From Acidobacteriota bacterium (GTDB taxonomy: Bacteria; Acidobacteriota; UBA890; WLXD01): a stretch of DNA of 64,000 nucleotides. The DNA lies in assembly GCA_963666055.2 (NCBI GenBank), contig CAXWPH010000002.1, positions 96,001-160,000 on the forward strand. Direction: 5' to 3'. A program made the position numbers and the translations under genes. The notes beneath the pieces were generated by a model, which worked only from the letters and a program-made list of their open reading frames with translations, was not told where the DNA came from and ran no database searches. Shown one piece after another: positions 1 through 64,000 of the stretch. Each line of letters begins with the position of its first letter. Positions within the stretch are counted from its first letter, which is position 1.

Positions 1-2154
1 CAGCAGCGGATCGACTACCCGGTACAGACGGTAGGCCGCCATCTCGATCTCTACCTGAGCTTTGAGGTTCTCGAGCTTGGCACCGATCCACACGTCGAGC
101 TCATGCGTCGGGGTCTCTTTCCAGGTATCGGTCTCGGGGTCCCAGCCGTCGACGGCGGCATACGTCTGCAGGAAGCAGAGGCTGTTCCACCAGGGAAGCA
201 ACACTCGCCGGACCATCTCGCGCACGCCGTTCTGCGAGAACCTCGCCTCCTCCCCACGCAGCACGGGCGAATCCAGCAAGTAGATACGGATGGCATCGGC
301 GCCGAACTCGTTGACCAGCTCGGTGGGCTCCGGGTAGTTCTGCAGACTCTTCGACATCTTGCGGCCGTCCTCGGCCAGCACCAGCCCGCTGACGACAACG
401 TTCCTGAACGCCGGCTTGTCGAAGAGCGCCGTCGACAGCACGAGCAAGGTGTAGAACCAGCCGCGGGTCTGGTCGAGTGCCTCGCAGATGAAGTCGGCCG
501 GGAAGCCGTCCTCGAACGCCTCCTTCCCCTCGAACGGGTAGTGCGCCTGTCCGTACGGCATCGAGCCCGACTCGAACCAGCAATCGAGCACCTCGGGGAT
601 GCGTCGCAGCTCGCCCTGGCCGGTCGGCGAGGGGATCACAACATCGTCGATGATGTGCTTGTGCAGGTCGTCAACTGCAACTCCAGATAGCTCACGAAGC
701 TCATCGCGGGACCCGACGCAGACGGTCTCGCCAGTATCCTCGTTGCGCCATATTGGCAGCGGGTTACCCCAGTAGCGGTTGCGCGAGATGTTCCAGTCGC
801 GGGCGCCCTCTAGCCACTTGCCGAAGCGCCCGTCCTTGAGATGATCCGGGACCCAACGAATCTGCTGGTTAACAGCGATCAGTTGTTCCTTGAACGCCTC
901 CACGCGCACATACCAAGCGCTTATCGTCTTGTAGATCAGCGGCGTGTCAGAGCGGTAGCAGAACGGATAGCTATGGACGTAGGTGTCGTGGCGTAGGATC
1001 TTCCCGGCTGCCTTGAGCTCGCTGATGATCTGCCTGTCGGCGTCCTTCACCATTTGTCCGGCGTAGGGAGGGACCAGCTCAGTGAAGCAACCCTCCGCAT
1101 CCACCGGATCGGCCGGTTCGATGCCGAACTCCCGGCCCAGGGCGAAATCGTCCTCGCCGAACGCCGGCGCGATGTGCACGATGCCCGTGCCGCTCTCGGC
1201 GGTGACGAAGGTCGCCGGTAACACGTGGAACGCGCCCTCGAGCTTGCGCTCGGCGAAGAACGGAAACAGCGGCTCGTAGCTCTTGCCCGCTAGCTCCGAG
1301 CCGCGGATCGTGCCCAGCCGCCGGATTCCTTCGTCGGCTGGCCAGTAAGCGGCGACGCGCTCGGCGTGCAGTGCCATGCGCTCACCCCGCGGCTCGCCGT
1401 TGGTGTCGATCTCTTCGACGATGGCGTAGTCGGCGTCGGGATCGACGGCCAGCGCCAGATTCGATGGCAGCGTCCAAGGTGTCGTCGTCCAGGCCAACAG
1501 AAGCAGCCCGTCGTCGGCGCGGAACTTCACCGTGATCGACGGATCCTGGATCTCCTTGTAGTTGAGGTTGGCCTCGAAATTCGACAGCGGTGCGCCGATT
1601 CGCCAAGAGTAGGGAACGACACGGTATCCCTCGTAGATCAGATCGCGGTCCCAGAGCGTCTTGAATACGCTCCAGACGCTCTCCATGAACGACAAGTCCA
1701 TGGTCTTGTAGTCGTTGTCGAAATCGACCCAGCGCCCGAATCGGGTAACCGTCTGCTGCCACTCATCGGTATAGCGCAGCACAATGGAGCGACAAGCTTC
1801 GTTGAACTTGCCGATGCCGTACTTCTCGATATCGGCACGGCCGCTGAGCCCGAGCTGCTTTTCGATCTCGAACTCCACCGGCAGGCCGTGACAGTCCCAC
1901 CCGAAGCGACGCTCCACGTGGCGACCGCACATGGTTTGGTAGCGGGCCACGACGTCCTTGATCGTGCCGACGAGTAGGTGCCCGTAGTGCGGTAGCCCGG
2001 TGGCGAATGGTGGACCGTCGTAGAAGGAGTAGGACCGCGCCGCATCGCGCTGCTCGATCGATCGTTGGAAGGTGCGCCGCTGAGTCCAACGCTCGAGGAC
2101 CTCTTCCTCGATGCGGGGGAACGAGATCTCGGAGGGCGGCGTCTCGAATTTCAT
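1..2154 (-). CDS. ileS: Isoleucine--tRNA ligase, type 2 (eukaryote/archaea-like); 3' end runs off window
   Basis: Manual minus-strand translation from ATG 2154: MKFETPPSEISFPRIEEEVLERW...FYDGPPFATGLPHYGHLL...RRFGWDCHGLPVE; near 390-340 GLVLAEDGRKMSKSLQNYP (HIGH-type HYGH and KMSKS motifs). Absent from the ORF track because it has no stop in the window. Confidence 0.97.
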   Translation of the reverse strand, partial: MKFETPPSEISFPRIEEEVLERWTQRRTFQRSIEQRDAARSYSFYDGPPFATGLPHYGHLLVGTIKDVVARYQTMCGRHVERRFGWDCHGLPVEFEIEKQLGLSGRADIEKYGIGKFNEACRSIVLRYTDEWQQTVTRFGRWVDFDNDYKTMDLSFMESVWSVFKTLWDRDLIYEGYRVVPYSWRIGAPLSNFEANLNYKEIQDPSITVKFRADDGLLLLAWTTTPWTLPSNLALAVDPDADYAIVEEIDTNGEPRGERMALHAERVAAYWPADEGIRRLGTIRGSELAGKSYEPLFPFFAERKLEGAFHVLPATFVTAESGTGIVHIAPAFGEDDFALGREFGIEPADPVDAEGCFTELVPPYAGQMVKDADRQIISELKAAGKILRHDTYVHSYPFCYRSDTPLIYKTISAWYVRVEAFKEQLIAVNQQIRWVPDHLKDGRFGKWLEGARDWNISRNRYWGNPLPIWRNEDTGETVCVGSRDELRELSGVAVDDLHKHIIDDVVIPSPTGQGELRRIPEVLDCWFESGSMPYGQAHYPFEGKEAFEDGFPADFICEALDQTRGWFYTLLVLSTALFDKPAFRNVVVSGLVLAEDGRKMSKSLQNYPEPTELVNEFGADAIRIYLLDSPVLRGEEARFSQNGVREMVRRVLLPWWNSLCFLQTYAAVDGWDPETDTWKETPTHELDVWIGAKLENLKAQVEIEMAAYRLYRVVDPLL

Positions 2155-2197
2155 CGGCTGCGCCTGCCGTCCTCGTGCCGGTTCCGAGGCGCGACCG

Positions 2198-2359
2198 TTA
2201 CTTCTCTTCCTTGTAGTTCACGTGTCGGCGCACGACGGGGTCGTGCTTCCTGAGCTCGAGGCGCTCGGTGGTGTTTCGCTTGTTCTTCGTGGTGTAGTAC
2301 TTGTGCGGGCTCTCGGTGCTCTTGAGCTTCACCTGCACGCGGTTTCCGGCCTTGGCCAT
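2198..2359 (-). CDS. rpmG: 50S ribosomal protein L33 (no zinc-binding cysteines)
   Basis: Manual translation: [53 protein letters not shown] (53 aa), typical L33 YxTxKNKRN..ERLELRK.DP.VR.HV. Confidence 0.95.
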
Positions 2360-2547
2360 GAGTTTGCCTCGAGTGGTAGGTCTTCAGCTGCGCCACGCCG
2401 GGCAGCGGCGATCGTTGCGAATGGGGCGCCGCGGGCGACGAGCACAACTCGCAAGAAACCATGATTTTACACTGAACCGCGTTGGCGAATTGTGCGATCG
2501 GCGCGCTAGCGCTCAGAGCCAGCCGCGCTGGGCTGCACGGTGTTCGT

Positions 2548-2829
2548 CTACGCCGGCGCCTCGGCAGGCTCTGGTACTTCTGCTTCCGCTGCTTCGGGCT
2601 CGTTCGACGGTTCCGGCGGGCGGCTCAAGTCGCAATCACGGCAGCGCCAGCCCTTTTCCTCCGAATCCTCCGGATGGGCATGCGGGCAGACCTCTTGAAG
2701 GTCGGCCACCTGACTCTCGAGCGCGGTGGGGTCGGCGCCTTCCTCGAGGTTGGCGATCTGTTTCCGCAACTTGAAGCGAAGCTCGCGAATCTCCAGCGGG
2801 TGAAGCTCCTGCAATGGCGTGTGGTCCAT
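2548..2829 (-). CDS. Hypothetical protein with putative CxH...CxxC zinc-ribbon and acidic Pro/Ala tail
   Basis: 93-aa ORF directly downstream of the Trm112 gene; motif VCPHAH...WRCRDCD. Confidence 0.6.
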   Translation of the reverse strand: MDHTPLQELHPLEIRELRFKLRKQIANLEEGADPTALESQVADLQEVCPHAHPEDSEEKGWRCRDCDLSRPPEPSNEPEAAEAEVPEPAEAPA

Positions 2830-2834
2830 CGCAA

Positions 2835-3098
2835 CTATTCCTCTTCGGCGGACGATAGCGGGATCGCCTCGTCGATGAGCATGATCGGAATATCGTCTCG
2901 GATCGCGTACAGGTAGCGCCCATCTTCGCGGATCAACCCCGCCTCGATAGGCTCATCGACGACATTCCCGCCGCGGTTGGTAAGTGTGCCGGCCGCGATG
3001 GTTTCGTTGAGCTTTGCGAGGGTGCTCTCGTCGGCGAGCCGCAGTGGCGTCTTGTCTTCTGGACACGCCAGGATCTCGAGCAATTCCTGATCGATCAT
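2835..3098 (-). CDS. Trm112 family protein
   Basis: MIDQELLEILACPEDKTPL...YAIRDDIPIMLIDEAI matches the Trm112/YcaR pattern; GGAG upstream. Confidence 0.9.
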   Translation of the reverse strand: MIDQELLEILACPEDKTPLRLADESTLAKLNETIAAGTLTNRGGNVVDEPIEAGLIREDGRYLYAIRDDIPIMLIDEAIPLSSAEEE

Positions 3099-3241
3099 GG
3101 TGTTCTCCGAGCGTCGGGTTGCTACGCTAACATGCGTTGAGAAGTGCTGCTGGATCCCCTGGTGAGAGGCCCGTGCAGACGTGGTTCACGTATGCCACAG
3201 TACGATAACCGCCTGTCGAGCCTAGCGGAGGAGCCGAGGTC

Positions 3242-3706
3242 ATGGAGCGCACGCAATCATCCGACTACGCCCTGTTCCTACTGCGCACCGCCGGCTTGTT
3301 GCTGGCGCTCGCTCACGGGTGGACGAAGTTCCATGCTCTCATTACCGGACAGGCCGATTGGCTCGTCGGCATGGTGAGCGGGCTGGGGTTTCCGCTGCCC
3401 GTGATGTTTGCCTGGGCCCTCGGGTTGACCGAGTTCTTCGGCGGCATTTGTGTTGCGTTGGGACTGTACACACGCCTGAGCGCGTCGTTCGCCGCGTTGG
3501 CGATGTTCACGGCGGCGTTCTTACGCCATCGCTCGCTGATGCAGTTCGGAGCCTGGCTCGGTATCGTTTCGCCCAGCGCTGAAGAGCTCCAGGCGTCGGG
3601 CGATCCAGAGAGAGCGTTGCTGTTCCTGATCATCATGGCAAGCGTCGTGGTCTTGGGACCGGGGAGACTGTCTATCGACGCCCGACTTTCAGGGCGGCGC
3701 CGATAG
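3242..3706 (+). CDS. DoxX family membrane protein
   Basis: LLRTAGLLLALAHGWTK...EFFGGICVALGLYTR...GPGRLSID DoxX signature; GAGG RBS. Confidence 0.9.
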   Translation: MERTQSSDYALFLLRTAGLLLALAHGWTKFHALITGQADWLVGMVSGLGFPLPVMFAWALGLTEFFGGICVALGLYTRLSASFAALAMFTAAFLRHRSLMQFGAWLGIVSPSAEELQASGDPERALLFLIIMASVVVLGPGRLSIDARLSGRRR

Positions 3707-3717
3707 TCGCGCCCGGG

Positions 3718-4209
3718 ATGAACGACCCGTCGGCGACCTTGCGCGATGGCTCCTTGGTGCAGCGCTGCTACGAGCTTGCCGAGGAAGCGGTCGAGGCGGG
3801 GAACCATCCTTTCGGAGCGTTGCTGGTTCACGCCGCCGAGGTGGTGTTCGAGGCCCGCAACACGGTCAATACTGCCAACGACGGCACGCGTCATGCGGAG
3901 CTCGAGCTGGTTCGCGGCGCCTGGCGAACGCTCGGCCCCGACTTGTTATGCAAGACGACGCTCTACACCAGCACCGAGCCCTGCCTCATGTGCGCCGGCG
4001 CAATCTTCTGGGCGGGCATTCCCCGCGTCGTCTACGGGGTGGGAGCTCGGGCGATGAGCGAGATCGTCGGTGAGCCCTATCGCGGCCTGCCGTTGCGCGA
4101 GGTGGGAGTGGCCTGTGGACTCCCCATCGAGGTGGTCGGGCCGGTCATGCAGGACGACGGATTGCGAATTCACGCCGCCTTCTGGCCAGCGGCCGCGAAT
4201 CGCGGTTAG
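3718..4209 (+). CDS. Nucleoside/nucleotide deaminase (zinc-dependent, TadA/guanine deaminase-like)
   Basis: [13 protein letters not shown] and [16 protein letters not shown] motifs. Confidence 0.9.
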
Positions 4210-4718
4210 TCTTCGATCGTCTCGAGCCGATGATCAAGCAGCACATCGCCGGAGAAAACGAAGCGCCCGGTGAAGCGCGTGCGCTTCAGTAGCAAGGGCA
4301 GCCAGAGAACGTCGTCTGCCCACATCTCGGCATAGGGGATACCGTCGACAGAGAACCAGAGTGGCATCGCCTCGTCGGTCTCCCGTGGTTGACCGGCGCA
4401 GTGATTGGCACGGAACACGCGAACATGGATCGAGTAGCCATCGACGAACTGAAACCGCAGCTCGCCAGCCTCACAGATTCCACCGGGTGCAACGCAGACC
4501 TCTTCTTCGACCTCGCGGATGGCGGCCTGCAGCCAGGTTTCGCCTTCTTCTAGACGGCCGCCGGGACCGTTGATCTTACCGGCGCCCAGGCCGCGCTTCT
4601 TACGGATCAGCAGGATGCGACCGCCGCTCACGACGAACAGCAGCGTCGCTCGATCCACCGCCTGCCACTGATTCCAGTCGATCTCGGCCACCCGGCGTGC
4701 CCCGGCGGCGGCATTCAT
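4206..4718 (-). CDS. NUDIX hydrolase, 8-oxo-dGTP diphosphatase (MTH1-like)
   Basis: [34 protein letters not shown] Nudix box; [18 protein letters not shown] 4718 overlaps the upstream stop. Confidence 0.9.
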
Positions 4719-5659
4719 GGCTGCACGCCTGGATCGTGTGCTTGGGAGGGCTCGATGACCTCCGCAGCATCCGGCCAAACGCCGTCGAGGAACTCGCGCA
4801 CCGCCGGGCCGACAACGTCCGGCCTTTCCACGAAGGGAAAGTGCGCTGCCTCAGCAATGGTCAACAGGCGTGCCTCGCGGAGCCGGGCTGCCCAGTCTCG
4901 CCCCGCCCCATACGGTGCGTTGCGGTCGCGTCGGCCATGCACCGTCAACACCGGCACGCGCACCTGGTCGATGTCGTCCTGGCGCAGGTCAAGGTGCACG
5001 ATACTGGGCAGAATGTTCTGCGACAGGTGAGCCTCCATGTTCACCGGCCATTCGTTCTCGAACGCACAGTAATGATCTCCAAGGGCGGCCGCGGCGCCGG
5101 GGATGGCGACGTAGACGTGACGCATGAATTCCCACCACCGCAGACAGAATTCCTTTGGGGCGCTGGCCGGCATGCCGTCGTCGCGAAGCTGCTGTAGCTG
5201 CCGCGCCGACTCGGAGCCGGCGATAGCTTCCAGGTCCGGTGCGGTCAGCTCTGGTGGATAGACGGCGGCGTGATTGGGGCTCGGTGCACCGATCTGGACG
5301 ATGCGTCCACAGGACTGGGGGTTGGTAATGGCGTATAGGATGACCGCCAGGCCGAGGTAGGAATGGCCGACGAGATGCGGGCGCTCGAGCTCGAAGAACT
5401 GGCGAATCGTCTCGAGGTCTTCGACGTCATGATGTATGCCTCGATGCAGAAGCAGGCGATCGTGAACGGGTGCCGATCGGCCGCGGTTGCGCAGGTCGTA
5501 GGAGATCACCGTGAGGTCGCGGGCGAGATAGGCGAAGTGCTCGAGTAGGTAGATGGCATTGGGAATGATCACCGCCTGCGGGCCGGATCCAATGCGATAC
5601 GCGCATAGCGTCGTCCCGTCCGGCGTCGGTACCATCCCCTGCTCGAGGTCGGCAGTCAT
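4715..5659 (-). CDS. Alpha/beta fold hydrolase
   Basis: [15 protein letters not shown] nucleophile elbow, [14 protein letters not shown]. Confidence 0.88.
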
Positions 5660-6507
5660 GGGGTCTGATACTGCTTTCTTGCCGCCACCGAAACAAACCG
5701 ATCTTCCTCGGCGATCCAGGCGGTGAGGCGTCCACCCCAGACGCAGCCGGTGTCGAGGCCGCGCAGGCGTTCAGCGTTCACCAGACCACGCTCCGCCCAG
5801 TGCCCGAAAACCACCGTACGGTCACCCCGATACAGGTCGTACCAGGGCCTCGAGGTAGCGTCTGGTGCTCCCGTAGCGCGCCAGGTGCCGGGTGCGTCCG
5901 ACTGCCGGTTTCTGCTCCCGAACGCACCGCGGATCATGTTGCCCTCGTTGCCGCAGTAGCGAACCGAGACCAAGAAGTCGATGTCTGGACGCTCCGACTC
6001 GCTCGCCGCCGTCGCGTCTATCGAGTTGATGCGGCTGGCCTCAGCCTCCAGGTCGACCCAGGCTGCTGGCAAGCCGGCGTGCACGAGCACGAGGTCGGGC
6101 CACAATCGCAGGACGGGTCGGGCGCGCACCCAGCCGAGCAGCGTGTCGCGGTCGGGCGCCGCGAGTAACTCGTCCAGCGTATCCAAGGGGGTGTGCTGGC
6201 GGCGGCCGTCGGCTCGTGCCAGCAAGTGCAGCTCGTGATTGCCCAGCACGCTCTCGGCCTCGAGCGCGGTTACGTCGCGCAGCGTCTGCAGCGATCTCGG
6301 CCCGCGGTTGACCAGGTCGCCGACAAAGTGCAGCGCGTGTGTCGCCGGGTCGTAGCGTAGTGTCTCCAGCAGATCCTGAAGCTCGTCGGCACAGCCATGA
6401 ACGTCGCCGATGAAGACGCGGGTCTGGGGCGAGCCTGGCAACGCGCTGATCTCCTCGGGCGTACAAAGCATTCCCGGCTCGGAGGTCGTGGAAGGGTCGC
6501 CCGGCAC
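5656..6507 (-). CDS. apaH: Symmetrical bis(5'-nucleosyl)-tetraphosphatase ApaH-like metallophosphoesterase (start may be ATG 6471)
   Basis: IGDVHGC, VGDLVNRGPRS, LGNHE, VHAG, VFGHWA, LDTGCVWGGRLTA. Confidence 0.85.
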   Translation of the reverse strand: MPGDPSTTSEPGMLCTPEEISALPGSPQTRVFIGDVHGCADELQDLLETLRYDPATHALHFVGDLVNRGPRSLQTLRDVTALEAESVLGNHELHLLARADGRRQHTPLDTLDELLAAPDRDTLLGWVRARPVLRLWPDLVLVHAGLPAAWVDLEAEASRINSIDATAASESERPDIDFLVSVRYCGNEGNMIRGAFGSRNRQSDAPGTWRATGAPDATSRPWYDLYRGDRTVVFGHWAERGLVNAERLRGLDTGCVWGGRLTAWIAEEDRFVSVAARKQYQTP

Positions 6508-6508
6508 A

Positions 6509-6786
6509 CTAGTGGCCTGTAACAGATGATCGTTGCATATCGCAGATGGGATTTGCAGGTGAGATCAAGGCGCGGGGAGGAAGGCGATGCAATGGGCATC
6601 GTCGACGAGGCGCAACGCCGATATCGCCCGCAACTGCCCATCTGTCCGGAGGATGGCGGCGAAATGGGCCCGTCTGCGGCGTTGCTCCTCCTCCAAGATG
6701 GGCAAACATCGTCTCGTCGTCGCGCCTGGCATCCGGACCCATTTCGCCACCACGATATACAACGATCATCTGTTACAGGCCACTAG
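6509..6786. mobile_element. MITE-like element, family B (278 bp, CTAG-bounded, 34-bp TIRs)
   Basis: Left end CTAGTGGCCTGTAACAGATGATCGTTGCATATCG (6509-6542) is the reverse complement of 6753-6786 with one mismatch; additional internal inverted repeats; no transposase. Confidence 0.85.
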
Positions 6787-6907
6787 CCTGCCCGCGGTAA
6801 TCTCCGCTAGCAGGCCGAGCGACACGAGCGCCGCTGTTCGGAGACGACCGGAGGTCGAGTTGCTATGCTGCCGGTACCCAGAACACGAACACGGTCCGGA
6901 CGGAGCC

Positions 6908-8362
6908 ATGAACGATCAACGCGACACCAAGCACCTTCCTGCCGAGCAGCGTGGCCTCAGCCGACGCGACGTGGTCCGACTCGGGGCGGCCGGAATGGGT
7001 GCGGCGCTCATCGGCGGGACGCCGTTCCCCAACCCGGCGCACGCACAGATCAGCACCAACACGTATCAGATTCCGACCTGGACCGGGCCGCAAGCTGCGG
7101 ATCATGGCGCCGAGATGGGTGCGGCGCCAGCCGACCTACGGGCGGCGCCACCGATCGCGGAGGTGCGTATCGGGTTCGTGGGCACCGGCGGCATGGGAAC
7201 CGCGCACGTACGGAACCTGACGCAGATTGAAGGCTGTCGGGTTGCCGCCATCTGCGACATTGATGTCTCGAACGCCGAGCGTGCCGCGCAGGTCGTGCAG
7301 GCGGCCGGCCAGCCGTCGCCGGCGCTCTATACGCGTGGCGAGGAGGATTTTCGCCGGTTGTGCGAGACAGCCGACCTGGATCTCATCTACACGGCCACCC
7401 CGTGGCGCTGGCACGTCCCGGTCTGCCTGGCGGCGATGGAGGCTGGCAAGCACGCTGTCTCGGAGGTGCCGATCGCGGTCACCGTGGAGGATTGTTGGCG
7501 GCTCGTGGAATCCGCCGAGCGTCATGAACGCCACTGCATCATGATGGAGAACGTCTGCTACGGGCGCTTCGAGATGATGGTGCTCAACCTGGTCCGGCAG
7601 GGTTTGCTTGGAGAGATCCTGCACGCCGAATGTGGCTACCTGCACGACCTGCGTGAGATCAAGTTCGCCGACGAAGGGGAGGGCATGTGGAGGCGGGCCC
7701 ACGCGATGATCCGCGATGGCAACCTCTACCCCACTCATGGCCTGGGGCCGGTTTCGCAGTGTATGAACATCAACCGGGGCGACAGGTTCGACTACCTGGT
7801 GTCGATGAGCAGCCCGTCGCGGGGACTGCAGGATTGGGCTCGTGAACACTATGAGCCGGGCCATCCCAAGCGCGAGGAGACTTTCGCGCTGGGCGACGTC
7901 AACACCAGTCTCATCAAGACCGCCAACGGCAAGACGATCAAGGTGGTTCACGACACCAACCTGCCACGCCCCTACAGCCGCATCAACATGCTGCAGGGCA
8001 CGCGCGGGATCTTCCAGGGCTATCCCGATCGGGTTCACATCGAGGGGCGCTCCGAGGGTCATTCCTGGGACGATGCAGAGAGCTACTACGAGGAGTTCGA
8101 GCACCCGCTGTGGCGGCGATTACGCGAGGATTCGAGTGGTGCCGGTCACGGCGGCATGGATTTCGTTGAAGACTGGCGGCTCATCCAGTGCCTGCATGAG
8201 GGGATCCCATACGACATCGACGTCTATGACTCGGTTGCCTGGAGCGCCGTGTCGGAGATCAGCGAACGGTCGGTGGCCGCCGGCAGCGCGCCGGTGCGAT
8301 TCCCCGATTTCACCCGCGGACAGTGGAAGCAATATCCGCCGCTAGAGATTGTGGGCGGCTGA
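6908..8362 (+). CDS. Gfo/Idh/MocA oxidoreductase, GH109 alpha-N-acetylgalactosaminidase-like, Tat-exported
   Basis: Tat motif SRRDVVRLG; IGFVGTGGMG; ATPWRWH; MENVCY; NLYPTHGLGP; GHGGMDF; FPDFTRG; GGAG RBS before ATG 6908. Confidence 0.9.
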   Translation: MNDQRDTKHLPAEQRGLSRRDVVRLGAAGMGAALIGGTPFPNPAHAQISTNTYQIPTWTGPQAADHGAEMGAAPADLRAAPPIAEVRIGFVGTGGMGTAHVRNLTQIEGCRVAAICDIDVSNAERAAQVVQAAGQPSPALYTRGEEDFRRLCETADLDLIYTATPWRWHVPVCLAAMEAGKHAVSEVPIAVTVEDCWRLVESAERHERHCIMMENVCYGRFEMMVLNLVRQGLLGEILHAECGYLHDLREIKFADEGEGMWRRAHAMIRDGNLYPTHGLGPVSQCMNINRGDRFDYLVSMSSPSRGLQDWAREHYEPGHPKREETFALGDVNTSLIKTANGKTIKVVHDTNLPRPYSRINMLQGTRGIFQGYPDRVHIEGRSEGHSWDDAESYYEEFEHPLWRRLREDSSGAGHGGMDFVEDWRLIQCLHEGIPYDIDVYDSVAWSAVSEISERSVAAGSAPVRFPDFTRGQWKQYPPLEIVGG

Positions 8363-8409
8363 CACCTCGGGATACGTTTGTGGCACGCCGTTTCCCCGCG
8401 GAGCTGTGT

Positions 8410-8859
8410 ATGGTCGATCAAGGCCCTGTTCGGCGGCCTTACACGATGTCTTGCGTGGTTGCTGTGGTCGCTCTATGGTCGACGTCGCTTGATCTTAGCC
8501 GTCAGGCTGGCACGCCCGGCGCCCAGGTTGCCGCCGGGGAGTCGGTGACCGGCAGATCCTCGGCGGCTCGTGAGTTGCCGCCGGCGCTGGCGTGGCCGAA
8601 CTACGCCGTCATGCCGGATGTGAACGCCTCGACCTCAGCCGGTATCCAGGGCGAGGTGTCGATCGCGATCGATGCCGCCCAGCCGACGCGCGCTGTTGCC
8701 GCGTCGATGGACCTCGGTGGCGCCGGGATCCTGGTGATGGCGCCGGTGTCGGCGGCGATTGCCGGCAGGGCGGGCACCGGCAGGATCGTGTGCATCGTAT
8801 CCGGCGGGAACATCGACGCCGGCGCTCTACGCACGATCCTGGCGAACGAGACGCCGTGA
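8410..8859 (+). pseudogene. Chimeric remnant: secreted (possibly sialidase/BNR-like) N-terminus fused to a threonine dehydratase-like C-terminus
   Basis: N-part QGEVSIAIDAAQPTRAVAASMD; C-part PVSAAIAGRAGTGRIVCIVSGGNIDAGALRTIL is the C-terminal SGGN motif of PLP-dependent threonine/serine dehydratases, with no PLP-lysine domain present. Confidence 0.6.
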
Positions 8860-9884
8860 TCGCTCCGCTCCGACAGAGTTTCGATCGTCGTCGATTCCTC
8901 TGTGTCGCCAGCGCCGCCCTGGGAGTCTCCTTCACTGGGTGCCGACGCGCGGACGCACCGGGTACCGGTGACTCTGCTCCGCGACTGGACGCGCACGTGC
9001 ACGCCACCAGCCCGGCGTTAGCCGGCTGGTTGCCAGGTGAAGCCGAGATCACGGCGATCGGCGGTAGTGGGTTGCTCGCCAGACTCGACGCGCTTGGCGC
9101 TTAGCGCGCCTTCGTGCTTTCGAGTGCCTACCTATATGCCTCCGACTTCCAGTCATCGTTCGATCCCTGGCGCGGTGCTGTCGGGGAGCTCGACCGCGTT
9201 CGAGCCGAGAACGACTTCACCGCCGATCAGTGTTCCGGCGAGTCGCGGCTCGTGCCTTTCTGCAGTCTCAACCCTAAGCGCGACTACGCCGTGGAAGAGT
9301 TGGCGCGCTGCGTCGAAGATCGTGGAATGCGTGGCCTCAAGCTGCATTTCTGGAACTCGAATCTGAGCCTCCGTGACGCCGCCCACCGCCGTCGCTTGAC
9401 GGCCGTCCTTGCCTATGTCGGGGCGCGCCAGCTGCCGGTGCTCGTTCACGTGCTCAACGGCGAGGACGAGGCGTTCGGACGCAGCGACGCGCAGCGCTTC
9501 GCTGATCTGCTCACTACAGCTGGGGCGCCGCCCTTGTGCCTGGCCCATCTGTGTGGCGCGGGAGGCTACGACCTCCAGGTGGCCGAGCTCTTCGACGCCT
9601 TCACCGAGCTACGCGAGGCGGGTGGGCTGTCGAGCCACACCCACGTGGAGCTGTCCGCGACGCTGAAGGACGACGACGACGGCGACGGGGCGCCATCGCT
9701 GCTCGCCACACCTGCCGGCCGTGGCCGGCTCGCCGCACAGCTGCAACGGTGGGGGCTAGACACCCTCCTGTGGGGCAGCGACAACGGCGACGACTACTTT
9801 GGCGCGACACGCCGACTTTGGCCGCTGTCCGCTGCCGAGCTGGCTCAGGTGCTAGCCAACGACGGAAGCGCATGGGTTGCCTGA
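8856..9884 (+). pseudogene. Amidohydrolase_2 family metal-dependent hydrolase (Tat lipoprotein) interrupted by in-frame TAG at 9102-9104
   Basis: GTG 8856: FDRRRFL...FTGC, DAHVH; the same frame continues after TAG with ENDF, GLKLHF, PVLVH, LAHLCG, WGSD. Confidence 0.75.
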
Positions 9885-9916
9885 GCCCACACCGTTGCTG
9901 CGAACCGATTCGGCCG

Positions 9917-11842
9917 CTAGCGGTTCATCAGTGCAAAGCGCAATCCGACGTAGGCGCTGCGTCCGGGCGTGCCGAAACCCCAGATCTCCTGGTACTCGTG
10001 GTCGGCGATGTTGTCGATTCGACCGATCAGCTCGATGCCGGTGCTCATCTGCCATTGGCCGGCGGCATTCCACAGCGTGTAGCCTTCGAGCCGGACGGTG
10101 TCGGCAGTCCCGAAGTCGTTGCGCGCACCTTTGAAGCGCAGCTCGGTGAACAAGCTCAGGTCGGTTCGGGGGCGTACCCGTAGCATGATGGCGCCCTCGT
10201 GCTCGGGTCGTCGAAGGAGGTGGTCGCCGCTTCCCTTGGCCTTGGCGTCGGTGTACGTGTAGTTGGCGTCGAGGCGCACTTCGCGATGGGCAAGCAGGCT
10301 CGTGGCCAGCTCCAGCCCTTGGGTCGTGACGGCGCCCAGGTTCACGAAGCCTGCCGGGAAGGCGAACTCGATGAGGTTGTCGAGATCGTTGCGAAACCAT
10401 GTGGCGTCGGCGATGAGGCGTCCTCTCATGAACGTCCCCCCGCCCCCGATATCCCAGCCGGTGCTCGACTCTGGTCCGAGCTCCGGGTTGCCGAAGCCCG
10501 GGAAATACAGCTCATTGAAGTTGGGTGCTCGGAATCCGCTGCCCACCGAGCCGTGCAATCGTATTCCCGACGGGGCGTTGTAGGCGGCGGTGAAACGATA
10601 GGTGGTCTTGTCACCGAACCGCGAGTGATCTTCGTAGCGAAGCCCGGCCGCAACGTGTAGCCGATCGTTCCACGACCATCGATGCTGTGCGTACAGGCCG
10701 GTAACGTCGATAGACTCGTCCAGACCGCTCACACCGAAGGTCGAGATACTCTCGGTTGTTGCCGTCTCGCGCCGGCGCTCGATCCCCACGATCGTGGTGT
10801 TGTTGTCGTCCAGCCTCAGGTCGCTCTGGAAGTCGATCTCCCGAATGGAAGCGTCGATCGACGAGGAAACTGTGAACCCATCCGGGTCGGAGGTCCCCAG
10901 GCGCTGCTCGGTAGCGGAGAGCGTCAATTTGCCGGAGTACACGCCGCGGTCGTAGTCGAGCACCACACCGCCGTACGTCTCACGTACATCCTGCAACGCG
11001 TTGAGATCGTCGACCGGTCCGGCGACGAAGTCGAACTGGTCGAAGTGTGTCGAGCCGTCGAAATGGGTGAGGAAACCTTCTATGGCGATGCCGTCTCCGA
11101 AACGCGCTCCAGCGCGTGCATCGACCGCCGTGTTGCGGAAGCGGTCGCGCTCTGAGTTGCCATTGCGAGCGTCCGCGGCAGAAAGATTGTCGCTGTCGAA
11201 ATAGTCGAGGCCGAGCGAGTACCAGCTCGATTCGCCCTCCCTGGCGAGGCCCACGTTGGCGCGCAGGGTTCCGAAAGCTCCACCTTCCAGCGCCACGTCG
11301 AGCCCGGCAGTGTCGTTGCCGCGATGGGTGATGACGTTGATCACGCCGCCCACCGCCTCCGAGCCGTAGAGGGTGCTCTGCGGACCGCGAACAATCTCGA
11401 TTCGCTCAACCCGCGACGCCGGCAAGTACGCCCAGTCGTAGGCGCCGGTGGTGGGGCTGTTTACCTTCAGCCCGTTCACCAACACCAGCGTGTGGTTTGA
11501 GTTCGTGCCGCGCGTGAACACGGTGGTGGTGGATCCGGGGCCACCGGCGCGGGCGACGGTGACTCCCGGAACACGCGCCAGCACGTCCATCAGCCAGACG
11601 GCGCCACTGGAACGTATCTCTGCCGCTGTGATGATGGTGGTGCTGCTACCGACCGTGCCGAGTGTCTCCTCGAGGCGGTTGGCGGTGACGACGACGCGCT
11701 CCTCGATGCGCAACTCGTCCTCTGCCGCGGTCGAGGACTGTTGTGCCGGGGCGGATGCAGCGGACTGTCGCGCCATGGCCGGGTTGGAAAGAGACAGTGC
11801 GACGACGAAAGCGACCAGGAGCCGCAGCGTTGTGAAACGCAT
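9917..11842 (-). CDS. btuB: TonB-dependent receptor, vitamin B12 transporter BtuB-like
   Basis: Signal peptide, ERVVVTANR TonB box, RGTNSNHTLVLVNG, IEIVRGPQSTLYGSEAVGGVINVIT, PGRSAYVGLRF; directly downstream of a cobalamin riboswitch. Confidence 0.88.
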   Translation of the reverse strand: MRFTTLRLLVAFVVALSLSNPAMARQSAASAPAQQSSTAAEDELRIEERVVVTANRLEETLGTVGSSTTIITAAEIRSSGAVWLMDVLARVPGVTVARAGGPGSTTTVFTRGTNSNHTLVLVNGLKVNSPTTGAYDWAYLPASRVERIEIVRGPQSTLYGSEAVGGVINVITHRGNDTAGLDVALEGGAFGTLRANVGLAREGESSWYSLGLDYFDSDNLSAADARNGNSERDRFRNTAVDARAGARFGDGIAIEGFLTHFDGSTHFDQFDFVAGPVDDLNALQDVRETYGGVVLDYDRGVYSGKLTLSATEQRLGTSDPDGFTVSSSIDASIREIDFQSDLRLDDNNTTIVGIERRRETATTESISTFGVSGLDESIDVTGLYAQHRWSWNDRLHVAAGLRYEDHSRFGDKTTYRFTAAYNAPSGIRLHGSVGSGFRAPNFNELYFPGFGNPELGPESSTGWDIGGGGTFMRGRLIADATWFRNDLDNLIEFAFPAGFVNLGAVTTQGLELATSLLAHREVRLDANYTYTDAKAKGSGDHLLRRPEHEGAIMLRVRPRTDLSLFTELRFKGARNDFGTADTVRLEGYTLWNAAGQWQMSTGIELIGRIDNIADHEYQEIWGFGTPGRSAYVGLRFALMNR

Positions 11843-11874
11843 GGGAAACCCTCCCCCGAGGGACAACCGGGTGG

Positions 11875-12075
11875 TTGATTGCGGTCTCCTGGCTCACGGA
11901 TCGTCCTACTCGCCGCCACCTTCCCAGGCGTGAGCCCAGTGACGTTCGGGCCTGAGGCAGGCCGCGCGGCTCACGTACCGCGTGCCATCCGTCAGGCTTC
12001 GGGCGGCTTTCGTCCCCGTTCACAGTTGCGGGGCAGCGCGGGATTCTCACCCGCTTCCCGTGTCGACCTCTCGCC
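11875..12075 (-). promoter_or_regulatory. Cobalamin (B12) riboswitch
   Basis: Minus strand shows GGGAAGCGGGTGAGAATCCCGCGCTGCCCCGCAACTGT, then CACTGGG..CCTGGGAAGG and the B12 box AGCCAGGAGACC, upstream of the btuB-like gene. Boundaries approximate. Confidence 0.93.
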
Positions 12076-12222
12076 GACGCAGTCAGTAAGCCACATGAGT
12101 GCCAGCGCCTCAACCATTCCGCCGGGAGCCCTGATCCGACCCCGCGGTCCGACGAACGGGCACCCGGTTCTATGATGCGCCGGACTGGCTTCCAGGGCGC
12201 CTGGGTATGATTGCAGCCGACA

Positions 12223-12256
12223 CCAGACCCACCACACTTTCACCACCGCCTGCTAG
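12223..12256. repeat. Solo terminal inverted repeat of MITE family A
   Basis: CCAGACCCACCACACTTTCACCACCGCCTGCTAG matches 50236-50269 at 33/34 positions. Confidence 0.85.
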
Positions 12257-12270
12257 GGAGAAGATCGCAG

Positions 12271-13188
12271 ATGATCGAGGCGTTGCGCACCCCGGAGGAA
12301 CGCTTCATAGCCGTTCCCGACTTCGACTATGCACCGAACTACGTCGACGATCTGCCGGGGTTCGAAGGCCTGCGTATGCATCTGGTCGACGAAGGGCCGG
12401 CGCACGCTGATCACGTCTACCTTTGCTTGCACGGCGAGCCCACGTGGAGCTTCCTGTACCGCAAGATGATGCCGCCGTTGCTGGCCACCGGTGGTCGCGT
12501 TGTGGCGCTCGATTTCTTCGGCTTCGGTCGCTCGGACAAGCCCGTCGACGACGCCGTTTATACGTTCGACTTCCACCGTCGTTCGTTGGTCGAGCTCATC
12601 ACCCAACGCCAGCTCACCAACATCACCCTCGTCTGCCAGGACTGGGGTGGGCTGCTCGGACTCACCCTGCCGCAGGAGATGCCCGAGCGGTTTACTCGCC
12701 TGCTGGTGATGAACACCTCCCTGGGTACCGGCGACGTTCCTCTCTCGTCAGGCTTCGTCGCCTGGCGAGATTTCGTGCGCAACAACCCGGACTTCTCCAT
12801 CATGTCGCTCATGCGCCGCACCTGTCCGGGGCTGACGCCCGAGGAGCTGGCGGCCTACGAGGCGCCGTTTCCGGACGATCGTTTCCGTGCCGGGGTACGT
12901 ACCTTCCCGGCGATCGTGCCGAGCGCGCCGGACGATCCGGGTGCGGAGCTGTCACGTCGGGCACGGGCGTGGCTTTCCAACGAGTGGTCGGGTCAGACCT
13001 TCATGGCCGTCGGGGCTCAGGACCCGGTGCTGGGAGTGCCAGTCATGCGTGCCCTGGCGGAGACGATTCGTGGCGCCCCGGAACCGCTGGTGTTCGACGA
13101 TGCCGGCCATTTCACTCAGGAGGCCGGGGAGGTTGTGGTAGCGGCAGCCCTCGCCGCGTTCGGAGACCACCGGGCCGCTCCCGCGTGA
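12271..13188 (+). CDS. Haloalkane dehalogenase
   Basis: LRTPEERF, CLHGEPTWSFLYRKM, GFGRSDKP, VCQDWGG nucleophile, AYEAPFPD, AGHFTQE. Confidence 0.92.
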   Translation: MIEALRTPEERFIAVPDFDYAPNYVDDLPGFEGLRMHLVDEGPAHADHVYLCLHGEPTWSFLYRKMMPPLLATGGRVVALDFFGFGRSDKPVDDAVYTFDFHRRSLVELITQRQLTNITLVCQDWGGLLGLTLPQEMPERFTRLLVMNTSLGTGDVPLSSGFVAWRDFVRNNPDFSIMSLMRRTCPGLTPEELAAYEAPFPDDRFRAGVRTFPAIVPSAPDDPGAELSRRARAWLSNEWSGQTFMAVGAQDPVLGVPVMRALAETIRGAPEPLVFDDAGHFTQEAGEVVVAAALAAFGDHRAAPA

Positions 13189-13239
13189 CCGATTCCTGAC
13201 ATACGGTTGGGCGCCAGGCCCCGGTACCGACTCGGCGAC

Positions 13240-14637
<1,398 letters not shown>

Positions 14638-14657
14638 GGTGGGAAAGGTGTCGTCGC

Positions 14658-16109
14658 TCAGGCGTTGAGCACGCGACGCAGATAGCGCCCCAGGGTCTTG
14701 AGCCGGTAGCTGCCGCGCCGTGCGTTGTGGTAGCCGGACGGGAGCTCCGTGCTACTGAGACGGGCGTAGCTCTTGGCTGGCTCGAAGGCGTGCCCCTCGT
14801 GCCACTCATTGAACGAGTTGAGAAAGACGAGAAAGAAGCCTTGCCGGGAATTCGTGTGGAGCGGGTTGCTCTGAACCAGTATCGATGTGCTCAGCGTGCG
14901 GCGGATCTGCTTCTGCGAAAGTCGCCTGGCGCGCTCGCGCTCCTCCATTTCGCTCCAGCTCACCTGGGCGGGCGGATGGAATGGGTTGGGCACATAACAC
15001 GAGTCCTCAGGAACTGTTCTGCGGGCGATGCTGTCGAAGCCGGGGTTCGTATTGAACGAGTAGACCAGACCGTCGCTGTTGGCGCGTTCGGAGTGCCCTT
15101 GCCAGGTCGACGGGTCGAGGAAGTTGTTGTACACGGCGATGCCATCGAAGCCGGACTTGCGAGTGCGGTTCATGTTCAAGGAATCGGCCAGCATCGTCAC
15201 TTGGTCGAATTCCCCTGCGAAACGCTCGCGGACGCCGTCGGTCTGCTGCTTCCAGATCTCGTCGGGGGTGTAGTCCGGTACGTCATGGACGATGTCGTGG
15301 CAATCGGTGACCTGCGCTGCAACGATCGTGCGGAAAGACTTGAACACTGGCCCGACCTTGCCGTTGGCGTCGCGCAGTAGCAGAAATGCGTCCCAGCCCC
15401 GCCGTTCGCCGTACTCTTGGATCAGGTAGGTGATGTCGTCGAGATAACGATGGGCACGATCGTGCCGATACGGTTCGATGTGGAACATCACCTTGATGTC
15501 GTGATCGGCCATCACGTCCATCACGGCATGGGCGGACCCTCCGGAGAAGCTGTCGGCGCCCCACCAGCTCAAGTTCACGGCGCCCGCCCCGACTTCTTTG
15601 ATCCAGCGTGCGTGTCGCTCGATCACCTTCCTGTTGCGGGAGCTGTAGGCTCCCAACTTTGGAACGCTGGTGGCGGCGAGGTCGTGCGGTGGGACGCGAT
15701 CCCACTGCTGCCAGTGACGGAAAGGATCGTTGTTGTACCAGGGGTAGTACTCGAAGATGAAGTGGCGGTTCAGATCACCGCACCGTAGCTTCAGCAGCCG
15801 GCCGAACTCAGCCCACGGGAAGGCGACGCCGGCGCGCTTCGAGGGATCGGCAGCGAGGATGAGCCGCTGGAGGTCGGCGCCGCCATAGCGCAGCTCCATC
15901 TCCAACGAGGAAAAACCATGCCGCTCAAGCGCGGGGTCCGGAAGCCCCGTCAAACCGGCTGGCGTGTACGGTCCAGGCGTCGGTCCACTCCCCCCCCCCC
16001 CAGCCGCCGGTAGAGACCGCGCCACCAGGCCACCGCCGAAGCCGAACGCGGCTGGTGCCGCGATCGCTCCGAGGCTGCCGAGCACGCGTCGTCGTGACCA
16101 GTCAATCAT
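14658..16109 (-). CDS. Tat-exported glycoside hydrolase, GH99/GH71-like
   Basis: SRRRVL Tat motif; [39 protein letters not shown] (GH99-type ExxE). Confidence 0.75.
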
Positions 16110-16368
16110 GGGACAATTGAACCCTCTGACACGACCAAACGGCAAGTCTGTCCGGGGTCGCGCTGATTTCGCATCGGCGGCCTGGGAGGTCATCATGCGT
16201 GAAGGATCGGCATTCCCTGGGATTGCGGCAATCATCTGCCTCGGTTTCAGCGGGTTGCCCGCCGATCAGAAGATGGGCCAGCAGGAGGCGACGAATTTCG
16301 TTATCACGCGCTCCAATCTGGCAGCGTTGGCGCGCCTTGACGGTCCGCTGGCTGCGCGCTAACGGTGC

Positions 16369-16512
16369 CTAGCGGGCCGTGGTGGAAGTGTGGTGGGCCT
16401 GGCGATAGGGTCTTGCGAGGCGGAGGCAAGGATCGCCGTCGTCGAGCCTCCTCGGATTCGACTCAGTCGCGCGCGCCACAATATGCAACGAACCTCTGTT
16501 ACAGGACACTAG
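16369..16512. mobile_element. Hybrid MITE remnant: family A end joined to family B end
   Basis: About 16369-16430 matches the reverse complement of the family A right end (50269 inward); 16481-16512 ATATGCAACGAACCTCTGTTACAGGACACTAG matches the family B TIR at 29/32. Confidence 0.8.
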
Positions 16513-17016
16513 ATGTCTGAGTCAGGCTTTGATCAACGCGAGCTTCGCGGCGCGCTCGGTCGCTTTGCCACCGGTGTGACGGTCGTCACCGCCAAGGCTG
16601 ATGATGGGACGTACGTTGGTGTGACCGTGAGCAGCTTTAATACGGTCTCGCTGGAGCCGCCGCTGGTGCTCTGGAGCCTCGATCGCAAGTCGGGCACGTT
16701 TCCCGTGTTCGAGGCCGCGACCCACTTTGCGGTGAGCGTGCTCGGCACCGACCAGATCGAGCTGTCGAACACCTTCGCGAGCCGCGACGACGGCAAGTTC
16801 GACGGCGTGAAGTGCGGTGAGGGTGCCGGCGGTGCGCCGCTGATCCCGGGCAGTTTGGCGACGTTCGAGTGTCGCAACGCGCATCAGTACGACGGCGGCG
16901 ACCATGTGATTTTCGTCGGCGAGGTTGTGGCCTTCGACCGCCGTGAGGGTGTCGCGCTGCTGTTTCACGACGGGGCCTACTGTGTGGCGGCGCCACACGG
17001 CAACGGTACCGACTGA
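16513..17016 (+). CDS. Flavin reductase family protein
   Basis: LRGALGRFATGVTVVT, SFNTVSLEPPLVLWS, GGDHVIFVGEV. Confidence 0.93.
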   Translation: MSESGFDQRELRGALGRFATGVTVVTAKADDGTYVGVTVSSFNTVSLEPPLVLWSLDRKSGTFPVFEAATHFAVSVLGTDQIELSNTFASRDDGKFDGVKCGEGAGGAPLIPGSLATFECRNAHQYDGGDHVIFVGEVVAFDRREGVALLFHDGAYCVAAPHGNGTD

Positions 17017-17028
17017 CGCGGCGTGCCA

Positions 17029-19293
17029 ATGCAGCAGGTTCCGGCTCTGGTCCAACAGGATCTGGTCCTGGTGGGCGGCGGGCATAGCCACGTCACGGTT
17101 CTCAAGCGATTCGGCATGCGGCCCGAGCCCGGTGTGCGGGTGACGCTGATCTGCCGTGACACGCAGGCGCCGTATTCCGGAATGTTGCCCGGGATGATCG
17201 CCGGCCACTACGGATTCGACGACGCCCATATCGATCTCGGCCCGCTGTCGCGTTTCGCCTCTGCCCGCTTCCTCCGTGATGAGGTAATCGGGATCGACCG
17301 CGCAAACCGGCGGCTGCTCTGTCGTGGCAGGCCGCCGGTTGCGTACGACGTGGTAGCCATCGACATTGGATCGTCGCCGATCATGCGTGATGTCGAAGGT
17401 GCCGAGGGGGTGGTCGTTCCCGTCAAGCCCATCGACCGTTTCGCTCGCAAATGGACGCGAATTAAGGAGCGCATCCTGGCGCAGACGGGCCCCTCGGTAA
17501 TCGCTGTCGTCGGCGGTGGGGCAGGGGGCGTGGAGATTCTGTTGGCTCTCCAGCACCGCCTGCATTGTGAGCTGCTCCGTATCGGGCGCACCGACGAGCA
17601 CCTCGAATATCGGCTGTACACGCGCGACGGCGAGATCCTGCCATCGCACAACCGTCGCGTACAACGTAAGTTCAGGCGTGTCTTGGCGGAACGCGGCGTC
17701 ATCGTGCGACCAGATAGTGGCGTCGTGCGGGTCGAGAAGAACGGGCGCACCCGCCTGATCTTCGATCGAGGCGATTTTGCGGAAGTCGACGAAGCGCTTT
17801 GGGTGACCACGGCCGAGGCGCAGCGATGGCCCGGCGAGGGCGGACTGGAGGTCGATGAGCACGGCTTCATCCGGGTCAACGATACCTTGCAGTCGACAAA
17901 CGACCTCGACGTGTTCGCCAGCGGCGATGTTGCCGCCGTCGTGGGTTACCCGCGACCGAAGGCCGGTGTCTTTGCGGTGCGTCAGGGACCGCCGTTGGAG
18001 CACAACTTGCGGCGACGGCTGCGCGGGGAGTCGTTGAGGCCGTTCCACCCGCAGCGACATTTCCTCAGCCTGGTAAGCACCGGCGACCGGTACGCGGTTG
18101 CGTCGCGTTCGTTCTGGAGCCTCGAGGGGCGGTGGGTATGGCGCTGGAAGGATTGGATCGACCGACGTTTCATGCGCAAGTACAACGACCTTCCCGAGAT
18201 GGAGCCGCAAGCCGAGCCGGCTTCGCGTGACGACACTAAAACACTGCGGACGTTGTCGAGCCCGACGATGCGTTGTGCCGGATGCGGATCGAAGGTCGGC
18301 AGCGGCGTCCTCGAGCGGGCGCTGGCCAGGTTGTCGAGGACGCCTCACCCAGACGTCATCATCGGCCTCGATGCGCCCGACGATGCTGCAGTGGTGCGTG
18401 TGCCCGAGGGTAAGGTCCTAGTGCAAACAGTCGATCATTTCACCGCCTTCATCGACGACCCTTTCGTCTTCGGCCGCATCGCCGCCGTGCATGCGTTGAG
18501 CGACCTGCACGCCATGGGAGCCGAGCCGCAATCGGCCCTGGCGCTGGCAACGGTCCCCTATGCCGACGAGGCGAAGCTGGAGGAGGATCTGGTGCAACTG
18601 CTGGCGGGCGCTTTGGGGGCGCTTGACGAGTGCGGTGCTGCTCTTGTTGGCGGACACACCAGTGAGGGGCCGACAATGGCGCTGGGCTTTGCGGTGAGCG
18701 GGTTTGCCCATCCCGAAGCGCTCTCGACCAAGAGTGGAGCGCGGCCGGGCGAGGCTCTCGTGCTGACCAAGCCGATCGGTAGCGGCGTGTTATTTGCGGC
18801 GCACATGCGCCAGCGAGCCAAAGGGCGGTGGATCGAGGCGGCGTTGGCGTCGATGTCGACCTCGAATCAGGCTGCGGCCGAGATCCTGCGTCGCCACGGA
18901 GTGTCGGCGATGACCGACGTCACCGGTTTCGGGGTCTTGGGTCACCTGCTGGAGATGCTGCGCGCCTCGGAAGTGGGGGCCGAGATTGACATCGCGGCAG
19001 TGCCGGCCTACGACGGTGCGATCGCGGTGATCGAACAGGGGATCACCTCTTCGTTGCATCCGCAGAATCTGCGCTCACGCCGCGCGGTGGTCAACCCGGA
19101 GCTTGGTGCCGAGCGGCCGGCGTTCGCCCTGCTGTTCGATCCGCAGACGGCGGGCGGGCTGCTGGCGAGCGTTCCCGAGGCCACGGTCGACGCGGCGATC
19201 CGAGAGTTGGTGGCTGCGGGGTACCCGGCAGCCTGCCGTTTGGGCACGACGACCGAGGGCGAGCCTCGGATCACGCTGGGCTCACCCGGTTAG
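17029..19293 (+). CDS. selD: Selenide, water dikinase SelD with N-terminal FAD-dependent pyridine nucleotide-disulfide oxidoreductase domain
   Basis: N-term LVLVGGGHSH, YSGMLPG, VVGGGAGGVE, PKAGVFAVRQG; C-term MRCAGCGSKV, DDAAV, QTVDHF, GGHT, TDVTGFG, DPQTAGGLL. Confidence 0.93.
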   Translation: MQQVPALVQQDLVLVGGGHSHVTVLKRFGMRPEPGVRVTLICRDTQAPYSGMLPGMIAGHYGFDDAHIDLGPLSRFASARFLRDEVIGIDRANRRLLCRGRPPVAYDVVAIDIGSSPIMRDVEGAEGVVVPVKPIDRFARKWTRIKERILAQTGPSVIAVVGGGAGGVEILLALQHRLHCELLRIGRTDEHLEYRLYTRDGEILPSHNRRVQRKFRRVLAERGVIVRPDSGVVRVEKNGRTRLIFDRGDFAEVDEALWVTTAEAQRWPGEGGLEVDEHGFIRVNDTLQSTNDLDVFASGDVAAVVGYPRPKAGVFAVRQGPPLEHNLRRRLRGESLRPFHPQRHFLSLVSTGDRYAVASRSFWSLEGRWVWRWKDWIDRRFMRKYNDLPEMEPQAEPASRDDTKTLRTLSSPTMRCAGCGSKVGSGVLERALARLSRTPHPDVIIGLDAPDDAAVVRVPEGKVLVQTVDHFTAFIDDPFVFGRIAAVHALSDLHAMGAEPQSALALATVPYADEAKLEEDLVQLLAGALGALDECGAALVGGHTSEGPTMALGFAVSGFAHPEALSTKSGARPGEALVLTKPIGSGVLFAAHMRQRAKGRWIEAALASMSTSNQAAAEILRRHGVSAMTDVTGFGVLGHLLEMLRASEVGAEIDIAAVPAYDGAIAVIEQGITSSLHPQNLRSRRAVVNPELGAERPAFALLFDPQTAGGLLASVPEATVDAAIRELVAAGYPAACRLGTTTEGEPRITLGSPG

Positions 19294-19310
19294 CTACCCG
19301 CACTCGACGT

Positions 19311-20471
19311 CTACCGCACGATTATTTTCACGATCTGGGTGCGCTCGAACACGATCGGGTTGACGTGGCCCGGCCAGGCTACGGCGCTGACGAAGACGTA
19401 GATCGTGTCGCCCGGCTTGGGAATGTGGCCCTTCAGCGGCGCGAAGAACCAGTGGGTGGCCATCGCCTGGAGGACCGTCACCCCGCCCGGGCCGGATCCC
19501 AGCGACTGGCAGACCAGGCCCGGTGTGAGCCACTCGATGATGCCGGCGTACCAGGTACCGCCGATGTTCGCGATGGCCCACATGTTGGCGTTGACGTTGA
19601 CGCCACCGCCGGGTTCGAAGGCCACCGGCCACGAGAACTTCTTGGTGTGGTCCATGCACCACTGGAAGGTTCCCTGCGTGGCGGAGGTCAGCGTGGAGGT
19701 GACGGGCCACGGGCCGACGTTCATCGGACCGTTCCATTTCACGATCTTCGTGTCGATGGCATCGACGCAGCCTCTGCAGCCGCCGCCACCGCCTCCAGGA
19801 ATCAGAATTACTCCGGCCTTCCCGAACGTGACGAAGAAGTAGTCTTCCGTGGCGGCCACCACCGTGTCATAGGGGTTTTCGCTCACCGGAATCGCGGCTC
19901 TGGAACCGTTCACGGATCGGGCGCGTATTGGGATGGCGACATAGTCGTCCTTCCGGAAGCCCTTCAACCCGGAAATCTCGATCCAGTAGAAGATGCGTTC
20001 GCCCGGTTCCAACTCCACGATATCGCCGTTGGCGCTGAAATCCGCCGTAACGTCGTCGCCCCGGAACATCTTCGATCGCTTGCGCGTCGCCGCGTAGATC
20101 GTTGCTTCGAACACCGCGGCCGCGCCGCGCTCCTCGACGGTCGTAACCTCGGCGGGGATGTCGATCTTCAGACGCACCGAGTCGGACTTGGTGCCGTCGT
20201 TGTCGATCGCTACGAGGTAGCGTTCGGTGACCTTCTTGCCGCCGTCGAGGATGATGTTCTGCGCTGGGACCTCGGCCCCGCCCTCGTAGAAGTTGTCGCC
20301 CTTGAACTCATCCAACCGTACGACGTCGTCTTTGATGAGCCTTTTTACCTCGGAGACTGCGATGTCGGGTTTGAACTTGGCGGGCTTGCGCGACGGGCCG
20401 GCGTCCACTGTCGTCGACGCCACCGTGATGACACACAGGCCGAGCAGGATCGGGCGGAGGAAACGCGACAT
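19311..20471 (-). CDS. Hypothetical secreted two-domain protein
   Basis: 386-aa ORF with signal peptide, AGGAG RBS, high-GC3 codon usage, and a GGGGGGCRGC linker before a Trp-rich C-terminal domain. Confidence 0.7.
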   Translation of the reverse strand: MSRFLRPILLGLCVITVASTTVDAGPSRKPAKFKPDIAVSEVKRLIKDDVVRLDEFKGDNFYEGGAEVPAQNIILDGGKKVTERYLVAIDNDGTKSDSVRLKIDIPAEVTTVEERGAAAVFEATIYAATRKRSKMFRGDDVTADFSANGDIVELEPGERIFYWIEISGLKGFRKDDYVAIPIRARSVNGSRAAIPVSENPYDTVVAATEDYFFVTFGKAGVILIPGGGGGGCRGCVDAIDTKIVKWNGPMNVGPWPVTSTLTSATQGTFQWCMDHTKKFSWPVAFEPGGGVNVNANMWAIANIGGTWYAGIIEWLTPGLVCQSLGSGPGGVTVLQAMATHWFFAPLKGHIPKPGDTIYVFVSAVAWPGHVNPIVFERTQIVKIIVR

Positions 20472-20869
20472 GGGAGGAACTCCTGAGCAATGGCTGAAGT
20501 AGTCGCATCGGCGAGACTCACGCGCCCCTGCGCAGGCTCAACCAACGGCGTGTGGTTGTGAAATCCTGAGACAATCGTATCAAATCGACCGCCAGCAATG
20601 GCGATCGCCACCAATCGTTCGCCGTAGCGCGCGGCTCGGTCTTGGCGCCGTGCTGCATACTGTAAGTAGGGTGTTCCGTGTACGGTCGAGGTGCTGAGCA
20701 GCGGAATCCTACGTATCAGCGGGACTCGCACGACTTCGGTTAGGATGGTCGGTCGCCGATACGCGACCACGACGTGGAACGTTGCCGACCCCGCACGGTA
20801 CCGGGCCGGGTTCGCCCGGCGCACTGCAACCACGCTTCCAACACAGCCTAACAGCGGCACGACGCTGCG

Positions 20870-22585
20870 GTGAGCAGAGGGCTTGTGCACTCACGTTTCA
20901 CAAGAAATCCCGACAACACCATCACCGCCGAGGTGGTGAAGCGCGGCCGCGATGTGCTGCGTGATCCGCTGATTAACAAAGGCTCGGCATTTACGCCACG
21001 CGAACGGGCCGAGCTTCGTCTCGAAGGCCTGCTCCCGCCCGGGCTGGTCAGTATCGATCAGCAACTGGCGCGCGAGGTCGAATCGCTGAAGCACACCGAG
21101 CATCCGCTCGGCAAGTACATCGAGCTCGCCGACCTTCAGGATCGGAACGAGACCTTGTTCTACAGGCTCCTGGTTGACCGGCTCGAGGAGCTGATGCCGA
21201 TCGTTTACACGCCGACCGTCGGGTCGGCCTGCAGCAACTTCAGCCACATCTTCCGTCGTGGCCGTGGGCGGTGGATTACCCCAGAGCACCGTGGCCGCAT
21301 CGTCGACGTGCTTCGTCAGATCAAGGCTGATATCCGGCTGATCGTGGTGACCGACAACGAGCGAATTCTGGGACTTGGCGACCTCGGCGCCGGTGGCATG
21401 GGAATACCGACCGGCAAGCTTGCCCTCTACACTGCCGCGGCAGGGCTGCACCCCACGTTGACGTTGCCCGTGAGCCTCGACGTAGGCACCGACAACGCGT
21501 CGCTGCTCGACGATCCCAAGTACCTCGGTTGGCGCCACACACGGCTGCGGGGCCAGCTGTACGATGAGCTCGTCGACGAGTTCGTGCTGGCGGTTCGCGA
21601 GTGCTACCCGAACGCCATCCTGCAGTGGGAAGACTTCAAGAAAGCCAACGCGTTCGACCTGTTGCACCGCTACCGCGAGGTGTTGCCGTCGTTTAACGAC
21701 GATATCCAGGGAACGGCGGCGATCGCGCTCGCCGGCATTCTGGCGGCATGTCGCGCCACTGGCACGCCGATGCGGGAGCAACGCGTCGCTATTCTGGGGG
21801 CGGGCGCCGCCGGTGTCGGGATCGCCGGTCTATTGCGTGACGCCTTCGCGCGTGAGGGACTCGAGGGCGACGAGCTGATTAGCCGAGTCGCCGTACTCGA
21901 CAGCGGCGGTCTGCTGGTGAGCTCGCGCCACGGGCTCGACGAGCACAAGCGAGCGTTCGCGTGGCCGGCGCAGCTCACCGCCAAGATCGGGTTGGCAGGC
22001 GACTCACCGCCAGGGCTGGAGCGTGTTGTCGAGCTCTACAAGCCGACGGTGTTGATCGGCACGACCGGTCAGCCAGGTGCGTTTTCTAAGCCGATGATTC
22101 GCAAGATGGCCGCCAACGTCGAGCGCCCGGCGATCTTCCCGTTCTCGAATCCCACCAACAAGAGCGAGGCGACTCCCGAGGACATCTTTGGCTGGACCGA
22201 AGGTCGGGCGCTGGTGGCGACCGGCAGTCCGTTTCCGCCCGTTCAGCTCGAGGATCGTCTCGCCAAAGTGTCGCAGGGCAACAACGTCTATATCTTCCCG
22301 GGAGTCGGCCTGGGGGCGCTGGCCGTCGGCGCGCGCCAGATCACCGATTCCATGTTTACTGCCGCCGCCACCTCGCTGGCCGCACAGGTAACCGCGGCCG
22401 ACCTCGCGGCAGGGGCCCTGTACCCGCCGGTGCCCCAGTTACGGCAGGTCACCCGCAAGATCGCCGAGGCGGTAGCACAAACGGCGGTTGATGACGGGGC
22501 TGCCGACGATCCTGAAGGGGGAATCTTGGCCGCCGTGGAGTCGTGGATCTGGGATCCCGTCTACCCGACGATCAAGGCGATCTAA
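20870..22585 (+). CDS. maeA: NAD-dependent malic enzyme
   Basis: NKGSAF, DRNETLFYRLL, PIVYTPTVG, ERILGLGDLG, LQWEDF, FNDDIQGT, GAGAAG, FSNPT, QGNNVYIFPG. Confidence 0.95.
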   Translation: MSRGLVHSRFTRNPDNTITAEVVKRGRDVLRDPLINKGSAFTPRERAELRLEGLLPPGLVSIDQQLAREVESLKHTEHPLGKYIELADLQDRNETLFYRLLVDRLEELMPIVYTPTVGSACSNFSHIFRRGRGRWITPEHRGRIVDVLRQIKADIRLIVVTDNERILGLGDLGAGGMGIPTGKLALYTAAAGLHPTLTLPVSLDVGTDNASLLDDPKYLGWRHTRLRGQLYDELVDEFVLAVRECYPNAILQWEDFKKANAFDLLHRYREVLPSFNDDIQGTAAIALAGILAACRATGTPMREQRVAILGAGAAGVGIAGLLRDAFAREGLEGDELISRVAVLDSGGLLVSSRHGLDEHKRAFAWPAQLTAKIGLAGDSPPGLERVVELYKPTVLIGTTGQPGAFSKPMIRKMAANVERPAIFPFSNPTNKSEATPEDIFGWTEGRALVATGSPFPPVQLEDRLAKVSQGNNVYIFPGVGLGALAVGARQITDSMFTAAATSLAAQVTAADLAAGALYPPVPQLRQVTRKIAEAVAQTAVDDGAADDPEGGILAAVESWIWDPVYPTIKAI

Positions 22586-22630
22586 CAGGGTGCCGAAAGC
22601 CGCGTTTCGCGGGCCCTCTGTTGCCTGGTG

Positions 22631-23614
22631 CTAGGGCGCGCCGGAAGTCGGCGTGAGGCCGTTGACCTGCCCGTCTAGATCCCAGCCGGGATCGACCTCG
22701 ATGCCCAGATGTGCCAGCGCGGTGGGCACGATATCGACGATATGGGGTGTGGCGGTCAGCGCCGCCGGATCGGCAGACGGACCGCTGACCAGATAGTAGA
22801 TGGTCCGCTCTTCGATCGAGTCATCGCCGTGGCCGCCCTCGTCAGTGCGCCCGTGATCGGTGCTCGAGAGGATCAGCCAGTCCTCCTGAGCGTAGGTGGG
22901 GCGCGCCTGCACCGCAGCCACTAGCTCGCCCACTCGCTGATCGGCTAGCTCGATGGCGGCGCGGTACTCCGCCGACAACGAACTCGTCTCGTGCGCCACA
23001 CTGTCGGTATTGGTCATGTACACGAAGGTGGCATCCGGATCACCGACACGTAGGTAATGAGTGGCGATCGATACAACCTCGGCGTCGGCGGCCGCATAGC
23101 CGACAGCGTCACCGTTGATGTTCACCAGCACGTCTACGATCCGGCTGATCATCGGGCCACCGTCGGCCGTCGTTCCCATTGCCGGCCAGTGGATCACCGC
23201 GTAGGTGTTGAGCTCCGGACGCACTTGCTCGATGCGAGTCAGGAAGTCGGGATACTCCGCGTAGTGGTTGCCGGTGAAGTCGTTGCTCTCGACGCCGTGT
23301 TTCTCCATCCACACGCCGGTCAACATGCTCGACCAACCGGGGCCGCTGACGGTAATCGGCCTGGTGCGAGCATCGGCAGAGAAGGCCCCCGTGGCGATCA
23401 ACGCATCGAGGTTGGGTGTATTCGCCTGCTCGAGGATGTCGACACGGATGCCATCAATGCCGATCAGCAAGACCTTCTTGCGTGCCTCTGTGGGCGCCGC
23501 GAGCGCGGGCGCTTCAGTGGCGCTCCTGCCGGCGCCATCTTGCGAGGCGCTGGATGGCAAGGTGGTCACTGAAAGAGCGACGAGCAGCGGTGCGAGGGCG
23601 GCGCGGGTTAGCAT
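22631..23614 (-). CDS. Alkaline phosphatase / nucleotide pyrophosphatase family protein, secreted
   Basis: Signal peptide; LLIGIDGIR, TVSGPGWSSMLTG, DSVAH, STDHG, GHG. Confidence 0.85.
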   Translation of the reverse strand: MLTRAALAPLLVALSVTTLPSSASQDGAGRSATEAPALAAPTEARKKVLLIGIDGIRVDILEQANTPNLDALIATGAFSADARTRPITVSGPGWSSMLTGVWMEKHGVESNDFTGNHYAEYPDFLTRIEQVRPELNTYAVIHWPAMGTTADGGPMISRIVDVLVNINGDAVGYAAADAEVVSIATHYLRVGDPDATFVYMTNTDSVAHETSSLSAEYRAAIELADQRVGELVAAVQARPTYAQEDWLILSSTDHGRTDEGGHGDDSIEERTIYYLVSGPSADPAALTATPHIVDIVPTALAHLGIEVDPGWDLDGQVNGLTPTSGAP

Positions 23615-23728
23615 CGAACACTCCTGAGCTTTGCGGTTCCGGGGAGCCCATCCTAGTGGATACGCGGTGCGATATGATCGCCCGCACCGGCCCCGGCGCC
23701 GGATTTGGCGAACCGATCGAGGAGAGAC

Positions 23729-24832
23729 GTGAGCGATCGCATAGGCGCCCTGCAGCAGGCGATTGGTGCCGCCGGTGCCGATCTGGTGGTGCTCAATCCC
23801 GGGGCGAGCATGACCTACTTCACCGGTCATTCGTTCGACTCATATGAGCGACTGTTCTTGCTCTTCGTGCCCGCCGACGGTGAGCCCGGCGCCATCGTGC
23901 CGTTGCTCGAGGAGAACAACTGGGCCAGCTCAGTGCCGGGTGTGAGCCAGGTGTGGCTGTGGGACGACAAGGACGGGCCGCAAGAGGCCGCCGCGGCGGC
24001 TTGTGCGCATTTCTCGGACGCTAGAACAGTGGCCATCGAGCCTCTGGGCTTGCGCTACATGGAAGTGACGGTGCTGCAGCGGCACCTGCCGACGATAGAG
24101 CTGGTCTCGGCCGACGCGGCCATCAACTCGTTGCGGCAGTTCAAGGACGCGCACGAGGCGGCGAGTATTCGCACCGCCGCGGAGATTTGCGAGGCTGCGT
24201 TGGAGGAAACGATTCACCAAGTACGCGTTGGCATGACCGAGAAACAGGTGGCCGCCGAGCTCATCGGTCGAATGTTCGGGAAGGGCGGCGAGGGCATCTC
24301 GTTCGGCCCGATTGTGCTGGGCGGCCCCAAGAGCGCGCTGCCGCACGGCGTACCCGATGAGCGGCCATTGGAGGCGGGGGACTTCCTGTTGATCGACTTC
24401 GGAACGAGCCATGACGGCTACCATAGCGACATCACGCGAACTTTCGTTGTGGGCGCCGAACCGAATGATCGCCAGCTCGCCGTCTACGATGCCGTGCGCA
24501 CCGGCAACGCTGCGGGGTGCGCCTGCGCCACCGCCGGAGCAACCGCGCACGATGTCCACATGGCGGCGGCCGCTCCGCTGCAAGCGCCTGAATTCGACGA
24601 CTACTTCAAACACCGTACCGGCCACGGCTTGGGCGTTGACATTCACGAGCCTCCGTCGGTAATGGAAGGCAACCACGATCCGCTCGGAGCCGGAACGGTG
24701 ATCACCATCGAGCCGGGTCTGTACATGGAAGGCTGGGGAGGAGTTCGCATCGAGGACGACATCTGGGTCACCGACGACGGGCCGGTGAGCCTGACCTCAT
24801 TCCCACGTGAGCTTCGTACCATCGGTACATGA
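23729..24832 (+). CDS. Xaa-Pro peptidase (M24 family)
   Basis: ALPHG, LIDFG, GYHSDITRT, HRTGHGLGVDIHE, TIEPGLY, GVRIEDD; GGAG RBS before GTG 23729. Confidence 0.92.
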   Translation: MSDRIGALQQAIGAAGADLVVLNPGASMTYFTGHSFDSYERLFLLFVPADGEPGAIVPLLEENNWASSVPGVSQVWLWDDKDGPQEAAAAACAHFSDARTVAIEPLGLRYMEVTVLQRHLPTIELVSADAAINSLRQFKDAHEAASIRTAAEICEAALEETIHQVRVGMTEKQVAAELIGRMFGKGGEGISFGPIVLGGPKSALPHGVPDERPLEAGDFLLIDFGTSHDGYHSDITRTFVVGAEPNDRQLAVYDAVRTGNAAGCACATAGATAHDVHMAAAAPLQAPEFDDYFKHRTGHGLGVDIHEPPSVMEGNHDPLGAGTVITIEPGLYMEGWGGVRIEDDIWVTDDGPVSLTSFPRELRTIGT

Positions 24833-25206
24833 CGCCGTTTCTGAACGTCCTCGTACAGTTCCTGGGGATCATCATCGCCATGATCGGCATCCTGGCGATA
24901 CGCTCGCCGCAGCTCGTGACCGGGGCGATCCATCACGTTGAGGAAGCTGGGTGGCTGCGCACTGTGGTTGTCACAAAGCTCGTGGCAGGGATTGTCTTGT
25001 TGGTTGCTGCGAGCGGTACCCGCTTGCCCACGTTGGCGCGGGTGCTCGGTGCCGGCATGGCGATCGGTACCGGCTGGGTGTTGCTCGACGCGTCGAGCCT
25101 CGCGTCGCTGGCGCAGTTGAGCCAGCGGCAAGGGACTCTGGCAACGCGCCTCTACGGATCGCTGGCGATGTTCGCGGGCTCGTTCCTGGTCTACGCCTCG
25201 CGATAG
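24829..25206 (+). CDS. Hypothetical membrane protein (about 4 TM)
   Basis: Hydrophobic 125-aa ORF with ATGA overlap with the peptidase stop. Confidence 0.7.
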   Translation: MTPFLNVLVQFLGIIIAMIGILAIRSPQLVTGAIHHVEEAGWLRTVVVTKLVAGIVLLVAASGTRLPTLARVLGAGMAIGTGWVLLDASSLASLAQLSQRQGTLATRLYGSLAMFAGSFLVYASR

Positions 25207-25229
25207 CTAGAGTCTCCTGCTACAGGCGA

Positions 25230-26531
25230 TTAGTCGCAGGTCACCGCGGGCCGGCCGCGTTCGAGCTCGGCGCAGAAGGGAACTCCCGAGCGGCCGGTCT
25301 CCCGATCCACTGCTACGACGCGCAGCCGCGCCCGGCCCGGTCCGATGCCAGCGCCAATACCATCCACCACCATGAACCCGTGGTCGGGGCTCTTGAAGAG
25401 TGTGTTGTCGCGGCGCGCCGTGGGGTTGGACTTGGAAGCGCTGCCGCTGACCACATAGGTTGTTGGCCGATCGCCTTTGTCAGTGAACACCTGCAGATCG
25501 TGTTCGTGACCCGCTGCGTATAGCAGCGGTGGAAATTCGGCGAACGCTGCCTGCAGGCTGTCCACCATCGCCTTGTTAGCGCCGCCCGAGAGGTCTTGAC
25601 CGCTGTTCGCCCCGCCGATCTTGCGCAGCGCGACGCCTAGCACCGGGATAGGAATCCATGCCCACTTCTTCAACATGCGCGTCGAGAAAATCCATTCGTC
25701 AGCGGGGAAGAAGCCGCCATGTGACCCGGCCGTGTAGATCGGATGGTGGCCGGCGACAATAGTCAGCAGATCGTGCTCGGCTGCTTCCTCCAGTCCCGTG
25801 ACCAGCCGCTCGTACACCTGCCCAGGTTCGGCGACGCTGCCTTCATACGCCGTGCCAGCATCGAGCGGGCCCCAAGAGCATCCCTCCCAGCCCTGCACAT
25901 GCTCGGTGGTCAGCAACCATTCAGTGTCGAGAAACACCAGGCGCACTCCAGGTATCCGCGAGCCACTGTCGATCGTCAGGTCAACCCAGACTGGCCCTGG
26001 ACATCCGCCGCTCGGGGCCTGCAGCGAAGCGACTCCCGTGGCGATGAAGCGGTCGGCAGCGCGTATCCGCGCCAGGCCGCGCCTGCCCGAATGGTCCCAG
26101 TCGTGGTTCCCGGGGACAAAAAAGGCACGCGCGCCGTTGGACGCGACTTGCATCTGTGCCCTCAAGACGCGCTCGCCCCGTCGGCGCTCGGCGGCGGACT
26201 TGGGGTCGGTCTCGTCCTCGGCCGGTAGCCCGTTTGTGTACACGTTGTCCCCTAACCAGACAATCGTGGTGCGTTCAGGTGACGCCACCACGTAGGCGCT
26301 CGCCGCGGCGATCACGTTGGCTAGTGCGGGGGTGTCGGCGCCGCCGTCGCCAAGCAGCAGCAGCCGCCAATTGGGCTCCTCGAGCTCGGTGACGGTGTCG
26401 AAGCCGCCGCGAACGTAGAGCGAGTTGCCGCAGGCCGCGGTCGCCAGAGCGGTGACCGTGATGAGCAGCCGGCGGTACCGCTGGCGACGCGGTCGCGGTC
26501 GTCGTGGTGGGAGCTCGGTCGGCGTCAACAT
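25230..26531 (-). CDS. Calcineurin-like metallophosphoesterase, probable lipoprotein
   Basis: TAAC lipobox-like; LLGDGG, LGDNVY, PGNHDW, GHHP, AGHEH. Confidence 0.85.
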   Translation of the reverse strand: MLTPTELPPRRPRPRRQRYRRLLITVTALATAACGNSLYVRGGFDTVTELEEPNWRLLLLGDGGADTPALANVIAAASAYVVASPERTTIVWLGDNVYTNGLPAEDETDPKSAAERRRGERVLRAQMQVASNGARAFFVPGNHDWDHSGRRGLARIRAADRFIATGVASLQAPSGGCPGPVWVDLTIDSGSRIPGVRLVFLDTEWLLTTEHVQGWEGCSWGPLDAGTAYEGSVAEPGQVYERLVTGLEEAAEHDLLTIVAGHHPIYTAGSHGGFFPADEWIFSTRMLKKWAWIPIPVLGVALRKIGGANSGQDLSGGANKAMVDSLQAAFAEFPPLLYAAGHEHDLQVFTDKGDRPTTYVVSGSASKSNPTARRDNTLFKSPDHGFMVVDGIGAGIGPGRARLRVVAVDRETGRSGVPFCAELERGRPAVTCD

Positions 26532-26559
26532 GTCAGGCTCCGGCTTGGTGCTCGGATTC

Positions 26560-27597
26560 TCAGCCCAGGTGAAACCCCGCGGCCGCCGGTCGAACCTCCA
26601 GCGGGCTGCCGGGCAGCTCGCCGAACGTATCGCTGGTGTTGTATTCGGCCGGCGCAACGTCGTTGGGGGCGTCCGGATGAAACAGGGCGGCGAGGTACTG
26701 GATCTGATGACGACCAATCCCCAGCTCGAACTGTCCTCCACCGTAGATATTTATGCCACGGTGGCGGCAGAAATCGTAGGCGTCGAACAACCGCTGGAGG
26801 GTTCCGAAGCGCGAGGGTTTGAAGTTGATCATGCGTGGCTGATGACGCAGCGATCGGATGTCGTCGACTGAGTGAATCGGAGCGTCCCAGGTCACCCGAT
26901 CACGGTGTGGCGCGAGCAGCGCGTCAATCTCGGGCTCATCGTGTGGATCCTCGATCAGCACGTCGGCCGGTAGCCCGTCCAGCACACGGCGGTAGAGCGC
27001 GGCATCGGCCGCCTGGTCGACGGGCGTTCCATGGTAGGCGCCCTTGAAATCAACCACGCGCACCGCGCCAGTAGTCGCCAACTCGTCGATGAGCTCATCG
27101 GTCCAGGCTTCGGTGGCGTCGAGTTTCAGCTCGAGGCCGGGTTGAGCGGCGAGCAGCTCGCGAAGGCGCGGCATCTTGTCGGGCGTGTCCAAATGCAACG
27201 AGGATACGAACCTCAGCGGTCCTGGGCTGAGCTCGAGACGTCGCGCCAGGCTGACGTCCGCCTGACGCAGCGCCAGGTCGAGCGCGGCGCTCTCGAACGC
27301 CCAGCGCCGGTAATCCTCGCTGCCCGGATAGACGGGCGTTGCTGGGAAGACGGGCAAGGTCTCGAGTAGATCGGACAGCTCACCCAGTGTGCGTCGCCCG
27401 CCCAGCGGAAGCGTCAGCCCGGCTTCCTGGAACGCCAGCTGCTCGCCAGGCTCGTAGTTTGGATCCTCCCCGAGACCCTCGTGTCCGCCGCCGCGCAGGC
27501 GCACCACGCTCGTCAGACGCCAGTCGCTGGTGTGGCCGGAAATCTCGTAGCCCTCGATGTCGATTTTCAGCCCGCTGACTCGTCTCCAGGTGTCCAT
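26560..27597 (-). CDS. Enolase-superfamily (mandelate racemase/OSBS-like) protein of unknown function
   Basis: GLGED, WAFESAALDLAL, LKLD, VVDFKG, IEDP, WDAPI, INFKPSRFG, YGGGQFELG. Confidence 0.75.
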   Translation of the reverse strand: MDTWRRVSGLKIDIEGYEISGHTSDWRLTSVVRLRGGGHEGLGEDPNYEPGEQLAFQEAGLTLPLGGRRTLGELSDLLETLPVFPATPVYPGSEDYRRWAFESAALDLALRQADVSLARRLELSPGPLRFVSSLHLDTPDKMPRLRELLAAQPGLELKLDATEAWTDELIDELATTGAVRVVDFKGAYHGTPVDQAADAALYRRVLDGLPADVLIEDPHDEPEIDALLAPHRDRVTWDAPIHSVDDIRSLRHQPRMINFKPSRFGTLQRLFDAYDFCRHRGINIYGGGQFELGIGRHQIQYLAALFHPDAPNDVAPAEYNTSDTFGELPGSPLEVRPAAAGFHLG

Positions 27598-27689
27598 TCT
27601 GGCATCGTAGTCGATGTCGATCGCGCCCGGGCGCGATAGGATTCCGCTGCCTTCTGACGCTGAGATCGACGGCAACCCCCAGGAGCCTG

Positions 27690-28148
27690 ATGGTGACCGA
27701 CATGCGTACGCTGTTCCGTAGGGAGCGGACGTTTATCGGTCTGGTCGGGGCAGTGGCGGTGCTGCGATTCCTGTTGCCGCCCGGCAGGTGGCCGGGCGCG
27801 CTCGAGACCTGGCTCGCTATCCTTGGCCTGTGGCTGCTTGGCTGGGTGCTCGTGGCGACACGTTCTGCGCCTGCGGCCCCCGGTGAGTTCAGCGGCCCGA
27901 TAGGTGTCCAGAACCTGGCGATCCAGGCGCTGATCGTGGTACCCGGGATTCTGGTGGGCACAGGTCGAAACTTGGCTTCGATCGAGGTCGCTCCCCCAGC
28001 ATCCTACCCCGCCAACGCGCTGACGACGCTGATCGTCTTGCCTCTCGCAAGCTTGGCCGTGCTCACGTTTGCGGCGCTGCCGCTGGCGATCGCGCTACGC
28101 GCGCTAGTGCAGCGATGGCGCCGCCAGGCGTCGGGGGCCACCGTCTGA
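27690..28148 (+). CDS. Hypothetical membrane protein
   Basis: Four hydrophobic stretches; AGGAG RBS upstream. Confidence 0.65.
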   Translation: MVTDMRTLFRRERTFIGLVGAVAVLRFLLPPGRWPGALETWLAILGLWLLGWVLVATRSAPAAPGEFSGPIGVQNLAIQALIVVPGILVGTGRNLASIEVAPPASYPANALTTLIVLPLASLAVLTFAALPLAIALRALVQRWRRQASGATV

Positions 28149-28164
28149 CATCATTGGCGAGATA

Positions 28165-28935
28165 ATGAAAGCTCGACGCGCGACCATGATGTGGGGGCTC
28201 CCCCTGTCGCTCTTGCTGGCGGGCTGCGGAGAATCGGCCGAACAGCCGGGCGTCGACCCGGTCGCCGCTCTGGCCGCCGATGTTGAGGCCGGTCGACGAA
28301 TTTACGACGACAACGGCTGTGCCAACTGCCACGGCTCGGATGGCAGCGGTCGGGGCCCCAATGCCGCATACATGAACCCGCCGCCGCGCGATTACCGCGA
28401 TCCGAGGGCGTACAAGGCAGGCATCACCGTGGATGCCGTGGCTCGATCGATCGCGACGGGCTTCAGCGAGGGTGGCGCGGCGATGCCAGCTTTCTCACAC
28501 TTGACCGCGGAGCAGCTTCGACAGCTGGCCAGCCTCGTCGTTTCGCTGCAGCGGCCCGAAGCCGAGAGCGTCCGGATCGAGGACGCGTGGGTGGCCGAAA
28601 CACTGCCTGAGACTGATGTGACCGCCGCGTACATGACGTTGTTGCACGACGCGTCGGAGCCGGATGTCCTCGTTGAGGTCGAGGCCAAGGGGGCGCGTGC
28701 GCGAGTGCATGCCACGCGCGCTCAGGACGGTATGACCAGGATGGAACCAGTGGAGCGGGTGGAGCTCGATGCCGGTGGCATCGTCGAGCTTGCCCCCGGC
28801 GGGCTGCATCTGATGCTGAGCGGCCTGAGGTCGCCGCTGGTTGCCGGCGACGTGGTCGAGATGACGCTCTTTTTCGAGAGTCATACGGCACGGCGGCTGA
28901 GCGTGCCGGTACGCCGGCGTGGTGCAAAGAACTGA
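28165..28935 (+). CDS. Lipoprotein fusion: c-type cytochrome + copper chaperone PCu(A)C
   Basis: LAGC lipobox; CANCH heme motif and distal MPAF; PCuAC H-x10-M-x21-HxM motif (HATRAQDGMTRM...GGLHLM). Confidence 0.88.
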   Translation: MKARRATMMWGLPLSLLLAGCGESAEQPGVDPVAALAADVEAGRRIYDDNGCANCHGSDGSGRGPNAAYMNPPPRDYRDPRAYKAGITVDAVARSIATGFSEGGAAMPAFSHLTAEQLRQLASLVVSLQRPEAESVRIEDAWVAETLPETDVTAAYMTLLHDASEPDVLVEVEAKGARARVHATRAQDGMTRMEPVERVELDAGGIVELAPGGLHLMLSGLRSPLVAGDVVEMTLFFESHTARRLSVPVRRRGAKN

Positions 28936-28937
28936 GT

Positions 28938-29990
28938 GTGAACCGTCGGTGGTTGCTCTACGGAGCCTACGGCTACACTGGCCGCCTGATCGCTCGTCTG
29001 GCGGCTGAGCGTGGCTTGTCGCCGCTGCTCGCTGGTAGGGATCCCCGGAAGCTGGAGGCGATGGCGAGCTCGCTGGGCTTGGAGCAGCGCGTATTCCGGC
29101 TCGGCAAGCCTGCCGCTATCGCGGAGGCCCTCGACGGGATGGACGCCGTGGTCAACGCCGCCGGACCGTTCTCGCGCACGTTCTCCAGGATGGTCGACGC
29201 CTGCTTGGCGCGCCGATGCCACTACCTCGACATCACCGGAGAGATCGAGGTTTTCGAGGCCGCCTGGGCACTCGACGAACGCGCCCGCGCAGCAGGCGTG
29301 ATCCTGCTGCCGGGCGTGGGGTTCGATGTCGTACCGACCGACTGTGCTGCGTCGCGCGCCGCGTCGCGGTTGCGCGATCCGACGCATCTTGACATCGCGT
29401 TCGTGGCCAGCGGCTCCCCTAGCGCCGGAACGTTGAAGACGATGCTCGAGGGCTTCGGGCAGCCGGGCAAGGTACGTCGCGACGGCCGCATCGTCGACAT
29501 AGAGCTGGGGTCGGTGCGACGCCGTGTCCCGTTCGCTGACCGCGAGCGCGACGCCATGGCGATCCCCTGGGGCGATGTCAGCACCGCATGGCAATCCACC
29601 GGTGTTCCCAACGTGCGTGTGTTCCTGGCCTCTCGGAACAAGCTTCCGGGATGGTCGTCGATACTGCGGCCGTTGCTGCGCATGCCTCCAGCGCGGCGGT
29701 TGATGCAGTGGGTCGTGGGGCGGATGGTCGACGGACCGGGTGTCGAGCAGCTTGCTCGGGGATGGGCGCGTATCTGGTGTGAGGCCCGCAACGCGACCGG
29801 CGAGGTTGCCGAGGTCGAGCTGCTCACGCCGAACGGGTACGCGCTTACCGCCGACAGCGCCGTGACCGCCGTCGAATCGCTGCTCGCGCCGACCTATGAG
29901 GGCCCGCCGTGCGGCGCGTTGACGCCGTCGTGTGCCTTCGGTGACGACTTCGTCAGCCGTCTGCGCGGGGTCGAGTGGGTAAAGGGCTAG
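28938..29990 (+). CDS. Saccharopine dehydrogenase-like NAD(P)-binding oxidoreductase
   Basis: LLYGAYGYTG, LAGR, NAAGPF, HYLDITGE, GVGFDVVPTDC, IPWGDV. Confidence 0.88.
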   Translation: MNRRWLLYGAYGYTGRLIARLAAERGLSPLLAGRDPRKLEAMASSLGLEQRVFRLGKPAAIAEALDGMDAVVNAAGPFSRTFSRMVDACLARRCHYLDITGEIEVFEAAWALDERARAAGVILLPGVGFDVVPTDCAASRAASRLRDPTHLDIAFVASGSPSAGTLKTMLEGFGQPGKVRRDGRIVDIELGSVRRRVPFADRERDAMAIPWGDVSTAWQSTGVPNVRVFLASRNKLPGWSSILRPLLRMPPARRLMQWVVGRMVDGPGVEQLARGWARIWCEARNATGEVAEVELLTPNGYALTADSAVTAVESLLAPTYEGPPCGALTPSCAFGDDFVSRLRGVEWVKG

Positions 29991-30025
29991 CAGGCCGTGT
30001 CGATCAGGGGTAACGGTGGCGCGTT

Positions 30026-31765
30026 CTAACGAGCCGCCTGCTCTTTAATGATCCACTCGACCAGTTTCGCCACGGCCTTCGAAGTCGCGGCGTCCAGGGC
30101 ATCGAGGTCGTTGATGTCGTCGACACGGATGCGCTCGTCCGTCTCGGCGTCGCGCTGCGTGCTCCGTACCCTGAGGCGGAGATCCATTTCTCGGCGGGGC
30201 TCGTCCGCGAGCTCATGCAGCTCGATCCAGGCGGTGAAGTCGACCAAGGCCGGGTACCGCGCCAGCGCGATCGTGCGTTGTCGCTCCAGGTGTCGCGCGA
30301 TGCGACGGTGCACGCTCCGCAGCGCCAGCTGAGCCGCGAGGTCGGGCACCATCGGCTTGAGAAACTCGATCACTGGCCCCTCGTTCAGGGCAACGAGTCC
30401 CTCGGGCGGGCCCGACACGCGGCGTAGCCGGTCGATGATCTCCTCGGCGGGCACCCCTGCGCGCCGCGCCCGGATGGCGTGATTCCAGGCGGCCGGGTAG
30501 TCCAACAGCCGGTACGCGACTTGGGCGATGCGCGCGTGCAGCTCACCGGAGCCTGGGGTCAGATCAAGCGCCTGCTCGTAGGCCAGGCGCGCCCCTGACC
30601 ACAGGCCGGCACCCTCGAGCACCCGGCCGCGACCCAGGTGCGCGGAGCTCAGCTGCGGATCGATGGCGGCGGCCGCCCGGAACATCGACAGGGCGGCCGT
30701 CGGGTCATCCGCCAGCAGGCGCGACGCCTGCCGTAGCGCCGACCGCGCGCCGGCATAGTCCACCGCCGTGCGGAAGACGCCGGGCTGCACCAACGGATCG
30801 GCACCGGCAACCTTGACCGCCACGCTATGCCAACCTTCCTGTACCGGCGTGGGACCGCGGTAGGCGAGCACGTAGTAGCCGCGCACCAGCGCCAGCACTT
30901 TGTCGTAGCCGTCGCGTATGTCACGTTGCATGACCAACTGCCCGCCGGAGACGCGCGCCAGCTCTCCGAGTTGTTGCTGTAGCTGCTCGATGTAGAAGCG
31001 CTCACGCCGGTAGCTGGCGAAATCCCGTAGAAAGCTGGGCGCCGAGCGGCGGCCGGCCGCCAATCCGACGGCGACCGCGAAGATCGGTGTCTCGGCCTGA
31101 TGCGTTGCCAGCAGAACGTCGGCGTATTGTGCGTTGCCACCGGTGTCTTCGCCGTCGGAGAGCAGCATGATCGCGGCACGTCGGCCAAGGGCCTCGGACG
31201 CCGACAGCGGCTCGGTGCAGCTGGCGTGGCCGGTGGCCGCATCGAGGGGCTCTTCATCTTCGGGCCGCCGCCTCTGCAGACCGCGGTAGGCGGCCTGAAT
31301 GGCATCGTAGAGGCGTGTCTCCGAACCGTAGGGAATGGCGTCGACGATACGTCTCAGCAACGCATCCCGAGGCGATCCCCATCGGCCGGGCCCTACCGCC
31401 GAATGGAACGGCATGAGCAGGACACAGTCGTCGGGCGCCAGGGCGTCGAGAAGCGAGTGAATCGCCTCGCGAGGTCTCGGGTCCGGCCATTCCTGCTCGA
31501 CGCTCGCGCTGAAGTCCAACACCAGCGCCAGGTCCAAGGGTGCGTTGCTGGGTGCGAGCACCAACTGAATTTCCTGCTCGATGCCGTCTTCGAAAAGCGC
31601 AAAGTCGTCGACCCCGAGACCGGTGACGGGCTCACCGTCGTCATCGAGTACCGCCACCTTGATGCGCGTCAGGTAGACAGCGGTGCGGTAGCTGTGCTGG
31701 TCCTGCGCGTCGAGCCGACCGCAGACCATCGCCACCAATGCCAGCAGCGCGAGCGTACGAACCAT
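30026..31765 (-). CDS. VWA domain protein (Acidobacteria-type) with TPR region
   Basis: VAVLDDDGEPVTGL..DDFALFEDG, LVLDFSASV (MIDAS), TRLYDAI, LLSDGED, YVLAY, then TPR-like helices. Confidence 0.88.
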   Translation of the reverse strand: MVRTLALLALVAMVCGRLDAQDQHSYRTAVYLTRIKVAVLDDDGEPVTGLGVDDFALFEDGIEQEIQLVLAPSNAPLDLALVLDFSASVEQEWPDPRPREAIHSLLDALAPDDCVLLMPFHSAVGPGRWGSPRDALLRRIVDAIPYGSETRLYDAIQAAYRGLQRRRPEDEEPLDAATGHASCTEPLSASEALGRRAAIMLLSDGEDTGGNAQYADVLLATHQAETPIFAVAVGLAAGRRSAPSFLRDFASYRRERFYIEQLQQQLGELARVSGGQLVMQRDIRDGYDKVLALVRGYYVLAYRGPTPVQEGWHSVAVKVAGADPLVQPGVFRTAVDYAGARSALRQASRLLADDPTAALSMFRAAAAIDPQLSSAHLGRGRVLEGAGLWSGARLAYEQALDLTPGSGELHARIAQVAYRLLDYPAAWNHAIRARRAGVPAEEIIDRLRRVSGPPEGLVALNEGPVIEFLKPMVPDLAAQLALRSVHRRIARHLERQRTIALARYPALVDFTAWIELHELADEPRREMDLRLRVRSTQRDAETDERIRVDDINDLDALDAATSKAVAKLVEWIIKEQAAR

Positions 31766-32060
31766 CGAACCTAGCAGGCCGTCCTATTCCTGTTTTCCCG
31801 GTACCCGAGGCGGCACGGGGAGTCGCCGGCAAGTTGCCGAGCATAGTAGCGAGCTGCGCAAAGGTACCGTCGAACCTGCTTGTCTTCCACAGGCAGCCGG
31901 CGGTCTCCCGACTCGGAAGGTGCCCGATCTCGGCGTACGACCAGGACGTCTGTCGTCCTGTGTTCGCCAAGCGCTGACTTCGACTCCGGCTTCCGACGTA
32001 GCGATGTCCAGAGGAAGTTCTGAACCTGATTAGAAGACTAACTCAATTTAATGATAGTTT

Positions 32061-32089
32061 TTGACGTTTAAATCAATGCTAAATATATT
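32061..32089 (+). promoter_or_regulatory. Sigma70-type promoter in an AT-rich island
   Basis: TTGACG (32061-66), 17-nt spacer, TATATT (32084-89); a further TATAAT at 32120-25. Confidence 0.6.
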
Positions 32090-32144
32090 TTAGATAGCTT
32101 CTAACGACTTTTAAGGAGTTATAATAGGTAAATGAGGGTGGCCG

Positions 32145-32606
32145 ATGATCAACAAGCGGCCTGGAGGAGCGTCTTTCGCGTGGGGCACACGGTCGAGCAC
32201 CGCGCCCCTTGGGCGCGGCTGTGCAAGCTCGGCCACCCCTGTCCGACAACTGCGGACGACGCTGGTGTTGGTCGTTGCGGCTGTGGCGTGGTCTTGGCTA
32301 CTTTCTCGAAAGGCACCAGGAGCCAGTAGTGCCAACCGCCGAGACTACGGCGAGTTCTTGCAGGAAATGCTGGCGTTCCACTCCGCGGACATGGCGCTTG
32401 CCTTCGGCGGAGGCGGGCTGAACCGGGTGCCGGTGGTCAGCGTTGGCTCGTGGAATGAAGAATGGGAAGGGCATGCAGTGATGCCGTCCCGGTTCAATTC
32501 CACACTTTCGCCGCGCACGCAGCAGGGATTCGACTACGTGCTGGCGATCAAGCAGGCCTTCGGCTGGAACCACTACGCCGAGAAGAGCGCGCAACTGTCG
32601 TACTAG
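32145..32606 (+). pseudogene. Internally deleted GH99-like glycoside hydrolase remnant
   Basis: Hydrophobic N-terminal segment joined to a C-terminal SVGSWNEEWEGHAVMP motif resembling [14 protein letters not shown] of the 14658-16109 protein; only 153 aa. Confidence 0.55.
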
Positions 32607-32620
32607 TGGCCGGCCACTAG
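32603..32620. repeat. Minimal family B MITE footprint (perfect 18-bp palindrome)
   Basis: CTAGTGGCCGGCCACTAG equals the outermost 9 bp of both family B TIRs joined directly. Confidence 0.65.
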
Positions 32621-32785
32621 AAGGTTGGCGCTCGGCCAATCTCGCGTTTCGATCCTGTGCCGCATCTCGCTTGCGTATCCTTACGGCGCGACGACGCGGC
32701 AGAGTAGGCTTGGCGCGGCTGGGGCCATCTGACGGCCATGCGACCGGCACAGCGTCGGCCGCCGGTCCGCTCCGAGGAGACAGTG

Positions 32786-34201
32786 GTGAGCGCGCAACTG
32801 GGCCTGTTGATCGGCTACTCGGCGGCGCTGATCTGCATCGGCGTGTGGGTTGGTCGGCGGGTCGATAGCGCCCGGCAGTTCTTCGTTGCCGGACGCCAGC
32901 TCGGGCCGTTTCTGCTGTTCTCGACCATCCTGGCGGCCAACATCGGGGCCGGTACCACGATGGGTGCCGCCAGCCTCGGATACCGTGACGGCATCAGCGC
33001 CTGGTGGTGGGTCGGCTCGGCCGGACTGGGCACGTTGCTGCTGGCATACTCGATCGGCCCCATCATCTGGCGACATGCACGCGAGCACGACCTGCGCACC
33101 GTGGGCGACTGGCTGGAGTGGCGCTATGGATCCGGCGTGCGAGGTGTTACAGCTGCCCTTCTTTGGGTTGCCAGCCTGACGGCGTTGTCGGCTCAGTTGG
33201 TGGCGGTGGCGTTCGTGCTCAATGTTGTCGCCGGCGTTCCGGCAGCCTTCGGCTGTGTGCTCGGTGGCTTGGTGGTGACCGTTTACTTCACCGCCGGCGG
33301 CCTGGTGACCTCGGCGTGGGTAAACATGGTGCAGCTCGCGGTCTTGCTGACCGGCTTCGCGCTGGCGCTGCCGATCGCGATGGCCGCGGCCGGTGGGTGG
33401 CAGTCGATCGTCGAGGCCGCGCCGGCCGGTAGCACCGACTTCTTCAGCTGGACGCATGGGGGAGCATCTGGATGGCACTACATGGCGTTGCTGATTCCTG
33501 CGTTCATGGTTTCGCCGGGGCTGCTGCAGAAAGTGTATGGAGCGCGCAGCGCGCGTACAGTTCGACTCGGCGTTGGGGCAAGCGCCTTGGGACTGTTGCT
33601 GTTCGCAGCCGTTCCGCCGCTGCTCGGTATGTTGGCACGCGTCTACGATCCGACCCTGACCGGCGATGCGATCAACCGGGCATTACCCGTGGTGTTGACG
33701 GTGGGGTTGCCGCTGGCGATCGGCACCCTCGGGCTGGCGGCCGTTTTCTCTGCCGAGGTGAGCTCGGCGGATGCCGTGCTCTTCATGCTTTCCACCTCGT
33801 TGTCCGAGGATCTCTATCGCAGGTACCTGGCGCCGGATGCTGGCGATCGCCAGGTGTTGAAGATGGCGCGTCTCGGCGCCGCCGCAGGCGGGGTGCTCGC
33901 CACGATGCTGGCCATCGCGCTGGGTTCGGTGATCGAATCCATCACCATTTTTTACTCGTTGCTGTCGATGAGCCTGTTTGTTCCGATTGTTGGCGGGGTG
34001 TACTGGGCGCGGGCGGGCAGCCGCGATGCGATTGCGGCTATCGTCGTGGGTGTGGGGGTCTTCGTGGTGGCCCGATACATTGCCGACATTCCAACCACCG
34101 GTTTGTGGAATCCCAACTTTGTCGGGCTGCTAGCATCCGCCCTGGCATTCGCGGTCTCGGGATGGCTAACATCCGACCGCCGGTCGCGGGCGACCACCTG
34201 A
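32786..34201 (+). CDS. Sodium:solute symporter family protein
   Basis: FFVAGRQLG, AANIGAGTTMG, YFTAGGL, AAVFSAEVSSAD; many TM helices; GAGGAG RBS. Confidence 0.92.
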   Translation: MSAQLGLLIGYSAALICIGVWVGRRVDSARQFFVAGRQLGPFLLFSTILAANIGAGTTMGAASLGYRDGISAWWWVGSAGLGTLLLAYSIGPIIWRHAREHDLRTVGDWLEWRYGSGVRGVTAALLWVASLTALSAQLVAVAFVLNVVAGVPAAFGCVLGGLVVTVYFTAGGLVTSAWVNMVQLAVLLTGFALALPIAMAAAGGWQSIVEAAPAGSTDFFSWTHGGASGWHYMALLIPAFMVSPGLLQKVYGARSARTVRLGVGASALGLLLFAAVPPLLGMLARVYDPTLTGDAINRALPVVLTVGLPLAIGTLGLAAVFSAEVSSADAVLFMLSTSLSEDLYRRYLAPDAGDRQVLKMARLGAAAGGVLATMLAIALGSVIESITIFYSLLSMSLFVPIVGGVYWARAGSRDAIAAIVVGVGVFVVARYIADIPTTGLWNPNFVGLLASALAFAVSGWLTSDRRSRATT

Positions 34202-34212
34202 GGAGGAGCTAG

Positions 34213-35733
34213 ATGTTCGATCGTAGGTACTTCGTGGGCTTGTTCGCGGGTACTGCTTTTGCCGGCACTCGGCTGCCCGCGACGCTCTGGGAGGCGGTGC
34301 AAGACGAACCCGAATCGCCGATCACCGTCGGCATGATCGAGGGCGCGGAGCAGATCGCCGGCCTGGAGATGACGCCGGACGAGCGCGAGATGATGCGTTC
34401 CGGCCTGGGTCGCCACCTCGAGTCGTACCGCGCGCTGCGTGGCATCGAGATTCCCAATGCGGTGCCCCCCGCCCTTGGCTTCGAGCCCGACATGCCAGGT
34501 GTGGGTGCAACCCTGCCGGAGGGACCGGATCGCGTGCGTCCGACACGCCTGCAGCGGATGGCGCGGCCGGCCGATAGCGACGAGCTGGCGTTCATGCCGG
34601 TCACCCGGCTGGCGCGCTTGTTGCGCAGCCGACAGGTCAGCTCTGTCGAGCTGACGGAACTCTACTTGGAGCGCTTACAGCGCTACGACCCGGCGCTGTT
34701 GTTCACCGTCAGCCTCACCGCCGAGCGCGCCCAGCGACAGGCCCGAGTCGCTGATCGCGAGATCGCCGCGGGCAACTACCGCGGGCCGTTACACGGGATT
34801 CCCTGGGGCGCCAAGGATCTGTTGGCGGTGAAGGGGTATCCGACCACCTGGGGGGCGGCTCCGTACCGCGAGCAGGCGATGTCCGAGGACGCCAGCGTCG
34901 TGCGCCGACTCGACGAGGCCGGCGCCGTGCTGGTTGCCAAGCTGACCCTGGGGGCGCTGGCGATGGGCGATTACTGGTTCGGTGGCCGCACCCGGAACCC
35001 ATGGAATCCGGAAGAGGGCTCCAGCGGGTCATCAGCTGGCCCCGGTTCGGCGACGGCAGCCGGCTGCGTCGGATTCGGAATCGGTACCGAGACGCGCGGC
35101 AGCATCGTATCGCCGAGCACGCGCAACGGCGTGTCGGGACTCCGACCCACGTTCGGTCGCGTCAGCCGCGCCGGCGCCATGGCGCTGTCGTGGAGCATGG
35201 ACAAGATCGGCCCGATGTGCCGTAGCGTCGAGGACTGTGTCTTGGTCTTCGCAGCGATCCACGGGGCCGATGGGATTGACCCGAGTGCCCGCGACGTGCC
35301 GTTCTCCTGGGACGCGCGTCGTGACGTGCACGGCCTTCGGATCGGGTACCTGGAGGCGGCCTTCGAGGACGACGAAGACTACGCGAATCGCGCCTTCGAT
35401 CTAGAAACGTTGCGGGTTCTTCGAGAGGATCTCGGAGTGCACATGGAGCCGGTGCAGATGCCCGACTTCCCGGTCGAGGCAATCGGCTTCGTGCTCATGG
35501 CCGAGGCTGCTGCGGCATTCGACGACCTCACACGCAGCGGGCGGGACGATGAGCTGACGCGGCAAACGCGCGGCTCGTGGCCGAACTCGTTTCGCACCGC
35601 CCGGCTGATTCCGGCCGTTGAGTACACGCACGTGGCCGATGAGGCGGGCATCGACCTGCACGAACACCCCAACGTCGAGTCGTGGCTTGCCCGGGTCGCC
35701 GCGCAGCCAGGACACGTGACGATCGATGCCTGA
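34213..35733 (+). CDS. Amidase (amidase-signature family) whose C-terminus is replaced by a glutathione S-transferase C-terminal fragment
   Basis: GPLHGIPWGAKD, GSSGSSAG, IGTETRGSI; after IPAVEY the sequence switches to THVADEAGIDLHEHPNVESWLARVAAQPGHVTI, a GST-like tail. Confidence 0.8.
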   Translation: MFDRRYFVGLFAGTAFAGTRLPATLWEAVQDEPESPITVGMIEGAEQIAGLEMTPDEREMMRSGLGRHLESYRALRGIEIPNAVPPALGFEPDMPGVGATLPEGPDRVRPTRLQRMARPADSDELAFMPVTRLARLLRSRQVSSVELTELYLERLQRYDPALLFTVSLTAERAQRQARVADREIAAGNYRGPLHGIPWGAKDLLAVKGYPTTWGAAPYREQAMSEDASVVRRLDEAGAVLVAKLTLGALAMGDYWFGGRTRNPWNPEEGSSGSSAGPGSATAAGCVGFGIGTETRGSIVSPSTRNGVSGLRPTFGRVSRAGAMALSWSMDKIGPMCRSVEDCVLVFAAIHGADGIDPSARDVPFSWDARRDVHGLRIGYLEAAFEDDEDYANRAFDLETLRVLREDLGVHMEPVQMPDFPVEAIGFVLMAEAAAAFDDLTRSGRDDELTRQTRGSWPNSFRTARLIPAVEYTHVADEAGIDLHEHPNVESWLARVAAQPGHVTIDA

Positions 35734-35875
35734 CGGCGCGTCCACCTGCGCTTGGACGACCGCAGCCATCGGACTGGCTGTCGGGCGCCCGGTCGGGGGC
35801 AACCCGGACCCGCACTCGGCGGACCGCCGTCATGCGCTGGTGACTGCGGAGACGTTCGGTTGGCTAAGGCCTCGG

Positions 35876-38569
35876 TCAGCTTTTCAGTGCGTCGACCGGG
35901 TCGACCCGCGTAGCGCGTAGCGCCGGAGAAAGACAGGCTGCGGTCGCCACGGCGAGCAGAGTGAGCGCTACGGTCAGGACCGTCACCGGGTCGCCCGGAG
36001 CGACGCCGTAGAGCAGGCCGGCGAGCAGCCTCGATACGGCAAGACTGGCCACGGTGCCAAAGACGACCCCGAGTGCCGTCAGCCGGAGGCCGCCGCCGAT
36101 TACCAGCGTCAGCACGTCTCTGCGGTCGGCGCCCAGGGCCATGCGCACACCCATCTCCTGGGTACGCCGTGACACCGTGTACGTCAACACGGCGTAGATT
36201 CCGGCGGTTCCCAGAATCAACGCCAGGCCGGCGAAGATCGTCAACAGTTGCATGGCGAAGCGCGATTGCCACATCAAGTTGCCGAGCCGCTGCTGCAGCG
36301 TTTCTATGCTGTAAACGTTCATGCGCCTGCCGAGCGACCAGATTGCCTGCTCGGCTGGCCGCAACATGCTCTCGGGAGCTTCGCGAGTTCGCGCCACCAG
36401 GTTCATGATCGGCAGCGGCAAATGCGCTGCGGACACGTACACCATGGGGGGAGGTGCGGGGTCGGTGCCGGCACCACGGACGTTGGCCACCAACCCGACG
36501 ATCTCCCATTCCATGTCAGGAAAGCGACGTAGCGTCGCTGCGGTTCCGCTCAACTCGGGGACTATGCGTTCTCCGATAGGGTCCCGGTCGCCGAAATATC
36601 GCCGCGCGAACTCCGCGTTGACCACCAGTACTGGCGCCGCCTCGACGGTGTCGAATTGGTCGATCGTGCGGCCGCTGAGCAGGGCGATTCCCATGGTCTC
36701 GAAGTAGCCGCGCATTACGATACGCGCCACGACGTTGGGGTTGCGCGCCGCGTCGGGTGCCTCGCCTGGCCGGTGGAACCGAATCGGGGCATTGGCGAAC
36801 TCGGGCGGCACAAAGCTCACGGCGCTCGCAGATTCGATGCCCGGCAACTGCTCCAACGCAGCTGCGGCCTGCTCGAAATGCGATATCCAGGCTGCCGGGT
36901 CGGGTCCAATGCGCAGCGAGTTGCGAAGCGTGATGAGCTGGTCAGCGTCGTAACCGAGCTCCACATTCTGCAGGTTGCGGAAGCTCTGAAGAAGCAAGCT
37001 GGCTCCCACCAATAGCACCACCGAGACGGCTGTTTCAGTGATCACCAAGAGACCGCGCAGCCGCCCTGCGCGTCCGCCGGTAGTGCTGCCCCGACTGCCG
37101 TCTTGGAGTGCCGAGGACAGCGTCTGGCGTCTGGCGACGCGCGCCGGGGCCAGTGCCGCGACAACTCCTGTTAGAACGCACAGCACGGCAGCAAACCCGA
37201 GCACCGTGCTATCGACTCGTACATGTTCGAGGAACGGCACGGCGGCGAGCCCGCCGATGGTCGTCGACCCGCCCGCGCCGGTGCCGGGAATTAGCCGCAG
37301 CAGGACCGGCAGCGTGGCGAACGCCACGAGCACGCCTACGCCACCGCCCAACGTGGCGAGCACCAACCCCTCGCTGACCATCTGTCGCAACAGCCGTCCG
37401 CGGCCGGCGCCCAGGGCGCTGCGCAGCGCCACCTCGCGTGATCGCTCGATGGCGTGCGCCAGGCCGAGGTTAGTGACATTGGCGCACGCGATGAGCAGAA
37501 CCAGGCCAACAGCCAGCAGCAAGAATCCGAAGGTCTGCCGGTAGGCGCCGACCGCATTATCCCGAACCGGTGTGACCTTGACGCCCCAGCCGCTGTTGGA
37601 CTCCGGGAACTCGACCTCGGCGTCGGCCGCGATCGCCGACATCTCCTGCTGCGCTCGAGCTACCGTCACGCCGGGCTTGAGGCGCGCGAAAACTGCGTTG
37701 TTGCGGGTCGTGCGGTCCTGCTCGCGGCCGACAAATGCGGTAGGCATCCACAGATCCGGTTGAACCGGTAACTGGTGCGTCGAGTAGAAGTCGGGGCGCA
37801 GGATACCGATCACGACGAAGGGCTCGTCATCCAGCACAACCGTCTTGCCGATGAGGGCCGGGTCCCCGCCTAAAGCCCGCTGCCAGATACCGTGACTGAC
37901 GATGACAACACCCGTGCCGGTCGCGTCACCCCGCTCGAACGTGCGTCCGAGGTATGGCTTGACCCCCAGCACGTCGAAGTAGTTTTCCGTAACCACATGC
38001 GTCAACGGCACGAGCGGCTCGTCGAGCTGCGTGAAGGCCACGCTGTTGTTGGACATGGCGGCCATGTCGGTGAACGACGAGGCGCGTGCCGTCCATGCCA
38101 AGAATTCGGCCGGGGGTGCTCCGGCAAAGGTCGTCAGTCCACGCCGGCTACCGTCGCCCCATAGAAGCATGAGGCGGTCGGGCTCCGCATACGGTAGGGG
38201 ATGGAACAGCACCCCATGGACGATGCTGAAGATGGCGGTGTTGGCGCCGATCCCGAGCGCCAAGGCGAAGACTGCTCCCGCGACGTAAGCAGGCCGACGC
38301 CACAGGGCACGCACGGCGTAGCGTAGATCCTGGGCGGCCCCGTCCACGAAGTTCGCCAAGGGTCGCTGGATGCCGCGGCGCAGTCCGAGGCGGATGGCGT
38401 CCTCGGCGGCGTTGAGGAGGCGTCGGGCGCGGAAACCGCGGCCGTGGCCCTCGGCGCGAGCCTGCGCCAGCTCGCCCTCCCACTCCGCATACCAGTCGTG
38501 CCGACGTGCACCGGGCACGACTCGGCGGAGGATTCGCAGTAGGTACGATCCAGTGCCCCGGCTAGACAC
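35876..38569 (-). CDS. ADOP-type duplicated ABC transporter permease (MacB/FtsX)
   Basis: QDLRYAVRAL, LALGIGANTAIFSIV, LLIACANV, REVALRSALGAGR, RRTQEMGVRMALGA, RATRVDPVDAL. Confidence 0.93.
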   Translation of the reverse strand: MSSRGTGSYLLRILRRVVPGARRHDWYAEWEGELAQARAEGHGRGFRARRLLNAAEDAIRLGLRRGIQRPLANFVDGAAQDLRYAVRALWRRPAYVAGAVFALALGIGANTAIFSIVHGVLFHPLPYAEPDRLMLLWGDGSRRGLTTFAGAPPAEFLAWTARASSFTDMAAMSNNSVAFTQLDEPLVPLTHVVTENYFDVLGVKPYLGRTFERGDATGTGVVIVSHGIWQRALGGDPALIGKTVVLDDEPFVVIGILRPDFYSTHQLPVQPDLWMPTAFVGREQDRTTRNNAVFARLKPGVTVARAQQEMSAIAADAEVEFPESNSGWGVKVTPVRDNAVGAYRQTFGFLLLAVGLVLLIACANVTNLGLAHAIERSREVALRSALGAGRGRLLRQMVSEGLVLATLGGGVGVLVAFATLPVLLRLIPGTGAGGSTTIGGLAAVPFLEHVRVDSTVLGFAAVLCVLTGVVAALAPARVARRQTLSSALQDGSRGSTTGGRAGRLRGLLVITETAVSVVLLVGASLLLQSFRNLQNVELGYDADQLITLRNSLRIGPDPAAWISHFEQAAAALEQLPGIESASAVSFVPPEFANAPIRFHRPGEAPDAARNPNVVARIVMRGYFETMGIALLSGRTIDQFDTVEAAPVLVVNAEFARRYFGDRDPIGERIVPELSGTAATLRRFPDMEWEIVGLVANVRGAGTDPAPPPMVYVSAAHLPLPIMNLVARTREAPESMLRPAEQAIWSLGRRMNVYSIETLQQRLGNLMWQSRFAMQLLTIFAGLALILGTAGIYAVLTYTVSRRTQEMGVRMALGADRRDVLTLVIGGGLRLTALGVVFGTVASLAVSRLLAGLLYGVAPGDPVTVLTVALTLLAVATAACLSPALRATRVDPVDALKS

Positions 38570-38864
38570 GCTGTTGCCCGCCCGTCGCGGCGAGATGCTG
38601 GGCAGGGTAGCGGTCTCGAGCCTGGGCGATAAGCGTCGTCGCGTGCCTGGTGAGCTCGTAGTACTTACGAGCCGGTCGGTTGCTCGAGCGTGCTACACGC
38701 ACCGCCTCCCAGCGCGATCGCAGCACGCCGGCCTCCTCGAGTCGTCGCAGCAGCGGATAGACGGTACCGCTACGCACGCCCACCACCTCGATAATCTCGA
38801 AACCGTATCGATAACCGGCGTCGAGCGCCTGCAACACCATGGCGGTCGCGTATGTCATGCGCAT
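38562..38864 (-). CDS. PadR family transcriptional regulator
   Basis: YGFEI, GTVYPLLRRLEEAG, RPARKYYELT. Confidence 0.92.
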   Translation of the reverse strand: MRMTYATAMVLQALDAGYRYGFEIIEVVGVRSGTVYPLLRRLEEAGVLRSRWEAVRVARSSNRPARKYYELTRHATTLIAQARDRYPAQHLAATGGQQRV

Positions 38865-38885
38865 GCCGGTGACCTCCCGTAGTTT

Positions 38886-38917
38886 ATCTATCTAAGTCTA
38901 AATCGATATAGATAGAT
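38886..38917. promoter_or_regulatory. Candidate PadR operator (AT-rich inverted repeat)
   Basis: ATCTATCTA-N14-TAGATAGAT immediately upstream of padR. Confidence 0.6.
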
Positions 38918-38947
38918 TTGCACGTCACCCGTGGCGTGAGATTCGGA

Positions 38948-39505
38948 TTACTCGAGGGTGCGGCCTTCGGCGAGGAGCGCGTCGACGTGTTCGAATAGGT
39001 CGTCGCCGCGGACGTCCAGCGCACGCACGCGACCGCGCCGGTCGAGCAGCAGATTGGTCGGCAACCGGTCGATGCCGAACTGCAGCGCGATGCTGTCCTG
39101 GTAGCCGCAGTCGGCGTGAATCTGCGGCCACGCGACACCATGCCGGCGTCGCCAGCTGGTGAGGTCGCGGCGGCTCATACGGTCGAGGCTTATTCCAAGC
39201 ACGCGGAAATCATCGCCGTATGTGGCGCGCGCCCGCTTCAGGTGTGGCAGCTCGCGCAAGCAGGGCGCACACCAGGTTGCCCAGAAGTCGACCAACGTGA
39301 TGCGCCCCTGGATGCGCTCGTAGGTCCAGGTACTGCCGTCCAAAGCCTGCGCGTCGAGGTTGATCAGAGCACGCACGAGCTGGGCCCGATCAACGGTCCG
39401 TTGAGCAGCGCGAGGCGCTGCCGCGACGGTCAAAGCAAACATCGCGATAACCAGACCGGTGAGACGGGTTCCAACCGGAAGGCTGCAACACCAGCAGGCG
39501 GCCAT
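38948..39505 (-). CDS. TlpA-family thioredoxin-like disulfide reductase (start uncertain)
   Basis: LVDFWATWCAPC, VLGISLD, LPTNLLLDRRG. Confidence 0.88.
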   Translation of the reverse strand: MAACWCCSLPVGTRLTGLVIAMFALTVAAAPRAAQRTVDRAQLVRALINLDAQALDGSTWTYERIQGRITLVDFWATWCAPCLRELPHLKRARATYGDDFRVLGISLDRMSRRDLTSWRRRHGVAWPQIHADCGYQDSIALQFGIDRLPTNLLLDRRGRVRALDVRGDDLFEHVDALLAEGRTLE

Positions 39506-39696
39506 TCAAGAGCGCCGGCTTGGAAACCGAGACATCCGCGGTCAGGAACGGCCGTAAGGTCTCATGCCCCTCAATCGGACCCAGGAGGGGCGCCCGACGA
39601 AGCCTTCGGAGGGCCCAACTCAGCGAACCTTGCGCCTCGATAGGGTTTCACCTGCAGTGCCCGACTTCTGGGGGCGTGCCGCGGTCGCGATCCGCG

Positions 39697-39936
39697 TCAG
39701 GTAACGTCCTTCAACTTGAGGCCGTTCTTCTTCAGGTAGCGCAGCAGGCCGTCGCGGTCGATGCTCTTGAGCGCCGTGGTCGACAGCTTCAGGCGTACCG
39801 ACCTTCCGAGCTCGGGTATCCACACTTTCTTGCGCGCCAGGTTGGGGCGGAACCACCGCTTGGTGCGGTTGTTCGCATGCGAGACATTGTTGCCCGAGCG
39901 GGGCCCCTTACCGGTAATCACACACCTTCTGGCCAT
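39697..39936 (-). CDS. rpmB: 50S ribosomal protein L28
   Basis: [33 protein letters not shown]... Confidence 0.97.
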
Positions 39937-40298
39937 GACTATGATCTCTGAAATCACTCGGATGTTGCCGCGACCATCCGGGCGCTCACAGACAAGGAGC
40001 GTCACCGGAACGGCGAGAGGCGCAAGGATAGCACAGCGCCCCGCGTTCAGTGCGTGCCGGTGCGTGCCACGATGGTCTTGCGGTACCTGCTGTTTCTGGC
40101 TTCTCGAAGGATGGTCCGATGCTCCGTTTCGGAATCATGGCTGGCCGGCAACGCACGTCGTCGCGGTGGGCCGACCGACCAGCGTCCCGAAGCCTTCCGA
40201 CTACGATAACGGCGCAAAGCGCCGACGTCCCGTCGGGAGCCCTGACTGAGCACGCTGGTGATTCGAATGCGGAAAGTGGTGCAGGCTAGAATCCAACC

Positions 40299-40928
40299 AT
40301 GACCGAGCTGGCTCTGGAACGTAGCGCGCTGGTGCGGCGCGGACTGCTGCTGAGCTGGGCAACGCTGGCGTACAACGGCATCGAGGCCGGGCTGGCGCTG
40401 GCGGCCGCCGCCATGGCCGGGTCGGTGGCCCTCGTAGGCTTCGGTGCCGATAGCACCATCGAGGTCTCGGCGGCCGCCGTGGCCCTTTGGCGCTTGCACG
40501 CCGATGCCGACCCCGTCCGCCGTGCGCACGCCGAGAGAGTCTCACTGCGGCTCATCGGTGGGAGCTTTCTGGTGCTTGCTGTCTATGTGACCATCGAGGC
40601 TCTGCGTATGTTGTCGCTTCGCCAGGCTCCGGACGGGAGCTTGCTAGGTATCGCTGTGGCCGCCGGCTCGGTGCTGGTGATGCCGCTGCTGGCGCGGGCC
40701 AAGCGCAAGGTAGCGTTGGCGATGTCCAGTAGCGCACTGCACCTCGAGGCCAACCAGACGATGCTATGTACGTATTTGTCGGCCATTCTCCTGGGCGGGC
40801 TGCTGTTGAACGCGCTGTTCGGCTGGTGGTGGGCAGATCCAATGGCCGCCCTCGTGATGGCGCCGATCATCGTGCGCGAGGGATGGCACGCCTTCCGCGG
40901 CCGCTCGTGCCCGTGCTGCCCTCGCTAG
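40299..40928 (+). CDS. Cation transporter (CDF-like)
   Basis: YNGIEA, SVALVGFGADSTIE, EANQTMLCTYLS, GWWWADP. Confidence 0.88.
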   Translation: MTELALERSALVRRGLLLSWATLAYNGIEAGLALAAAAMAGSVALVGFGADSTIEVSAAAVALWRLHADADPVRRAHAERVSLRLIGGSFLVLAVYVTIEALRMLSLRQAPDGSLLGIAVAAGSVLVMPLLARAKRKVALAMSSSALHLEANQTMLCTYLSAILLGGLLLNALFGWWWADPMAALVMAPIIVREGWHAFRGRSCPCCPR

Positions 40929-41623
40929 GGGGCTCGCGCACGATCGACGTGTGGCCGTTCTCCCTCGACGGAGCCCTGGCGGCGCCCGACACGCTCGACA
41001 GCGTCGAGCACGCTCGCCTGCGGCGGATGCGCTCACCGTCGAAGCGACTCGAGTTTCTCGTTGGGCGGTCAGTGCTGCGGCGCATTCTCGGCGAGGTTCT
41101 CGACATCAATCCAGGCGAGGTACAGCTCGACTACGGGGCGCACGGCAAGCCGCTATTGCGCGGCGACGAGCTGACGTTCAATCTCTCGCACTCCGGACAG
41201 CGCGCCCTGGTCGCCATCGCGGCGGGTGGACGAGTGGGTGTGGACGTTGAACAGTGCCGAGCGCGGCGACCGTTCCAACAGCTATCGCGGCGCTTCTTCT
41301 CGGAGGCGGAGGATCGTTGGCTGCGGGCGCTGCCGGCGCCCGACCGGGCCGCGGGCTTCTATCAGATGTGGACGTTAAAAGAGTCGTACCTCAAGGCGAT
41401 CGGCACCGGGCTGGCCTTCTCGCCTCGCGGTTTCGCAATGGATCTGACGTGCGCGCCGCCCCGCCTGATGGCGACGGAGTACCCCGGCGACGAACCCGCC
41501 CGGTGGCGCTTTGCCACCCCCGGGCTGCGCGGCAACTACGCCGCCGCGCTGTGCTGGGACGGCGAGGGCCGCCGGGTCCGTCAGCGCGACGTTTCGGAGT
41601 TGTCCTGGAGCGGCGGCGTGTGA
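40913..41623 (+). CDS. Sfp-type 4'-phosphopantetheinyl transferase (start uncertain)
   Basis: HGKP, FNLSHS, VGVDVE, WTLKESYLKAIGTGL. Confidence 0.9.
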   Translation: MLPSLGGSRTIDVWPFSLDGALAAPDTLDSVEHARLRRMRSPSKRLEFLVGRSVLRRILGEVLDINPGEVQLDYGAHGKPLLRGDELTFNLSHSGQRALVAIAAGGRVGVDVEQCRARRPFQQLSRRFFSEAEDRWLRALPAPDRAAGFYQMWTLKESYLKAIGTGLAFSPRGFAMDLTCAPPRLMATEYPGDEPARWRFATPGLRGNYAAALCWDGEGRRVRQRDVSELSWSGGV

Positions 41624-41690
41624 GGTTCGCGACCCGCTACACTTGCAAGACAGGCTGCTGGGGACACCTCGGATGGCGCAAGGAGGGGAC

Positions 41691-42272
41691 ATGAAGTGGC
41701 TCAAACCACTGCTGTTGCTTGCCGCGCTCGGCCATATCGCGGTCGGGCTTTACTTTCTCTATGCAGTCGATGCGGCTGCGCGCCTGGTGGGGTTCGACCT
41801 GCTCAACACCGGTTCCCGCGGCGAGCTGCGGGCGCTGGCAGGCGGTCTCGTAGTGGCTATCGGCGCAATGATATTGAGGGGCGTTTTCGGAGGGCGGTTC
41901 GGGCGGCAGTGGCTCTACGCGGCGGGGATCATCTATACGGGGCTTCTCGCCGGCCGCGTCGTCAGCCTCGGCATGGATGGGCTGGCCGCCCACACCGTCT
42001 TCGCCGGGTTGTTCGAGGCGGCGCTGGCGGTGTTGTTCTTCTGGTCCGGAGCCGAGGTCAGTCGATCTGTAACCGTTGCCGGCGAGGCGCCCAAACTGGG
42101 GGCCTCCAGCGAGCCGGTTGAGACCTCGGCGACACCCGGTTCGATCGCACCACCGCTGCAGGCCGAGACCCTGCCGGGGTCGGCGCCGATGGTGAAAGAC
42201 GATGTGGCGCCGGAGGTCGACGGGCAGGACGCATCGGACCGCCCGCCCGGGTCAGCTGGAGACGGCGAGTAG
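41691..42272 (+). CDS. Membrane protein, DUF4345-like, with low-complexity C-terminal tail
   Basis: AAGGAGG RBS; ELRALAGGL, GRVVSLGMDG; four TM segments. Confidence 0.7.
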   Translation: MKWLKPLLLLAALGHIAVGLYFLYAVDAAARLVGFDLLNTGSRGELRALAGGLVVAIGAMILRGVFGGRFGRQWLYAAGIIYTGLLAGRVVSLGMDGLAAHTVFAGLFEAALAVLFFWSGAEVSRSVTVAGEAPKLGASSEPVETSATPGSIAPPLQAETLPGSAPMVKDDVAPEVDGQDASDRPPGSAGDGE

Positions 42273-42980
42273 CTCCGTCACGAACGTCAGAATCTGCCGC
42301 GGGTGCTCGGCACGGTAGTGGGGTTCGGCGGACCAATGCGAGTCGTCGGACAAGGGCCCATAGACGGCGCTGATGCCAATTACCTCCACCGGAATTCCCT
42401 GGCCGGCGTAATGGAGGTTGGTGTTGTGAACGCACTCGATATCCGACTCGTGGTCACCGACGTAGATGATGCGGCCGGGTCGTGTCCCCGTCAGGCGCTC
42501 GACGCAGGCCACGAGCGCGTCCGGCTGAGGTTTTTGTCGCCCGGGATCGACGGTTTCGAACCCCATCACCTCGTCGAAGTGCGCTTCCAGCTGCAGCCGT
42601 TCGAGAAAGCGGATGATGTTTTGAGTTGCGTTGAGCGACACGATGCCGTGCGATAGGTGCGCCAGCCCTTCCAGGACCTCGGGAATACCGTCGTAGGAGG
42701 CTGTAGCAGTCTCGTCGGCGAGTTGCTCATCCCGCCAGCTCGACTCGGCCAGCCGGATCTGATCGTCCGTCATTTCAAGTTCCTGTCGATAAAAGTCCTT
42801 CCAATGCCGGTGCCGATGGAGGGCGCGCTCGTAGCGCTGCAGCGAGCGCAGAGCATCGAAGACGTCGGGCGACTCTCCCTTGATGCGCTGCACCAGCGTC
42901 CGCGTGACGTTGAAGTTCTTCTGGCGCGTGTCGACCAACGTGCCGTCGAAATCCCAGATGACCGCCTGCACCTCGCGCAT
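42252..42980 (-). CDS. HAD family hydrolase (phosphoglycolate phosphatase-like)
   Basis: VIWDFDGTLVDT, QKPQPD, YVGDHESD. Confidence 0.9.
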   Translation of the reverse strand: MREVQAVIWDFDGTLVDTRQKNFNVTRTLVQRIKGESPDVFDALRSLQRYERALHRHRHWKDFYRQELEMTDDQIRLAESSWRDEQLADETATASYDGIPEVLEGLAHLSHGIVSLNATQNIIRFLERLQLEAHFDEVMGFETVDPGRQKPQPDALVACVERLTGTRPGRIIYVGDHESDIECVHNTNLHYAGQGIPVEVIGISAVYGPLSDDSHWSAEPHYRAEHPRQILTFVTELLAVSS

Positions 42981-42989
42981 ACGGTGAGA

Positions 42990-43042
42990 CTAGCAGGCGA
43001 TGGTGGAAGTCGGCCCACTACACTTCCACCGCGGCCTTCTAA
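42990..43042. repeat. Internally deleted mini-copy of MITE family A
   Basis: CTAGCAGGCGATGGTGGAAGT...CCCACTACACTTCCACCGCGGCCTTCTAA: two degenerate family A ends back to back. Confidence 0.7.
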
Positions 43043-43080
43043 CCGATCGCCCGGCGCGCTTGACGGGACAATGGAGCCTG

Positions 43081-43099
43081 TATTAAACGATGTTTAGTA
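43081..43099. promoter_or_regulatory. Candidate PadR operator
   Basis: TATTAAAC-GAT-GTTTAGTA imperfect palindrome between TTGACG (43060) and the AGGAG RBS of padR. Confidence 0.55.
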
Positions 43100-43121
43100 A
43101 ATCAGGAGAGGCGCGATCCCA

Positions 43122-43460
43122 ATGGGCAAGAAGGGCTATCTGGGGGAGTTTGAGCACATCGTCTTGTTGGCGCTAGTGCGTCTCGGCGGTGAGGCCGCTG
43201 GCCGAGCCATCTACGAGGAGATCGACCGGCTGGCCAGCACTTCGGTGGCCATCACGGCGGTCTATGTGACCCTTTCGCGGCTCGAAAAGAAGAGCTATGT
43301 CTCCGCGAAGCTCTCCGCGCCCACCCCCGTACGCGGCGGGCGAGCCACCAAGAGCTTTCGGATCGAGGCCGCCGGCCTGGCGGCGCTGCAGCGCTCACGC
43401 CAACAGCTCGAACGGTTCTGGGATGGGGTCGAGATCGGCTCCGAGGCCGAAGGTCGATGA
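43122..43460 (+). CDS. PadR family transcriptional regulator
   Basis: LGEFEHIVLLALVRL, AVYVTLSRLEKK, RGGRATK. Confidence 0.92.
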   Translation: MGKKGYLGEFEHIVLLALVRLGGEAAGRAIYEEIDRLASTSVAITAVYVTLSRLEKKSYVSAKLSAPTPVRGGRATKSFRIEAAGLAALQRSRQQLERFWDGVEIGSEAEGR

Positions 43461-45262
43461 TGCCGCCGGTGTGGGCTGGTTGCCTGAGGGTCTTGTTGCC
43501 GCCGAGACTGCGCTCCGCGGTGATGCGGGATACCTGCACGACGTTCGAGAACCTCGAGGCGCGCCTCGGGCGTCGAGCCGCGCTGCGATGGCTGCGCAGC
43601 CAGGTGCGTGGCGCCGTCGGGCCCTCCCTGCGACATCGGCTCGAATCGGGCGCTGTACCGATGCGACATATCAGGTGCGCCGTGACCAGCCTGGGCGCGG
43701 ATGTTCGCCAGGCGGTGCGCGGTGCAGTGCATCAGCCGGGCTTCAGCGTTGCAGTCGTGCTCACCCTCGGTCTGGGGATTGGCGGCACCGTCGCCATCTT
43801 CAGTGTTGTCGACGCGGTGTTACTGCGCCCGCTGCCGTATCTGGACGCCGAACGGCTTGTTCGGGTCTGGGAGTCAAATGCCATGCTCGGATTCCTCGAA
43901 GATGGCCCATCGCCGGCCAATTTCCTCGACTGGGAAGCGCGCAACGAGGTGTTCGATGGCATTGCGGCGTGGTGGCCGGAGACCGCCATATACAAGTCCG
44001 CCGACCGCGCCGAACAGCTGGAGGTAGCGCATGTTTCTGGCGATTTCTTCCGCCTTCTAGGCACCGAGCCGCTGCTCGGCCGCCTGCTCTCGCCCGACGA
44101 TGCGGTCGGCTCGTGGTACGACAACAGCGGCAATCACTACGGCGCCGAGCCGCTGATCGCGGTGAGCCACCAGTTCTGGAGCTCCCGCCTCGGGGCTGAT
44201 CCACAGGCCGTTGGGCGAGTCATCGAGGTGAATCGTGTGCTGTGGCGGATCGTCGGCGTGATGCCGGCGAGCTTCGCCCTACCCAGGGCGGATATCGACC
44301 TGTGGAACTCTTGGGATCTCGGGGCGCGCGCCCGATCGACCGCCGGCCAGCCTTCGCGTGACTCGCGGTTTCTTGGTGTGGTCGCGCGCCTCCGTGAAGG
44401 ATTGCACATGTCGGCAGCCCAGCTACGGCTGGACGCTCTTGCAGCCGCGCTCGCCACCGAATATCCGGCCACCAACGCCGGTTGGGGTATCCGCGTTACG
44501 CCGCTCAGCGGTCAACTGATCGACCCGGCCCGGCGGCCGCTCGGGGTGCTGTCCGGTGCTGTCGGACTTCTTTTGTTGACGGCTTGCGCCAACGTTGCGG
44601 GATTGCTGTTGGCGCGGTCCACGGCGCGTCGTGGCGTCGGTGTAGTAGGTGACGTTCGCCACCACGACTTGCGCCAGGGGCCACAGCCCGAGATTTTCCT
44701 TCCCTACGCCCAGAACCCGTATCCAGCGCTCAACGTGGTGTTGCGGACCCGTCCGGGTGAGGCGCCCAGTATCGCCGCGATCGAGGCGCTGGTGACGGAG
44801 ATCAATCCCGATCAACCCGTGCACAGCGTGGTGGCGATGCGCGAGCTGGTCGCTGCCACGCTGGCACGGCAACGCTTTGCCGCCACGCTGCTGATCGTCT
44901 TCGCTGGCATCGCGCTGCTGCTGACCACCGTCGGGACCTACGGGGTCGTCGCCTGGTCGGTGAGCCGTCGCGTGCGCGAGCTGGGTATCCGCTCGGCGCT
45001 CGGCGCACGCTCCTCGGAGGTGCGCGTGATGGTCGTCCGCGAGGGCCTGGGTCTTGGCATGATGGGTGTGCTTATGGGTCTCGGTGCCTCGCTGTTGCTC
45101 ATCCGGTCGCTGGACGGATTGCTGTATGAAGTGCGCAGTGACGACGCTGCGACCCGCTTCATTGTGGGTGCGGGACTGCTCGTGGTCACCGCCGCCGCGA
45201 GCTACTTGCCGGCGCGGCGTGCCTCGGCGGTGGAACCGACCGAGGCCTTGCGGTCCGAGTAG
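43457..45262 (+). pseudogene. ADOP-type ABC permease with large in-frame internal deletion
   Basis: 601 aa versus 888/897 aa for the paralogs in this window; LLARSTARRG is joined directly to VGVVGDVR at about 44635. Confidence 0.8.
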
Positions 45263-45357
45263 CATCCCGGCCGGCGTTCGACTCTCCCCGGAAACCAGCA
45301 TACTGGGTGGTGTCGATATCGTCCGCGTTACGGCGGCACGAGTGATCCCGGGAAGCC

Positions 45358-45948
45358 ATGATTGAATCGCTCGCACATTGGATCGAGGGTTCGGGCGCCC
45401 TCGTGTACGCGCTCGCCCCGCTGTTTACCTTGCTCGTGGCAATCTTGCCGATTCCGGCCGAGATCCCCGCTCTGCTGAACGGCATGGTATTCGGCCCGCT
45501 CTGGGGCACGCTCATCACCTGGCTCTTCGCTCTTGCGGGGGCACAGATCAGCTTTGAGCTCGCCCGTCGCTTCGGACGCCCCCTGGGCGACCGGCTCATG
45601 CCGGCAGGCGTTCTGCACCGTGCCGATCGCGCCGTGCAGTCGGCTGGCTGGCCGGTGCTGTTGACCCTGCGCCTCCTCCCTACGGTTGCTTTCACCGCGG
45701 TCAACTGGGCCGCGGGGCTGACGATGGTTTCCCGGTGGACGTTCGTGTGGACCACGGCTCTGGGCATTCTCCCCGGCGCCATTGTCTTCACGCTTACCGG
45801 GACGGGGCTCGGCCCGCTGCTTCGCGGCGGCCCTGCAGAGTCCATGGGCGCTTGGCCGTGGGTCGCCGCCGCGATGCTGACGGTGGTACTGACGGCGTGG
45901 CTCTGGCGCCGCAGGGGGCGTTCGGATGCGGACACGCCGTCCCGCTAG
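45358..45948 (+). CDS. TVP38/TMEM64 (VTT/DedA-like) membrane protein
   Basis: LPIPAE, GMVFGPLWG, FELARRFGR, LRLLP, TALGILPG. Confidence 0.88.
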   Translation: MIESLAHWIEGSGALVYALAPLFTLLVAILPIPAEIPALLNGMVFGPLWGTLITWLFALAGAQISFELARRFGRPLGDRLMPAGVLHRADRAVQSAGWPVLLTLRLLPTVAFTAVNWAAGLTMVSRWTFVWTTALGILPGAIVFTLTGTGLGPLLRGGPAESMGAWPWVAAAMLTVVLTAWLWRRRGRSDADTPSR

Positions 45949-45991
45949 TGGAACAGTCGCGACCAAGTGCTCTTGTGTGTCACGACGCAGG

Positions 45992-48658
45992 CTACTCGCC
46001 GCGTAGTGACACCGCCGGATCGATCGAGGCCGCTCGTCGCGCCGGCAGCACCGAAGCCACAACAGCGGCGACCAAGAGACAGGCGACGACGGCGAGATAG
46101 GTGGTGGGCTCCGTCGGACTCACGCCGAACAGTAGTGCCGCGATCCATCGTGACGTGATGATGGCGAGCAACAGGCCAATCACCAGCCCACCTCCGACCA
46201 TCCTGCTGCTCTGGCCAAGCACCATGCGCACCACATCGCTGCTGCTGGCCCCGAGCGCCATCCGTACGCCGACTTCGTGCTGTCGCTGCGACACCAGGTA
46301 ACTGAGCACCCCGTACACCCCGAGAGCTGCCAGAAACAGAGCAATGAGCGAGAAGATCCCCAGGATTGTCGACGCGAAGCGCTGGCGCGACACCGAATTC
46401 TCCAGCGTCGACGTCATCGTGTCGATGTTGTAGACGGCGAGCTCCCTGTCCAGCGACCAGATACCCGAGCGCACCGACGCAACCATGTCGAGCGGGTCGC
46501 CGTTGGTGCGCACCATCAGAGTGACTACTCCGAACGCCGGCGCTTGTAGCAGGTTCACGTACATCGCCGGGGGCGCGTCGCGATCCAGTCCCAGCGTTCT
46601 TTCGTTCTCGATCACGCCGAGGACGCGGCGTGGTATCCCCGCCCACGGTAGCTCGAGCTGGTGCTCGAGTGGCTCGAGTCCGTCGAAGTAGCGCTCTCGG
46701 GCGGCGCGGTTGATAAGCACCACGGGCTCGCTCTGCGCATCGTCGGTGGCATCCATCAGTCGACCGTGGAGAAGCGTTGCACCGACGGTGTCGAAGTAGG
46801 TCGGAGTCACCAGGCGTAAGGTGATCTCACCCTGCCCCGCGTTGTAGGGGATGCCGACGATCCCGAAGCTGTTGGTGAAGCCAGCCTGGAGTGGGTGGTT
46901 CGAGGCAAGCGCGGCCGCGCGCACGCCCGGCAGTGCCTGTACGCGCTCCAGCAGCGAACCGTAGAAGTTGCGTCGTTCCGGCCAGCTGGGCCAATTCTGG
47001 AAATCGCGCGGATAGCGGGAGTCGGGAAGCTGGAAGTCGGCTCGGAGCACGTTTGCGGCGCGGAACCCGGGGTCGACTCCCTGGAGATTCCACAGCGTTC
47101 CGATGAGTAACGCGGCAGCGACCAGCAGCACCACCGCCAGAGCGGTCTGTCCCGCAACCAAGCAGCGGCGCATGAACAGCTTCGACACGGCCGCCGCTTC
47201 GGCCTGCGAGCGTCCCTCCTTGAGGGCGCTCTGGACGTCGATCCGGCGTGCTTGGAGCGTCGGCAGCAACCCGCAACCGATGCCGATGAGCGCACTTGTC
47301 ACGGCCGCAAACAGCAACACCCGGGAGTCGATGCCGACGATCGCCTGACCGAGCAACTGCGGCGGTGCCAACGCTAGGAGCGCGCCCAAGCCGACGTTCG
47401 AGAGCACCCCGCCAGCCAGCAGTGCCAAGCCGGTCAGCAGCAACCCCTCGGTCAGGAAACGCCGTGCCAGACGCGCATCGCTGGCCCCGAGTGCCACGTA
47501 GACGGCGGTCTCCTGGGCGCGGGCGGCTCCTCGTGCCAGCAACAAGTTGGCGACGTTGGCGCAAGCGATCGCCAACACGGTCGTCACAGCCGCAAACAGC
47601 AGCCACAATGTCGTCTCGGCGCCGCCACGTCGATAGTCGGTCAGCGGCTCGACGAAGACACCGCGATTGGCGTTCTCCGGGTAGCTGGCCTCCAGATCTG
47701 CGGCAATCGACTCGAGCTCGTCGGCAGCGTTCGCAAACGATGATGCGGCGGCCAGTCGCCCCAGCACTGTCACGTCGTGTCGGGCGCGTGCCGAGTTGGT
47801 TGAGTCGCGCTGCAACGGTATCCACAGGTCGTAGTCGAGGTCGGGAAAATCCACACCGGGTGGAAGGACGCCGACGATCGTATGACTTCGATCGTTGAGC
47901 TCGATCGACGTGCCGATCACCTCCGGTGCGGCGGCGAACGCGTCCTGCCAGAAGGCGTGGGTGAGGAGCGCAACCGGCTCCCCGCCGGGGACGTCCTCGG
48001 CCGCCGTGATCGCTCGCCCGAGGGCAGGGGCCACACCGAGCACCCTCAAGAGGTCCGCGCCCGCCGTGACTACTTTGAGCCGCCGTGGCTCGCCACCGGC
48101 TCGGGTCAGATTGAGGTTGCCGGTGGCGTACATCGCCATGCCGTCGAAGGCGCGGCTACGCTCTCGGAAATCCAAGAAATCATGTACCGACGCCTGCTCG
48201 CGCACCGTTCCTGTGGCGCGGTCGTTTTCCCAGATCATCGCTAGCCGGGCAGCGTCTTCGTAGGGAAGCGGGCGCAGCAGCACGCCGTTGACGACACTGA
48301 AGATAGCGGTGGTCGTACCGATGCCGAGCGCCAGCGTGAGCACAATCACGGCGCTCAGGCCCGGCTGCCTGGTTAACGATCGGCCTGCCATACGTAGGTC
48401 TTGCCAGAGATGGTCGACCACCATGCTCCATTCCTCCCGCTCGATTCGTTGCAGCCCCAGCCGATGGCAGTCTTCGCGCACCTGCGCCCGATCGCCGAAC
48501 CTTTGCATCACATCGTGACGCGCTTCTTCTTCGGTCAGCCCGCATTGCACGAGCTCCGCGACGCGCCCGTCGATGTGGAAGTCGAGCTCGTCGTCGATAT
48601 CGGACCGCAGCACTCGGCGTGGGAACAGACGGCGCCAGACATCGCGCCAATCACGCAC
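45992..48658 (-). CDS. ADOP-type duplicated ABC transporter permease
   Basis: DIDDELDFHI..., QDLRMAGRSL, LALGIGTTTAIFSVV, IACANVANLLL, QRQHEVGVRMALGA, RRAASIDP. Confidence 0.93.
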   Translation of the reverse strand: MRDWRDVWRRLFPRRVLRSDIDDELDFHIDGRVAELVQCGLTEEEARHDVMQRFGDRAQVREDCHRLGLQRIEREEWSMVVDHLWQDLRMAGRSLTRQPGLSAVIVLTLALGIGTTTAIFSVVNGVLLRPLPYEDAARLAMIWENDRATGTVREQASVHDFLDFRERSRAFDGMAMYATGNLNLTRAGGEPRRLKVVTAGADLLRVLGVAPALGRAITAAEDVPGGEPVALLTHAFWQDAFAAAPEVIGTSIELNDRSHTIVGVLPPGVDFPDLDYDLWIPLQRDSTNSARARHDVTVLGRLAAASSFANAADELESIAADLEASYPENANRGVFVEPLTDYRRGGAETTLWLLFAAVTTVLAIACANVANLLLARGAARAQETAVYVALGASDARLARRFLTEGLLLTGLALLAGGVLSNVGLGALLALAPPQLLGQAIVGIDSRVLLFAAVTSALIGIGCGLLPTLQARRIDVQSALKEGRSQAEAAAVSKLFMRRCLVAGQTALAVVLLVAAALLIGTLWNLQGVDPGFRAANVLRADFQLPDSRYPRDFQNWPSWPERRNFYGSLLERVQALPGVRAAALASNHPLQAGFTNSFGIVGIPYNAGQGEITLRLVTPTYFDTVGATLLHGRLMDATDDAQSEPVVLINRAARERYFDGLEPLEHQLELPWAGIPRRVLGVIENERTLGLDRDAPPAMYVNLLQAPAFGVVTLMVRTNGDPLDMVASVRSGIWSLDRELAVYNIDTMTSTLENSVSRQRFASTILGIFSLIALFLAALGVYGVLSYLVSQRQHEVGVRMALGASSSDVVRMVLGQSSRMVGGGLVIGLLLAIITSRWIAALLFGVSPTEPTTYLAVVACLLVAAVVASVLPARRAASIDPAVSLRGE

Positions 48659-48661
48659 GCC

Positions 48662-49009
48662 TCAGTCGCTCCATTCCGGCGCAACGTCGAGCACGGCGGC
48701 GACCGCGTTGGCGTGGCGCAACCAGCGGCGCGTGTCGCGGCGCAGCCGCTCGTGTCCCGTCTGGGTGAGCTCATAGAGCTTGGCGCGCCGTTGCGTATCC
48801 GATATTCCCCATGAGCTGATGAGCAGGGCATCGCGCTCCAACCGGTGCAGCGCCGGGTACAGGGCCCCCTCTTCTATACGCAGGGCATTGCCAGCAAGCT
48901 CTTCGATGCGACGGCTGACCCCCAGTCCGTGCAGCGGGCCGTGGGTCAACGCCTGCAGGATGAGCAGGCTCAGGGAGCCGTACAGTGTTCCCGCGTCGAC
49001 GGTGCCCAT
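48662..49009 (-). CDS. PadR family transcriptional regulator
   Basis: GSLSLLIL, PLHGLG, EEGALYPALHRLE, WGISDTQRRAKLYELT. Confidence 0.93.
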   Translation of the reverse strand: MGTVDAGTLYGSLSLLILQALTHGPLHGLGVSRRIEELAGNALRIEEGALYPALHRLERDALLISSWGISDTQRRAKLYELTQTGHERLRRDTRRWLRHANAVAAVLDVAPEWSD

Positions 49010-49054
49010 GGATGGTCTCTCCGGCGAAAATCCGGCCGCCGCCGGCTCCCTTTA

Positions 49055-49102
49055 CCTAATCTATTTAGGAGATGGAAAAATAGCATACCTAAGCTGCTAA
49101 GG
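49055..49102. promoter_or_regulatory. Tandem candidate PadR operators
   Basis: CCTAA-N5-TTAGG (49055-69) and CCTAA-N5-TAAGG (49088-102) upstream of padR. Confidence 0.6.
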
Positions 49103-49180
49103 GAAAGGATCGCATGAGCGATCCGCGCCGCAACTTGCTGCGGCGCGTCATGCGCATGCCCGGCGACGTAGACTGATGAA

Positions 49181-49993
49181 ATGAGCGTCGAATCGGTGCT
49201 GATTCCAGAGTTGGAGGGTGTCGACGGGCTAGTGTTCGACCTGGAGGGGACCCTGTACGTGGGGGACCGTCCGGTGGCCGGCGCCGCCGCATCGATTGCC
49301 ACGCTGCGCGCCCGCGGCATGCCGCTGCGCTTCCTTACCAACACCACTACGTGCGCTCATGAGGCGCTGACCGTCAAGCTCGAGGGCATGGGATTCGAGG
49401 TGTCCGGCGACGAGGTGTTCTGTGCCCCCACCGTCGCCGGCCGTTTCCTGCGAGAGAACGACGCGAGCGCCTGGCTACTCGTGTCGCCGGCTGCGCTGCC
49501 GGACTTCGATGGTGTGCGCACCGACCCCGACAATCCCGACTACGTGGTGGTGGGCGATCTGGGCGATGACTGGACGTTCGAGCTGCTGAACCGCGCCTTC
49601 GTCCTGGTGCGTGAGCGTGGCGCACGCCTCATCGGATTGGTACGAAGCCGATACTGGCTGTCGGCAGATGGCGCGCGACTCGACGTGGGGCCGTTCGTCG
49701 TAGCGCTGGAGTACGCCACGGGGCGGTCAGCCACGATCTTCGGCAAGCCGGAGCGCGCCATCTTCGAGACCGTGCTTCGCACGATGGGGCTACCGGCAGG
49801 ATCGGTCGCCATGGTCGGCGACGATCCGATCACCGATGCCGCCGCCGCCGCGGCGGTCGGGATGCGCACCGTGCTGGTACGTACCGGCAAGTATCGGGAA
49901 GGGGCCGAGGACCCGAGTGAGTCGGTCGGCGACGCCCCTGGTAACGCCGACGTGGTGGTCGACTCGGTGGCCGACCTGATCGTCTCCGGCTAG
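49181..49993 (+). CDS. HAD-IIA family hydrolase (LHPP/TIGR01458-like)
   Basis: FDLEGTLY, FLTNTT, LDVGPFV.ALEYA, GKPE, MVGDD, LVRTGKY. Confidence 0.9.
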   Translation: MSVESVLIPELEGVDGLVFDLEGTLYVGDRPVAGAAASIATLRARGMPLRFLTNTTTCAHEALTVKLEGMGFEVSGDEVFCAPTVAGRFLRENDASAWLLVSPAALPDFDGVRTDPDNPDYVVVGDLGDDWTFELLNRAFVLVRERGARLIGLVRSRYWLSADGARLDVGPFVVALEYATGRSATIFGKPERAIFETVLRTMGLPAGSVAMVGDDPITDAAAAAAVGMRTVLVRTGKYREGAEDPSESVGDAPGNADVVVDSVADLIVSG

Positions 49994-50269
49994 CAGGCCG
50001 TGGTGAAAGTGTGGTGGGTCTGGTTACGGCGAGTTGGGGCCAGATGCAAGGCGGCCTGACACAGGCGATGCCCTAGCCATCGTCGAGAAAGGCCAACACC
50101 GCAGATGGCCCCAAATCGCCGTAACCCTTCGGGCGACACGGGGTTGCGCGCGTATGCTGCGTCGTTCCTCGTCAACGATGGGGTAACCATCGCCTACCTC
50201 CTCTCTCTTTGCCTCCACTTCGCAAGACCCTGTCGCCAGACCCACCACACTTTCACCACGGCCTGCTAG
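49990..50269. mobile_element. MITE-like element, family A (280 bp, CTAG-bounded, perfect 34-bp TIRs)
   Basis: CTAGCAGGCCGTGGTGAAAGTGTGGTGGGTCTGG (49990-50023) is the exact reverse complement of 50236-50269; no credible coding capacity. Confidence 0.88.
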
Positions 50270-50271
50270 CG

Positions 50272-50910
50272 TCAGCTCGTCTGTGGCGCCTTCAGAGCTG
50301 CCTTGCGGTTCCGGTAAAGCTGCTGGTCCACGACCGCAGCCATCGCCTCGGCGTCCAGCCCGTACTCGAGGAATTCATCGATCACGCCAACAAACCTGGC
50401 TGGATCCTCGAGCGCGTCCTTGTAGTGCACCTCGATCATCTGGAAGTTGGGGCGATCGCGCACCAGGAACTGGACCTGCACCAGATGTCGCAGGAAGAAC
50501 TGTTTCGTTTGCAGATCGTCGAGCGGATTGTCTTCGGCGCGCCGCTCGAGCATCTTGTTCTGCGATGCCACGACCTCGTCGAGGTCGCGACGCATGAAGA
50601 TCACCTTGTAGAAGTGCTCCGCCGGCAAGTCTTTGAGCAAGTGCGAGATGACCTTCAAGACCTTGCCGCGCGCCTCGCCGACCCACGACTTATCGGTCTC
50701 GCTTTCGAGGTCCTTGACGCGCTCGTGCTCGTAGTAGCCCTTGGGGTTGTCGACATCGGCGGCGCGCTCGTTGTCCGTGAGGATGGGCAGTCCGGCGGCA
50801 TCGAGCATGCGCATCATCATCGAGGTGCCGGAACGCGGTAGCCCGGACACGATGATTACCTCGTCGCCGTACTTGCGACGGCGGAGAGCTCTCTTGAGCG
50901 AAGTCAGCAA
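50272..50910 (-). CDS. Sulfotransferase family protein
   Basis: IIVSGLPRSGTSMMM PAPS-binding loop, DNPKGYYE, VIFMRR; probable TTG start at 50910. Confidence 0.85.
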   Translation of the reverse strand: MLTSLKRALRRRKYGDEVIIVSGLPRSGTSMMMRMLDAAGLPILTDNERAADVDNPKGYYEHERVKDLESETDKSWVGEARGKVLKVISHLLKDLPAEHFYKVIFMRRDLDEVVASQNKMLERRAEDNPLDDLQTKQFFLRHLVQVQFLVRDRPNFQMIEVHYKDALEDPARFVGVIDEFLEYGLDAEAMAAVVDQQLYRNRKAALKAPQTS

Positions 50911-51049
50911 GGGAATCTCTCGGCACGCAGGAGTGGATGATCGGGTCATTGTAGCAAGGCGACCACTCTGGCCCTTGCGGCGCCGGCGCCCATCTTTCGC
51001 GGTGGCGGGGCACGTCAGGGACCGCATCGTTACGTGTACACTGCGGCCT

Positions 51050-52231
51050 ATGAAATGGGCCTCGTTCTTGTCGGAGGAAGCCTGTCTCGACGTCGCCGTG
51101 CAACAGGCGTCCGGCGAGATCGATCGGGCTCTGGGGGGCCGCCAGCCCGACTTGCTATTGCTCTTTGCCTCCGATCATCACGCCGATGACTATCCGGAGG
51201 TGCCTCAGGAGGTCCGGCGATACTTCCCATCCGCACGCTTCTTGGGTTGCTCCGGTGGCGGGGTAGTGGGCGGTGGGCGCGAGATCGAGCATGCTCCCGC
51301 GCTGTCGATGACCGCCGCCGTCCTCCCGGATGTACGCATCGAACCTTTTCACCTCGACTCTGACGAGAGCGACCAATTGATCGAGGAGCCCCAGCGGTGG
51401 CACCGGTGCCTCGACGTTGACATGTCCCGGCCGGCGCACTTCGTGCTGCTGGCGGACCCCTTCAGCTGCGATGCGCGCGGGCTACTGGCCTCGCTCGACT
51501 CGGTGTATCCGGAGAGTCGCAAAGTGGGTGGGCTGGCCAGCGGAGCGAGCCGGCCTGGCGACAACGCACTGTTCATCGATGACGACGTGCGGACCGAGGG
51601 CGTTGCCGGCCTGTTGCTCAACGGTGACATCGCCATGGACACGATCGTTGCGCAGGGCTGCCGACCGATCGGTCCGCTGCTGTTCATCACCAGCGCGGTA
51701 CGCAATCGAATTCTCGAGCTTGACGGAAGACGTCCGACGGAGCTGCTCGGTGAGCTGTACGACGAGCTGTCGGTTGCAGACCGGAAACTCTTTCGACACT
51801 CATTGTTCATCGGCGTGGTGATGACGGAGGGGCGCTCGGCCTATTCGCGTGGCGACTTCCTGGTGCGCAATCTGGTGGGCGTGGAGCCCGAGACTGGCGT
51901 CATCACGGTTGGCGAGCTCGTGCAGCCGGGGCAGGTAGTGCAGTTTCACCTGCGTGATGCCGACACATCGGCAGAGGATCTCGATGCTCTGCTGCGCGAA
52001 TACAAGAACAGCAATGGTGCGACGCCCGACGGAGCGCTGCTGTTCTCTTGCCTGGGTCGCGGCGAGACACTCTACGGGGAGCCTGATCACGACAGCCGCA
52101 TGATCAATAGCCGCCTGGGTGACATGCCCATTGGTGGTTTTTTTTGCAGTGGCGAGATCGGCCCGGTTGACTGCCGCACGTTCGTACATGGTTACACCAG
52201 CTCGATCGCCCTGTTCCGGCAGGAGAGCTGA
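51050..52231 (+). CDS. FIST N/C domain signal transduction protein
   Basis: LGCSGGGVVG, LLADPF, VGGLASG, VAQGCRPIG, QFHLRDA, LFSCLGRG, GFFCSGEIGP, HGYTS. Confidence 0.92.
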   Translation: MKWASFLSEEACLDVAVQQASGEIDRALGGRQPDLLLLFASDHHADDYPEVPQEVRRYFPSARFLGCSGGGVVGGGREIEHAPALSMTAAVLPDVRIEPFHLDSDESDQLIEEPQRWHRCLDVDMSRPAHFVLLADPFSCDARGLLASLDSVYPESRKVGGLASGASRPGDNALFIDDDVRTEGVAGLLLNGDIAMDTIVAQGCRPIGPLLFITSAVRNRILELDGRRPTELLGELYDELSVADRKLFRHSLFIGVVMTEGRSAYSRGDFLVRNLVGVEPETGVITVGELVQPGQVVQFHLRDADTSAEDLDALLREYKNSNGATPDGALLFSCLGRGETLYGEPDHDSRMINSRLGDMPIGGFFCSGEIGPVDCRTFVHGYTSSIALFRQES

Positions 52232-52234
52232 GGC

Positions 52235-53011
52235 GTGGGCCCGTCGCCGACCGGGACGCTGCTGGTGGCGTTGTGCTGCAGCGCCAGCGCCACACAGGCG
52301 ACGCTGTCCATCGAGTACATCGCTCACGCCAGCTTCTTGATCGAGTCGCCGGGTGGCGCCCGCATCCTGGTGGATCCGTTCGCCAGCCGTGTGTGGATCG
52401 GCTACGACTTTCCCGAGGGCCTGCATCCCGACGCGGTCGTGATCACCCATCCGCACTATGATCACGATGCCGGGCGGTTCCGTGGCTCGCCGTTCCCGTG
52501 GCCTGAGGCGCGCATCTTCGACGCCCCCGGCGAGTTCATGGTCGACGACGTTCGCGTGATCGGGCTGCGCGGAAAGCACGCCGATCCGTACGGCGAGGAG
52601 TTCGGCCAGCGCAACACGATCTGGGTGATCGAGACGGCCGGTCTCCGAATCGCACACATCGGCGACAACGGCCCGCTGACACGCGACAACGTTCGCGATC
52701 TCGGCACCATCGACATTCTCATGTTGCCGATCGATGCCCAGTACCACATCCTGGCGCGCGAGGAGGCCGCCGCGCTCGTTACGGCGGTGCAACCACGGCA
52801 CCTGGTACCGATGCACTATCGGCTGCCGGAGCTGGAGCCGGACCCCGACTCGCCCGCTGACCTCGGCACCATCGACCCCTGGCTGCAGGGCCGCGCCGGA
52901 GTTGTGCGGCTCGGTTCCCACCGGTGGCAGGTGGGGCTCGACACGCTGCTCCCGGCCGGCAGCACGGTCGTCTTCGAGCCTTCGCCGCGGGTGGCGCGGC
53001 CAGCGCGCTAG
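52235..53011 (+). CDS. MBL-fold metallo-hydrolase, secreted
   Basis: AHASFLI, ILVDPF, ITHPHYDH, AHIGD, VPMHY. Confidence 0.88.
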   Translation: MGPSPTGTLLVALCCSASATQATLSIEYIAHASFLIESPGGARILVDPFASRVWIGYDFPEGLHPDAVVITHPHYDHDAGRFRGSPFPWPEARIFDAPGEFMVDDVRVIGLRGKHADPYGEEFGQRNTIWVIETAGLRIAHIGDNGPLTRDNVRDLGTIDILMLPIDAQYHILAREEAAALVTAVQPRHLVPMHYRLPELEPDPDSPADLGTIDPWLQGRAGVVRLGSHRWQVGLDTLLPAGSTVVFEPSPRVARPAR

Positions 53012-53094
53012 GGCATCGCCAGCGTCAGGCCGCCTTGCATCTAACCCCAGCTCGCCGAAACCAGGCCCGTCACACTTCCGCCACGGCCTGCTAG
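53008..53094. repeat. 87-bp CTAG-to-CTAG sub-module of MITE family A
   Basis: Its reverse complement aligns along the full length with 49990-50076, which ends at an internal CTAG. Confidence 0.8.
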
Positions 53095-53822
53095 GGGTCG
53101 GAGTCGAACGGTGCTCCCAGTGCTGCCGCGAACGCGCGGATGCGGGCCGCGTTCGCTCCCAGATCACTGCGGCCGACGCGCGACGTCGAGCGTACGTCAA
53201 CTACCGACCCCGACGAGACCGGGCGGACGCGCACGACGAAATCCTCTACGAAGGCAAAAACACTCGATACCGCATAGGCCTCGATGTGGCCGTCGGCACG
53301 GTTACTGAAGGCAATGGTAAGGCCGATCTCCTCCGCTGCCCGAATGGCGGCCGCGTGAGCCGCGCCGGGGTCGAGGTCGAGCTCGATGGGTCGCAAGTCG
53401 GGATAAGCGCGTCGTTGCTCGACGATGACCTCGGCGCCGCCCTGCGGATAGGTCAAGTCGCGGCTCGCGTTATCGTCGTGGTCGAGGGCGACACGGTATG
53501 CGGGCGCATCGTCGGGTGACGTGGTGATGTCGTGAATCGGCGGCGCGTTCATCTGCAGGCGGGCGGCCACCAGCGCAATGATCAGCACTGTGCCGCCGAA
53601 GAGTCCGCGTCGGCCTGCCGCCGGCGACCGCGAATCCTTTCGTGCCCGGCGCCACGCCAGCAGGCCGAGGGCGATGCTGAGCAGGCCCCCCAGGGCCCAA
53701 GTCAGCACGAAGACTCCGAACCCGCTTAGCGGCCTGGCGGCGCCGACATGGATTGCTGCTACTGCGCCCCCCATGATGCCGACGGTAACGATGGGGGAGT
53801 ATGCTGCACTCCGCATCAACAT
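53091..53822 (-). CDS. DUF1499 domain membrane protein
   Basis: PPIHDITT, QRRAYPDLRP, GHIEA, FVEDFVVRV, VDVRSTSRVGRSDLGANAARI. Confidence 0.88.
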   Translation of the reverse strand: MLMRSAAYSPIVTVGIMGGAVAAIHVGAARPLSGFGVFVLTWALGGLLSIALGLLAWRRARKDSRSPAAGRRGLFGGTVLIIALVAARLQMNAPPIHDITTSPDDAPAYRVALDHDDNASRDLTYPQGGAEVIVEQRRAYPDLRPIELDLDPGAAHAAAIRAAEEIGLTIAFSNRADGHIEAYAVSSVFAFVEDFVVRVRPVSSGSVVDVRSTSRVGRSDLGANAARIRAFAAALGAPFDSDP

Positions 53823-54030
53823 TCCTTGCTCCCGAAGTGCCGGCAGGTGCGCCGTAGATGAGTCCCAGAGACCTCATCGGCCTGCTCTCGAGCTCCTCTG
53901 AATCCGACTTCGACGAGACGGTCCGCCGGTACTGCCAGCCGGCTGTTGGGGTAGGCATCGTACAAGACCCTGTACCGGCGCAGGATGCGCACGTCCCTAC
54001 TAGGCTACTCGACTCAGGTAGACTCTCGTG

Positions 54031-54954
54031 ATGGCCGAAGATCGCAAGGAGCTCGTGGCGATCGTCGCGGCGAGGGAGGATGAGCTCGCGCCGCTGCGCG
54101 AGCGTGTGCTCGTTTCCGAGAAGATCAAAGATGGGCCCCGCTACTACCTACGGGGCACGCTGCGCGGAGTGCAGGTCGTGCTCGCGGTTACCGGCGACGG
54201 CAAGCGCAACGCCGATCTCGGAATCCGACGGTTGATCCAGATGTGCGCGCCGACGCGCGTCCTGGCTGTCGGGTTGGGAGGCGCGCTCTCGACAGACCTT
54301 GCGGTTGGCGACCTGGTGGTCTCCAGCGAAGTGATGGAGGGAGAACACACACTCGCCTGTCCGGATCTGCAGTGGCTGGAGGAAGCGTCGATTCATCTGG
54401 ATTATGACCTCGGGCGGCTGGTTACCGTCGACGAGATCTTGGCGACACCATCGAGCAAGTCGGAGTGGTACGGGCGGACATGGCGCGACCAGCCCGCTGC
54501 TGCCGACATGGAGTCCGCCTGCTTCGCCAGAGTGGCCGTAGCCTACAACCTGCCATACCTGATCGCGCGGGCTATCAGCGACGCTGCCGACGAGGTGCTA
54601 CCAGAGTTCCTCGAGGACTGCCGCGCGCAGGACGGCAGCATCGACAAGCGTCAGGTGTTTTGGAAGACGCTCTGGCGACCACGCTCGTGGGGCAACATCG
54701 TACGCTTGCGCTCGCGCATGCGGCGGTGCGCTAGCACGCTGGCCGATTTCGCCGAAGGGATTGGTTGCTGCGTTAGCCTAGCTGCGTTCCCCTCACTGGG
54801 CGCGTTGCCAGCGTCCGCCATTGACATGCCCCGAGGTGTCAAGGACACTCGGAACCCTATGCCCTCAGTGCGGTGCGCTGGTCTTGAACGCGGCGCGCCT
54901 GCCTCTTGTGCGTCGCCGTTGCCGGCGCCGATGCCGCGTTGCGAGTACGCATGA
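54031..54954 (+). CDS. Nucleoside phosphorylase (PNP/MTA-SAH nucleosidase fold), HpnG-like; C-terminus probably frameshift-extended (likely native stop 54779-54781)
   Basis: VTGDGKRNA, VGLGGAL..DLAVGDLV, ADMESA, RAISD; C-terminal helix similar to hopanoid-associated phosphorylases; adjacent to the isoprenoid operon. Confidence 0.75.
   Translation: MAEDRKELVAIVAAREDELAPLRERVLVSEKIKDGPRYYLRGTLRGVQVVLAVTGDGKRNADLGIRRLIQMCAPTRVLAVGLGGALSTDLAVGDLVVSSEVMEGEHTLACPDLQWLEEASIHLDYDLGRLVTVDEILATPSSKSEWYGRTWRDQPAAADMESACFARVAVAYNLPYLIARAISDAADEVLPEFLEDCRAQDGSIDKRQVFWKTLWRPRSWGNIVRLRSRMRRCASTLADFAEGIGCCVSLAAFPSLGALPASAIDMPRGVKDTRNPMPSVRCAGLERGAPASCASPLPAPMPRCEYA
54821..54849 (+). promoter_or_regulatory. 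Candidate promoter/operator of the mevalonate operon
   Basis: TTGACA-N10-TGTCAA inverted repeat (54821-54842); TTGACA is followed 17 nt later by GACACT. Confidence 0.5.
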
Positions 54955-55997
54955 GCAGTACCGACTCACCGGCCGCCAAGCCACCGGCCGAGCGCGACCG
55001 CAAAGCCGAGCACATCCAGCTGGCGCTCGAAGAGCGTATGCAGCACGGCAGTCGCGGCTTCGACGCTTGGCGGCTCGAGCATTGCGCCCTTCCCGAGCTC
55101 GACCTGGCCGAGGTCGACCTCAGCACCGAATTCCTCGGCAAGCAGCTGGCGGCGCCGCTCCTTATCTCCTGCATGACCGGTGGCACCGCTGACGCGGCCC
55201 GAATCAACCGCAACTTGGCCATCGGCGCCGAGCGGGCCGGTGTTGCGGTTGGCGTGGGGTCGCAGCGCAAGGCGCTGGAGGATCCTACGCTCCAAGCCAC
55301 CTTCCAGGTTCGTGAGTACGCTCCCACGGTCCCCCTGCTGGCCAATCTAGGGGCGGTGCAATTGAACTGCGGGTACGGCGTCGCCGAGTGCCGGGCGGCC
55401 GTTCATATGATCGATGCCGACGCTCTCGTGTTGCACCTGAACCCTCTGCAGGAGGCGATTCAGCCCGAGGGCGATGTCAACTTCGCCAACCTGTTGCCGA
55501 AGATCGGCGCGATTGTTGGTCAACTCGAGGTACCGGTCATCGTCAAGGAGATCGGCATGGGCATATCGCTGTCGGTGGCCGAGCGCCTCGCTGAAGCCGG
55601 CGTCCGTATCATCGACACTGCGGGGCATGGGGGCACCAACTGGGCGCGCATCGAAGCGCAGCGTGCCGACGACCTCGAGCTCGGTGCGACGTTCGCCGAG
55701 TGGGGAATTCCAACGCCCGACAGCATCCGCGCCGTCGCCAGCGTGCCGGGAGTCACCGTCATTGGCAGCGGCGGGGTCCGTACTGGAATCGACGTGGCCA
55801 AGGCGGTAGCGCTCGGCGCTGACATGGTCGGCCTGGCGTATCCGTTCCTCAAAGCGGCGCTGGAGTCAGCCGCTGCCGTCGTGGCGCGGATCGACCGTAC
55901 CTTGACGGAGCTCAGGGTGTCGATGTTCTGCGCCGGCATCCGTACAGTGGCCGATCTGCGTGCCGCAAGTCTGATCGAGCGAGCGACTCGGCGATGA
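54951..55997 (+). CDS. fni: Type 2 isopentenyl-diphosphate delta-isomerase (FMN-dependent)
   Basis: RKAEHI, ISCMTGG, VGSQR, ANLGAVQL, HLNPLQEAIQPEGD, VKEIG, GGTNW, SGGVRTG. Confidence 0.96.
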   Translation: MSSTDSPAAKPPAERDRKAEHIQLALEERMQHGSRGFDAWRLEHCALPELDLAEVDLSTEFLGKQLAAPLLISCMTGGTADAARINRNLAIGAERAGVAVGVGSQRKALEDPTLQATFQVREYAPTVPLLANLGAVQLNCGYGVAECRAAVHMIDADALVLHLNPLQEAIQPEGDVNFANLLPKIGAIVGQLEVPVIVKEIGMGISLSVAERLAEAGVRIIDTAGHGGTNWARIEAQRADDLELGATFAEWGIPTPDSIRAVASVPGVTVIGSGGVRTGIDVAKAVALGADMVGLAYPFLKAALESAAAVVARIDRTLTELRVSMFCAGIRTVADLRAASLIERATRR

Positions 55998-57247
55998 CTG
56001 ACGCTGCCGAGCCGGTCGACCAGGGCACCCTCGTAGACGAGATCGTAGCCGGCACCCGGCGCTTCCATCACCTGCCGTCCGAGCTCGGCGCCGCTGAGGC
56101 TGCGGCCATTCGACGACAGGCGCTCGAGCGCCTGGCCGGAGTAAATCTGACACATACCGGCAAGTACTCATTCGACGCCGCGCGCGCCGCCGACAGCCAT
56201 TGCGAGAATCTGATCGGTGTGACGCAGGTGCCGGTCGGTGTAGCAGGGCCACTACTCGTGCGGGGTGATTATATCGACGGTGAGGTCTACGTCCCTCTGG
56301 CTACGACGGAGGGAGCGCTCGTCGCCAGCATTAACCGGGGCTGTGCGGCCATCCGCGCGGCCGGCGGGGCCGCCGTGTACGTGGAGGACGTCGGCATGAC
56401 CCGGGCGCCGGTGTTTCGCTCCAGCGGGCTGGCGCAGACACGTGAGTTCCTCCGCTGGGTTACCGACAACGAGGATGAGATCCGCTCCGTGGCAGAGGGC
56501 ACGAGCCGCTTCCTGCAGCTGGTGGATATCCGCCCCTATGCTTTCGGTACCACGATCTTCCTGCGCTTCAGGTTTCGCTCGGGCGATGCCATGGGAATGA
56601 ACATGGCAACCATCGCCTGCGATCAGCTAGTGCGCGAGTTGATCGAGCCGGCGACCGGGGTACCCTGCGTTGCTCTTTCCGGAAACTACTGTACCGACAA
56701 GAAACCCGCGGCGATCAACTTCCAGGAAGGCCGCGGCAAGCGCATACACGCGCAGGTCAGACTCGACGCCGATGTGCTGGCGCGCCTGAAGACGAGCGCG
56801 GCCGAGCTGCTCGAGGTGCAGTATCGCAAGAACCTGCTGGGCTCGATTGCTGCCGGTTCGATAGGTTTCAATGCCCACGTCGCCAACGTTCTCGCGGCGG
56901 TGTTTCTCGCTACTGGACAGGATCCGGCGCATGTAGTGGAAGGGTCGATGGGAATCACCTCTATCGAGCCTGGCGACGAGGGTGGCGTGGTGGCATCGAT
57001 GTACCTGCCTGCTGTTCCGCTGGCGGCGATCGGCGGTGGTACTGCGCTCGACACACAACGCGAGGCGCTTGCTGTGCTCGGCGTTGCTGCAGAGCCGGAC
57101 CGGCCTGGTGTCGCGGTGCTGCGATTAGCCGAGATCCTCGGCGCCGCCGTCCTCGCAGGCGAGCTGTCGTTGCTGGCCGCTCTTACCTCTCAGGACCTCG
57201 CCGGCGCCCACAAGCGGCTGGGGCGGCGCGCCCGGCCCGGCAGCTAG
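55994..57247 (+). CDS. hmgA: Class I (NADPH) HMG-CoA reductase
   Basis: CENLIG, PLATTEGALVASINRG, GMTRAP, GDAMGMNM, SGNYCTDKKPAAIN, GQDPAH, LAGELSL. Confidence 0.96.
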   Translation: MTDAAEPVDQGTLVDEIVAGTRRFHHLPSELGAAEAAAIRRQALERLAGVNLTHTGKYSFDAARAADSHCENLIGVTQVPVGVAGPLLVRGDYIDGEVYVPLATTEGALVASINRGCAAIRAAGGAAVYVEDVGMTRAPVFRSSGLAQTREFLRWVTDNEDEIRSVAEGTSRFLQLVDIRPYAFGTTIFLRFRFRSGDAMGMNMATIACDQLVRELIEPATGVPCVALSGNYCTDKKPAAINFQEGRGKRIHAQVRLDADVLARLKTSAAELLEVQYRKNLLGSIAAGSIGFNAHVANVLAAVFLATGQDPAHVVEGSMGITSIEPGDEGGVVASMYLPAVPLAAIGGGTALDTQREALAVLGVAAEPDRPGVAVLRLAEILGAAVLAGELSLLAALTSQDLAGAHKRLGRRARPGS

Positions 57248-57258
57248 ACGGTCGCCTG

Positions 57259-58377
57259 ATGGAAGCGGCGCGGTTGCCCGAAGGGCGCTTGCTGACGCGC
57301 GTCTCGACGCCTGGAAAGCTCATCCTCATGGGCGAACATGCGGTCGTCTACGGTCGGCCGGCGCTGGTGGCGGCCACTAGCCTGCGCCTACGGGTCTACC
57401 TATACCGCGCACAGCGGGCCGGCGTGGAAGTGGAGTTGCCGGAGCTCCAGTTCCAAAACCACGTTTCTTGGCAAGAGATCTGGCGCTATGCGAGCCGAAT
57501 GCGGCAGCGGTGGGACCGCTACGACACGAGCCTGACGCCGGAGGTGTTCGCTCGCCTTCAGGACGACCGCCCCGACCGGTTGGTGCTGCTGGCACTGGGC
57601 GAGGCAATCACGGCGCTCGGTGAGGATCCCGGCGCGAAGGACCATCCGCTGAGCGCGCTGCGGCTTCGGGTGGACTCGGCGGTCCCAATGGAGGTCGGCT
57701 TTGGGAGCTCCGCCGCCACCGCCGTGGCAGTGGTAACAGCGGTTTGTGCGCTCTCTGGTAAGGCGGAGAGGTGGTCACTGATTGGGCCGATCGTGGGCGA
57801 GGTGGAGCGCCGGCAGCATGGCGCGCCGTCTGGGGTGGATGTCGCGGCCGTGTTTCACGGCGGTGTGTTGCGCGCTCGCCGCGGCGGCGAAGAGCTATTG
57901 ATCGAGCCGCTGGCGGCGCGCCCTGACACCCTGCAGCGGCTGCGGGTGTTCGACACGGGTCGCTCGGCCGAGCCGACCGGCGCGGTGGTCGCGGCAGTAC
58001 GGGCGCAACACGACCGCCACCCAGCCAGCTTCGAGGCGTCGCTGGACGCTGCCGAATCCGCAACCCGGGCCTTCCAGGACGCGGTTACCGCATCAGCTGA
58101 CCAGATCGACCTGGTGCCACCGATCCGCGATGCTCAGCGCTACCTGGAGTCTCTCGGTGTGGTGCCCGAGCCAGTATGCGACGCCGTCCGCGCTGTCGAA
58201 GCTCTGGGCGGCGCCGCCAAGATCTCCGGTTCGGGTTCGCTCGCGGGGCCAGGGGCCGGCTCTTTGTTGGTATTGTTGCCTGCTGGGATCGAGAATCTCC
58301 CAGAGCCGCTGGCGAGGCTTCCGGAGCACGAAGTGTCGCTGGGCGCGGAGGGTGTGCGCGTAGAGGTGGCGTCATGA
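57259..58377 (+). CDS. mvk: Mevalonate kinase (GHMP family)
   Basis: PGKLILMGEHAVVYG, P.EVGFGSSAA, HGAPSGVD, AKISGSG. Confidence 0.88.
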   Translation: MEAARLPEGRLLTRVSTPGKLILMGEHAVVYGRPALVAATSLRLRVYLYRAQRAGVEVELPELQFQNHVSWQEIWRYASRMRQRWDRYDTSLTPEVFARLQDDRPDRLVLLALGEAITALGEDPGAKDHPLSALRLRVDSAVPMEVGFGSSAATAVAVVTAVCALSGKAERWSLIGPIVGEVERRQHGAPSGVDVAAVFHGGVLRARRGGEELLIEPLAARPDTLQRLRVFDTGRSAEPTGAVVAAVRAQHDRHPASFEASLDAAESATRAFQDAVTASADQIDLVPPIRDAQRYLESLGVVPEPVCDAVRAVEALGGAAKISGSGSLAGPGAGSLLVLLPAGIENLPEPLARLPEHEVSLGAEGVRVEVAS

Positions 58378-59399
58378 GCCGCAGCGCCACCGTCGAAGCA
58401 CCCTCCAATATCGCGTTTGTGAAGTACTGGGGTGCCGCTGACCTGGAGAAGGCCATCCCGCTCAACGCTTCGATCTCGATGTCGTTGCGGGCGTGCGTCA
58501 CACGGACGAGCGTCGAGACGCTCGCGGCCGGCGCCGACGACCAGATCTGGATGCGCGTCGACGGCCAATGGCGTCGCGCCGAAGGAGCGTTCCGGCATCG
58601 CGCAGCGGCACATCTGGAAGGTCTGCGGCGTTGGGCCAAAGTCGACGTGGGCTTTCGGGTCGCTACCGAGAACAGCTTTCCTGCCGCCGCCGGTATCGCC
58701 TCGTCGGCTTCCGGCTTCGCCGCCCTCACCCTGGCGGTGCTGGCGGCGCTCGAGCGGGAGCCGGCAGGTGATGAGCTATCGAATTTGGCGCGGTTGTCTG
58801 GCTCAGGCTCCGCGTCGCGGTCGGTTTTCGGCGGCTACGTGCAGTGGCCGCACGGCGACGAGGCAGACCCGTGGCGCGCCGCACCGCTGGCGACGGCCTC
58901 GCATTGGGACCTGCGCGACGTAATCGCGATTGTGCAAACCGGTCCCAAGGCGGTGTCGTCTCTCGAGGGGCACGCCCGGGCCCCCACCAGCCCCCATTTC
59001 GCACGCCGGCAGGAGCTCATCCCGTCGCGTCTTCAACGGGTGCGCGACGCCATCGAGGCGCGCGACCTGGACCAACTCGGTCCGGTCGTCGAGGAAGACG
59101 CGATTGAGCTCCACCTGGTAGCGATGTCCTCGCAGCCTCCGATCTTCTACTGGCAGCCGGCGACGCTTCGCGTGCTGCACCACGTTCGCACCCTGCGGAG
59201 CGGTGGAACGTCGGCGTGGGCAACAATGGACGCCGGAGCTAACGTGCATGTGATTTGCTCCGCCGACGACGAGGCAGACGTCGCCGCCGGGTTGGAAGCG
59301 CTCGATGGTGTCCAGAGTGTGATCCGCGACGGCGTGGGCTCGGGACCACGGACCCTGCCGGTATCGCTGCTCGATGCTCTGGATCGAGCGCAGCCATGA
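58374..59399 (+). CDS. mvaD: MvaD-family decarboxylase, probably mevalonate-5-phosphate decarboxylase
   Basis: NIAFVKYWG, NASIS, NSFPAAAGIASSASGFAAL, GSGSASRS, SSLEGH, TMDAGANVH; followed by ipk. Confidence 0.9.
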   Translation: MSRSATVEAPSNIAFVKYWGAADLEKAIPLNASISMSLRACVTRTSVETLAAGADDQIWMRVDGQWRRAEGAFRHRAAAHLEGLRRWAKVDVGFRVATENSFPAAAGIASSASGFAALTLAVLAALEREPAGDELSNLARLSGSGSASRSVFGGYVQWPHGDEADPWRAAPLATASHWDLRDVIAIVQTGPKAVSSLEGHARAPTSPHFARRQELIPSRLQRVRDAIEARDLDQLGPVVEEDAIELHLVAMSSQPPIFYWQPATLRVLHHVRTLRSGGTSAWATMDAGANVHVICSADDEADVAAGLEALDGVQSVIRDGVGSGPRTLPVSLLDALDRAQP

Positions 59400-60196
59400 A
59401 CGACCTGGTGGTAGTCAAGCTCGGTGGCAGCTTGATCACGAACAAGCGCCGCCATCGAACGGTGAGGCGGGCTGAGCTTTCGCGACTCGCCGGCGAGATC
59501 GCGGCGCTCACCCGCCGCTTTGGATTCCCGATGCTGTTAGGGCACGGTAGTGGGTCCTTTGGGCACGTGGCGGCAGCGGAGTCAGGCGTTCACGACGGGA
59601 TGGCCGGGCGTCGTGCGCGGGTCGGTGTGTCGCAGACGCAGGCTGCAGCTGCAGAGCTGCACGCGATCGTGATGAGCGCTCTGCGCGATGCCGGTGTGGC
59701 TGCCTACTCGGTGGCGCCGTCGAGCGCTATTGTCGCCAGAGGCCCCGGTCTTCGGCCGAGCGTGCACCTGGAGCCGGTGCTCCGAGCGCTCGACAGTGGG
59801 CTGCTACCCGTTACGTATGGCGACATCGTCATGGACCGGCAACGTGGCTGCTCGATTTGCTCGACCGAAATGGCGCTGCTGGCGTTCGTTCGCTCGCTAC
59901 GCTCGTCAAATCGGCGTGTCTCCGACGCCATCTGGCTCGGAGACACCGACGGCATTCTGGATGCGGCTGGGGTGAGCGTTACTCGCGTCCGCTTGCGAGA
60001 CGCCAGGCGCGTCCGCCGCCTGGTGAGTGGCGCGGCCGCGACCGACGTGACCGGCGGCATGCGCCATCGGTTCGAGGCGGCGTTGGCGCTGGCCCGCATT
60101 GGCGTACGGTCCTATCTGCTCGATGGCCGTCGACCGGGCATCCTGCGACGTGCGCTGCGGGGCACCGCGGTGCCGGGGACAATCGTCGAGCGTTGA
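59396..60196 (+). CDS. ipk: Isopentenyl phosphate kinase (amino acid kinase family)
   Basis: VVKLGGSLITNK, GHGSGSFGH, PVTYGD, ICSTE, DVTGGM, typical of IPK. Confidence 0.9.
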   Translation: MNDLVVVKLGGSLITNKRRHRTVRRAELSRLAGEIAALTRRFGFPMLLGHGSGSFGHVAAAESGVHDGMAGRRARVGVSQTQAAAAELHAIVMSALRDAGVAAYSVAPSSAIVARGPGLRPSVHLEPVLRALDSGLLPVTYGDIVMDRQRGCSICSTEMALLAFVRSLRSSNRRVSDAIWLGDTDGILDAAGVSVTRVRLRDARRVRRLVSGAAATDVTGGMRHRFEAALALARIGVRSYLLDGRRPGILRRALRGTAVPGTIVER

Positions 60197-60276
60197 CCGG
60201 CGGCGGCTTCGTTGCCTGGGCCGCGCCCCCGCCAGGGTGGATAATGGACCTCGGCCAGCCAAAGCCAGGCGCACGC

Positions 60277-61197
60277 ATGGACCGCATCGAAGACCTTCTC
60301 GAGAAGACCAGCCGCACGTTCGCGCTATCGATCCCGTTGCTGCCGGAGCCGACCCGCCGCGAGCTTGGCATCGCCTACCTGCTGTTCCGCATTGCGGACA
60401 CCTTCGAGGACGCGTCGCAATGGGACCGACAGCAGCGCATCGATGCCCTCGAAGAGTTCATGAGCCTGGTTCGAGATCCGGACGAGCAGCGCGCCGCCGA
60501 GCTGGGACGTAGGTGGGCCGCCTCCGTACCGATTGACCATCCCGGCTATCTCGAGCTACTCGGCGAATCCGCAACCGTGATCCGGGAATACCAGCGTCTG
60601 CGACCTGACGCACGGGAGATCATCCGTGAGCACACGTTGCGGACCGTTGCTGGCATGTCCGGATTCGTCAAGCGCTCTGTCGATGGCGTGCTCAAGCTCG
60701 AGTCTCTCGCTGACTTGCGCGAGTACTGTTACGTGGTTGCCGGTATCGTCGGTGAGCTCAGCACTGATCTGTTCCTCCTCGAGCGCCCCCAGCTGGCGTC
60801 GTCGATCGAGTTCTTGCGACAGCGCGCTGCGCGGTTTGGCGAGGCGCTGCAACTGGTCAACATCCTCAAGGATGCCGCCACCGACCGGCGTGAGGGTCGG
60901 CGTTACCTGCCTGCAGCGTTGAAGCGCAAGGAGATCTTCCGGTTGGCCCGCGAAGACCTCCGAGTAGCAGCCCATTACACCAACGCACTGCAGGCGGCGG
61001 GTGCGCCGCGCGGCATCGTCGCGTTCTGCGCGCTACCTACACGGCTGGCCGTCGTCGCCCTCGACATCGTCGAGCGGTGCGGGCCCGGCGCGAAGATCTC
61101 ACGCCAAGACGTTGCCGACATCGTCGAGGCCCTGAACCTAGATCTCGACGTCGGTGCTCCCGCGGTGGCGATTCCAGCAACCGCGAAACCGACGTGA
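60277..61197 (+). CDS. Squalene/phytoene synthase family, single-subunit squalene synthase-like (alternative ATG 60244)
   Basis: KTSRTFAL, YLLFRIADTFED, YCYVVAGIVGE, LQLVNILKD, EGRRYLP. Confidence 0.88.
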   Translation: MDRIEDLLEKTSRTFALSIPLLPEPTRRELGIAYLLFRIADTFEDASQWDRQQRIDALEEFMSLVRDPDEQRAAELGRRWAASVPIDHPGYLELLGESATVIREYQRLRPDAREIIREHTLRTVAGMSGFVKRSVDGVLKLESLADLREYCYVVAGIVGELSTDLFLLERPQLASSIEFLRQRAARFGEALQLVNILKDAATDRREGRRYLPAALKRKEIFRLAREDLRVAAHYTNALQAAGAPRGIVAFCALPTRLAVVALDIVERCGPGAKISRQDVADIVEALNLDLDVGAPAVAIPATAKPT

Positions 61198-61226
61198 CCA
61201 AGCCGGTGTCCGGCGCTGCTCCGAGA

Positions 61227-62048
61227 TCACTTTTCGGCACCTTCGGGGTTAGCTCTCTTGGCGCGGTCGATCCAGGCGTCGGCGTCCGGATGGCCCCGTT
61301 GCTGCCATTCCCGGGCTCGATCCATAGTCCGCCGATAGGCGTCGCGGCTTGCCGCGGCGTCGTCGACTTCGGCGTAGGCCTCGGCTAGCGCGAGGAGGTT
61401 GGGGGGGTACTCGGGGTAGAGCTCGACTGCGCGTCGCGCCTGCTCCAGGCCCTCGTCCGCGTCTCCGGGACCGGTGGGCCAGCCGGGCGCTTGCACCAGC
61501 ATTTGCGACAACACGCGCCGAGGTCCCGCGTAGTCGAGACGTTCGTGCCCGGCGATGGCAGCACGGAGCTCGCGTTCCATCGTGCGTAGCCCGTCCGAAG
61601 CCGTGGCGCGACGCTGGTTGGCTTGTACGCCGACGGCGATCGCCAGCCAGTAGTGGCAGTCCGGGTTCGTTGGCTCGCGCCTTCGGCACCACTGGGCCGT
61701 TTGCACTGCCTCGGTGGCCTTGTCCTTACGAGCCTGCGGATCGTCCAAATGCTCCCCGAGCCAGGTCTGTGCCCTCACGGCACCGATGATTGCCAGTGCG
61801 CTCGACGGACGGGCGATGGCGGATCGGATCCAGAGGGCCTCGGCCTGACGCACCGCGTCGACCTTGGGGCGTAGCCCGAACGCTTCCTCGGCGGCGGTAG
61901 CCAGACGGGCAGCCTCCTCCTCGTCGATGCGTTCCGGATCGACGCGGCCGAGCGCCGAGCTCGTGTCGAGCGGCTGGAGCGCAGCGACACACGCGGACGA
62001 AGCGAGAGCTGCGGCTGCCAGTAAGGCGGCGGATCGACGAAGGCTCAT
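61227..62048 (-). CDS. TPR lipoprotein, TatT/BstC-like
   Basis: SSAC lipobox; CHYWLAIAVG, DYAGPRRVL...QAPGWPTGPGD, P.YPPN..ALAEA. Confidence 0.75.
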   Translation of the reverse strand: MSLRRSAALLAAAALASSACVAALQPLDTSSALGRVDPERIDEEEAARLATAAEEAFGLRPKVDAVRQAEALWIRSAIARPSSALAIIGAVRAQTWLGEHLDDPQARKDKATEAVQTAQWCRRREPTNPDCHYWLAIAVGVQANQRRATASDGLRTMERELRAAIAGHERLDYAGPRRVLSQMLVQAPGWPTGPGDADEGLEQARRAVELYPEYPPNLLALAEAYAEVDDAAASRDAYRRTMDRAREWQQRGHPDADAWIDRAKRANPEGAEK

Positions 62049-62938
62049 CGAGCCGCCGAGTACGCCGCCCGGGCAAGGTCCAGCGCCTCGGCGTCCAGGG
62101 CTTCGAAGCGCTCTAGTCGCATGGTTTCGAGCACGTCAGCGAAGCTCGCCGACTGGTGGATGCCGAGCAGCCCGTGGACTAACTGCCGACGCACCGGCTC
62201 GTCGACGCGGTCGCCCACGACGACGACGAGCCAGGCCAAGAGAGGCGGTGACGTCGCCACCACCTCGAGCGACTCCGCGCCCGGAAACGAAGCCAACGCG
62301 GCAGTCTGGTTGCCATCGAGAAGTACGGCAACTTCCTCGCCGGCGGCCACACGCCGTATGCCGGCAAGGACCCGCCGTGTGAACTTGACGGAAAGCGAAT
62401 CCGGCAGCTCCCCCCAATGCGCCAGTGCCGGCCCGCGTACGAAACCGGGTGCGTATGCCGGAATGCCTAGTAGCTCCCAGCCGGAGAGCGAGGCGGGCCC
62501 GGTGACCGCTCCGGCGAAAGCCACCAGGCTCCAGCGCTCGGTGGCGCTCCCGGACGCCTGTACCGCCTGCACCACCGCCGTGAGCACCAGCTCCTGCTCG
62601 TACTTCAGATATAGCGGTAGTGGCACCAACGCCAGCGACGTGGCGTGGTCGCGTAGACGGCCTACCCCGGCTTCCTCGCTCGGATGGTATTCGGCCGTCA
62701 AGGTCCCGGTCGGCCACCCTGAGGCGTCCGAGACCATCGCTGCGAAGTCGTTCATCGTCGGCTGCGCCTGCTCGGTGTTGCTCGGATACCCTGGCGCGCA
62801 GGCCACCAGCCGCAGAGTCTCCAGGTCGGCGGATACGCCAGCCTGACTCCCACCGCCTGCCGTCGTCGCAGCTGCCGTCGTCGCACAAAGCGCCACCGCG
62901 AAGAGAAGCTTGTTCATCGTCGGCGCAGAATCGTTCAT
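62045..62938 (-). CDS. Periplasmic substrate-binding protein, PhnD/BstB-like
   Basis: Signal peptide; ACAPGYPSNTEQAQPTMNDF, GWP.G.L.AEY, VAVLLD..Q, SPPL; 4-nt overlap with the downstream lipoprotein gene. Confidence 0.7.
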   Translation of the reverse strand: MNDSAPTMNKLLFAVALCATTAAATTAGGGSQAGVSADLETLRLVACAPGYPSNTEQAQPTMNDFAAMVSDASGWPTGTLTAEYHPSEEAGVGRLRDHATSLALVPLPLYLKYEQELVLTAVVQAVQASGSATERWSLVAFAGAVTGPASLSGWELLGIPAYAPGFVRGPALAHWGELPDSLSVKFTRRVLAGIRRVAAGEEVAVLLDGNQTAALASFPGAESLEVVATSPPLLAWLVVVVGDRVDEPVRRQLVHGLLGIHQSASFADVLETMRLERFEALDAEALDLARAAYSAAR

Positions 62939-62984
62939 CGTGGGGAGGGTTGTCAGTATTCTTCGAAAGAATACCTGCCACCTG

Positions 62985-64000
62985 TCAACGGCGCGCGATC
63001 CCGCTCACGATCAACAGGTTCGGCAGCACGATCAAGGCGGCGACAGTGCAAGCGCCCACCCCTAGCAGCAGTACGACCCCAAGGCTCGCCATGCCGCGGT
63101 GTGTAGCAAACACGAGGCTTCCGAATCCCACCATGGTCGTAAGCGAAGCGATGAGGATCGCCCGCCCGGTATGCGAAACGACCGTCATGATGCCGGCGCC
63201 GCCCTCTAGTCGCAGTCGGTGGACGATGTGTACTCCGGCATCGATGCCGACTCCCAGGACGATCGGCACCGCCACCAGGTTGGCGAAATTAAACGACAGA
63301 CCGAGCGCCCACATGAGTCCGAGCATCCATACCGTCCCGAAGAAAACCGGGACGAGGGCGAGAGCCGTGTGCCGCGCGTTGCGCAGATCCAGCAGCAGCA
63401 CCAGGAACACGACCAACGCGGCGCTCGCGAATGCTAGCCCGAACCCCGAGGTGATCAAGGCAGAGTGGGTTTCGAAGAGCACCGGAAAGCCGATGGCGTC
63501 GTTGGCGACGCGGCGCGACGCGAAGTTGAACTGTCGCAGGAAGCGGGTGTCATAAATATCGCCTGCCGGGAACAGATAGCCAACGTATCGGTCGTCCTCG
63601 GTGATGAATCGATCGACGATGTCTGAAGGCAAGGATGCTCGGGTCGGGAGCGGCACGCCGGCGGCGTCGCGCAGCTGCTGTAGGACGCTGAACGCCTCGA
63701 GGCGCAGGGCCTCCTGTGCCTCGGCCCACTCGGCGATCCGCTCGCGGCTCGCCGCGATCGTTAGCTCGATGGCTCTTGCGGTCACCTGACGGGCCTCTTC
63801 CAAGGCTCCGGACACCCCTCCCAGCCCGGCAACGAAAGCGTCGTCGGCGGCGATGGCCAAGGCAGACTCTAGTCGCGACAGCGAGTCACTCAGGCGGCGG
63901 CCGTCGAACGCCGCCTCGCCCACCTCGATGACTTCCAGAGTCCGGCGGAGGCGCGCCGCGGCGGCCTCCGACGCCAACGGTTGATCGGGCAGGAATGCGA
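62985..64000 (-). CDS. RND/MMPL family lipid transporter (HpnN/BstA-like), 5' end beyond window
   Basis: C-terminal TM repeat: LALVPV, NFANLVAVPIVLGVGIDAGVHIVHR, TGRAILIASLTTMVGFGSL, GMASLG; the frame is open to the window edge. Confidence 0.9.
   Translation of the reverse strand, partial: AFLPDQPLASEAAAARLRRTLEVIEVGEAAFDGRRLSDSLSRLESALAIAADDAFVAGLGGVSGALEEARQVTARAIELTIAASRERIAEWAEAQEALRLEAFSVLQQLRDAAGVPLPTRASLPSDIVDRFITEDDRYVGYLFPAGDIYDTRFLRQFNFASRRVANDAIGFPVLFETHSALITSGFGLAFASAALVVFLVLLLDLRNARHTALALVPVFFGTVWMLGLMWALGLSFNFANLVAVPIVLGVGIDAGVHIVHRLRLEGGAGIMTVVSHTGRAILIASLTTMVGFGSLVFATHRGMASLGVVLLLGVGACTVAALIVLPNLLIVSGIARR

Follow-up and report, generated by a model that had tools for sequence, protein, structure and literature searches.

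A putative decarboxylate-first mevalonate and squalene synthase operon facing BstABC-like transporter genes in an acidobacterial genome

Gene content and organization of the locus

The window, the 64,000-nucleotide stretch analyzed here, comes from an acidobacterial genome (G000; assembly completeness, 95.7%) and ends in two convergent gene runs. The names attached to its nearest homologues support the placement in Acidobacteriota. The plus-strand run opens with an hpnG-like gene (54031..54954), which encodes an HpnG orthologue resembling MTA/SAH nucleosidases. It continues with fni, encoding a type 2 IPP isomerase (54951..55997; TIGR02151, 396.5 bits, cut-off 281.3); hmgA, encoding a class I HMG-CoA reductase (55994..57247; TIGR00533, 445.3 bits, cut-off 441.8); mvk, assigned to mevalonate kinase by its TIGR00549 score (57259..58377; 136.4 bits, under the cut-off of 163) and its position in the operon; mvaD, encoding a decarboxylase that is probably of the mevalonate-5-phosphate (MPD) type (58374..59399; best match PDB 6N0X, E 8e-63); and ipk, encoding isopentenyl phosphate kinase (59396..60196; NF040647, 149.1 bits, cut-off 120; HGSGSFGH motif). 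The last gene, sqs (60277..61197; alternative ATG at 60244), encodes a putative single-enzyme squalene synthase. On the minus strand lie genes for a BstC-like TPR lipoprotein (61227..62048; lipoprotein Cys20), a BstB-like (PhnD-like) periplasmic binding protein (62045..62938), and a BstA/HpnN-like RND (MMPL) transporter of 903 aa, whose 3' part is in the window (62985..64000). This last gene has its stop at 62985 and its start at G000:C2:161696, about 1.7 kb past the window end. A DUF1499 gene (53091..53822, minus strand) starts 208 bp ahead of hpnG.

The open reading frames had all been placed correctly in a preliminary description of this DNA, as had the ATGA overlaps at 55994, 58374, and 59396 and the 29 bp between the convergent stops of sqs and the lipoprotein gene. 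A fourth overlap lies at 54951 (hpnG/fni). The genes from fni to ipk had also been described as a translationally coupled run, but not every junction on the plus strand is coupled: 11 bp separate hmgA from mvk and 47 or 80 bp separate ipk from sqs. The RND and PhnD-like genes are 46 bp apart, and the junction between the PhnD-like and lipoprotein genes is again an ATGA overlap. Since they are convergent, the terpene operon and the transporter trio share no promoter, and a promoter and terminator scan of the locus gave no more sites than shuffled sequence.

Fni, HMGR, MvaD (TIGR01240), and IPK exceed their NCBIfam cut-offs, and MVK, SQS, HpnG, BstA/B/C, and HpnN are best profile matches that all fall under their own cut-offs; overall, the gene identities first proposed are supported. 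Contigs of two other runs bridge window positions 50713 to 56842 with 0 and 1 differences. All ten remaining locus genes are under purifying selection (dN/dS of 0.06 to 0.32 against four congeners). No signal of horizontal transfer was seen in the locus, where gene GC is 0.64 to 0.69 and that of the contig is 0.65.

The mevalonate route and its setting in a former hopanoid operon

HMGS, HMGR, MVK, the decarboxylase, IPK, and IDI are all encoded in G000, HMGS and MVK as best matches under cut-off. HMG-CoA synthase and FPP synthase, noted earlier as missing from the window, are both encoded elsewhere in the genome. Phosphomevalonate kinase (PMK) was not found in this 95.7%-complete assembly, whose five GHMP matches are MVK, MvaD, ThrB, GalK, and an HddA-like kinase. 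A search for MEP genes, suggested in the preliminary description, likewise did not find dxr, dxs, or ispH in G000. In 22/22 acidobacterial copies of the decarboxylase, the Lys after KYWG is absent and the His is present; absence of the DMD lysine with presence of the PMD histidine is the decarboxylase criterion described in PMC11052028. The gene set, the decarboxylase residues, and the lack of a detectable PMK support the modified (MPD/IPK) route proposed for this acidobacterium: the run is, by its sequence, of the decarboxylate-first type, with a predicted decarboxylase activity. At the four positions of Table 4 of Dellas et al., MvaD has Ala, Ala, Ser, and Ser, where the Chloroflexi set is Leu, Arg/Thr, Ala, and Thr (PMC3857490); the Arg27, Ala139, and Thr192 positions of the full set are absent from MvaD, and at the third position Ser is also found in 6N0X.

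The run is apparently the only source of IPP in G000, which by itself explains its retention. The acidobacterial IPK occurs in 31/351 genomes of the phylum, and dxr is still kept by several carriers. Three earlier papers place the bacterial MPD/IPK route solely in Chloroflexota; it now also includes several families of Acidobacteriota, among which different stages in the loss of the MEP pathway can be seen.

The product of the last plus-strand gene has both Asp-rich motifs and YCYxVAGxVG, and its full-length match is to SQS rather than to CrtB or HpnCD. It scores 93.2 bits against TIGR01559 (cut-off, 286.75), the models for CrtB, HpnC, and HpnD give lower scores and cover residues 140 to 229 only, and its best structure matches are eukaryotic SQS structures. 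Furthermore, six genomes with SHC (G005, G008, G109, G178, G223, and G276) have its orthologue and no other SQS_PSY gene. It is likely a single-enzyme squalene synthase, and the profile preference and the six genomes support the earlier choice of squalene over phytoene as its product.

The locus had also been linked to hopanoids, a connection that is borne out as a historical one. In family members G005 and G008, shc-hpnH-hpnA stands directly ahead of hpnG, at a site marked in G000 by the DUF1499 gene, and in G109 and G276 the same mevalonate run has shc-hpnH-(hpnA)-hpnG on one side and sqs on the other. Transposases occupy the gap at the site of the cyclase block in G007. The locus tree (FastTree) indicates at least two losses of the block in the family, a provisional count. 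As judged from these gene orders, the G000 locus derives from a hopanoid operon by loss of shc-hpnH-hpnA. The HpnG-like protein (TIGR03468, 94.5 bits; PRK05584, 93.3 bits; both under cut-off) is 65 to 66% identical to the product of the gene after hpnA in G005 and G008 and has a dN/dS of 0.06 to 0.18; it is an orthologue retained despite the loss of shc and hpnH. The genome has mqnE, mqnC, and two PF02621 genes of the futalosine pathway, and its TIGR03664 matches are all under cut-off, but as futalosine hydrolase candidates two further MTAN-like proteins, both with an apparent signal peptide, score at least as high as the HpnG orthologue.

A squalene-hopene cyclase with DxDD was not found in G000 with PF13243, TIGR01787, PF00432, tblastn, or a custom profile. 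PF13243 gave two partial matches of about 75 positions, and tblastn with the SHCs of three relatives gave nothing at 1e-3. The PF00432 result carries little weight because this model was insensitive on controls (0/14, with the G008 SHC missed). TIGR01787 exceeds its cut-off in 2/11 family genomes and in 0/5 genus genomes, two of which are assembled in 2 and 9 contigs. HpnH was not found in G000 (best tblastn match, 23.5% over 200 aa; phmmer, nothing at 1e-4), nor were oxidosqualene cyclase and the canonical (non-AltSQE) squalene epoxidase. With no cyclase, HpnH, or epoxidase detected in this assembly and no cyclase in its four congeners, the earlier proposal that G000 makes and exports a cyclic triterpenoid is not upheld; the lack of a triterpene cyclase in the genome had been named there as a refuting result. 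For biomarker work, the caution is that hopanoid production cannot be read from hpnG, from hpnN-like genes, or from short proteins annotated as "squalene-hopene cyclase."

The transporter trio: homology and genomic association

To our knowledge, BstABC are the only known bacterial sterol carriers. The trio has the BstABC layout of adjacent RND, PhnD-fold, and TatT-like lipoprotein genes, and structure and profile searches rank BstB and BstC ahead of PhnD and (Es_)TatT as its relatives. The model of the BstB-like protein has BstB (7T1M) as its top Foldseek match (TM 0.72/0.82; 21% identity), and 7T1M is the only PDB match of its profile; BstC (7T1S) is the best PDB match of the BstC-like profile (E 1.5e-35), and the lipoprotein Cys is present in at least 90% of 19 aligned BstC-like proteins. 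These matches and the layout support the BstABC homology proposed earlier. Scores against the Bst equivalog models (NF045600/601/602) are all far under cut-off: 358.6 bits for BstA (cut-off, 1400), 62.9 for BstB (350), and 82.9 for BstC (NF045602; 350). The RND protein also falls short of HpnN (TIGR03480, 365.6 bits; cut-off, 751.85), in a genome with no SHC found, and the sterol synthesis of a BstABC host has no counterpart in G000, where osc was not found. The homology of the trio to BstABC is genuine but distant, and binding of C4-methyl sterols, as by BstABC, is conceivable for it. Residues Glu118, Tyr120, and Asn192 of BstB correspond to Glu134, Trp136, and Asp208 here, and Glu86 of BstC corresponds to Glu99; in Methylococcus capsulatus, these polar residues are tied to the sterol hydroxyl. 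Their retention accords more readily with an alcohol than with a pure hydrocarbon.

Of the nine family relatives in which sqs was found, eight retain the convergent sqs/bstC junction (gaps of 2 to 251 bp), and in the remaining one, G006, about 8 kb are inserted there; the arrangement is not due to chance. The adjacency of the two operons, expected to be conserved in relatives, holds within the family but is absent from 20/20 Bst-like loci of other acidobacterial families, where roughly 10 kb of surrounding sequence contain no MVA, sqs, or shc gene. Outside the family, the trio accompanies squalene-synthase-family genes and not cyclases: SQS_PSY genes occur in 26/28 Bst-like genomes (absent from 2/28) versus 23/50 controls, and a full SHC occurs in 5/28 versus 6/30. 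With kin pooled, the SQS_PSY association becomes weak (10/12 versus 16/33 families; P = 0.046).

Possible cargo of the trio

Because no cyclase was found, unmodified squalene is the likely product in G000, and either this or a scavenged sterol-like lipid would be moved by the carriers. We tentatively favor the reading in which the former hopanoid operon makes squalene as its end product via the MPD/IPK route and the trio takes it, or an acyclic compound derived from it, across from the inner membrane to the outer one. Acetyl-CoA would be converted to mevalonate by HMG-CoA synthase and HmgA and then to IPP by MVK, decarboxylation to isopentenyl phosphate, IPK, and Fni, a chemistry that the genes make very probable. 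FPP synthase would follow, and the product of the last gene would probably turn two FPP into squalene, which would very likely not be cyclized. From there the steps are less secure: the RND protein could lift the lipid from the inner membrane, the binding protein cross the periplasm, and the lipoprotein receive the lipid at the outer membrane, the homology being firmer than the direction and cargo. More speculatively, the HpnG orthologue, having no adenosylhopane substrate, might have become an adenosyl nucleosidase of broader use, with the futalosine pathway as one candidate role.

Several observations run against this squalene relay: the hydroxyl-binding residues are kept, only in this family does the trio lie next to the terpene operon, the operons are convergent, the SQS association is weak, neighbors at other loci suggest uptake, three MvaD positions depart from the Chloroflexi set, and transporter scores are low.

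It is unlikely, but consistent with part of the evidence, that the trio handles scavenged environmental or host sterols or hopanols, with squalene serving other uses or the inner membrane. The hydroxyl-binding residues fit scavenged sterols equally well, no cyclase was found in 17/24 genomes reached via BstC-like loci, and the runs in which the complete locus occurs carry two coded organism labels. In four cyclase-less genomes, the trio lies beside a steroid 5-alpha-reductase-family gene, with a 3-beta-HSD-like gene alongside in three and FadL in one, and other trio loci have a secreted fn3 protein and a TonB-dependent receptor; such neighbors suggest uptake. However, the Steroid_dh family includes enzymes acting on non-steroid substrates, and G000 has no match to the reductase, FadL, or fn3 proteins of those loci. 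HpnN and BstA, moreover, are described as exporters (PMC10942540, PMC11713862). Steroid catabolism in G000 was considered and rejected, as KshA was not found.

Less probable still is inherited synteny, with the trio moving some other kind of lipid, for instance a fatty acid or lipid alcohol. The nearest solved structures are BstB and BstC, shc lies within 10 kb at four myxococcal BstC-like loci (hpnA/hpnH at one), and SQS_PSY genes are enriched in Bst-like genomes, all of which argue against it, although TatT relatives bind long-chain fatty acids (PMC11713862). It would accord with the lack of terpene genes near the 20 other acidobacterial loci, with the 70/80 BstC-like loci that have no terpene or steroid query genes in the available DNA (many on short contigs), and with the OCD family, FIST, and DUF1499 neighbors, which are equally syntenic in the family.

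It is improbable that a cyclic product is exported and that its cyclase either falls in the unassembled part of the genome or is an unrecognized single-domain enzyme. Beyond incomplete assembly, its support is a secreted helical-barrel family of 350 to 430 aa, the only match of the custom SHC profile, with three G000 copies labeled squalene-hopene cyclase in databases and a model weakly matching single-domain cyclases (e.g., 8PAK, TM 0.48/0.57). Having been aligned, folded, and searched, this family was rejected as a hidden cyclase: CxxCH is invariant, DxDD is absent from the consensus, the fold resemblance is generic, with a glycoside hydrolase matching as well as any cyclase, and the family was not found in G006, G007, or G009, all with the cyclase-less locus. 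The deletion site is also closed and bridged by independent contigs, and SHC is absent in 5/5 genus genomes. Phytoene, dehydrosqualene, or another precursor of C30 carotenoids is a highly improbable product of the synthase. The low TIGR01559 score and the CrtI-like oxidoreductases elsewhere in G000 (124 to 132 bits, cut-off 238) speak for it. Against it stand the profile preference of the synthase, its orthologue being the only squalene-source candidate in six SHC genomes, a short-chain prenyl synthase that exceeds the FPP synthase cut-off, and the lack of any CrtI, CrtN, or HpnE above cut-off among the 7/10 amine-oxidase matches tested.

If squalene is the cargo of the trio, as we favor, this would explain the presence of squalene without cyclization in many bacteria and its path to the outer membrane. 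It is conceivable, if rather doubtful, that BstABC homologues form a broad cyclase-independent triterpenoid relay, with lineages that repeatedly lost shc keeping SQS and the relay under selection because the outer membrane receives squalene itself, or an alcohol of it, as a substitute for hopanoids. The trio is common to close relatives that have a cyclase and to those that lack one, which offers a natural test set for Bst-type cargo.

The locus is a variant of known systems. With BstABC of M. capsulatus (Zhai et al., eLife 2024, PMC10942540), it shares the trio of MMPL-type RND protein, PhnD-fold protein, and TPR lipoprotein, the best structure and profile matches, and polar pocket residues; it differs in the roughly 21% identity to BstB, the scores under all three equivalog cut-offs, the lack of any osc, epoxidase, or cyclase found, and its mevalonate and squalene gene neighbors. 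Hopanoid clusters with HpnG and HpnN and the acidobacterial genome SD22 (Sinninghe Damste et al. 2017, PMC5462960), in which shc, hpnH, a squalene-synthase-like gene, and MVA genes are described, show the gene set of G000's relatives, with a single-enzyme SQS replacing HpnCDE as here, whereas shc, hpnH, and hpnA are gone from G000. The gene accounts of that paper and its supplement list the SD22 decarboxylase as the diphosphate type without mention of IPK, and they credit SD6 acidobacteria with squalene capacity without shc. Binding-protein and lipoprotein partners are undescribed for HpnN, whereas the RND protein here has both. The Haloarchaea/Chloroflexota-type pathway (Dellas et al. 2013, PMC3857490; 6N0X) has in common with this one MVK, IPK, a DMD-lysine-less decarboxylase with the PMD histidine, and the lack of detected PMK and MEP genes; apart from the three MvaD positions, the route differs here in belonging to Acidobacteriota and in forming a compact single operon with a class I HMGR inside a hopanoid cluster.

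Gene content, conservation, and isoprenoid supply

On re-inspection of the window, the genes, three ATGA overlaps, and 29-bp convergent gap given in the preliminary description were all borne out, and a fourth ATGA overlap is present at the hpnG/fni junction. The RND gene encodes 903 aa and starts ~1.7 kb past the window end. All ten locus genes have dN/dS values of 0.06 to 0.32 between the genome under study (G000; 5.73 Mb in 15 contigs, 95.7% complete) and its four congeners, and thus no locus gene is decaying within the genus. The locus is real and conserved; the window spans G000:C2:96001-160000. The nearest named homologues are from Acidobacteriota; sequencing runs containing the entire stretch carry two coded organism labels, and pieces of it, mostly 90 to 99% alike, are present in two marine metagenomes.

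Scores for Fni, HMGR, the decarboxylase, and IPK exceed the curated cut-offs, and HMG-CoA synthase and FPP synthase are encoded on other G000 contigs. Neither dxr, dxs, nor ispH was found in G000 (the Dxs and IspH queries, and one SHC query, came from genome G047), and phosphomevalonate kinase is absent among its five GHMP matches. Across the 10 family relatives dxr was never present, versus 4/4 tested sister-family genomes. IPP would be supplied via the decarboxylate-first mevalonate (MPD/IPK) route. The best PDB match of the decarboxylase is 6N0X, of which 6N0Z is a variant with two substitutions, N to K following KYWG and, within GHALA, H to M; the window enzyme has Ala at the Lys place of 6N0Z and His in the GHALA place, and the Lys is missing and the His kept in all 22 acidobacterial copies compared. 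This combination is the criterion for decarboxylase type in the available text of PMC11052028. The enzyme differs at three other positions from the Chloroflexi column of Dellas Table 4, the part of PMC3857490 used here. The bacteria named with the MPD route in the available portions of PMC6107057, PMC9254496, and PMC11052028 are Chloroflexi only. IPK exceeds its cut-off in 31/351 phylum genomes from 10 families. Among 14 IPK loci outside the family examined for layout, the five-gene mevalonate (MVA) run is also found in G029, G109, G132, G143, G169, G233, G260, G276, G301, G348, and G349, part of it in G179 and G356, and a differing layout in G064. Seven IPK-bearing genomes with this operon type or genus retain dxr (G029, G132, G169, G188, G233, G276, and G348).

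Several other features were observed. An archaeal-type alanine dehydrogenase/ornithine cyclodeaminase-family gene (L001:5811-6770) lies just outside the window, divergent from the RND gene, and is syntenic in 7/7 family loci extending that far. At 17023-19293 in the window, a pyridine nucleotide-disulphide oxidoreductase domain is fused to AIRS domains, a layout known from selenide water dikinase fusions. Duplicated MacB/FtsX permeases with PadR-type regulators occupy 43457-45262, 45992-49009, and 35876-38569; the first is short (601 aa), with an internal part apparently missing. A futalosine menaquinone cluster (G000:C15:948577-959424) contains mqnE, mqnC, and two PF02621 genes, and no futalosine hydrolase was above cut-off in the genome.

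Squalene synthase and the search for a cyclase

The synthase aligns to squalene synthases over 215 residues and to CrtB, HpnC, or HpnD over just 70 to 90. It is the sole squalene/phytoene synthase family (SQS_PSY) gene of G000, and its orthologue (51 to 63% identity) is the sole one in G005, G008, G109, G178, G223, and G276, each with an SHC; together with the squalene synthase match, this makes squalene the likely product. The score is below the squalene synthase cut-off, and the chance that the enzyme makes something else appears minimal. Two FPP would yield squalene, with no ring formed afterwards. In the accessible text of PMC7306690, squalene enzymes are not invariably linked to a cyclase, and that of PMC5462960 describes MVA genes, shc, and hpnH alongside a squalene-synthase-like gene in an SD22 genome, and credits SD6 with squalene capacity in the absence of shc.

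The cyclic triterpenoid product proposed earlier for G000 is unsupported: profile and tblastn searches of this 95.7% complete genome recovered no squalene or oxidosqualene cyclase, and neither HpnH nor a PF08491 epoxidase was found. That a cyclase is hidden in G000 is very unlikely. Three copies of a secreted helical-barrel family gave weak matches in the cyclase searches (G000:C6:241883-243142, equivalent to L004:484-1746; G000:C15:368156-368839; and G000:C15:625548-626507), one of them without its N-terminal half. Members of this family (350 to 430 aa) are frequently auto-named squalene-hopene cyclase; DxDD is absent from the consensus, and CxxCH is invariant and may possibly be a haem c site. 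The family is probably no cyclase, its predicted model fitting a glycoside hydrolase no worse than any cyclase (TM <0.5 on query). Divergent two-domain cyclase-like sequences in G169 (L214:8809-10734) and G276 (C22), with 29% identity to SHC and no DxDD match, sit inside open frames of 1130 to 1155 aa.

Probable origin of the cyclase-less locus

SHC is above cut-off in 2/11 family genomes, being intact in G008 (motif DCDDTA) and carrying one internal TAG in G005, where hpnA is apparently broken. In both, shc-hpnH-hpnA is directly upstream of hpnG, a site occupied by DUF1499 in the genus and G006 and by transposases in G007. The order is shc-hpnH-(hpnA)-hpnG-MVA-sqs in G109 and G276, versus shc-hpnH-hpnA-hpnG-(fni)-sqs-dxs, with the MVA run absent, in G178 and G223, the two genomes on which the MVA-free order is based. 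From these orders, a hopanoid operon likely acquired the MVA genes first and was trimmed afterwards. Seven locus proteins from 21 genomes gave, in FastTree, the topology (G005,((G007,G008),(genus,(G006,G009)))), with supports of 0.97 to 1.0, which provisionally implies at least two losses of the cyclase block within the family. A Sulfotransfer_3 gene adjoins shc in G005 (L053:3797-5185) and still adjoins hpnG in G007 (L057:1-955); it was not found in G000.

The Bst-like trio and its candidate cargo

The predicted model of the BstB-like protein has BstB (7T1M) as its top match (E 5e-19), and its profile has no other PDB match; the BstC-like lipoprotein profile has BstC (7T1S) on top. For the RND protein, the HpnN and BstA models give similar scores, each below its cut-off. 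The residues linked to the sterol hydroxyl in the available text of PMC10942540 correspond to Glu134, Trp136, and Asp208 (BstB-like) and Glu99 (BstC-like); the triad is exact in 74/108 loci and the Glu99 position acidic in 93/108, a set including some duplicates. The trio likely relays a triterpenoid-type lipid across the envelope, moving it among the inner membrane, the periplasm, and the outer membrane.

As cargo, squalene itself or one of its acyclic derivatives ranks first, tentatively and at somewhat under even chances. BstB-like genes occur in 37/351 phylum genomes; the 28 outside the family have an SQS_PSY gene in 26 and a full SHC in 5, one more having a divergent fusion, versus 23/50 and 6/30, respectively, in control sets without the trio (G047 counts in both). 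For SQS, the Fisher P value is 2.5e-5 when genomes are counted and 0.046 when families are; for SHC it is 1.0, kin not being independent in these comparisons. Scavenged sterols or hopanols rank second and seem unlikely; an unrelated lipid, ranked third, is less probable still. No terpene gene was near Bst-like loci of other acidobacterial families (0/20 fetched loci). Among the best 80 of 145 BstC-like loci across all genomes, BstB-like genes are found in 76 and an MMPL gene in 61. Within 10 kb, 4 loci (all myxococcal) have shc and one has hpnA/hpnH; 3 have a steroid-reductase-family gene, 18 an fn3 protein, and 16 a TonB-dependent receptor. A cyclase is present in 7/24 tested genomes from this set. 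In a tree built from BstB and BstC of 57 loci, cyclase presence switches 12 times, against 16 on average after shuffling.

At L137 (G064), L256, L281, and L298, whose host genomes are without a cyclase, a Bst-like trio adjoins a steroid 5-alpha-reductase-family gene, mostly also with a 3-beta-HSD-like gene, and with FadL in G064; these are candidate sterol uptake and stanol-forming modules. Elsewhere (L118, L119, L120, L122, L125, L128-L130, L132, L134, L135, and 16 to 18 of L230-L309), BstB/BstC-like genes continue into a secreted ~750-aa protein, with no family match other than fn3, and a TonB-dependent receptor. Another MMPL protein of G000, with a sterol-sensing-domain match, is encoded near an AMP-binding enzyme (L322:5540-7948, on C15).

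No published account of the locus was found in the open-access text searched, and the accessible text of the literature on BstA/BstB/BstC and sterol describes no cyclase-less host of a BstABC trio. The cyclase-less state is the reason that the transporter merits testing. The locus is a new variation on three known systems.

What the first reader, a model, noticed from the sequence alone, without database searches (positions are those of the whole stretch)
54951..60196. Archaeal/Chloroflexi-type mevalonate route (MVK -> phosphomevalonate decarboxylase -> IPK) without phosphomevalonate kinase
Seen: the operon has mvk, an MvaD homolog and a clear isopentenyl phosphate kinase, but no second GHMP kinase (PMK). 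The decarboxylase reads KYWGA and SSLEGH. As I recall, classical diphosphomevalonate decarboxylases have KYWGK and S(R/T)xGM at these positions, and the K/R residues bind the beta-phosphate. Established: haloarchaea and Roseiflexus/Anaerolinea decarboxylate mevalonate-5-phosphate and then use IPK, while type 2 IDI and class I HMGR are typical of archaea. Inference: this extends that pathway, as a compact operon, to another bacterial lineage, possibly by horizontal transfer.
Basis: partly seen in the sequence, partly recalled or inferred. Interest (0 to 1): 0.78.

Follow-up and report, generated by a model that had tools for sequence, protein, structure and literature searches.

The report
Decarboxylate-first mevalonate operon in an acidobacterium
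An uncultured acidobacterium in which no gene of the usual bacterial (MEP) route was found carries a compact mevalonate operon whose decarboxylase is predicted to act on mevalonate 5-phosphate, with an isopentenyl phosphate kinase likely adding the last phosphate; the pathway is known, but the papers I could search do not report it for this lineage.

Summary
Window 54028-61197 (+) holds a tight operon: a nucleosidase-like gene, type 2 IDI, class I HMGR, mevalonate kinase, an MvaD-family decarboxylase (KYWGA, SSLEGH), isopentenyl phosphate kinase and a squalene-synthase-like gene. Four junctions are ATGA overlaps.

The genome (95.7% complete) has no phosphomevalonate kinase by three family models and four PMK proteins. 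It has no IspH, Dxr or IspE, and one MvaD copy only.

The decarboxylase scores best against PDB 6n0x, recalled as the Anaerolinea phosphomevalonate decarboxylase (216 bits, against 156 for the best classical enzyme). It lacks the lysine of classical enzymes and carries the histidine of phosphomevalonate decarboxylases. Its catalytic Ser, Lys and Asp are kept.

IPK follows the decarboxylase in 76 of 80 related loci from Acidobacteriota, Rhodothermia, Gemmatimonadota and others. Six acidobacterial genomes whose decarboxylase is followed by a PMK-like gene all read Lys and Met at these positions.

It is a new host lineage for a known pathway, not a new pathway. This scan had already reached the same reading on other Acidobacteriota DNA (e1-754651, e1-1525202).

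The parts
54028..54954 (+). PNP_UDP_1 family nucleosidase or phosphorylase-like gene, probably the first gene of the operon
   Evidence: PF01048 87 bits. It is below cut-off for HpnG (94.5 against 187), MTA/SAH nucleosidase (93 against 169) and futalosine hydrolase (59 against 125). Its stop overlaps the IDI-2 start as ATGA. It is conserved upstream in the two closest loci, L013 and L014.
54951..55997 (+). Type 2 isopentenyl-diphosphate isomerase (IDI-2)
   Evidence: TIGR02151 396.3 bits, cut-off 281.3. ATGA overlap with HMGR.
55994..57247 (+). Class I (NADPH) HMG-CoA reductase
   Evidence: PF00368 383 bits. TIGR00533 445.3, cut-off 441.8. Best PDB hit 6hr7 at 358 bits, then plant and human class I enzymes.
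57259..58377 (+). Mevalonate kinase, the only GHMP kinase of the operon
   Evidence: TIGR00549 136.4 bits, below its cut-off of 163. PMK models score 32 and 25 bits. 11 of 11 PDB hits are mevalonate kinases.
58374..59399 (+). MvaD-family decarboxylase, predicted phosphomevalonate decarboxylase (P0001, 341 aa)
   Evidence: PF22700 plus PF18376. Best PDB hit 6n0x at 215.8 bits, against 156.3 for the best classical MDD. Ala21, Leu197 and His200 stand where classical enzymes have Lys, Arg and Met. Catalytic Ser111, Lys192, Ser196 and Asp286 are kept. ATGA overlaps with MVK and IPK.
59396..60196 (+). Isopentenyl phosphate kinase (P0002, 266 aa)
   Evidence: NF040647 148.2 bits, cut-off 120. The top 7 PDB hits are all IPKs; FomA scores 48.6. 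It is the only copy in the genome.
60244..61197 (+). Squalene/phytoene synthase family gene (squalene-synthase-like), last gene before a convergent gene
   Evidence: PF00494 122 bits. TIGR01559 91 bits, below its cut-off of 287. Best PDB hits are squalene synthases at 51 bits. Found in 56 of the 80 related loci, in most of them downstream of IPK.

Best explanation
The operon encodes a mevalonate pathway that is predicted to run by the haloarchaeal/Chloroflexota order of steps. The steps are these:

- HMG-CoA reductase makes mevalonate; the HMG-CoA synthase is encoded elsewhere.
- The single GHMP kinase would phosphorylate mevalonate to mevalonate 5-phosphate.
- The MvaD homologue would use ATP to decarboxylate mevalonate 5-phosphate to isopentenyl phosphate.
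- IPK would phosphorylate that to IPP.
- IDI-2 interconverts IPP and DMAPP.

Shown directly: the gene set, its order and overlaps, the missing PMK and MEP genes, the sequence state of the decarboxylase, and the conservation of the MvaD-IPK pair. Inferred: the substrate of the decarboxylase and the flux through IPK. Because no MEP gene was found, this route would be the organism's only source of IPP. One use is menaquinone, whose futalosine-pathway genes are present.
For: 1. No PMK was found in a 95.7% complete genome.
- PF04275: no hit.
- TIGR01220: best 19 bits. NF040957: best 16 bits. Both hits lie on the operon's own MVK.
- tblastn with four PMKs: best E 0.054-0.11; apart from one short 62-residue match on contig C15, the best matches lie on the MVK.
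- The five GHMP genes are ThrB, a sugar kinase, GalK, MVK and MvaD.

2. No MEP route was found: no IspH, no Dxr, and no IspE among the GHMP genes. HMGS is present on contig C11.

3. There is one MvaD copy and one IPK copy. They are joined by an ATGA overlap.

4. The best solved relative is 6n0x (215.8 bits, E 8e-63). That entry reads KYWGN and STQGH. A second entry, 6n0z, differs by K and M at exactly these two places. PMC9254496 (passages read) says Thomas et al. changed PMD specificity into DMD specificity by mutagenesis.

5. Dellas et al. 2013 (PMC3857490, Table 4) list Lys21 among the diphosphate-binding residues of MDD, replaced in the MPDs. The Roseiflexus enzyme does not turn over MVAPP at a measurable rate. 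[quoted passage not shown] The window has Ala and His at these positions.

6. In the 80 related loci the Lys position is never Lys (A 69, V 5, T 3, G 1, I 1, gap 1) and the Met position is His in 80 of 80. IPK follows in 76 of 80 (73 within 450 bp). Two more are cut at a contig end.

7. Contrast within the phylum. PMK-like matches occur in 7 of 401 sampled genomes, none of which is among the 33 IPK-bearing genomes. In 6 of those 7 an MvaD homologue lies directly upstream of the PMK-like gene, and all 6 read KYWGK and Met.

8. ML tree of 64 rows: a branch with SH-aLRT 98 joins the window clade (18 rows, 99) with Chloroflexota-type and Halococcus homologues, apart from all Lys/Met rows.

9. A natural IPK::MvaD fusion protein exists in the family (P0133).
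Against: - No assay was done; substrate choice is inferred from sequence and context only.
- NCBI's PMD model NF040704 scores 151 bits, far below its cut-off of 475. The DMD model TIGR01240 passes (224 against 171). Relatives in public records that carry a name are all named diphosphomevalonate decarboxylase.
- The Arg83-type residue that Dellas et al. list for MPDs is Ala27 here, with Lys26 beside it.
- Arg193 is kept in 24 of 80 clade members.
- His at the Met position is not specific. A large Lys+His group exists whose partner kinase I could not identify.
- 14 of the 33 IPK-bearing acidobacterial genomes also have IspH. In those lineages the operon is not the sole route.
- The genome is 95.7% complete, so a missing PMK cannot be excluded outright.
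Confidence: 0.85

Rival explanations
1. The decarboxylase accepts both mevalonate 5-phosphate and mevalonate 5-diphosphate. The cell would mainly use the monophosphate because it lacks PMK.
For: PMC11052028 (passages) speaks of a dual specificity of Chloroflexota enzymes. 24 of 80 clade members keep Arg at the Arg193 position. The enzyme passes the DMD model TIGR01240.
Against: Without a PMK no diphosphate substrate would be made. The Roseiflexus enzyme showed no measurable MVAPP turnover (PMC3857490). Lys21 is absent from all 80 related loci.
Confidence: 0.07
2. It is a classical diphosphomevalonate decarboxylase served by an unrecognised, non-homologous phosphomevalonate kinase. IPK would only salvage isopentenyl phosphate.
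For: The enzyme passes TIGR01240 and is named DMD in public records. The genome is not complete at 95.7%. IPK coexists with a classical pathway in some eukaryotes (PMC3857490 abstract and passages).
Against: No GHMP-type or animal-type PMK was found. The Lys and Met of classical enzymes are replaced. IPK is translationally coupled to the decarboxylase and conserved next to it in 76 of 80 loci. Acidobacterial genomes that do have a PMK-like gene carry a different, Lys/Met-type decarboxylase and no IPK.
Confidence: 0.05
3. The archaeal modified route operates: phosphomevalonate dehydratase (AcnX), then anhydromevalonate phosphate decarboxylase (UbiD type), then IPK. The MvaD homologue would do something else.
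For: The genome has two two-subunit AcnX pairs with no hydroxyproline genes beside them. The second pair scores nearly the same against the DUF521 protein 7cnr, recalled as archaeal (190 bits), as against cis-3-hydroxy-L-proline dehydratase (223 bits).
Against: Both AcnX large subunits score best with cis-3-hydroxy-L-proline dehydratase. The only UbiD homologue is the menaquinone decarboxylase (TIGR03701 516 bits, cut-off 496) in an MqnP-UbiX-UbiD-MqnE cluster. The MvaD gene keeps all catalytic residues and lies between MVK and IPK.
Confidence: 0.02
4. The Thermoplasma-type route operates: the MvaD homologue acts as mevalonate 3-kinase or as mevalonate 3,5-bisphosphate decarboxylase.
For: The enzyme belongs to the same protein family. 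There is a weak match to NF040847 (34 bits).
Against: There is only one MvaD-family gene, whereas that route needs two. An ordinary MVK is present. The catalytic Asp, which PMC9254496 says is absent in M3K, is present as Asp286. NF040847 scores 34 bits against a cut-off of 560.
Confidence: 0.01

Closest known systems
Chloroflexota alternative mevalonate pathway: Roseiflexus castenholzii MPD plus IPK (Dellas et al. 2013, PMC3857490), and the Anaerolinea thermophila PMD structure (PDB 6n0x; that this entry is the Anaerolinea enzyme is recalled, not printed by the tool)
   Same: MVK, an MvaD-family decarboxylase without the classical Lys and with His at the Met position, IPK, IDI-2 and no PMK. 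It is the best solved relative (216 bits) and falls in the same starred superclade.
   Different: About 45% identity at most. The window clade is a separate, well-supported clade (99). The position that is Arg in the Chloroflexota enzymes (Arg83 of Roseiflexus) is Ala27 here. Hoshino and Gaucher (PMC6107057) place HMGR-II in Chloroflexi and say their genes are not clustered. Here HMGR is class I and the genes form one overlapping operon.
Haloarchaeal PMD plus IPK pathway (Haloferax volcanii, VanNice et al. 2014; seen only as a reference)
   Same: The same order of steps, IDI-2 and class I HMGR are typical there. The Halococcus homologue I fetched also has non-Lys (Leu) and His.
   Different: NCBI's model NF040704, which names MvaD-type PMD, scores only 151 bits against a cut-off of 475. 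The host is a bacterium. The haloarchaeal homologue is a distant, long branch.
Classical bacterial mevalonate operon mvk-mvaD-PMK (S. aureus, E. faecalis, L. monocytogenes, Streptomyces; loci L099-L102)
   Same: The same enzyme families for MVK, the decarboxylase and IDI-2. The decarboxylase lies directly after mvk. Catalytic Ser, Lys and Asp are conserved.
   Different: Here IPK stands where PMK stands there. Lys20, Arg192 and Met195 (E. faecalis numbering) are Ala, Leu and His. Identity is 30-37%.
Acidobacterial subdivision 22 MAG 'Mor1' (Sinninghe Damste et al. 2017, PMC5462960, passages read)
   Same: [quoted passage not shown]
   Different: In the passages I read, that paper does not name a phosphomevalonate decarboxylase or IPK, or explain the missing step. 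I did not compare its sequence with the window.

Membership tests
Phosphomevalonate decarboxylase (PMD/MPD) within the MvaD/GHMP family | MvaD-type N- and C-terminal domains | tested here: met
   PF22700 145 bits and PF18376 58 bits.
Phosphomevalonate decarboxylase (PMD/MPD) within the MvaD/GHMP family | Catalytic residues for ATP-dependent decarboxylation: E. faecalis Ser106, Lys187, Ser191 and Asp282 (the roles of Ser106, Lys187 and Ser191 are from PMC7414129; the Asp from PMC9254496) | tested here: met
   Ser111, Lys192, Ser196 and Asp286 are present, and conserved in 80 of 80 related loci.
Phosphomevalonate decarboxylase (PMD/MPD) within the MvaD/GHMP family | Loss of the diphosphate-binding Lys (S. 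epidermidis Lys21), with His where DMD has Met (PMC3857490 Table 4; PMC11052028) | tested here: met
   Ala21 and His200. 6n0x has Asn and His.
Phosphomevalonate decarboxylase (PMD/MPD) within the MvaD/GHMP family | Groups with known PMDs rather than with DMDs in a tree | tested here: met
   SH-aLRT 98 for a branch that joins it with Chloroflexota-type and Halococcus rows, apart from all Lys/Met rows. FastTree on 215 rows agrees, support 93. The Chloroflexota label rests on two cluster names.
Phosphomevalonate decarboxylase (PMD/MPD) within the MvaD/GHMP family | Passes NCBIfam's PMD equivalog NF040704 | tested here: not met
   151 bits against a cut-off of 475. I cannot see what the model was built from; I suspect it is haloarchaeal.
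Phosphomevalonate decarboxylase (PMD/MPD) within the MvaD/GHMP family | Turns over mevalonate 5-phosphate and not mevalonate 5-diphosphate | not testable with these tools
   This needs an enzyme assay.
Haloarchaea/Chloroflexota-type mevalonate pathway | MVK and IPK present, PMK absent from the genome | tested here: met
   MVK, IPK, and no PMK in a genome that is 95.7% complete.
Classical diphosphomevalonate decarboxylase (DMD/MDD) | KYWGK lysine and S-R/T-x-G-M methionine, with a PMK partner | tested here: not met
   The window has Ala and His and no PMK. The four named anchors and the six acidobacterial PMK-linked homologues all have Lys and Met.
Classical diphosphomevalonate decarboxylase (DMD/MDD) | Passes NCBIfam equivalog TIGR01240 | tested here: met
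   224 bits against a cut-off of 171. I did not score the known Chloroflexota PMDs against this model, so I do not know whether it separates the two activities.
Isopentenyl phosphate kinase (amino acid kinase fold) | Passes the IPK equivalog. Conserved Lys, Gly-Gly, Lys and His of IPKs (PMC3857490 Table 2) | tested here: met
   NF040647 148 bits, cut-off 120. The sequence reads VKLGGS..K and GHGSGSFGH, aligned to solved IPKs. I read the residue match by eye from that alignment.

The most novel reading that the evidence does not exclude
The decarboxylate-first (PMD-IPK) mevalonate route is not an archaeal and Chloroflexota oddity. It is a widespread bacterial operon, IDI2-HMGR(I)-MVK-PMD-IPK, shared by Acidobacteriota, Rhodothermia, Gemmatimonadota and other phyla. 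It has replaced the MEP pathway in whole acidobacterial families and coexists with MEP in others. The Lys-bearing His-type enzymes that branch beside it would be stages in the change between PMD and DMD, taking place inside Bacteria.
Probability: 0.3. Interest if true: 0.6.

Novelty: new member of a known kind. Interest (0 to 1): 0.4.

Why it matters
[quoted passage not shown] A 2024 survey I read still names only haloarchaea, other archaea and Chloroflexota (PMC11052028).

If the prediction holds, the route is also the only source of isoprenoid precursors found by these searches in at least two acidobacterial families. It would occur as one conserved operon in at least four further phyla.

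That bears on three things:
- how the PMD and DMD forms of the pathway evolved;
- the automatic naming of these genes, which public records that give them a name call diphosphomevalonate decarboxylase;
- reading isoprenoid, menaquinone and squalene metabolism from soil and sediment metagenomes.

It is not a new mechanism.

Tried and rejected
- **Papers not held.** Thomas et al. 2019 (pmid 31268677) and three MDD structure papers are not held. The roles of the two switch positions therefore rest on the PDB sequences seen, on one sentence in PMC9254496, and on PMC3857490 and PMC11052028.
- **First metagenome scan.** The scan with P0170 found no relative. The second scan, with an alignment, returned a broad sample rather than the Lys+His clade I was after.
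- **Partner of the Lys+His enzymes.** I hoped to show that these enzymes pair with PMK. The kinase beside them is a weak MVK-like protein (60-82 bits in 7 of 8 tested, 166 in one). Their partner stays unknown, and I dropped that argument.
- **IPK adjacency in the metagenome sample.** It was seen in 5 of 10 non-Lys loci and 0 of 70 Lys loci. This is weak evidence: four of the five belong to the window's own clade, and gene order differs between lineages.
- **Cluster names.** The look-up named only 2 of 10 representatives.
- **Promoter and terminator scan.** It gave nothing above chance: 0 promoters, and 4 terminator-like sites against 3.5 expected.
- **Routes considered and rejected.** The archaeal AcnX/UbiD route and the Thermoplasma-type route.
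- **Not attempted.** Structure prediction, complex prediction and read mapping. None of them could decide the substrate.
- **Not opened.** Supplementary files of any paper. The species tables of PMC6107057 and PMC11052028 could list these lineages without my knowing.

Full report
**What is there.** On the + strand, seven genes run from 54028 to 61197. They lie between a divergent upstream gene and a convergent downstream gene.
- A PNP_UDP_1 nucleosidase-like gene, 54028-54954.
- Type 2 IDI, 54951-55997: TIGR02151 396 bits, cut-off 281.
- Class I NADPH HMG-CoA reductase, 55994-57247: TIGR00533 445.3, cut-off 441.8. The best PDB hit is 6hr7 at 358 bits.
- A GHMP kinase, 57259-58377.
- An MvaD-family decarboxylase, 58374-59399.
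- An isopentenyl phosphate kinase, 59396-60196: NF040647 148 bits, cut-off 120.
- A squalene-synthase-like gene, 60244-61197.

Four junctions are ATGA overlaps: PNP/IDI2, IDI2/HMGR, MVK/MvaD and MvaD/IPK.

**The kinase is a mevalonate kinase, not a PMK.** TIGR00549 gives 136 bits, below its cut-off of 163. The two PMK models give 32 and 25 bits. All 11 PDB hits are mevalonate kinases.

**The IPK is clear.** The seven best PDB hits are IPKs (best 115 bits). The fosfomycin kinase FomA comes next at 48.6 bits.

**The rest of the genome.** The window is contig C2:96001-160000 of a 5.73 Mb assembly in 15 contigs, 95.7% complete.
- The GHMP N-terminal domain finds five genes: homoserine kinase, a sugar kinase beside a GalU-like gene, galactokinase, the MVK and the MvaD.
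- No PMK appears with PF04275 (0 hits), TIGR01220 (best 19 bits, on the MVK itself) or NF040957 (16 bits, same place).
- tblastn with the PMKs of four named operons gives best E values of 0.054-0.11. Apart from one short 62-residue match on contig C15, the best matches lie on the MVK.
- IspH and Dxr are not found, and no IspE is among the GHMP genes.
- HMG-CoA synthase is on another contig.
- There is one MvaD copy and one IPK copy.

As far as a 95.7% complete genome can show, this operon is therefore the only route to IPP, and it lacks the kinase that a classical decarboxylase would need. The organism has a futalosine-type menaquinone cluster, MqnP-UbiX-UbiD-MqnE, so it does need polyprenyl precursors.

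**The decarboxylase.** Its best solved relative is 6n0x (215.8 bits, E 8e-63). The best classical enzyme, E. faecalis 5v2l, scores 156.3 bits. I recall 6n0x as the Anaerolinea thermophila phosphomevalonate decarboxylase of Thomas et al. 2019. The tool prints only 'diphosphomevalonate decarboxylase', and I could not read that paper. PMC9254496 (passages) confirms two things: a PMD structure from A. thermophila exists, and Thomas et al. changed PMD specificity into DMD specificity by mutagenesis.

In one search, 6n0x reads KYWGN and STQGH. A second entry, 6n0z, differs at exactly these two places (KYWGK, STQGM). E. faecalis and S. aureus MDD read KYWGK and S-R-x-G-M. The window reads Ala and His.

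Three papers bear on these positions.
- Dellas et al. 2013 (PMC3857490, Table 4) list Lys21 among the diphosphate-binding residues of MDDs and show it replaced in MPDs. They report that the Roseiflexus enzyme does not use MVAPP at a measurable rate.
- Chen et al. 2020 (PMC7414129, passages) report that Ser191 and Arg192 of the E. faecalis enzyme contact the pyrophosphate.

The catalytic residues are all kept: E. faecalis Ser106, Lys187, Ser191 and Asp282 correspond to window Ser111, Lys192, Ser196 and Asp286. The protein should therefore be an active ATP-dependent decarboxylase.

Two points count against. NCBI's PMD model NF040704 gives 151 bits against a cut-off of 475, while the DMD model TIGR01240 passes at 224 against 171. 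And the Arg83-type residue of the Roseiflexus enzyme is Ala27 here.

**Relatives.** A protein search finds homologues of 81-85% identity in Acidobacteriota MAGs and many of 55-67% in Thermoanaerobaculia and others. All that carry a name are called diphosphomevalonate decarboxylase.

A scan of one genome per species returned 80 loci. By the NCBI labels of the records they are:
- 34 Thermoanaerobaculia;
- 29 Acidobacteriota without class;
- 5 Holophagae;
- 6 Rhodothermia;
- 1 Bacteroidota;
- 2 Gemmatimonadota;
- 1 Schekmanibacteria;
- 2 unlabelled.

The order IDI2-HMGR-MVK-MvaD-IPK is conserved. IPK lies downstream on the same strand in 76 of 80 loci at E <= 1e-8, and in 73 of them within 450 bp. 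Two more loci (L035, L043) show the IPK start cut off by the contig end. L051 and L092 show none. All five genes are in 58 of 80 loci, and the SQS-like gene is in 56. PMK queries hit only the MVK gene in these loci.

At the Lys position the 80 homologues have A 69, V 5, T 3, G 1, I 1 and gap 1, so never Lys. At the Met position 80 of 80 have His. At the Arg position they vary: L 39, R 24, I 14, V 2, H 1. The Lys and His markers hold within this clade.

**A contrast inside the phylum.** In an even sample of 401 genomes of the window's phylum:
- IPK was found in 33 genomes, 16 of 227 genera.
- IspH was found in 366. This tally includes one genome, G024, that the tool marks as unpublished.
- PMK-like matches (TIGR01220, E <= 1e-8, all below its cut-off) were found in 7.
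- None of those 7 is among the 33 IPK-bearing genomes.

In 6 of the 7, an MvaD homologue lies directly upstream of the PMK-like gene. All six read KYWGK and have Met. They score higher with E. faecalis MDD (196-231 bits) than with the window's protein (143-169). Within one phylum, then, the state of these two positions goes with the downstream partner.

By my reading of the tables, 19 of the 33 IPK-bearing genomes have no IspH match. These include the window's family (9, counting the window) and family f8 (3 of 3). The other 14 have both. The sister family f2 has IPK in 0 of 15 genomes and IspH in 12 of 15.

**Trees.** I aligned the window protein, the 80 loci, 129 of the 150 best cluster representatives and five named anchors. 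The 21 representatives shorter than 300 or longer than 430 residues were left out.

FastTree puts the window with all 80 loci and 5 representatives in one clade (support 94). That clade sits inside a clade of 147 rows that all have His (support 93). All Lys/Met rows, including the four PMK-linked anchors, lie outside it. In that His clade there is a 23-row non-Lys group. It holds two representatives whose clusters NCBI names Anaerolineae and Chloroflexota.

A quicker maximum-likelihood tree of 64 rows that I picked by hand from these groups gives SH-aLRT 98 for the branch that joins the window clade (18 rows, 99), the Chloroflexota-type rows, a Lys+His group and the Halococcus homologue, apart from all Lys/Met rows. 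This was a short search under LG+G4, and many rows have odd composition, so the deeper order inside the His clade is not settled. In the FastTree tree the Rhodothermia rows form one clade (support 93) nested among acidobacterial rows. That fits a transfer between phyla but does not show its direction.

**What the motif does not show.** Many family members combine Lys with His: 37 representatives and 65 of the 80 metagenome loci. The kinase next to them is a weak MVK-like protein, so I cannot say what they use. In the metagenome sample IPK lay within 6 kb in 5 of 10 non-Lys loci and 0 of 70 Lys loci. Four of those five belong to the window's own clade, so this adds little. One representative, P0133, is a natural IPK::MvaD fusion with Arg and His at the two positions. 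Four others are GHMP-kinase::MvaD fusions with Lys and His.

**Rivals.**
- A classical enzyme with an unknown PMK is made unlikely by the points above.
- Dual specificity cannot be excluded without kinetics.
- The archaeal dehydratase route deserved a look, because the genome has two two-subunit AcnX pairs. Both are nearer to cis-3-hydroxy-L-proline dehydratase (332 and 223 bits) than to the DUF521 protein 7cnr, which I recall as the archaeal AcnX (194 and 190 bits). The only UbiD homologue is the menaquinone decarboxylase.
- The Thermoplasma route needs two MvaD-family proteins and no MVK. Here there is one, with its catalytic Asp.

[quoted passage not shown] Sinninghe Damste et al. [quoted passage not shown]

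My literature searches found no paper that describes this route in these lineages:
- 'Acidobacteria' + 'mevalonate pathway' + 'isopentenyl phosphate kinase' gave 1 review.
- 'Thermoanaerobaculia' + 'mevalonate' gave 0.
- 'Salinibacter' + 'isopentenyl phosphate kinase' gave 1 unrelated paper.
- 'Acidobacteriota' + 'mevalonate pathway' gave 13 papers, none on this by title or abstract.
- 'Rhodothermus' + 'mevalonate' + 'isopentenyl phosphate', with at least two of the three terms required, held 222 papers. None of the 12 listed reports this route in Rhodothermales. The one Rhodothermus paper, on R. marinus, describes MEP.

The library lacks most subscription journals, and I opened no supplements. 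Earlier agents of this scan reached the same reading on other Acidobacteriota and Gemmatimonadota genomes (e1-754651, e1-1525202, e1-7749222).

**Verdict.** It has not been assayed. It is a new host lineage, and a new operon form, of a known pathway.

Noticed in passing
window 54028-54954: A PNP_UDP_1 family gene overlaps the IDI-2 start by ATGA and is conserved upstream in the two closest relatives (L013, L014). It is below cut-off for HpnG, MTA/SAH nucleosidase and futalosine hydrolase. Since the genome makes menaquinone by the futalosine route, it might be that pathway's nucleosidase, coupled to precursor supply. That is speculation.
   Followed up: partly
window 60244-61197, and the own genome: A squalene-synthase-like gene ends the operon and is found in 56 of 80 related loci. 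No squalene-hopene cyclase was found in this genome (TIGR01507, best 18 bits), so the fate of its product is open.
   Followed up: partly
G000:C15:153819-155024 (L190) and G000:C1:55694-56896 (L191): There are two separate two-subunit AcnX (aconitase X) pairs, neither beside hydroxyproline genes. One sits next to a type III glutamine synthetase-like gene. The second large subunit scores almost equally against cis-3-hydroxy-L-proline dehydratase (223 bits) and the DUF521 protein 7cnr, recalled as archaeal (190 bits).
   Followed up: partly
P0133; also P0145, P0168, P0183, P0271 (cluster representatives): Natural fusion proteins occur in the MvaD family. One is an IPK-like amino-acid-kinase domain fused in front of an MvaD domain. 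Four have a GHMP kinase domain fused in front of it. P0127 (883 aa) holds several MvaD repeats and a DUF760 match.
   Followed up: partly
representatives; metagenome loci L112-L182: A large group of MvaD homologues combines the classical Lys with the His of phosphomevalonate decarboxylases. It branches beside the window's clade. Its neighbouring kinase is only weakly MVK-like, and its substrate cannot be read from sequence.
   Followed up: partly
phylum sample, families f68 (genus g132), f3 (g118), f55, f6: 14 of the 33 IPK-bearing acidobacterial genomes also have IspH, so both precursor routes seem to coexist there. The window's family f1 and family f8 have no IspH match.
   Followed up: no
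L051 (16,984 bases) and L092: These are two related loci in which no IPK follows the decarboxylase. In L051 the SQS-like gene follows directly, and no IPK lies within 8 kb on either side.
   Followed up: no
L020, L026, L054, L068, L069, L070, L086: The Rhodothermia/Salinibacteraceae copies of the operon lack the SQS-like gene. Their decarboxylases form one clade nested among acidobacterial ones in the FastTree tree, which suggests transfer between phyla.
   Followed up: partly
phylum genomes G018, G079, G192, G346 (family f19), G165, G256: A few Acidobacteriota carry a classical-type MvaD followed by a PMK-like gene. Of these six, five also have IspH by my reading of the table; G165 does not appear among the IspH-positive genomes.
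   Followed up: partly

Follow-up and report, generated by a model that had tools for sequence, protein, structure and literature searches.

What does a lipid relay of the BstABC type carry in an acidobacterium in which no sterol or hopanoid cyclase can be found? The question is raised by three co-oriented minus-strand genes at the end of the window, by which we mean the whole 64,000-nucleotide stretch of DNA analysed here. A preliminary description of this stretch had supposed a probable acidobacterium, and the source genome (G000; 95.7% complete, 15 contigs) does belong to the Acidobacteriota. The gene order it had given, an RND pump followed by a signal-peptide PhnD-fold protein and a lipoprotein with the motif QAPGWPTGPGD, is borne out, as is its observation that ABC ATPase and TRAP membrane subunits are missing, since neither the neighbouring genes nor Pfam revealed an ABC ATPase, permease or TRAP subunit flanking the trio. 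An RND, a PhnD-fold binding protein and a TatT-fold lipoprotein are thus present in the BstABC-type arrangement, the lipoprotein start overlapping the binding protein stop by 4 bp. Beyond bstA lies a divergent ornithine cyclodeaminase-family gene, followed by genes for a beta-lactamase-family protein, a DUF4097 protein and a hydrolase. The trio is not a product of chance, because nine of the ten other genomes of the same family contain a BstC match (E<=8e-60) and because Logan contigs reproduce the region: 52500-56842 in three of four DNA runs from two studies, with 0-1 differences, and 56818-64000 as a single contig in two of the four. The box TATTCT in the bstA-bstB gap (62968..62973, minus strand), which might act as an internal -10 element for bstBC, reads TATTCT or TATCCT in G000 and all five relatives shown; no full promoter emerged there from a sigma-70 consensus scan, and a sigma-70 and terminator scan of the locus gave nothing above chance.

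Judged by sequence and predicted structure, the three proteins are distant relatives of BstABC, the sole sterol transporter so far known from bacteria, in agreement with the homology first proposed. The window holds only the last 337 codons of the bstA/hpnN-like RND gene (62985..64000; Pfam MMPL), which as a whole (G000:C2:158985-161678) encodes 897 residues, in which a simple window method counts 11 hydrophobic segments, with two GxGxD motifs, GMGID at 357-361 (D361) and GVGID at 809-813 (D813). Paired transmembrane Asp motifs of this kind serve proton coupling in RND proteins. Its best PDB match is HpnN (E 3.9e-41), and its NCBIfam scores are a near tie between HpnN (366 bits) and BstA (359 bits), both under the cut-offs of 752 bits (TIGR03480) and 1400 bits. 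The bstC-like lipoprotein (61227..62048; 273 residues), with a cysteine, Cys20, that is almost invariant among 36 aligned homologues, has a TPR/TatT fold and a weak Pfam TPR_17 match; BstC (7t1s) is both its best PDB match (E 2.3e-16) and the top Foldseek hit of its model (pLDDT 94), while its NCBIfam BstC score is 83 bits (cut-off 350). For the bstB-like binding protein (62045..62938; 297 residues, containing CAPGYPSNTEQAQP), translation more probably begins at the second ATG, at 62917. BstB (7t1m, E 5.6e-10) is its sole PDB sequence match at E<=1, and its NCBIfam BstB score is 63 bits, again with a cut-off of 350.

This protein also matches Pfam Phosphonate-bd above cut-off (E 5.6e-8), and its fold matches those of ArrX, PtxB and PhnD, as would be expected of a PhnD-type phosphonate or oxyanion receptor whose two companions are merely unrelated neighbours. 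Such a reading is barely credible, however: BstB comes first by sequence and by fold (model pLDDT 91; Foldseek top 7t1m, E 4.6e-18) and is itself a member of the Phosphonate-bd family, adjacent ABC genes are lacking, and 23 of the 24 loci examined have bstB and bstC side by side. A Ser/Thr phosphate-binding loop is the motif of PhnD/PtxB-type receptors, and no Ser/Thr-rich loop is present in the binding protein. A polar phosphonate pocket and grouping with unrelated PhnD, TatT or MMPL clades, named in the preliminary description as counterevidence, were not what we found; of the 13 mappable tail-lining positions of the BstB pocket, which lies in domain A, 12 are non-polar and 4 identical to BstB, in a mapping made by hand in which 6 of the 19 positions named in PMC10942540 fall outside the alignment.

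The cargo, though, cannot be read from BstABC homology alone, and the main clue to it is the adjoining operon, which converges on the trio. On the plus strand follow one another an HpnG-like nucleosidase (54028..54954; best model HpnG, below cut-off), which is now the first gene, a type 2 isopentenyl-diphosphate isomerase (54951..55997; TIGR02151 above cut-off), an NADPH-type HMG-CoA reductase (55994..57247; TIGR00533 above cut-off), a mevalonate kinase (57259..58377; TIGR00549 best match, 136 bits, cut-off 163), a mevalonate (di)phosphate decarboxylase (58374..59399; TIGR01240 above cut-off), an isopentenyl phosphate kinase (59396..60196; NF040647 above cut-off) and, tail to tail with bstC at a distance of 29 bp, a squalene synthase of the single-enzyme type (60244..61197; Pfam SQS_PSY). 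This mevalonate-squalene synthase operon had been overlooked in the preliminary description. The synthase scores best, below cut-off, against the NCBIfam squalene synthase model, no second SQS_PSY gene was found in G000, and its orthologues in four other genomes (G109, G178, G223, G276; 50-54% identity) close shc operons. With HMG-CoA synthase and two polyprenyl synthases encoded elsewhere, the predicted route to squalene is complete. As DXS is represented in G000 only by partial matches of 27-28% identity, all isoprenoid synthesis depends on the mevalonate genes here.

For squalene itself, a known consumer could not be found: G000 has no detectable oxidosqualene or squalene-hopene cyclase, HpnH or squalene epoxidase, nor a CrtI/CrtN-family protein over cut-off. 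The sterol or hopanoid cargo originally proposed therefore fails for this genome, and a sterol made in-house was rejected with it, no cyclase or epoxidase having been found. Use of squalene for C30 carotenoids was likewise rejected as unlikely, the five best crtI-family matches reaching at most 132 bits (cut-off 238). A GcvT-like neighbour was seen at two of three crtI-family loci.

Where the cyclase went can be traced in two genomes of the same family, G005 and G008, in which shc-hpnH-hpnA precede hpnG-idi. In G005, shc lies on the bstABC contig, about 13 kb from bstB, while in G008 the region is split over two contigs; both cyclases have DCDD. At the corresponding site G000 has 205 bp (53823..54027, by comparison of gene orders), containing a TAGACT box (54019-54024) and, in a remnant search, no recognisable remnant of the three genes; one contig spans the site in three of four DNA runs. 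The series thus runs from an intact shc in G008 over a broken one in G005 to deletion in G000. It could be argued that G000 does make hopanoids or sterols, which the trio exports, and that the cyclase was missed by the assembly or is too divergent. The incomplete, fragmented genome would allow this, two short proteins (G000:C15:368165, C6:242900) weakly match the cyclase C-terminal model, and the HpnG-like gene, 66% identical to the G008 orthologue that follows hpnA there, is the most conserved of the cluster (dN/dS 0.05-0.06 within the genus). We nevertheless regard this as very improbable. Of the 319 positions of the C-terminal model the weak matches span about 70, and G000 has no match to the N-terminal one, for which reason neither protein was accepted as a triterpene cyclase; the site at which synteny would place the cyclase is unbroken and holds no gene, with HpnH missing too; and a cyclase match is absent from eight of the ten BstC-bearing family genomes, including two (G004, G007) assembled in 2 contigs each. 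Seven cyclase-less members of the family form one clade (support 100/99) nested inside G005 and G008. From these patterns we infer that shc-hpnH-hpnA were lost once. Squalene synthase and trio stayed under purifying selection. In three within-genus comparisons, dN/dS is 0.20-0.23 for bstA, 0.22-0.30 for bstB, 0.14-0.15 for bstC and 0.09-0.16 for the squalene synthase; between-genus values were set aside, dS being above 1, and bstA values from two loci (L010, L013) were discarded because a second internal-repeat alignment had contaminated them. In one locus (L005), bstB is interrupted. A tree of the mevalonate genes did not resolve the order of events.

Our best reading, to which we give a probability of roughly 45%, is that a relay which served hopanoids in the ancestor today transports squalene outward. 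Squalene is the likely cargo because no sterol or hopanoid enzyme was found and a predicted squalene synthase lies next door. The RND would lift squalene, or an uncyclised derivative, from the inner membrane at the expense of the proton gradient, by way of its two conserved Asp motifs; BstB would shuttle it in a hydrophobic cleft; and BstC, anchored in the outer membrane, would receive it. In the family ancestor the same relay may have carried hopanoids, a plausible cargo also for kin that keep shc, such as G008, and may have been retained for the linear precursor after the loss of shc-hpnH-hpnA. Several points speak against squalene. The operons face each other and do not share a transcript, and unrelated genes in the flanks show the same degree of synteny within the family, so that the two may be neighbours by inheritance and not by selection. 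Moreover, squalene lacks the hydroxyl bound in sterols by Glu86 of BstC, an acid needed for sterol binding (PMC10942540) and found here as E99. As a marker of cargo E99 was rejected, since the position varies in kin (R, N and H in G007, G005 and G008), and the BstB pocket is no marker of a cargo switch either, as its residues hardly differ between kin that have shc, kin that lack it and genomes having neither pathway. In the lipoprotein, only 5 of the 15 cavity residues are identical to those of BstC, and of the 10 that differ three become polar. This would suit the export of another endogenous lipid, be it a polyprenol, quinone, prenyl alcohol or acyl lipid, as would the service of the mevalonate genes to all isoprenoids and the pairing of bstBC, in other families, with a different MMPL subfamily of about 760 residues, from which the cargo range is evidently wide. 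We consider such export unlikely, since the RND belongs with HpnN and BstA, the two members of this type that have been studied and that both handle triterpenoids, and since the locus has no linked gene for a different lipid.

A stronger challenge to outward squalene transport comes from the survey of 401 acidobacterial genomes, 42 of which carry BstB. Among these carriers, 34 have no cyclase match, and 21 of these lack a squalene synthase match as well, as would be expected if the trio were a lipid shuttle of broad specificity with no tie to the pathway next to it, placed beside the squalene synthase by inherited synteny, working possibly inward on environmental sterols, hopanoids or fatty acids. 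All three Bst parts occur in 22 genomes, six of them with neither enzyme. Outside the family of G000, a cyclase or squalene synthase accompanies BstB in 12 of 33 carriers, against 120 of 392 genomes overall, and seven of nine genomes with this squalene synthase but no cyclase lack a BstB match; the idea that Bst and triterpene synthesis go together across the phylum was accordingly dismissed, no enrichment being found. Among 80 metagenome loci (35 of them longer than 5 kb), only one shows shc. Uptake would also accord with the loci outside the family, of which 14 of the 24 examined have genes for a secreted Fn3-domain protein and a TonB-type receptor after bstBC, while at three bstBC lie next to genes for FadL, a 3-beta-HSD-like enzyme and a steroid 5-alpha-reductase; with the presence of E99 in G000; and with the binding of cholesterol and lanosterol by BstC in vitro (PMC10942540) and of fatty acids by TatT relatives (PMC11713862). 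The strong constraint on the HpnG-like gene in the absence of HpnH could be explained by uptake of adenosylhopane; that it is the sole nucleosidase was rejected, four other PF01048 genes (PNP, MTAP, two MTAN-like) being present. Yet G000 itself has no match to the Fn3 protein, FadL or the 5-alpha-reductase, its TonB-type receptors lie elsewhere in the genome with only 24-32% identity, and nothing near the cut-off was found for HpnI or HpnJ. Two other lineages (G027, L116) also have Bst genes next to shc, which makes three separate ones; BstB and cyclase lie within about 13 kb of each other in two of the eight surveyed genomes having both; and the retention of the squalene synthase is left unexplained. 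A broad or inward shuttle is the main contender, somewhat less probable than squalene export.

What would follow if the squalene reading were true? It is a tentative proposal that an acidobacterial clade, after a single cyclase loss, kept its squalene synthase and repurposed a Bst-type hopanoid relay as a dedicated squalene exporter, the squalene conditioning the outer membrane. For hopanoid passage across the periplasm, HpnN is known and its partners are only proposed; in kin of G000 the Bst architecture would constitute a third, unrecognised route. BstABC has hitherto been described only alongside sterol genes, and its architecture would then be a general relay for triterpenoids and lipids rather than a sterol speciality. 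As most BstB carriers have no cyclase match, Bst-like genes are no marker of sterol or hopanoid producers. The shc states of G008, G005 and G000 offer a natural series with expressible soluble proteins, which bears on whether a single architecture serves sterols, hopanoids and squalene alike, and on whether bacteria place free squalene in their outer membrane.

Among known systems, the PhnD/PtxB ABC importers are set apart by an ABC ATPase, a permease and the Ser/Thr phosphate loop, all lacking here. The TatT/TPAT lipoproteins (Tp0956; Enhygromyxa TatT, 8G52), which bind lipids, share the all-helical fold (Foldseek ranks 4 and 35), but TRAP P, Q and M genes are absent from our locus, and the lipoprotein is closer to BstC and has no Pfam TatT match. 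HpnN (5KHN; bioRxiv 10.1101/2025.07.29.667474) is the best solved match of the RND and follows the same proposed logic of pump, shuttle and lipoprotein, with a link to hopanoid genes that recurs in kin of G000. Its proposed partners, however, HpnM/HpnS or HpnT, have MlaC/MlaA or lipocalin folds where we find PhnD and TatT folds, and its hosts make hopanoids, unlike G000 with no detectable cyclase; Bst, TatT and PhnD are absent from the main text of that study. Closest is BstABC of Methylococcus capsulatus (PMC10942540; 7T1M, 7T1S), a system characterised by selective binding of 4-methylsterols, with the same three families in the same order. G000 keeps its hydrophobic BstB cleft, Glu118 and the lid loop of BstC, and has an acid (E99) at the position of Glu86, which varies in kin. 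Structural identity is nevertheless 21-27%, all three parts fall far below the equivalog cut-offs, the binding protein has Trp for Tyr120 and Asp for Asn192, and in place of osc, smo and sdmAB the neighbours are a truncated hopanoid operon. A subdivision 22 acidobacterial genome (PMC5462960), in the main text on which hpnN is not mentioned, has shc and hpnH, unlike G000; what both share is the mevalonate pathway in place of MEP and a squalene synthase of the single-enzyme type.

The source genome (G000; 5.73 Mb in 15 contigs, 95.7% complete), in which the window is C2:96001-160000, encodes, all on the minus strand and in the order claimed by the preliminary description, a bstA-like RND protein of 897 aa whose last 337 codons lie inside the window, a bstB-like binding protein of 297 aa and a bstC-like lipoprotein of 273 aa; the genes flanking this trio include no ABC or TRAP subunits, again as had been claimed. 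The proposed acidobacterial host is borne out by related loci of the GTDB collection (lipoprotein 48-80% identical), four of four of which are Acidobacteriota records. The region is reproduced by contigs assembled from public DNA runs, window 52500-56842 was recovered in a run of a second study too, and one other run may be the source sample. The trio is a real, conserved BstABC-type module.

A plus-strand operon converges tail to tail on bstC, encoding an HpnG-like nucleosidase, IDI-2, HMG-CoA reductase, mevalonate kinase, a decarboxylase, isopentenyl phosphate kinase and squalene synthase (sqs). The synthase scores under the curated cut-off, and its function is supported by orthologues, 50-54% identical, that terminate operons of squalene-hopene cyclase (shc) and hpnH in four other acidobacterial genomes (G109, G178, G223, G276). 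Outside the operon, the genome encodes HMG-CoA synthase and two polyprenyl synthases. The operon itself has no phosphomevalonate kinase (window 57259-60196) alongside its isopentenyl phosphate kinase, presumably the pattern of the alternative, haloarchaea-type mevalonate route. The HpnG-like gene (window 54028-54954) is the most constrained of the cluster (dN/dS 0.05-0.06) despite the missing HpnH and cyclase; the genome has four further nucleosidase/phosphorylase genes, and the HpnG-like frame is about 55 codons longer than in kin (308 vs ~250 aa), with an overlap at the start of idi. A TAGACT box precedes this gene (window 54019-54024) and another lies just upstream of the bstA start (G000:C2:161678), both ending 6-7 nt before the ATG and conserved in kin. 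Leaderless promoters are suggested by the genome-wide distance distribution of TAnnnT, which has its peak at 6 nt (36 of 1230 ORFs).

Enzymes that would consume the squalene were searched for throughout the assembly. Two Pfam models and the cyclase of kin revealed no squalene-hopene or oxidosqualene cyclase, a result from a 95.7% complete genome that is not proof of absence; HpnH was not found by tblastn, nor was a squalene epoxidase found, no CrtI/CrtN-family protein scored above cut-off, and nothing came near it for HpnI/HpnJ. That a cyclase is present but hidden seems quite improbable; a cyclase match is missing in eight of the ten BstC-bearing genomes of the family, two of these assembled in 2 contigs. 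Sterols made by the organism itself, one suggested cargo, thus lose their basis, no oxidosqualene cyclase or epoxidase having been found, while hopanoids, the other, are a fair hypothesis for kin but not for this genome, where neither cyclase nor HpnH was found. Two short paralogous proteins (C6:241883-243145, C15:368153-368848), one with a signal-like N-terminus, weakly match the cyclase C-terminal model.

Within the family, G008 carries shc-hpnH-hpnA-hpnG-idi on one contig and, on another, sqs facing bstC with bstA further on; G005 has the full series on a single contig. The corresponding 205 bp of the source genome (window 53823-54027) hold no remnant of shc-hpnH-hpnA. In a midpoint-rooted tree of concatenated BstA, BstB and BstC (14 rows, five other families as outgroup, G002 and G010 excluded), the seven cyclase-less family rows group as a single clade (100/99), with G005 and G008 branching outside it, a split repeated in a second tree; the mevalonate-gene tree has an unresolved topology. 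A single loss of the three genes would be the simplest reading. In G005, shc has an internal TAG (L042:1-3500 / L041:19100-20000 region) and hpnA a frameshift and an interruption by an insertion-sequence-like stretch, hpnH being intact: either the genes decayed here a second time, independently, or the assembly is at fault. In three full comparisons within the cyclase-less genus, bstA, bstB, bstC and sqs are under purifying selection (dN/dS 0.09-0.30 at dS 0.56-1.09) and are therefore not relics. One same-genus locus has a frameshift-split bstB (L005:9167-10000), real or an assembly error.

What might the trio carry? We tentatively favour, at a probability of roughly 0.45, that squalene or a derivative is moved outward: the RND protein would pull it out of the inner membrane, BstB would ferry it, and BstC would hand it over at the outer membrane, by the route proposed for sterols in M. 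capsulatus (PMC10942540, in part). Such export would explain why sqs and the trio were both kept in a genome lacking any squalene-consuming enzyme. Against it stand the convergent arrangement of operon and trio, flanking genes that are just as syntenic, pocket residues that are alike in kin with and without shc, and the lack of BstB in most squalene-only genomes elsewhere. Carriage of another endogenous lipid appears unlikely. Free squalene can alter membranes in Halobacteria, fungi and mammals (PMC9907078, in part); no evidence for its altering a bacterial outer membrane was found in the literature.

Among 401 acidobacterial genomes at least 90% complete, BstB matched in 42, the cyclase in 82 and squalene synthase in 75. 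The BstB carriers have a cyclase in 8 cases, either enzyme in 21 and neither in 21, counts that include non-independent kin and would overlook any genome with HpnCDE-type squalene synthesis but no cyclase. Outside the family, there is no enrichment, because 12/33 carriers have either enzyme vs 120/392 genomes overall. The unpublished genome G047 is included in these tallies and served as outgroup of the second tree and as DXS query; the main conclusions are independent of it. Among 33 extra-family genomes that have a close squalene synthase, nine lack a cyclase match (G029, G076, G110, G161, G242, G260, G317, G333, G348), a combination that, as judged by these searches, recurs in the phylum. 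Two Acidobacteriota have oxidosqualene cyclases with DCTAE (G276, L166:6049-9438; G169, L167:7446-10777); that of G276, which also carries an shc operon, is fused behind an FAD-oxidoreductase-like part, probably a squalene monooxygenase. In three genomes (L168:10003, L172:12266, L173:10680), a ~200-aa gene located close to shc or divergent from it resembles what we take to be a TetR regulator.

The gene neighbourhoods, viewed at 24 of the 33 extra-family BstB loci, are mixed. At 14 (L143:3498-8608, L148:11389-16669 and 12 more), the genes downstream of bstC encode a secreted Fn3 protein of 680-780 aa and a TonB-type receptor of ~1000 aa, and FadL with steroid-modifying genes occurs at three. 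In all three genomes of one family (f8), none with a cyclase match, bstABC faces FadL, a 3-beta-HSD-like enzyme and a steroid 5-alpha-reductase (L140:5674-13476, L054, L055), a candidate cluster for sterol uptake and modification. One locus (G027) has RND, FAD oxidoreductase, bstB and shc in series, and at one among 80 metagenome loci, the best 80 of 244, bstBC faces sqs-shc-hpnA-hpnG-hpnH (L116). BstB and cyclase lie within ~13 kb in two of the eight genomes having both, against a rough chance expectation of 0.05 genomes, and fragmented assemblies can conceal more cases. Since neighbourhoods are mixed, phylum-wide enrichment is lacking and proximity to shc is occasional, the Bst module is predicted to be a multi-purpose lipid relay, sometimes wired to hopanoid genes. 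A general or inward lipid shuttle would agree with this pattern; the source genome has no import partners, however, neither Fn3 protein nor TonB-type receptor adjoining its trio, and this reading seems somewhat less probable than squalene export.

The literature on Bst with sterol, hopanoid or Acidobacteria, with subscription journals largely uncovered, comprised only Dassama-group papers or nothing relevant. The parts consulted of PMC10942540 tie Bst to sterol genes and note deltaproteobacterial BstC homologues, while those of bioRxiv 2025.07.29.667474 propose HpnM/S and HpnT and leave Bst unmentioned; portions of PMC11713862, PMC5462960 and bioRxiv 2020.12.21.423902 were also drawn on. As a lead only, Atlas look-alikes of a BstC homologue fall in Acidobacteriota, Myxococcota and Planctomycetota clusters.

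The homology to BstABC that had been proposed holds, with BstB and BstC the nearest solved relatives by sequence and fold and the RND protein resembling HpnN and BstA. BstB is the sole PDB sequence match of the binding protein at E<=1 (E 5.6e-10) and the top fold match of its model (pLDDT 91), above ArrX, PtxB and PhnD; BstC ranks first for the lipoprotein by sequence (E 2.3e-16, PDB) and by fold; HpnN is the closest solved match of the RND protein, which scores 366 bits against the NCBIfam model of HpnN vs 359 bits for BstA. When pocket residues from PMC10942540 were hand-mapped via the binding-protein/BstB and lipoprotein/BstC alignments, the residues agreed with the anticipated hydrophobic cavity, 12 of 13 mappable tail-lining positions of BstB being non-polar; a phosphonate receptor is barely credible. 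Glu118 of BstB is conserved, whereas Tyr120 is replaced by Trp and Asn192 by Asp; in the lipoprotein, Glu86 of BstC is conserved as E99, as is the lid loop, but identity extends to just 5 of the 15 cavity residues. All three proteins score far under the NCBIfam cut-offs; the trio, as far as sequences and models can tell, resembles BstABC in build but is not an equivalog.
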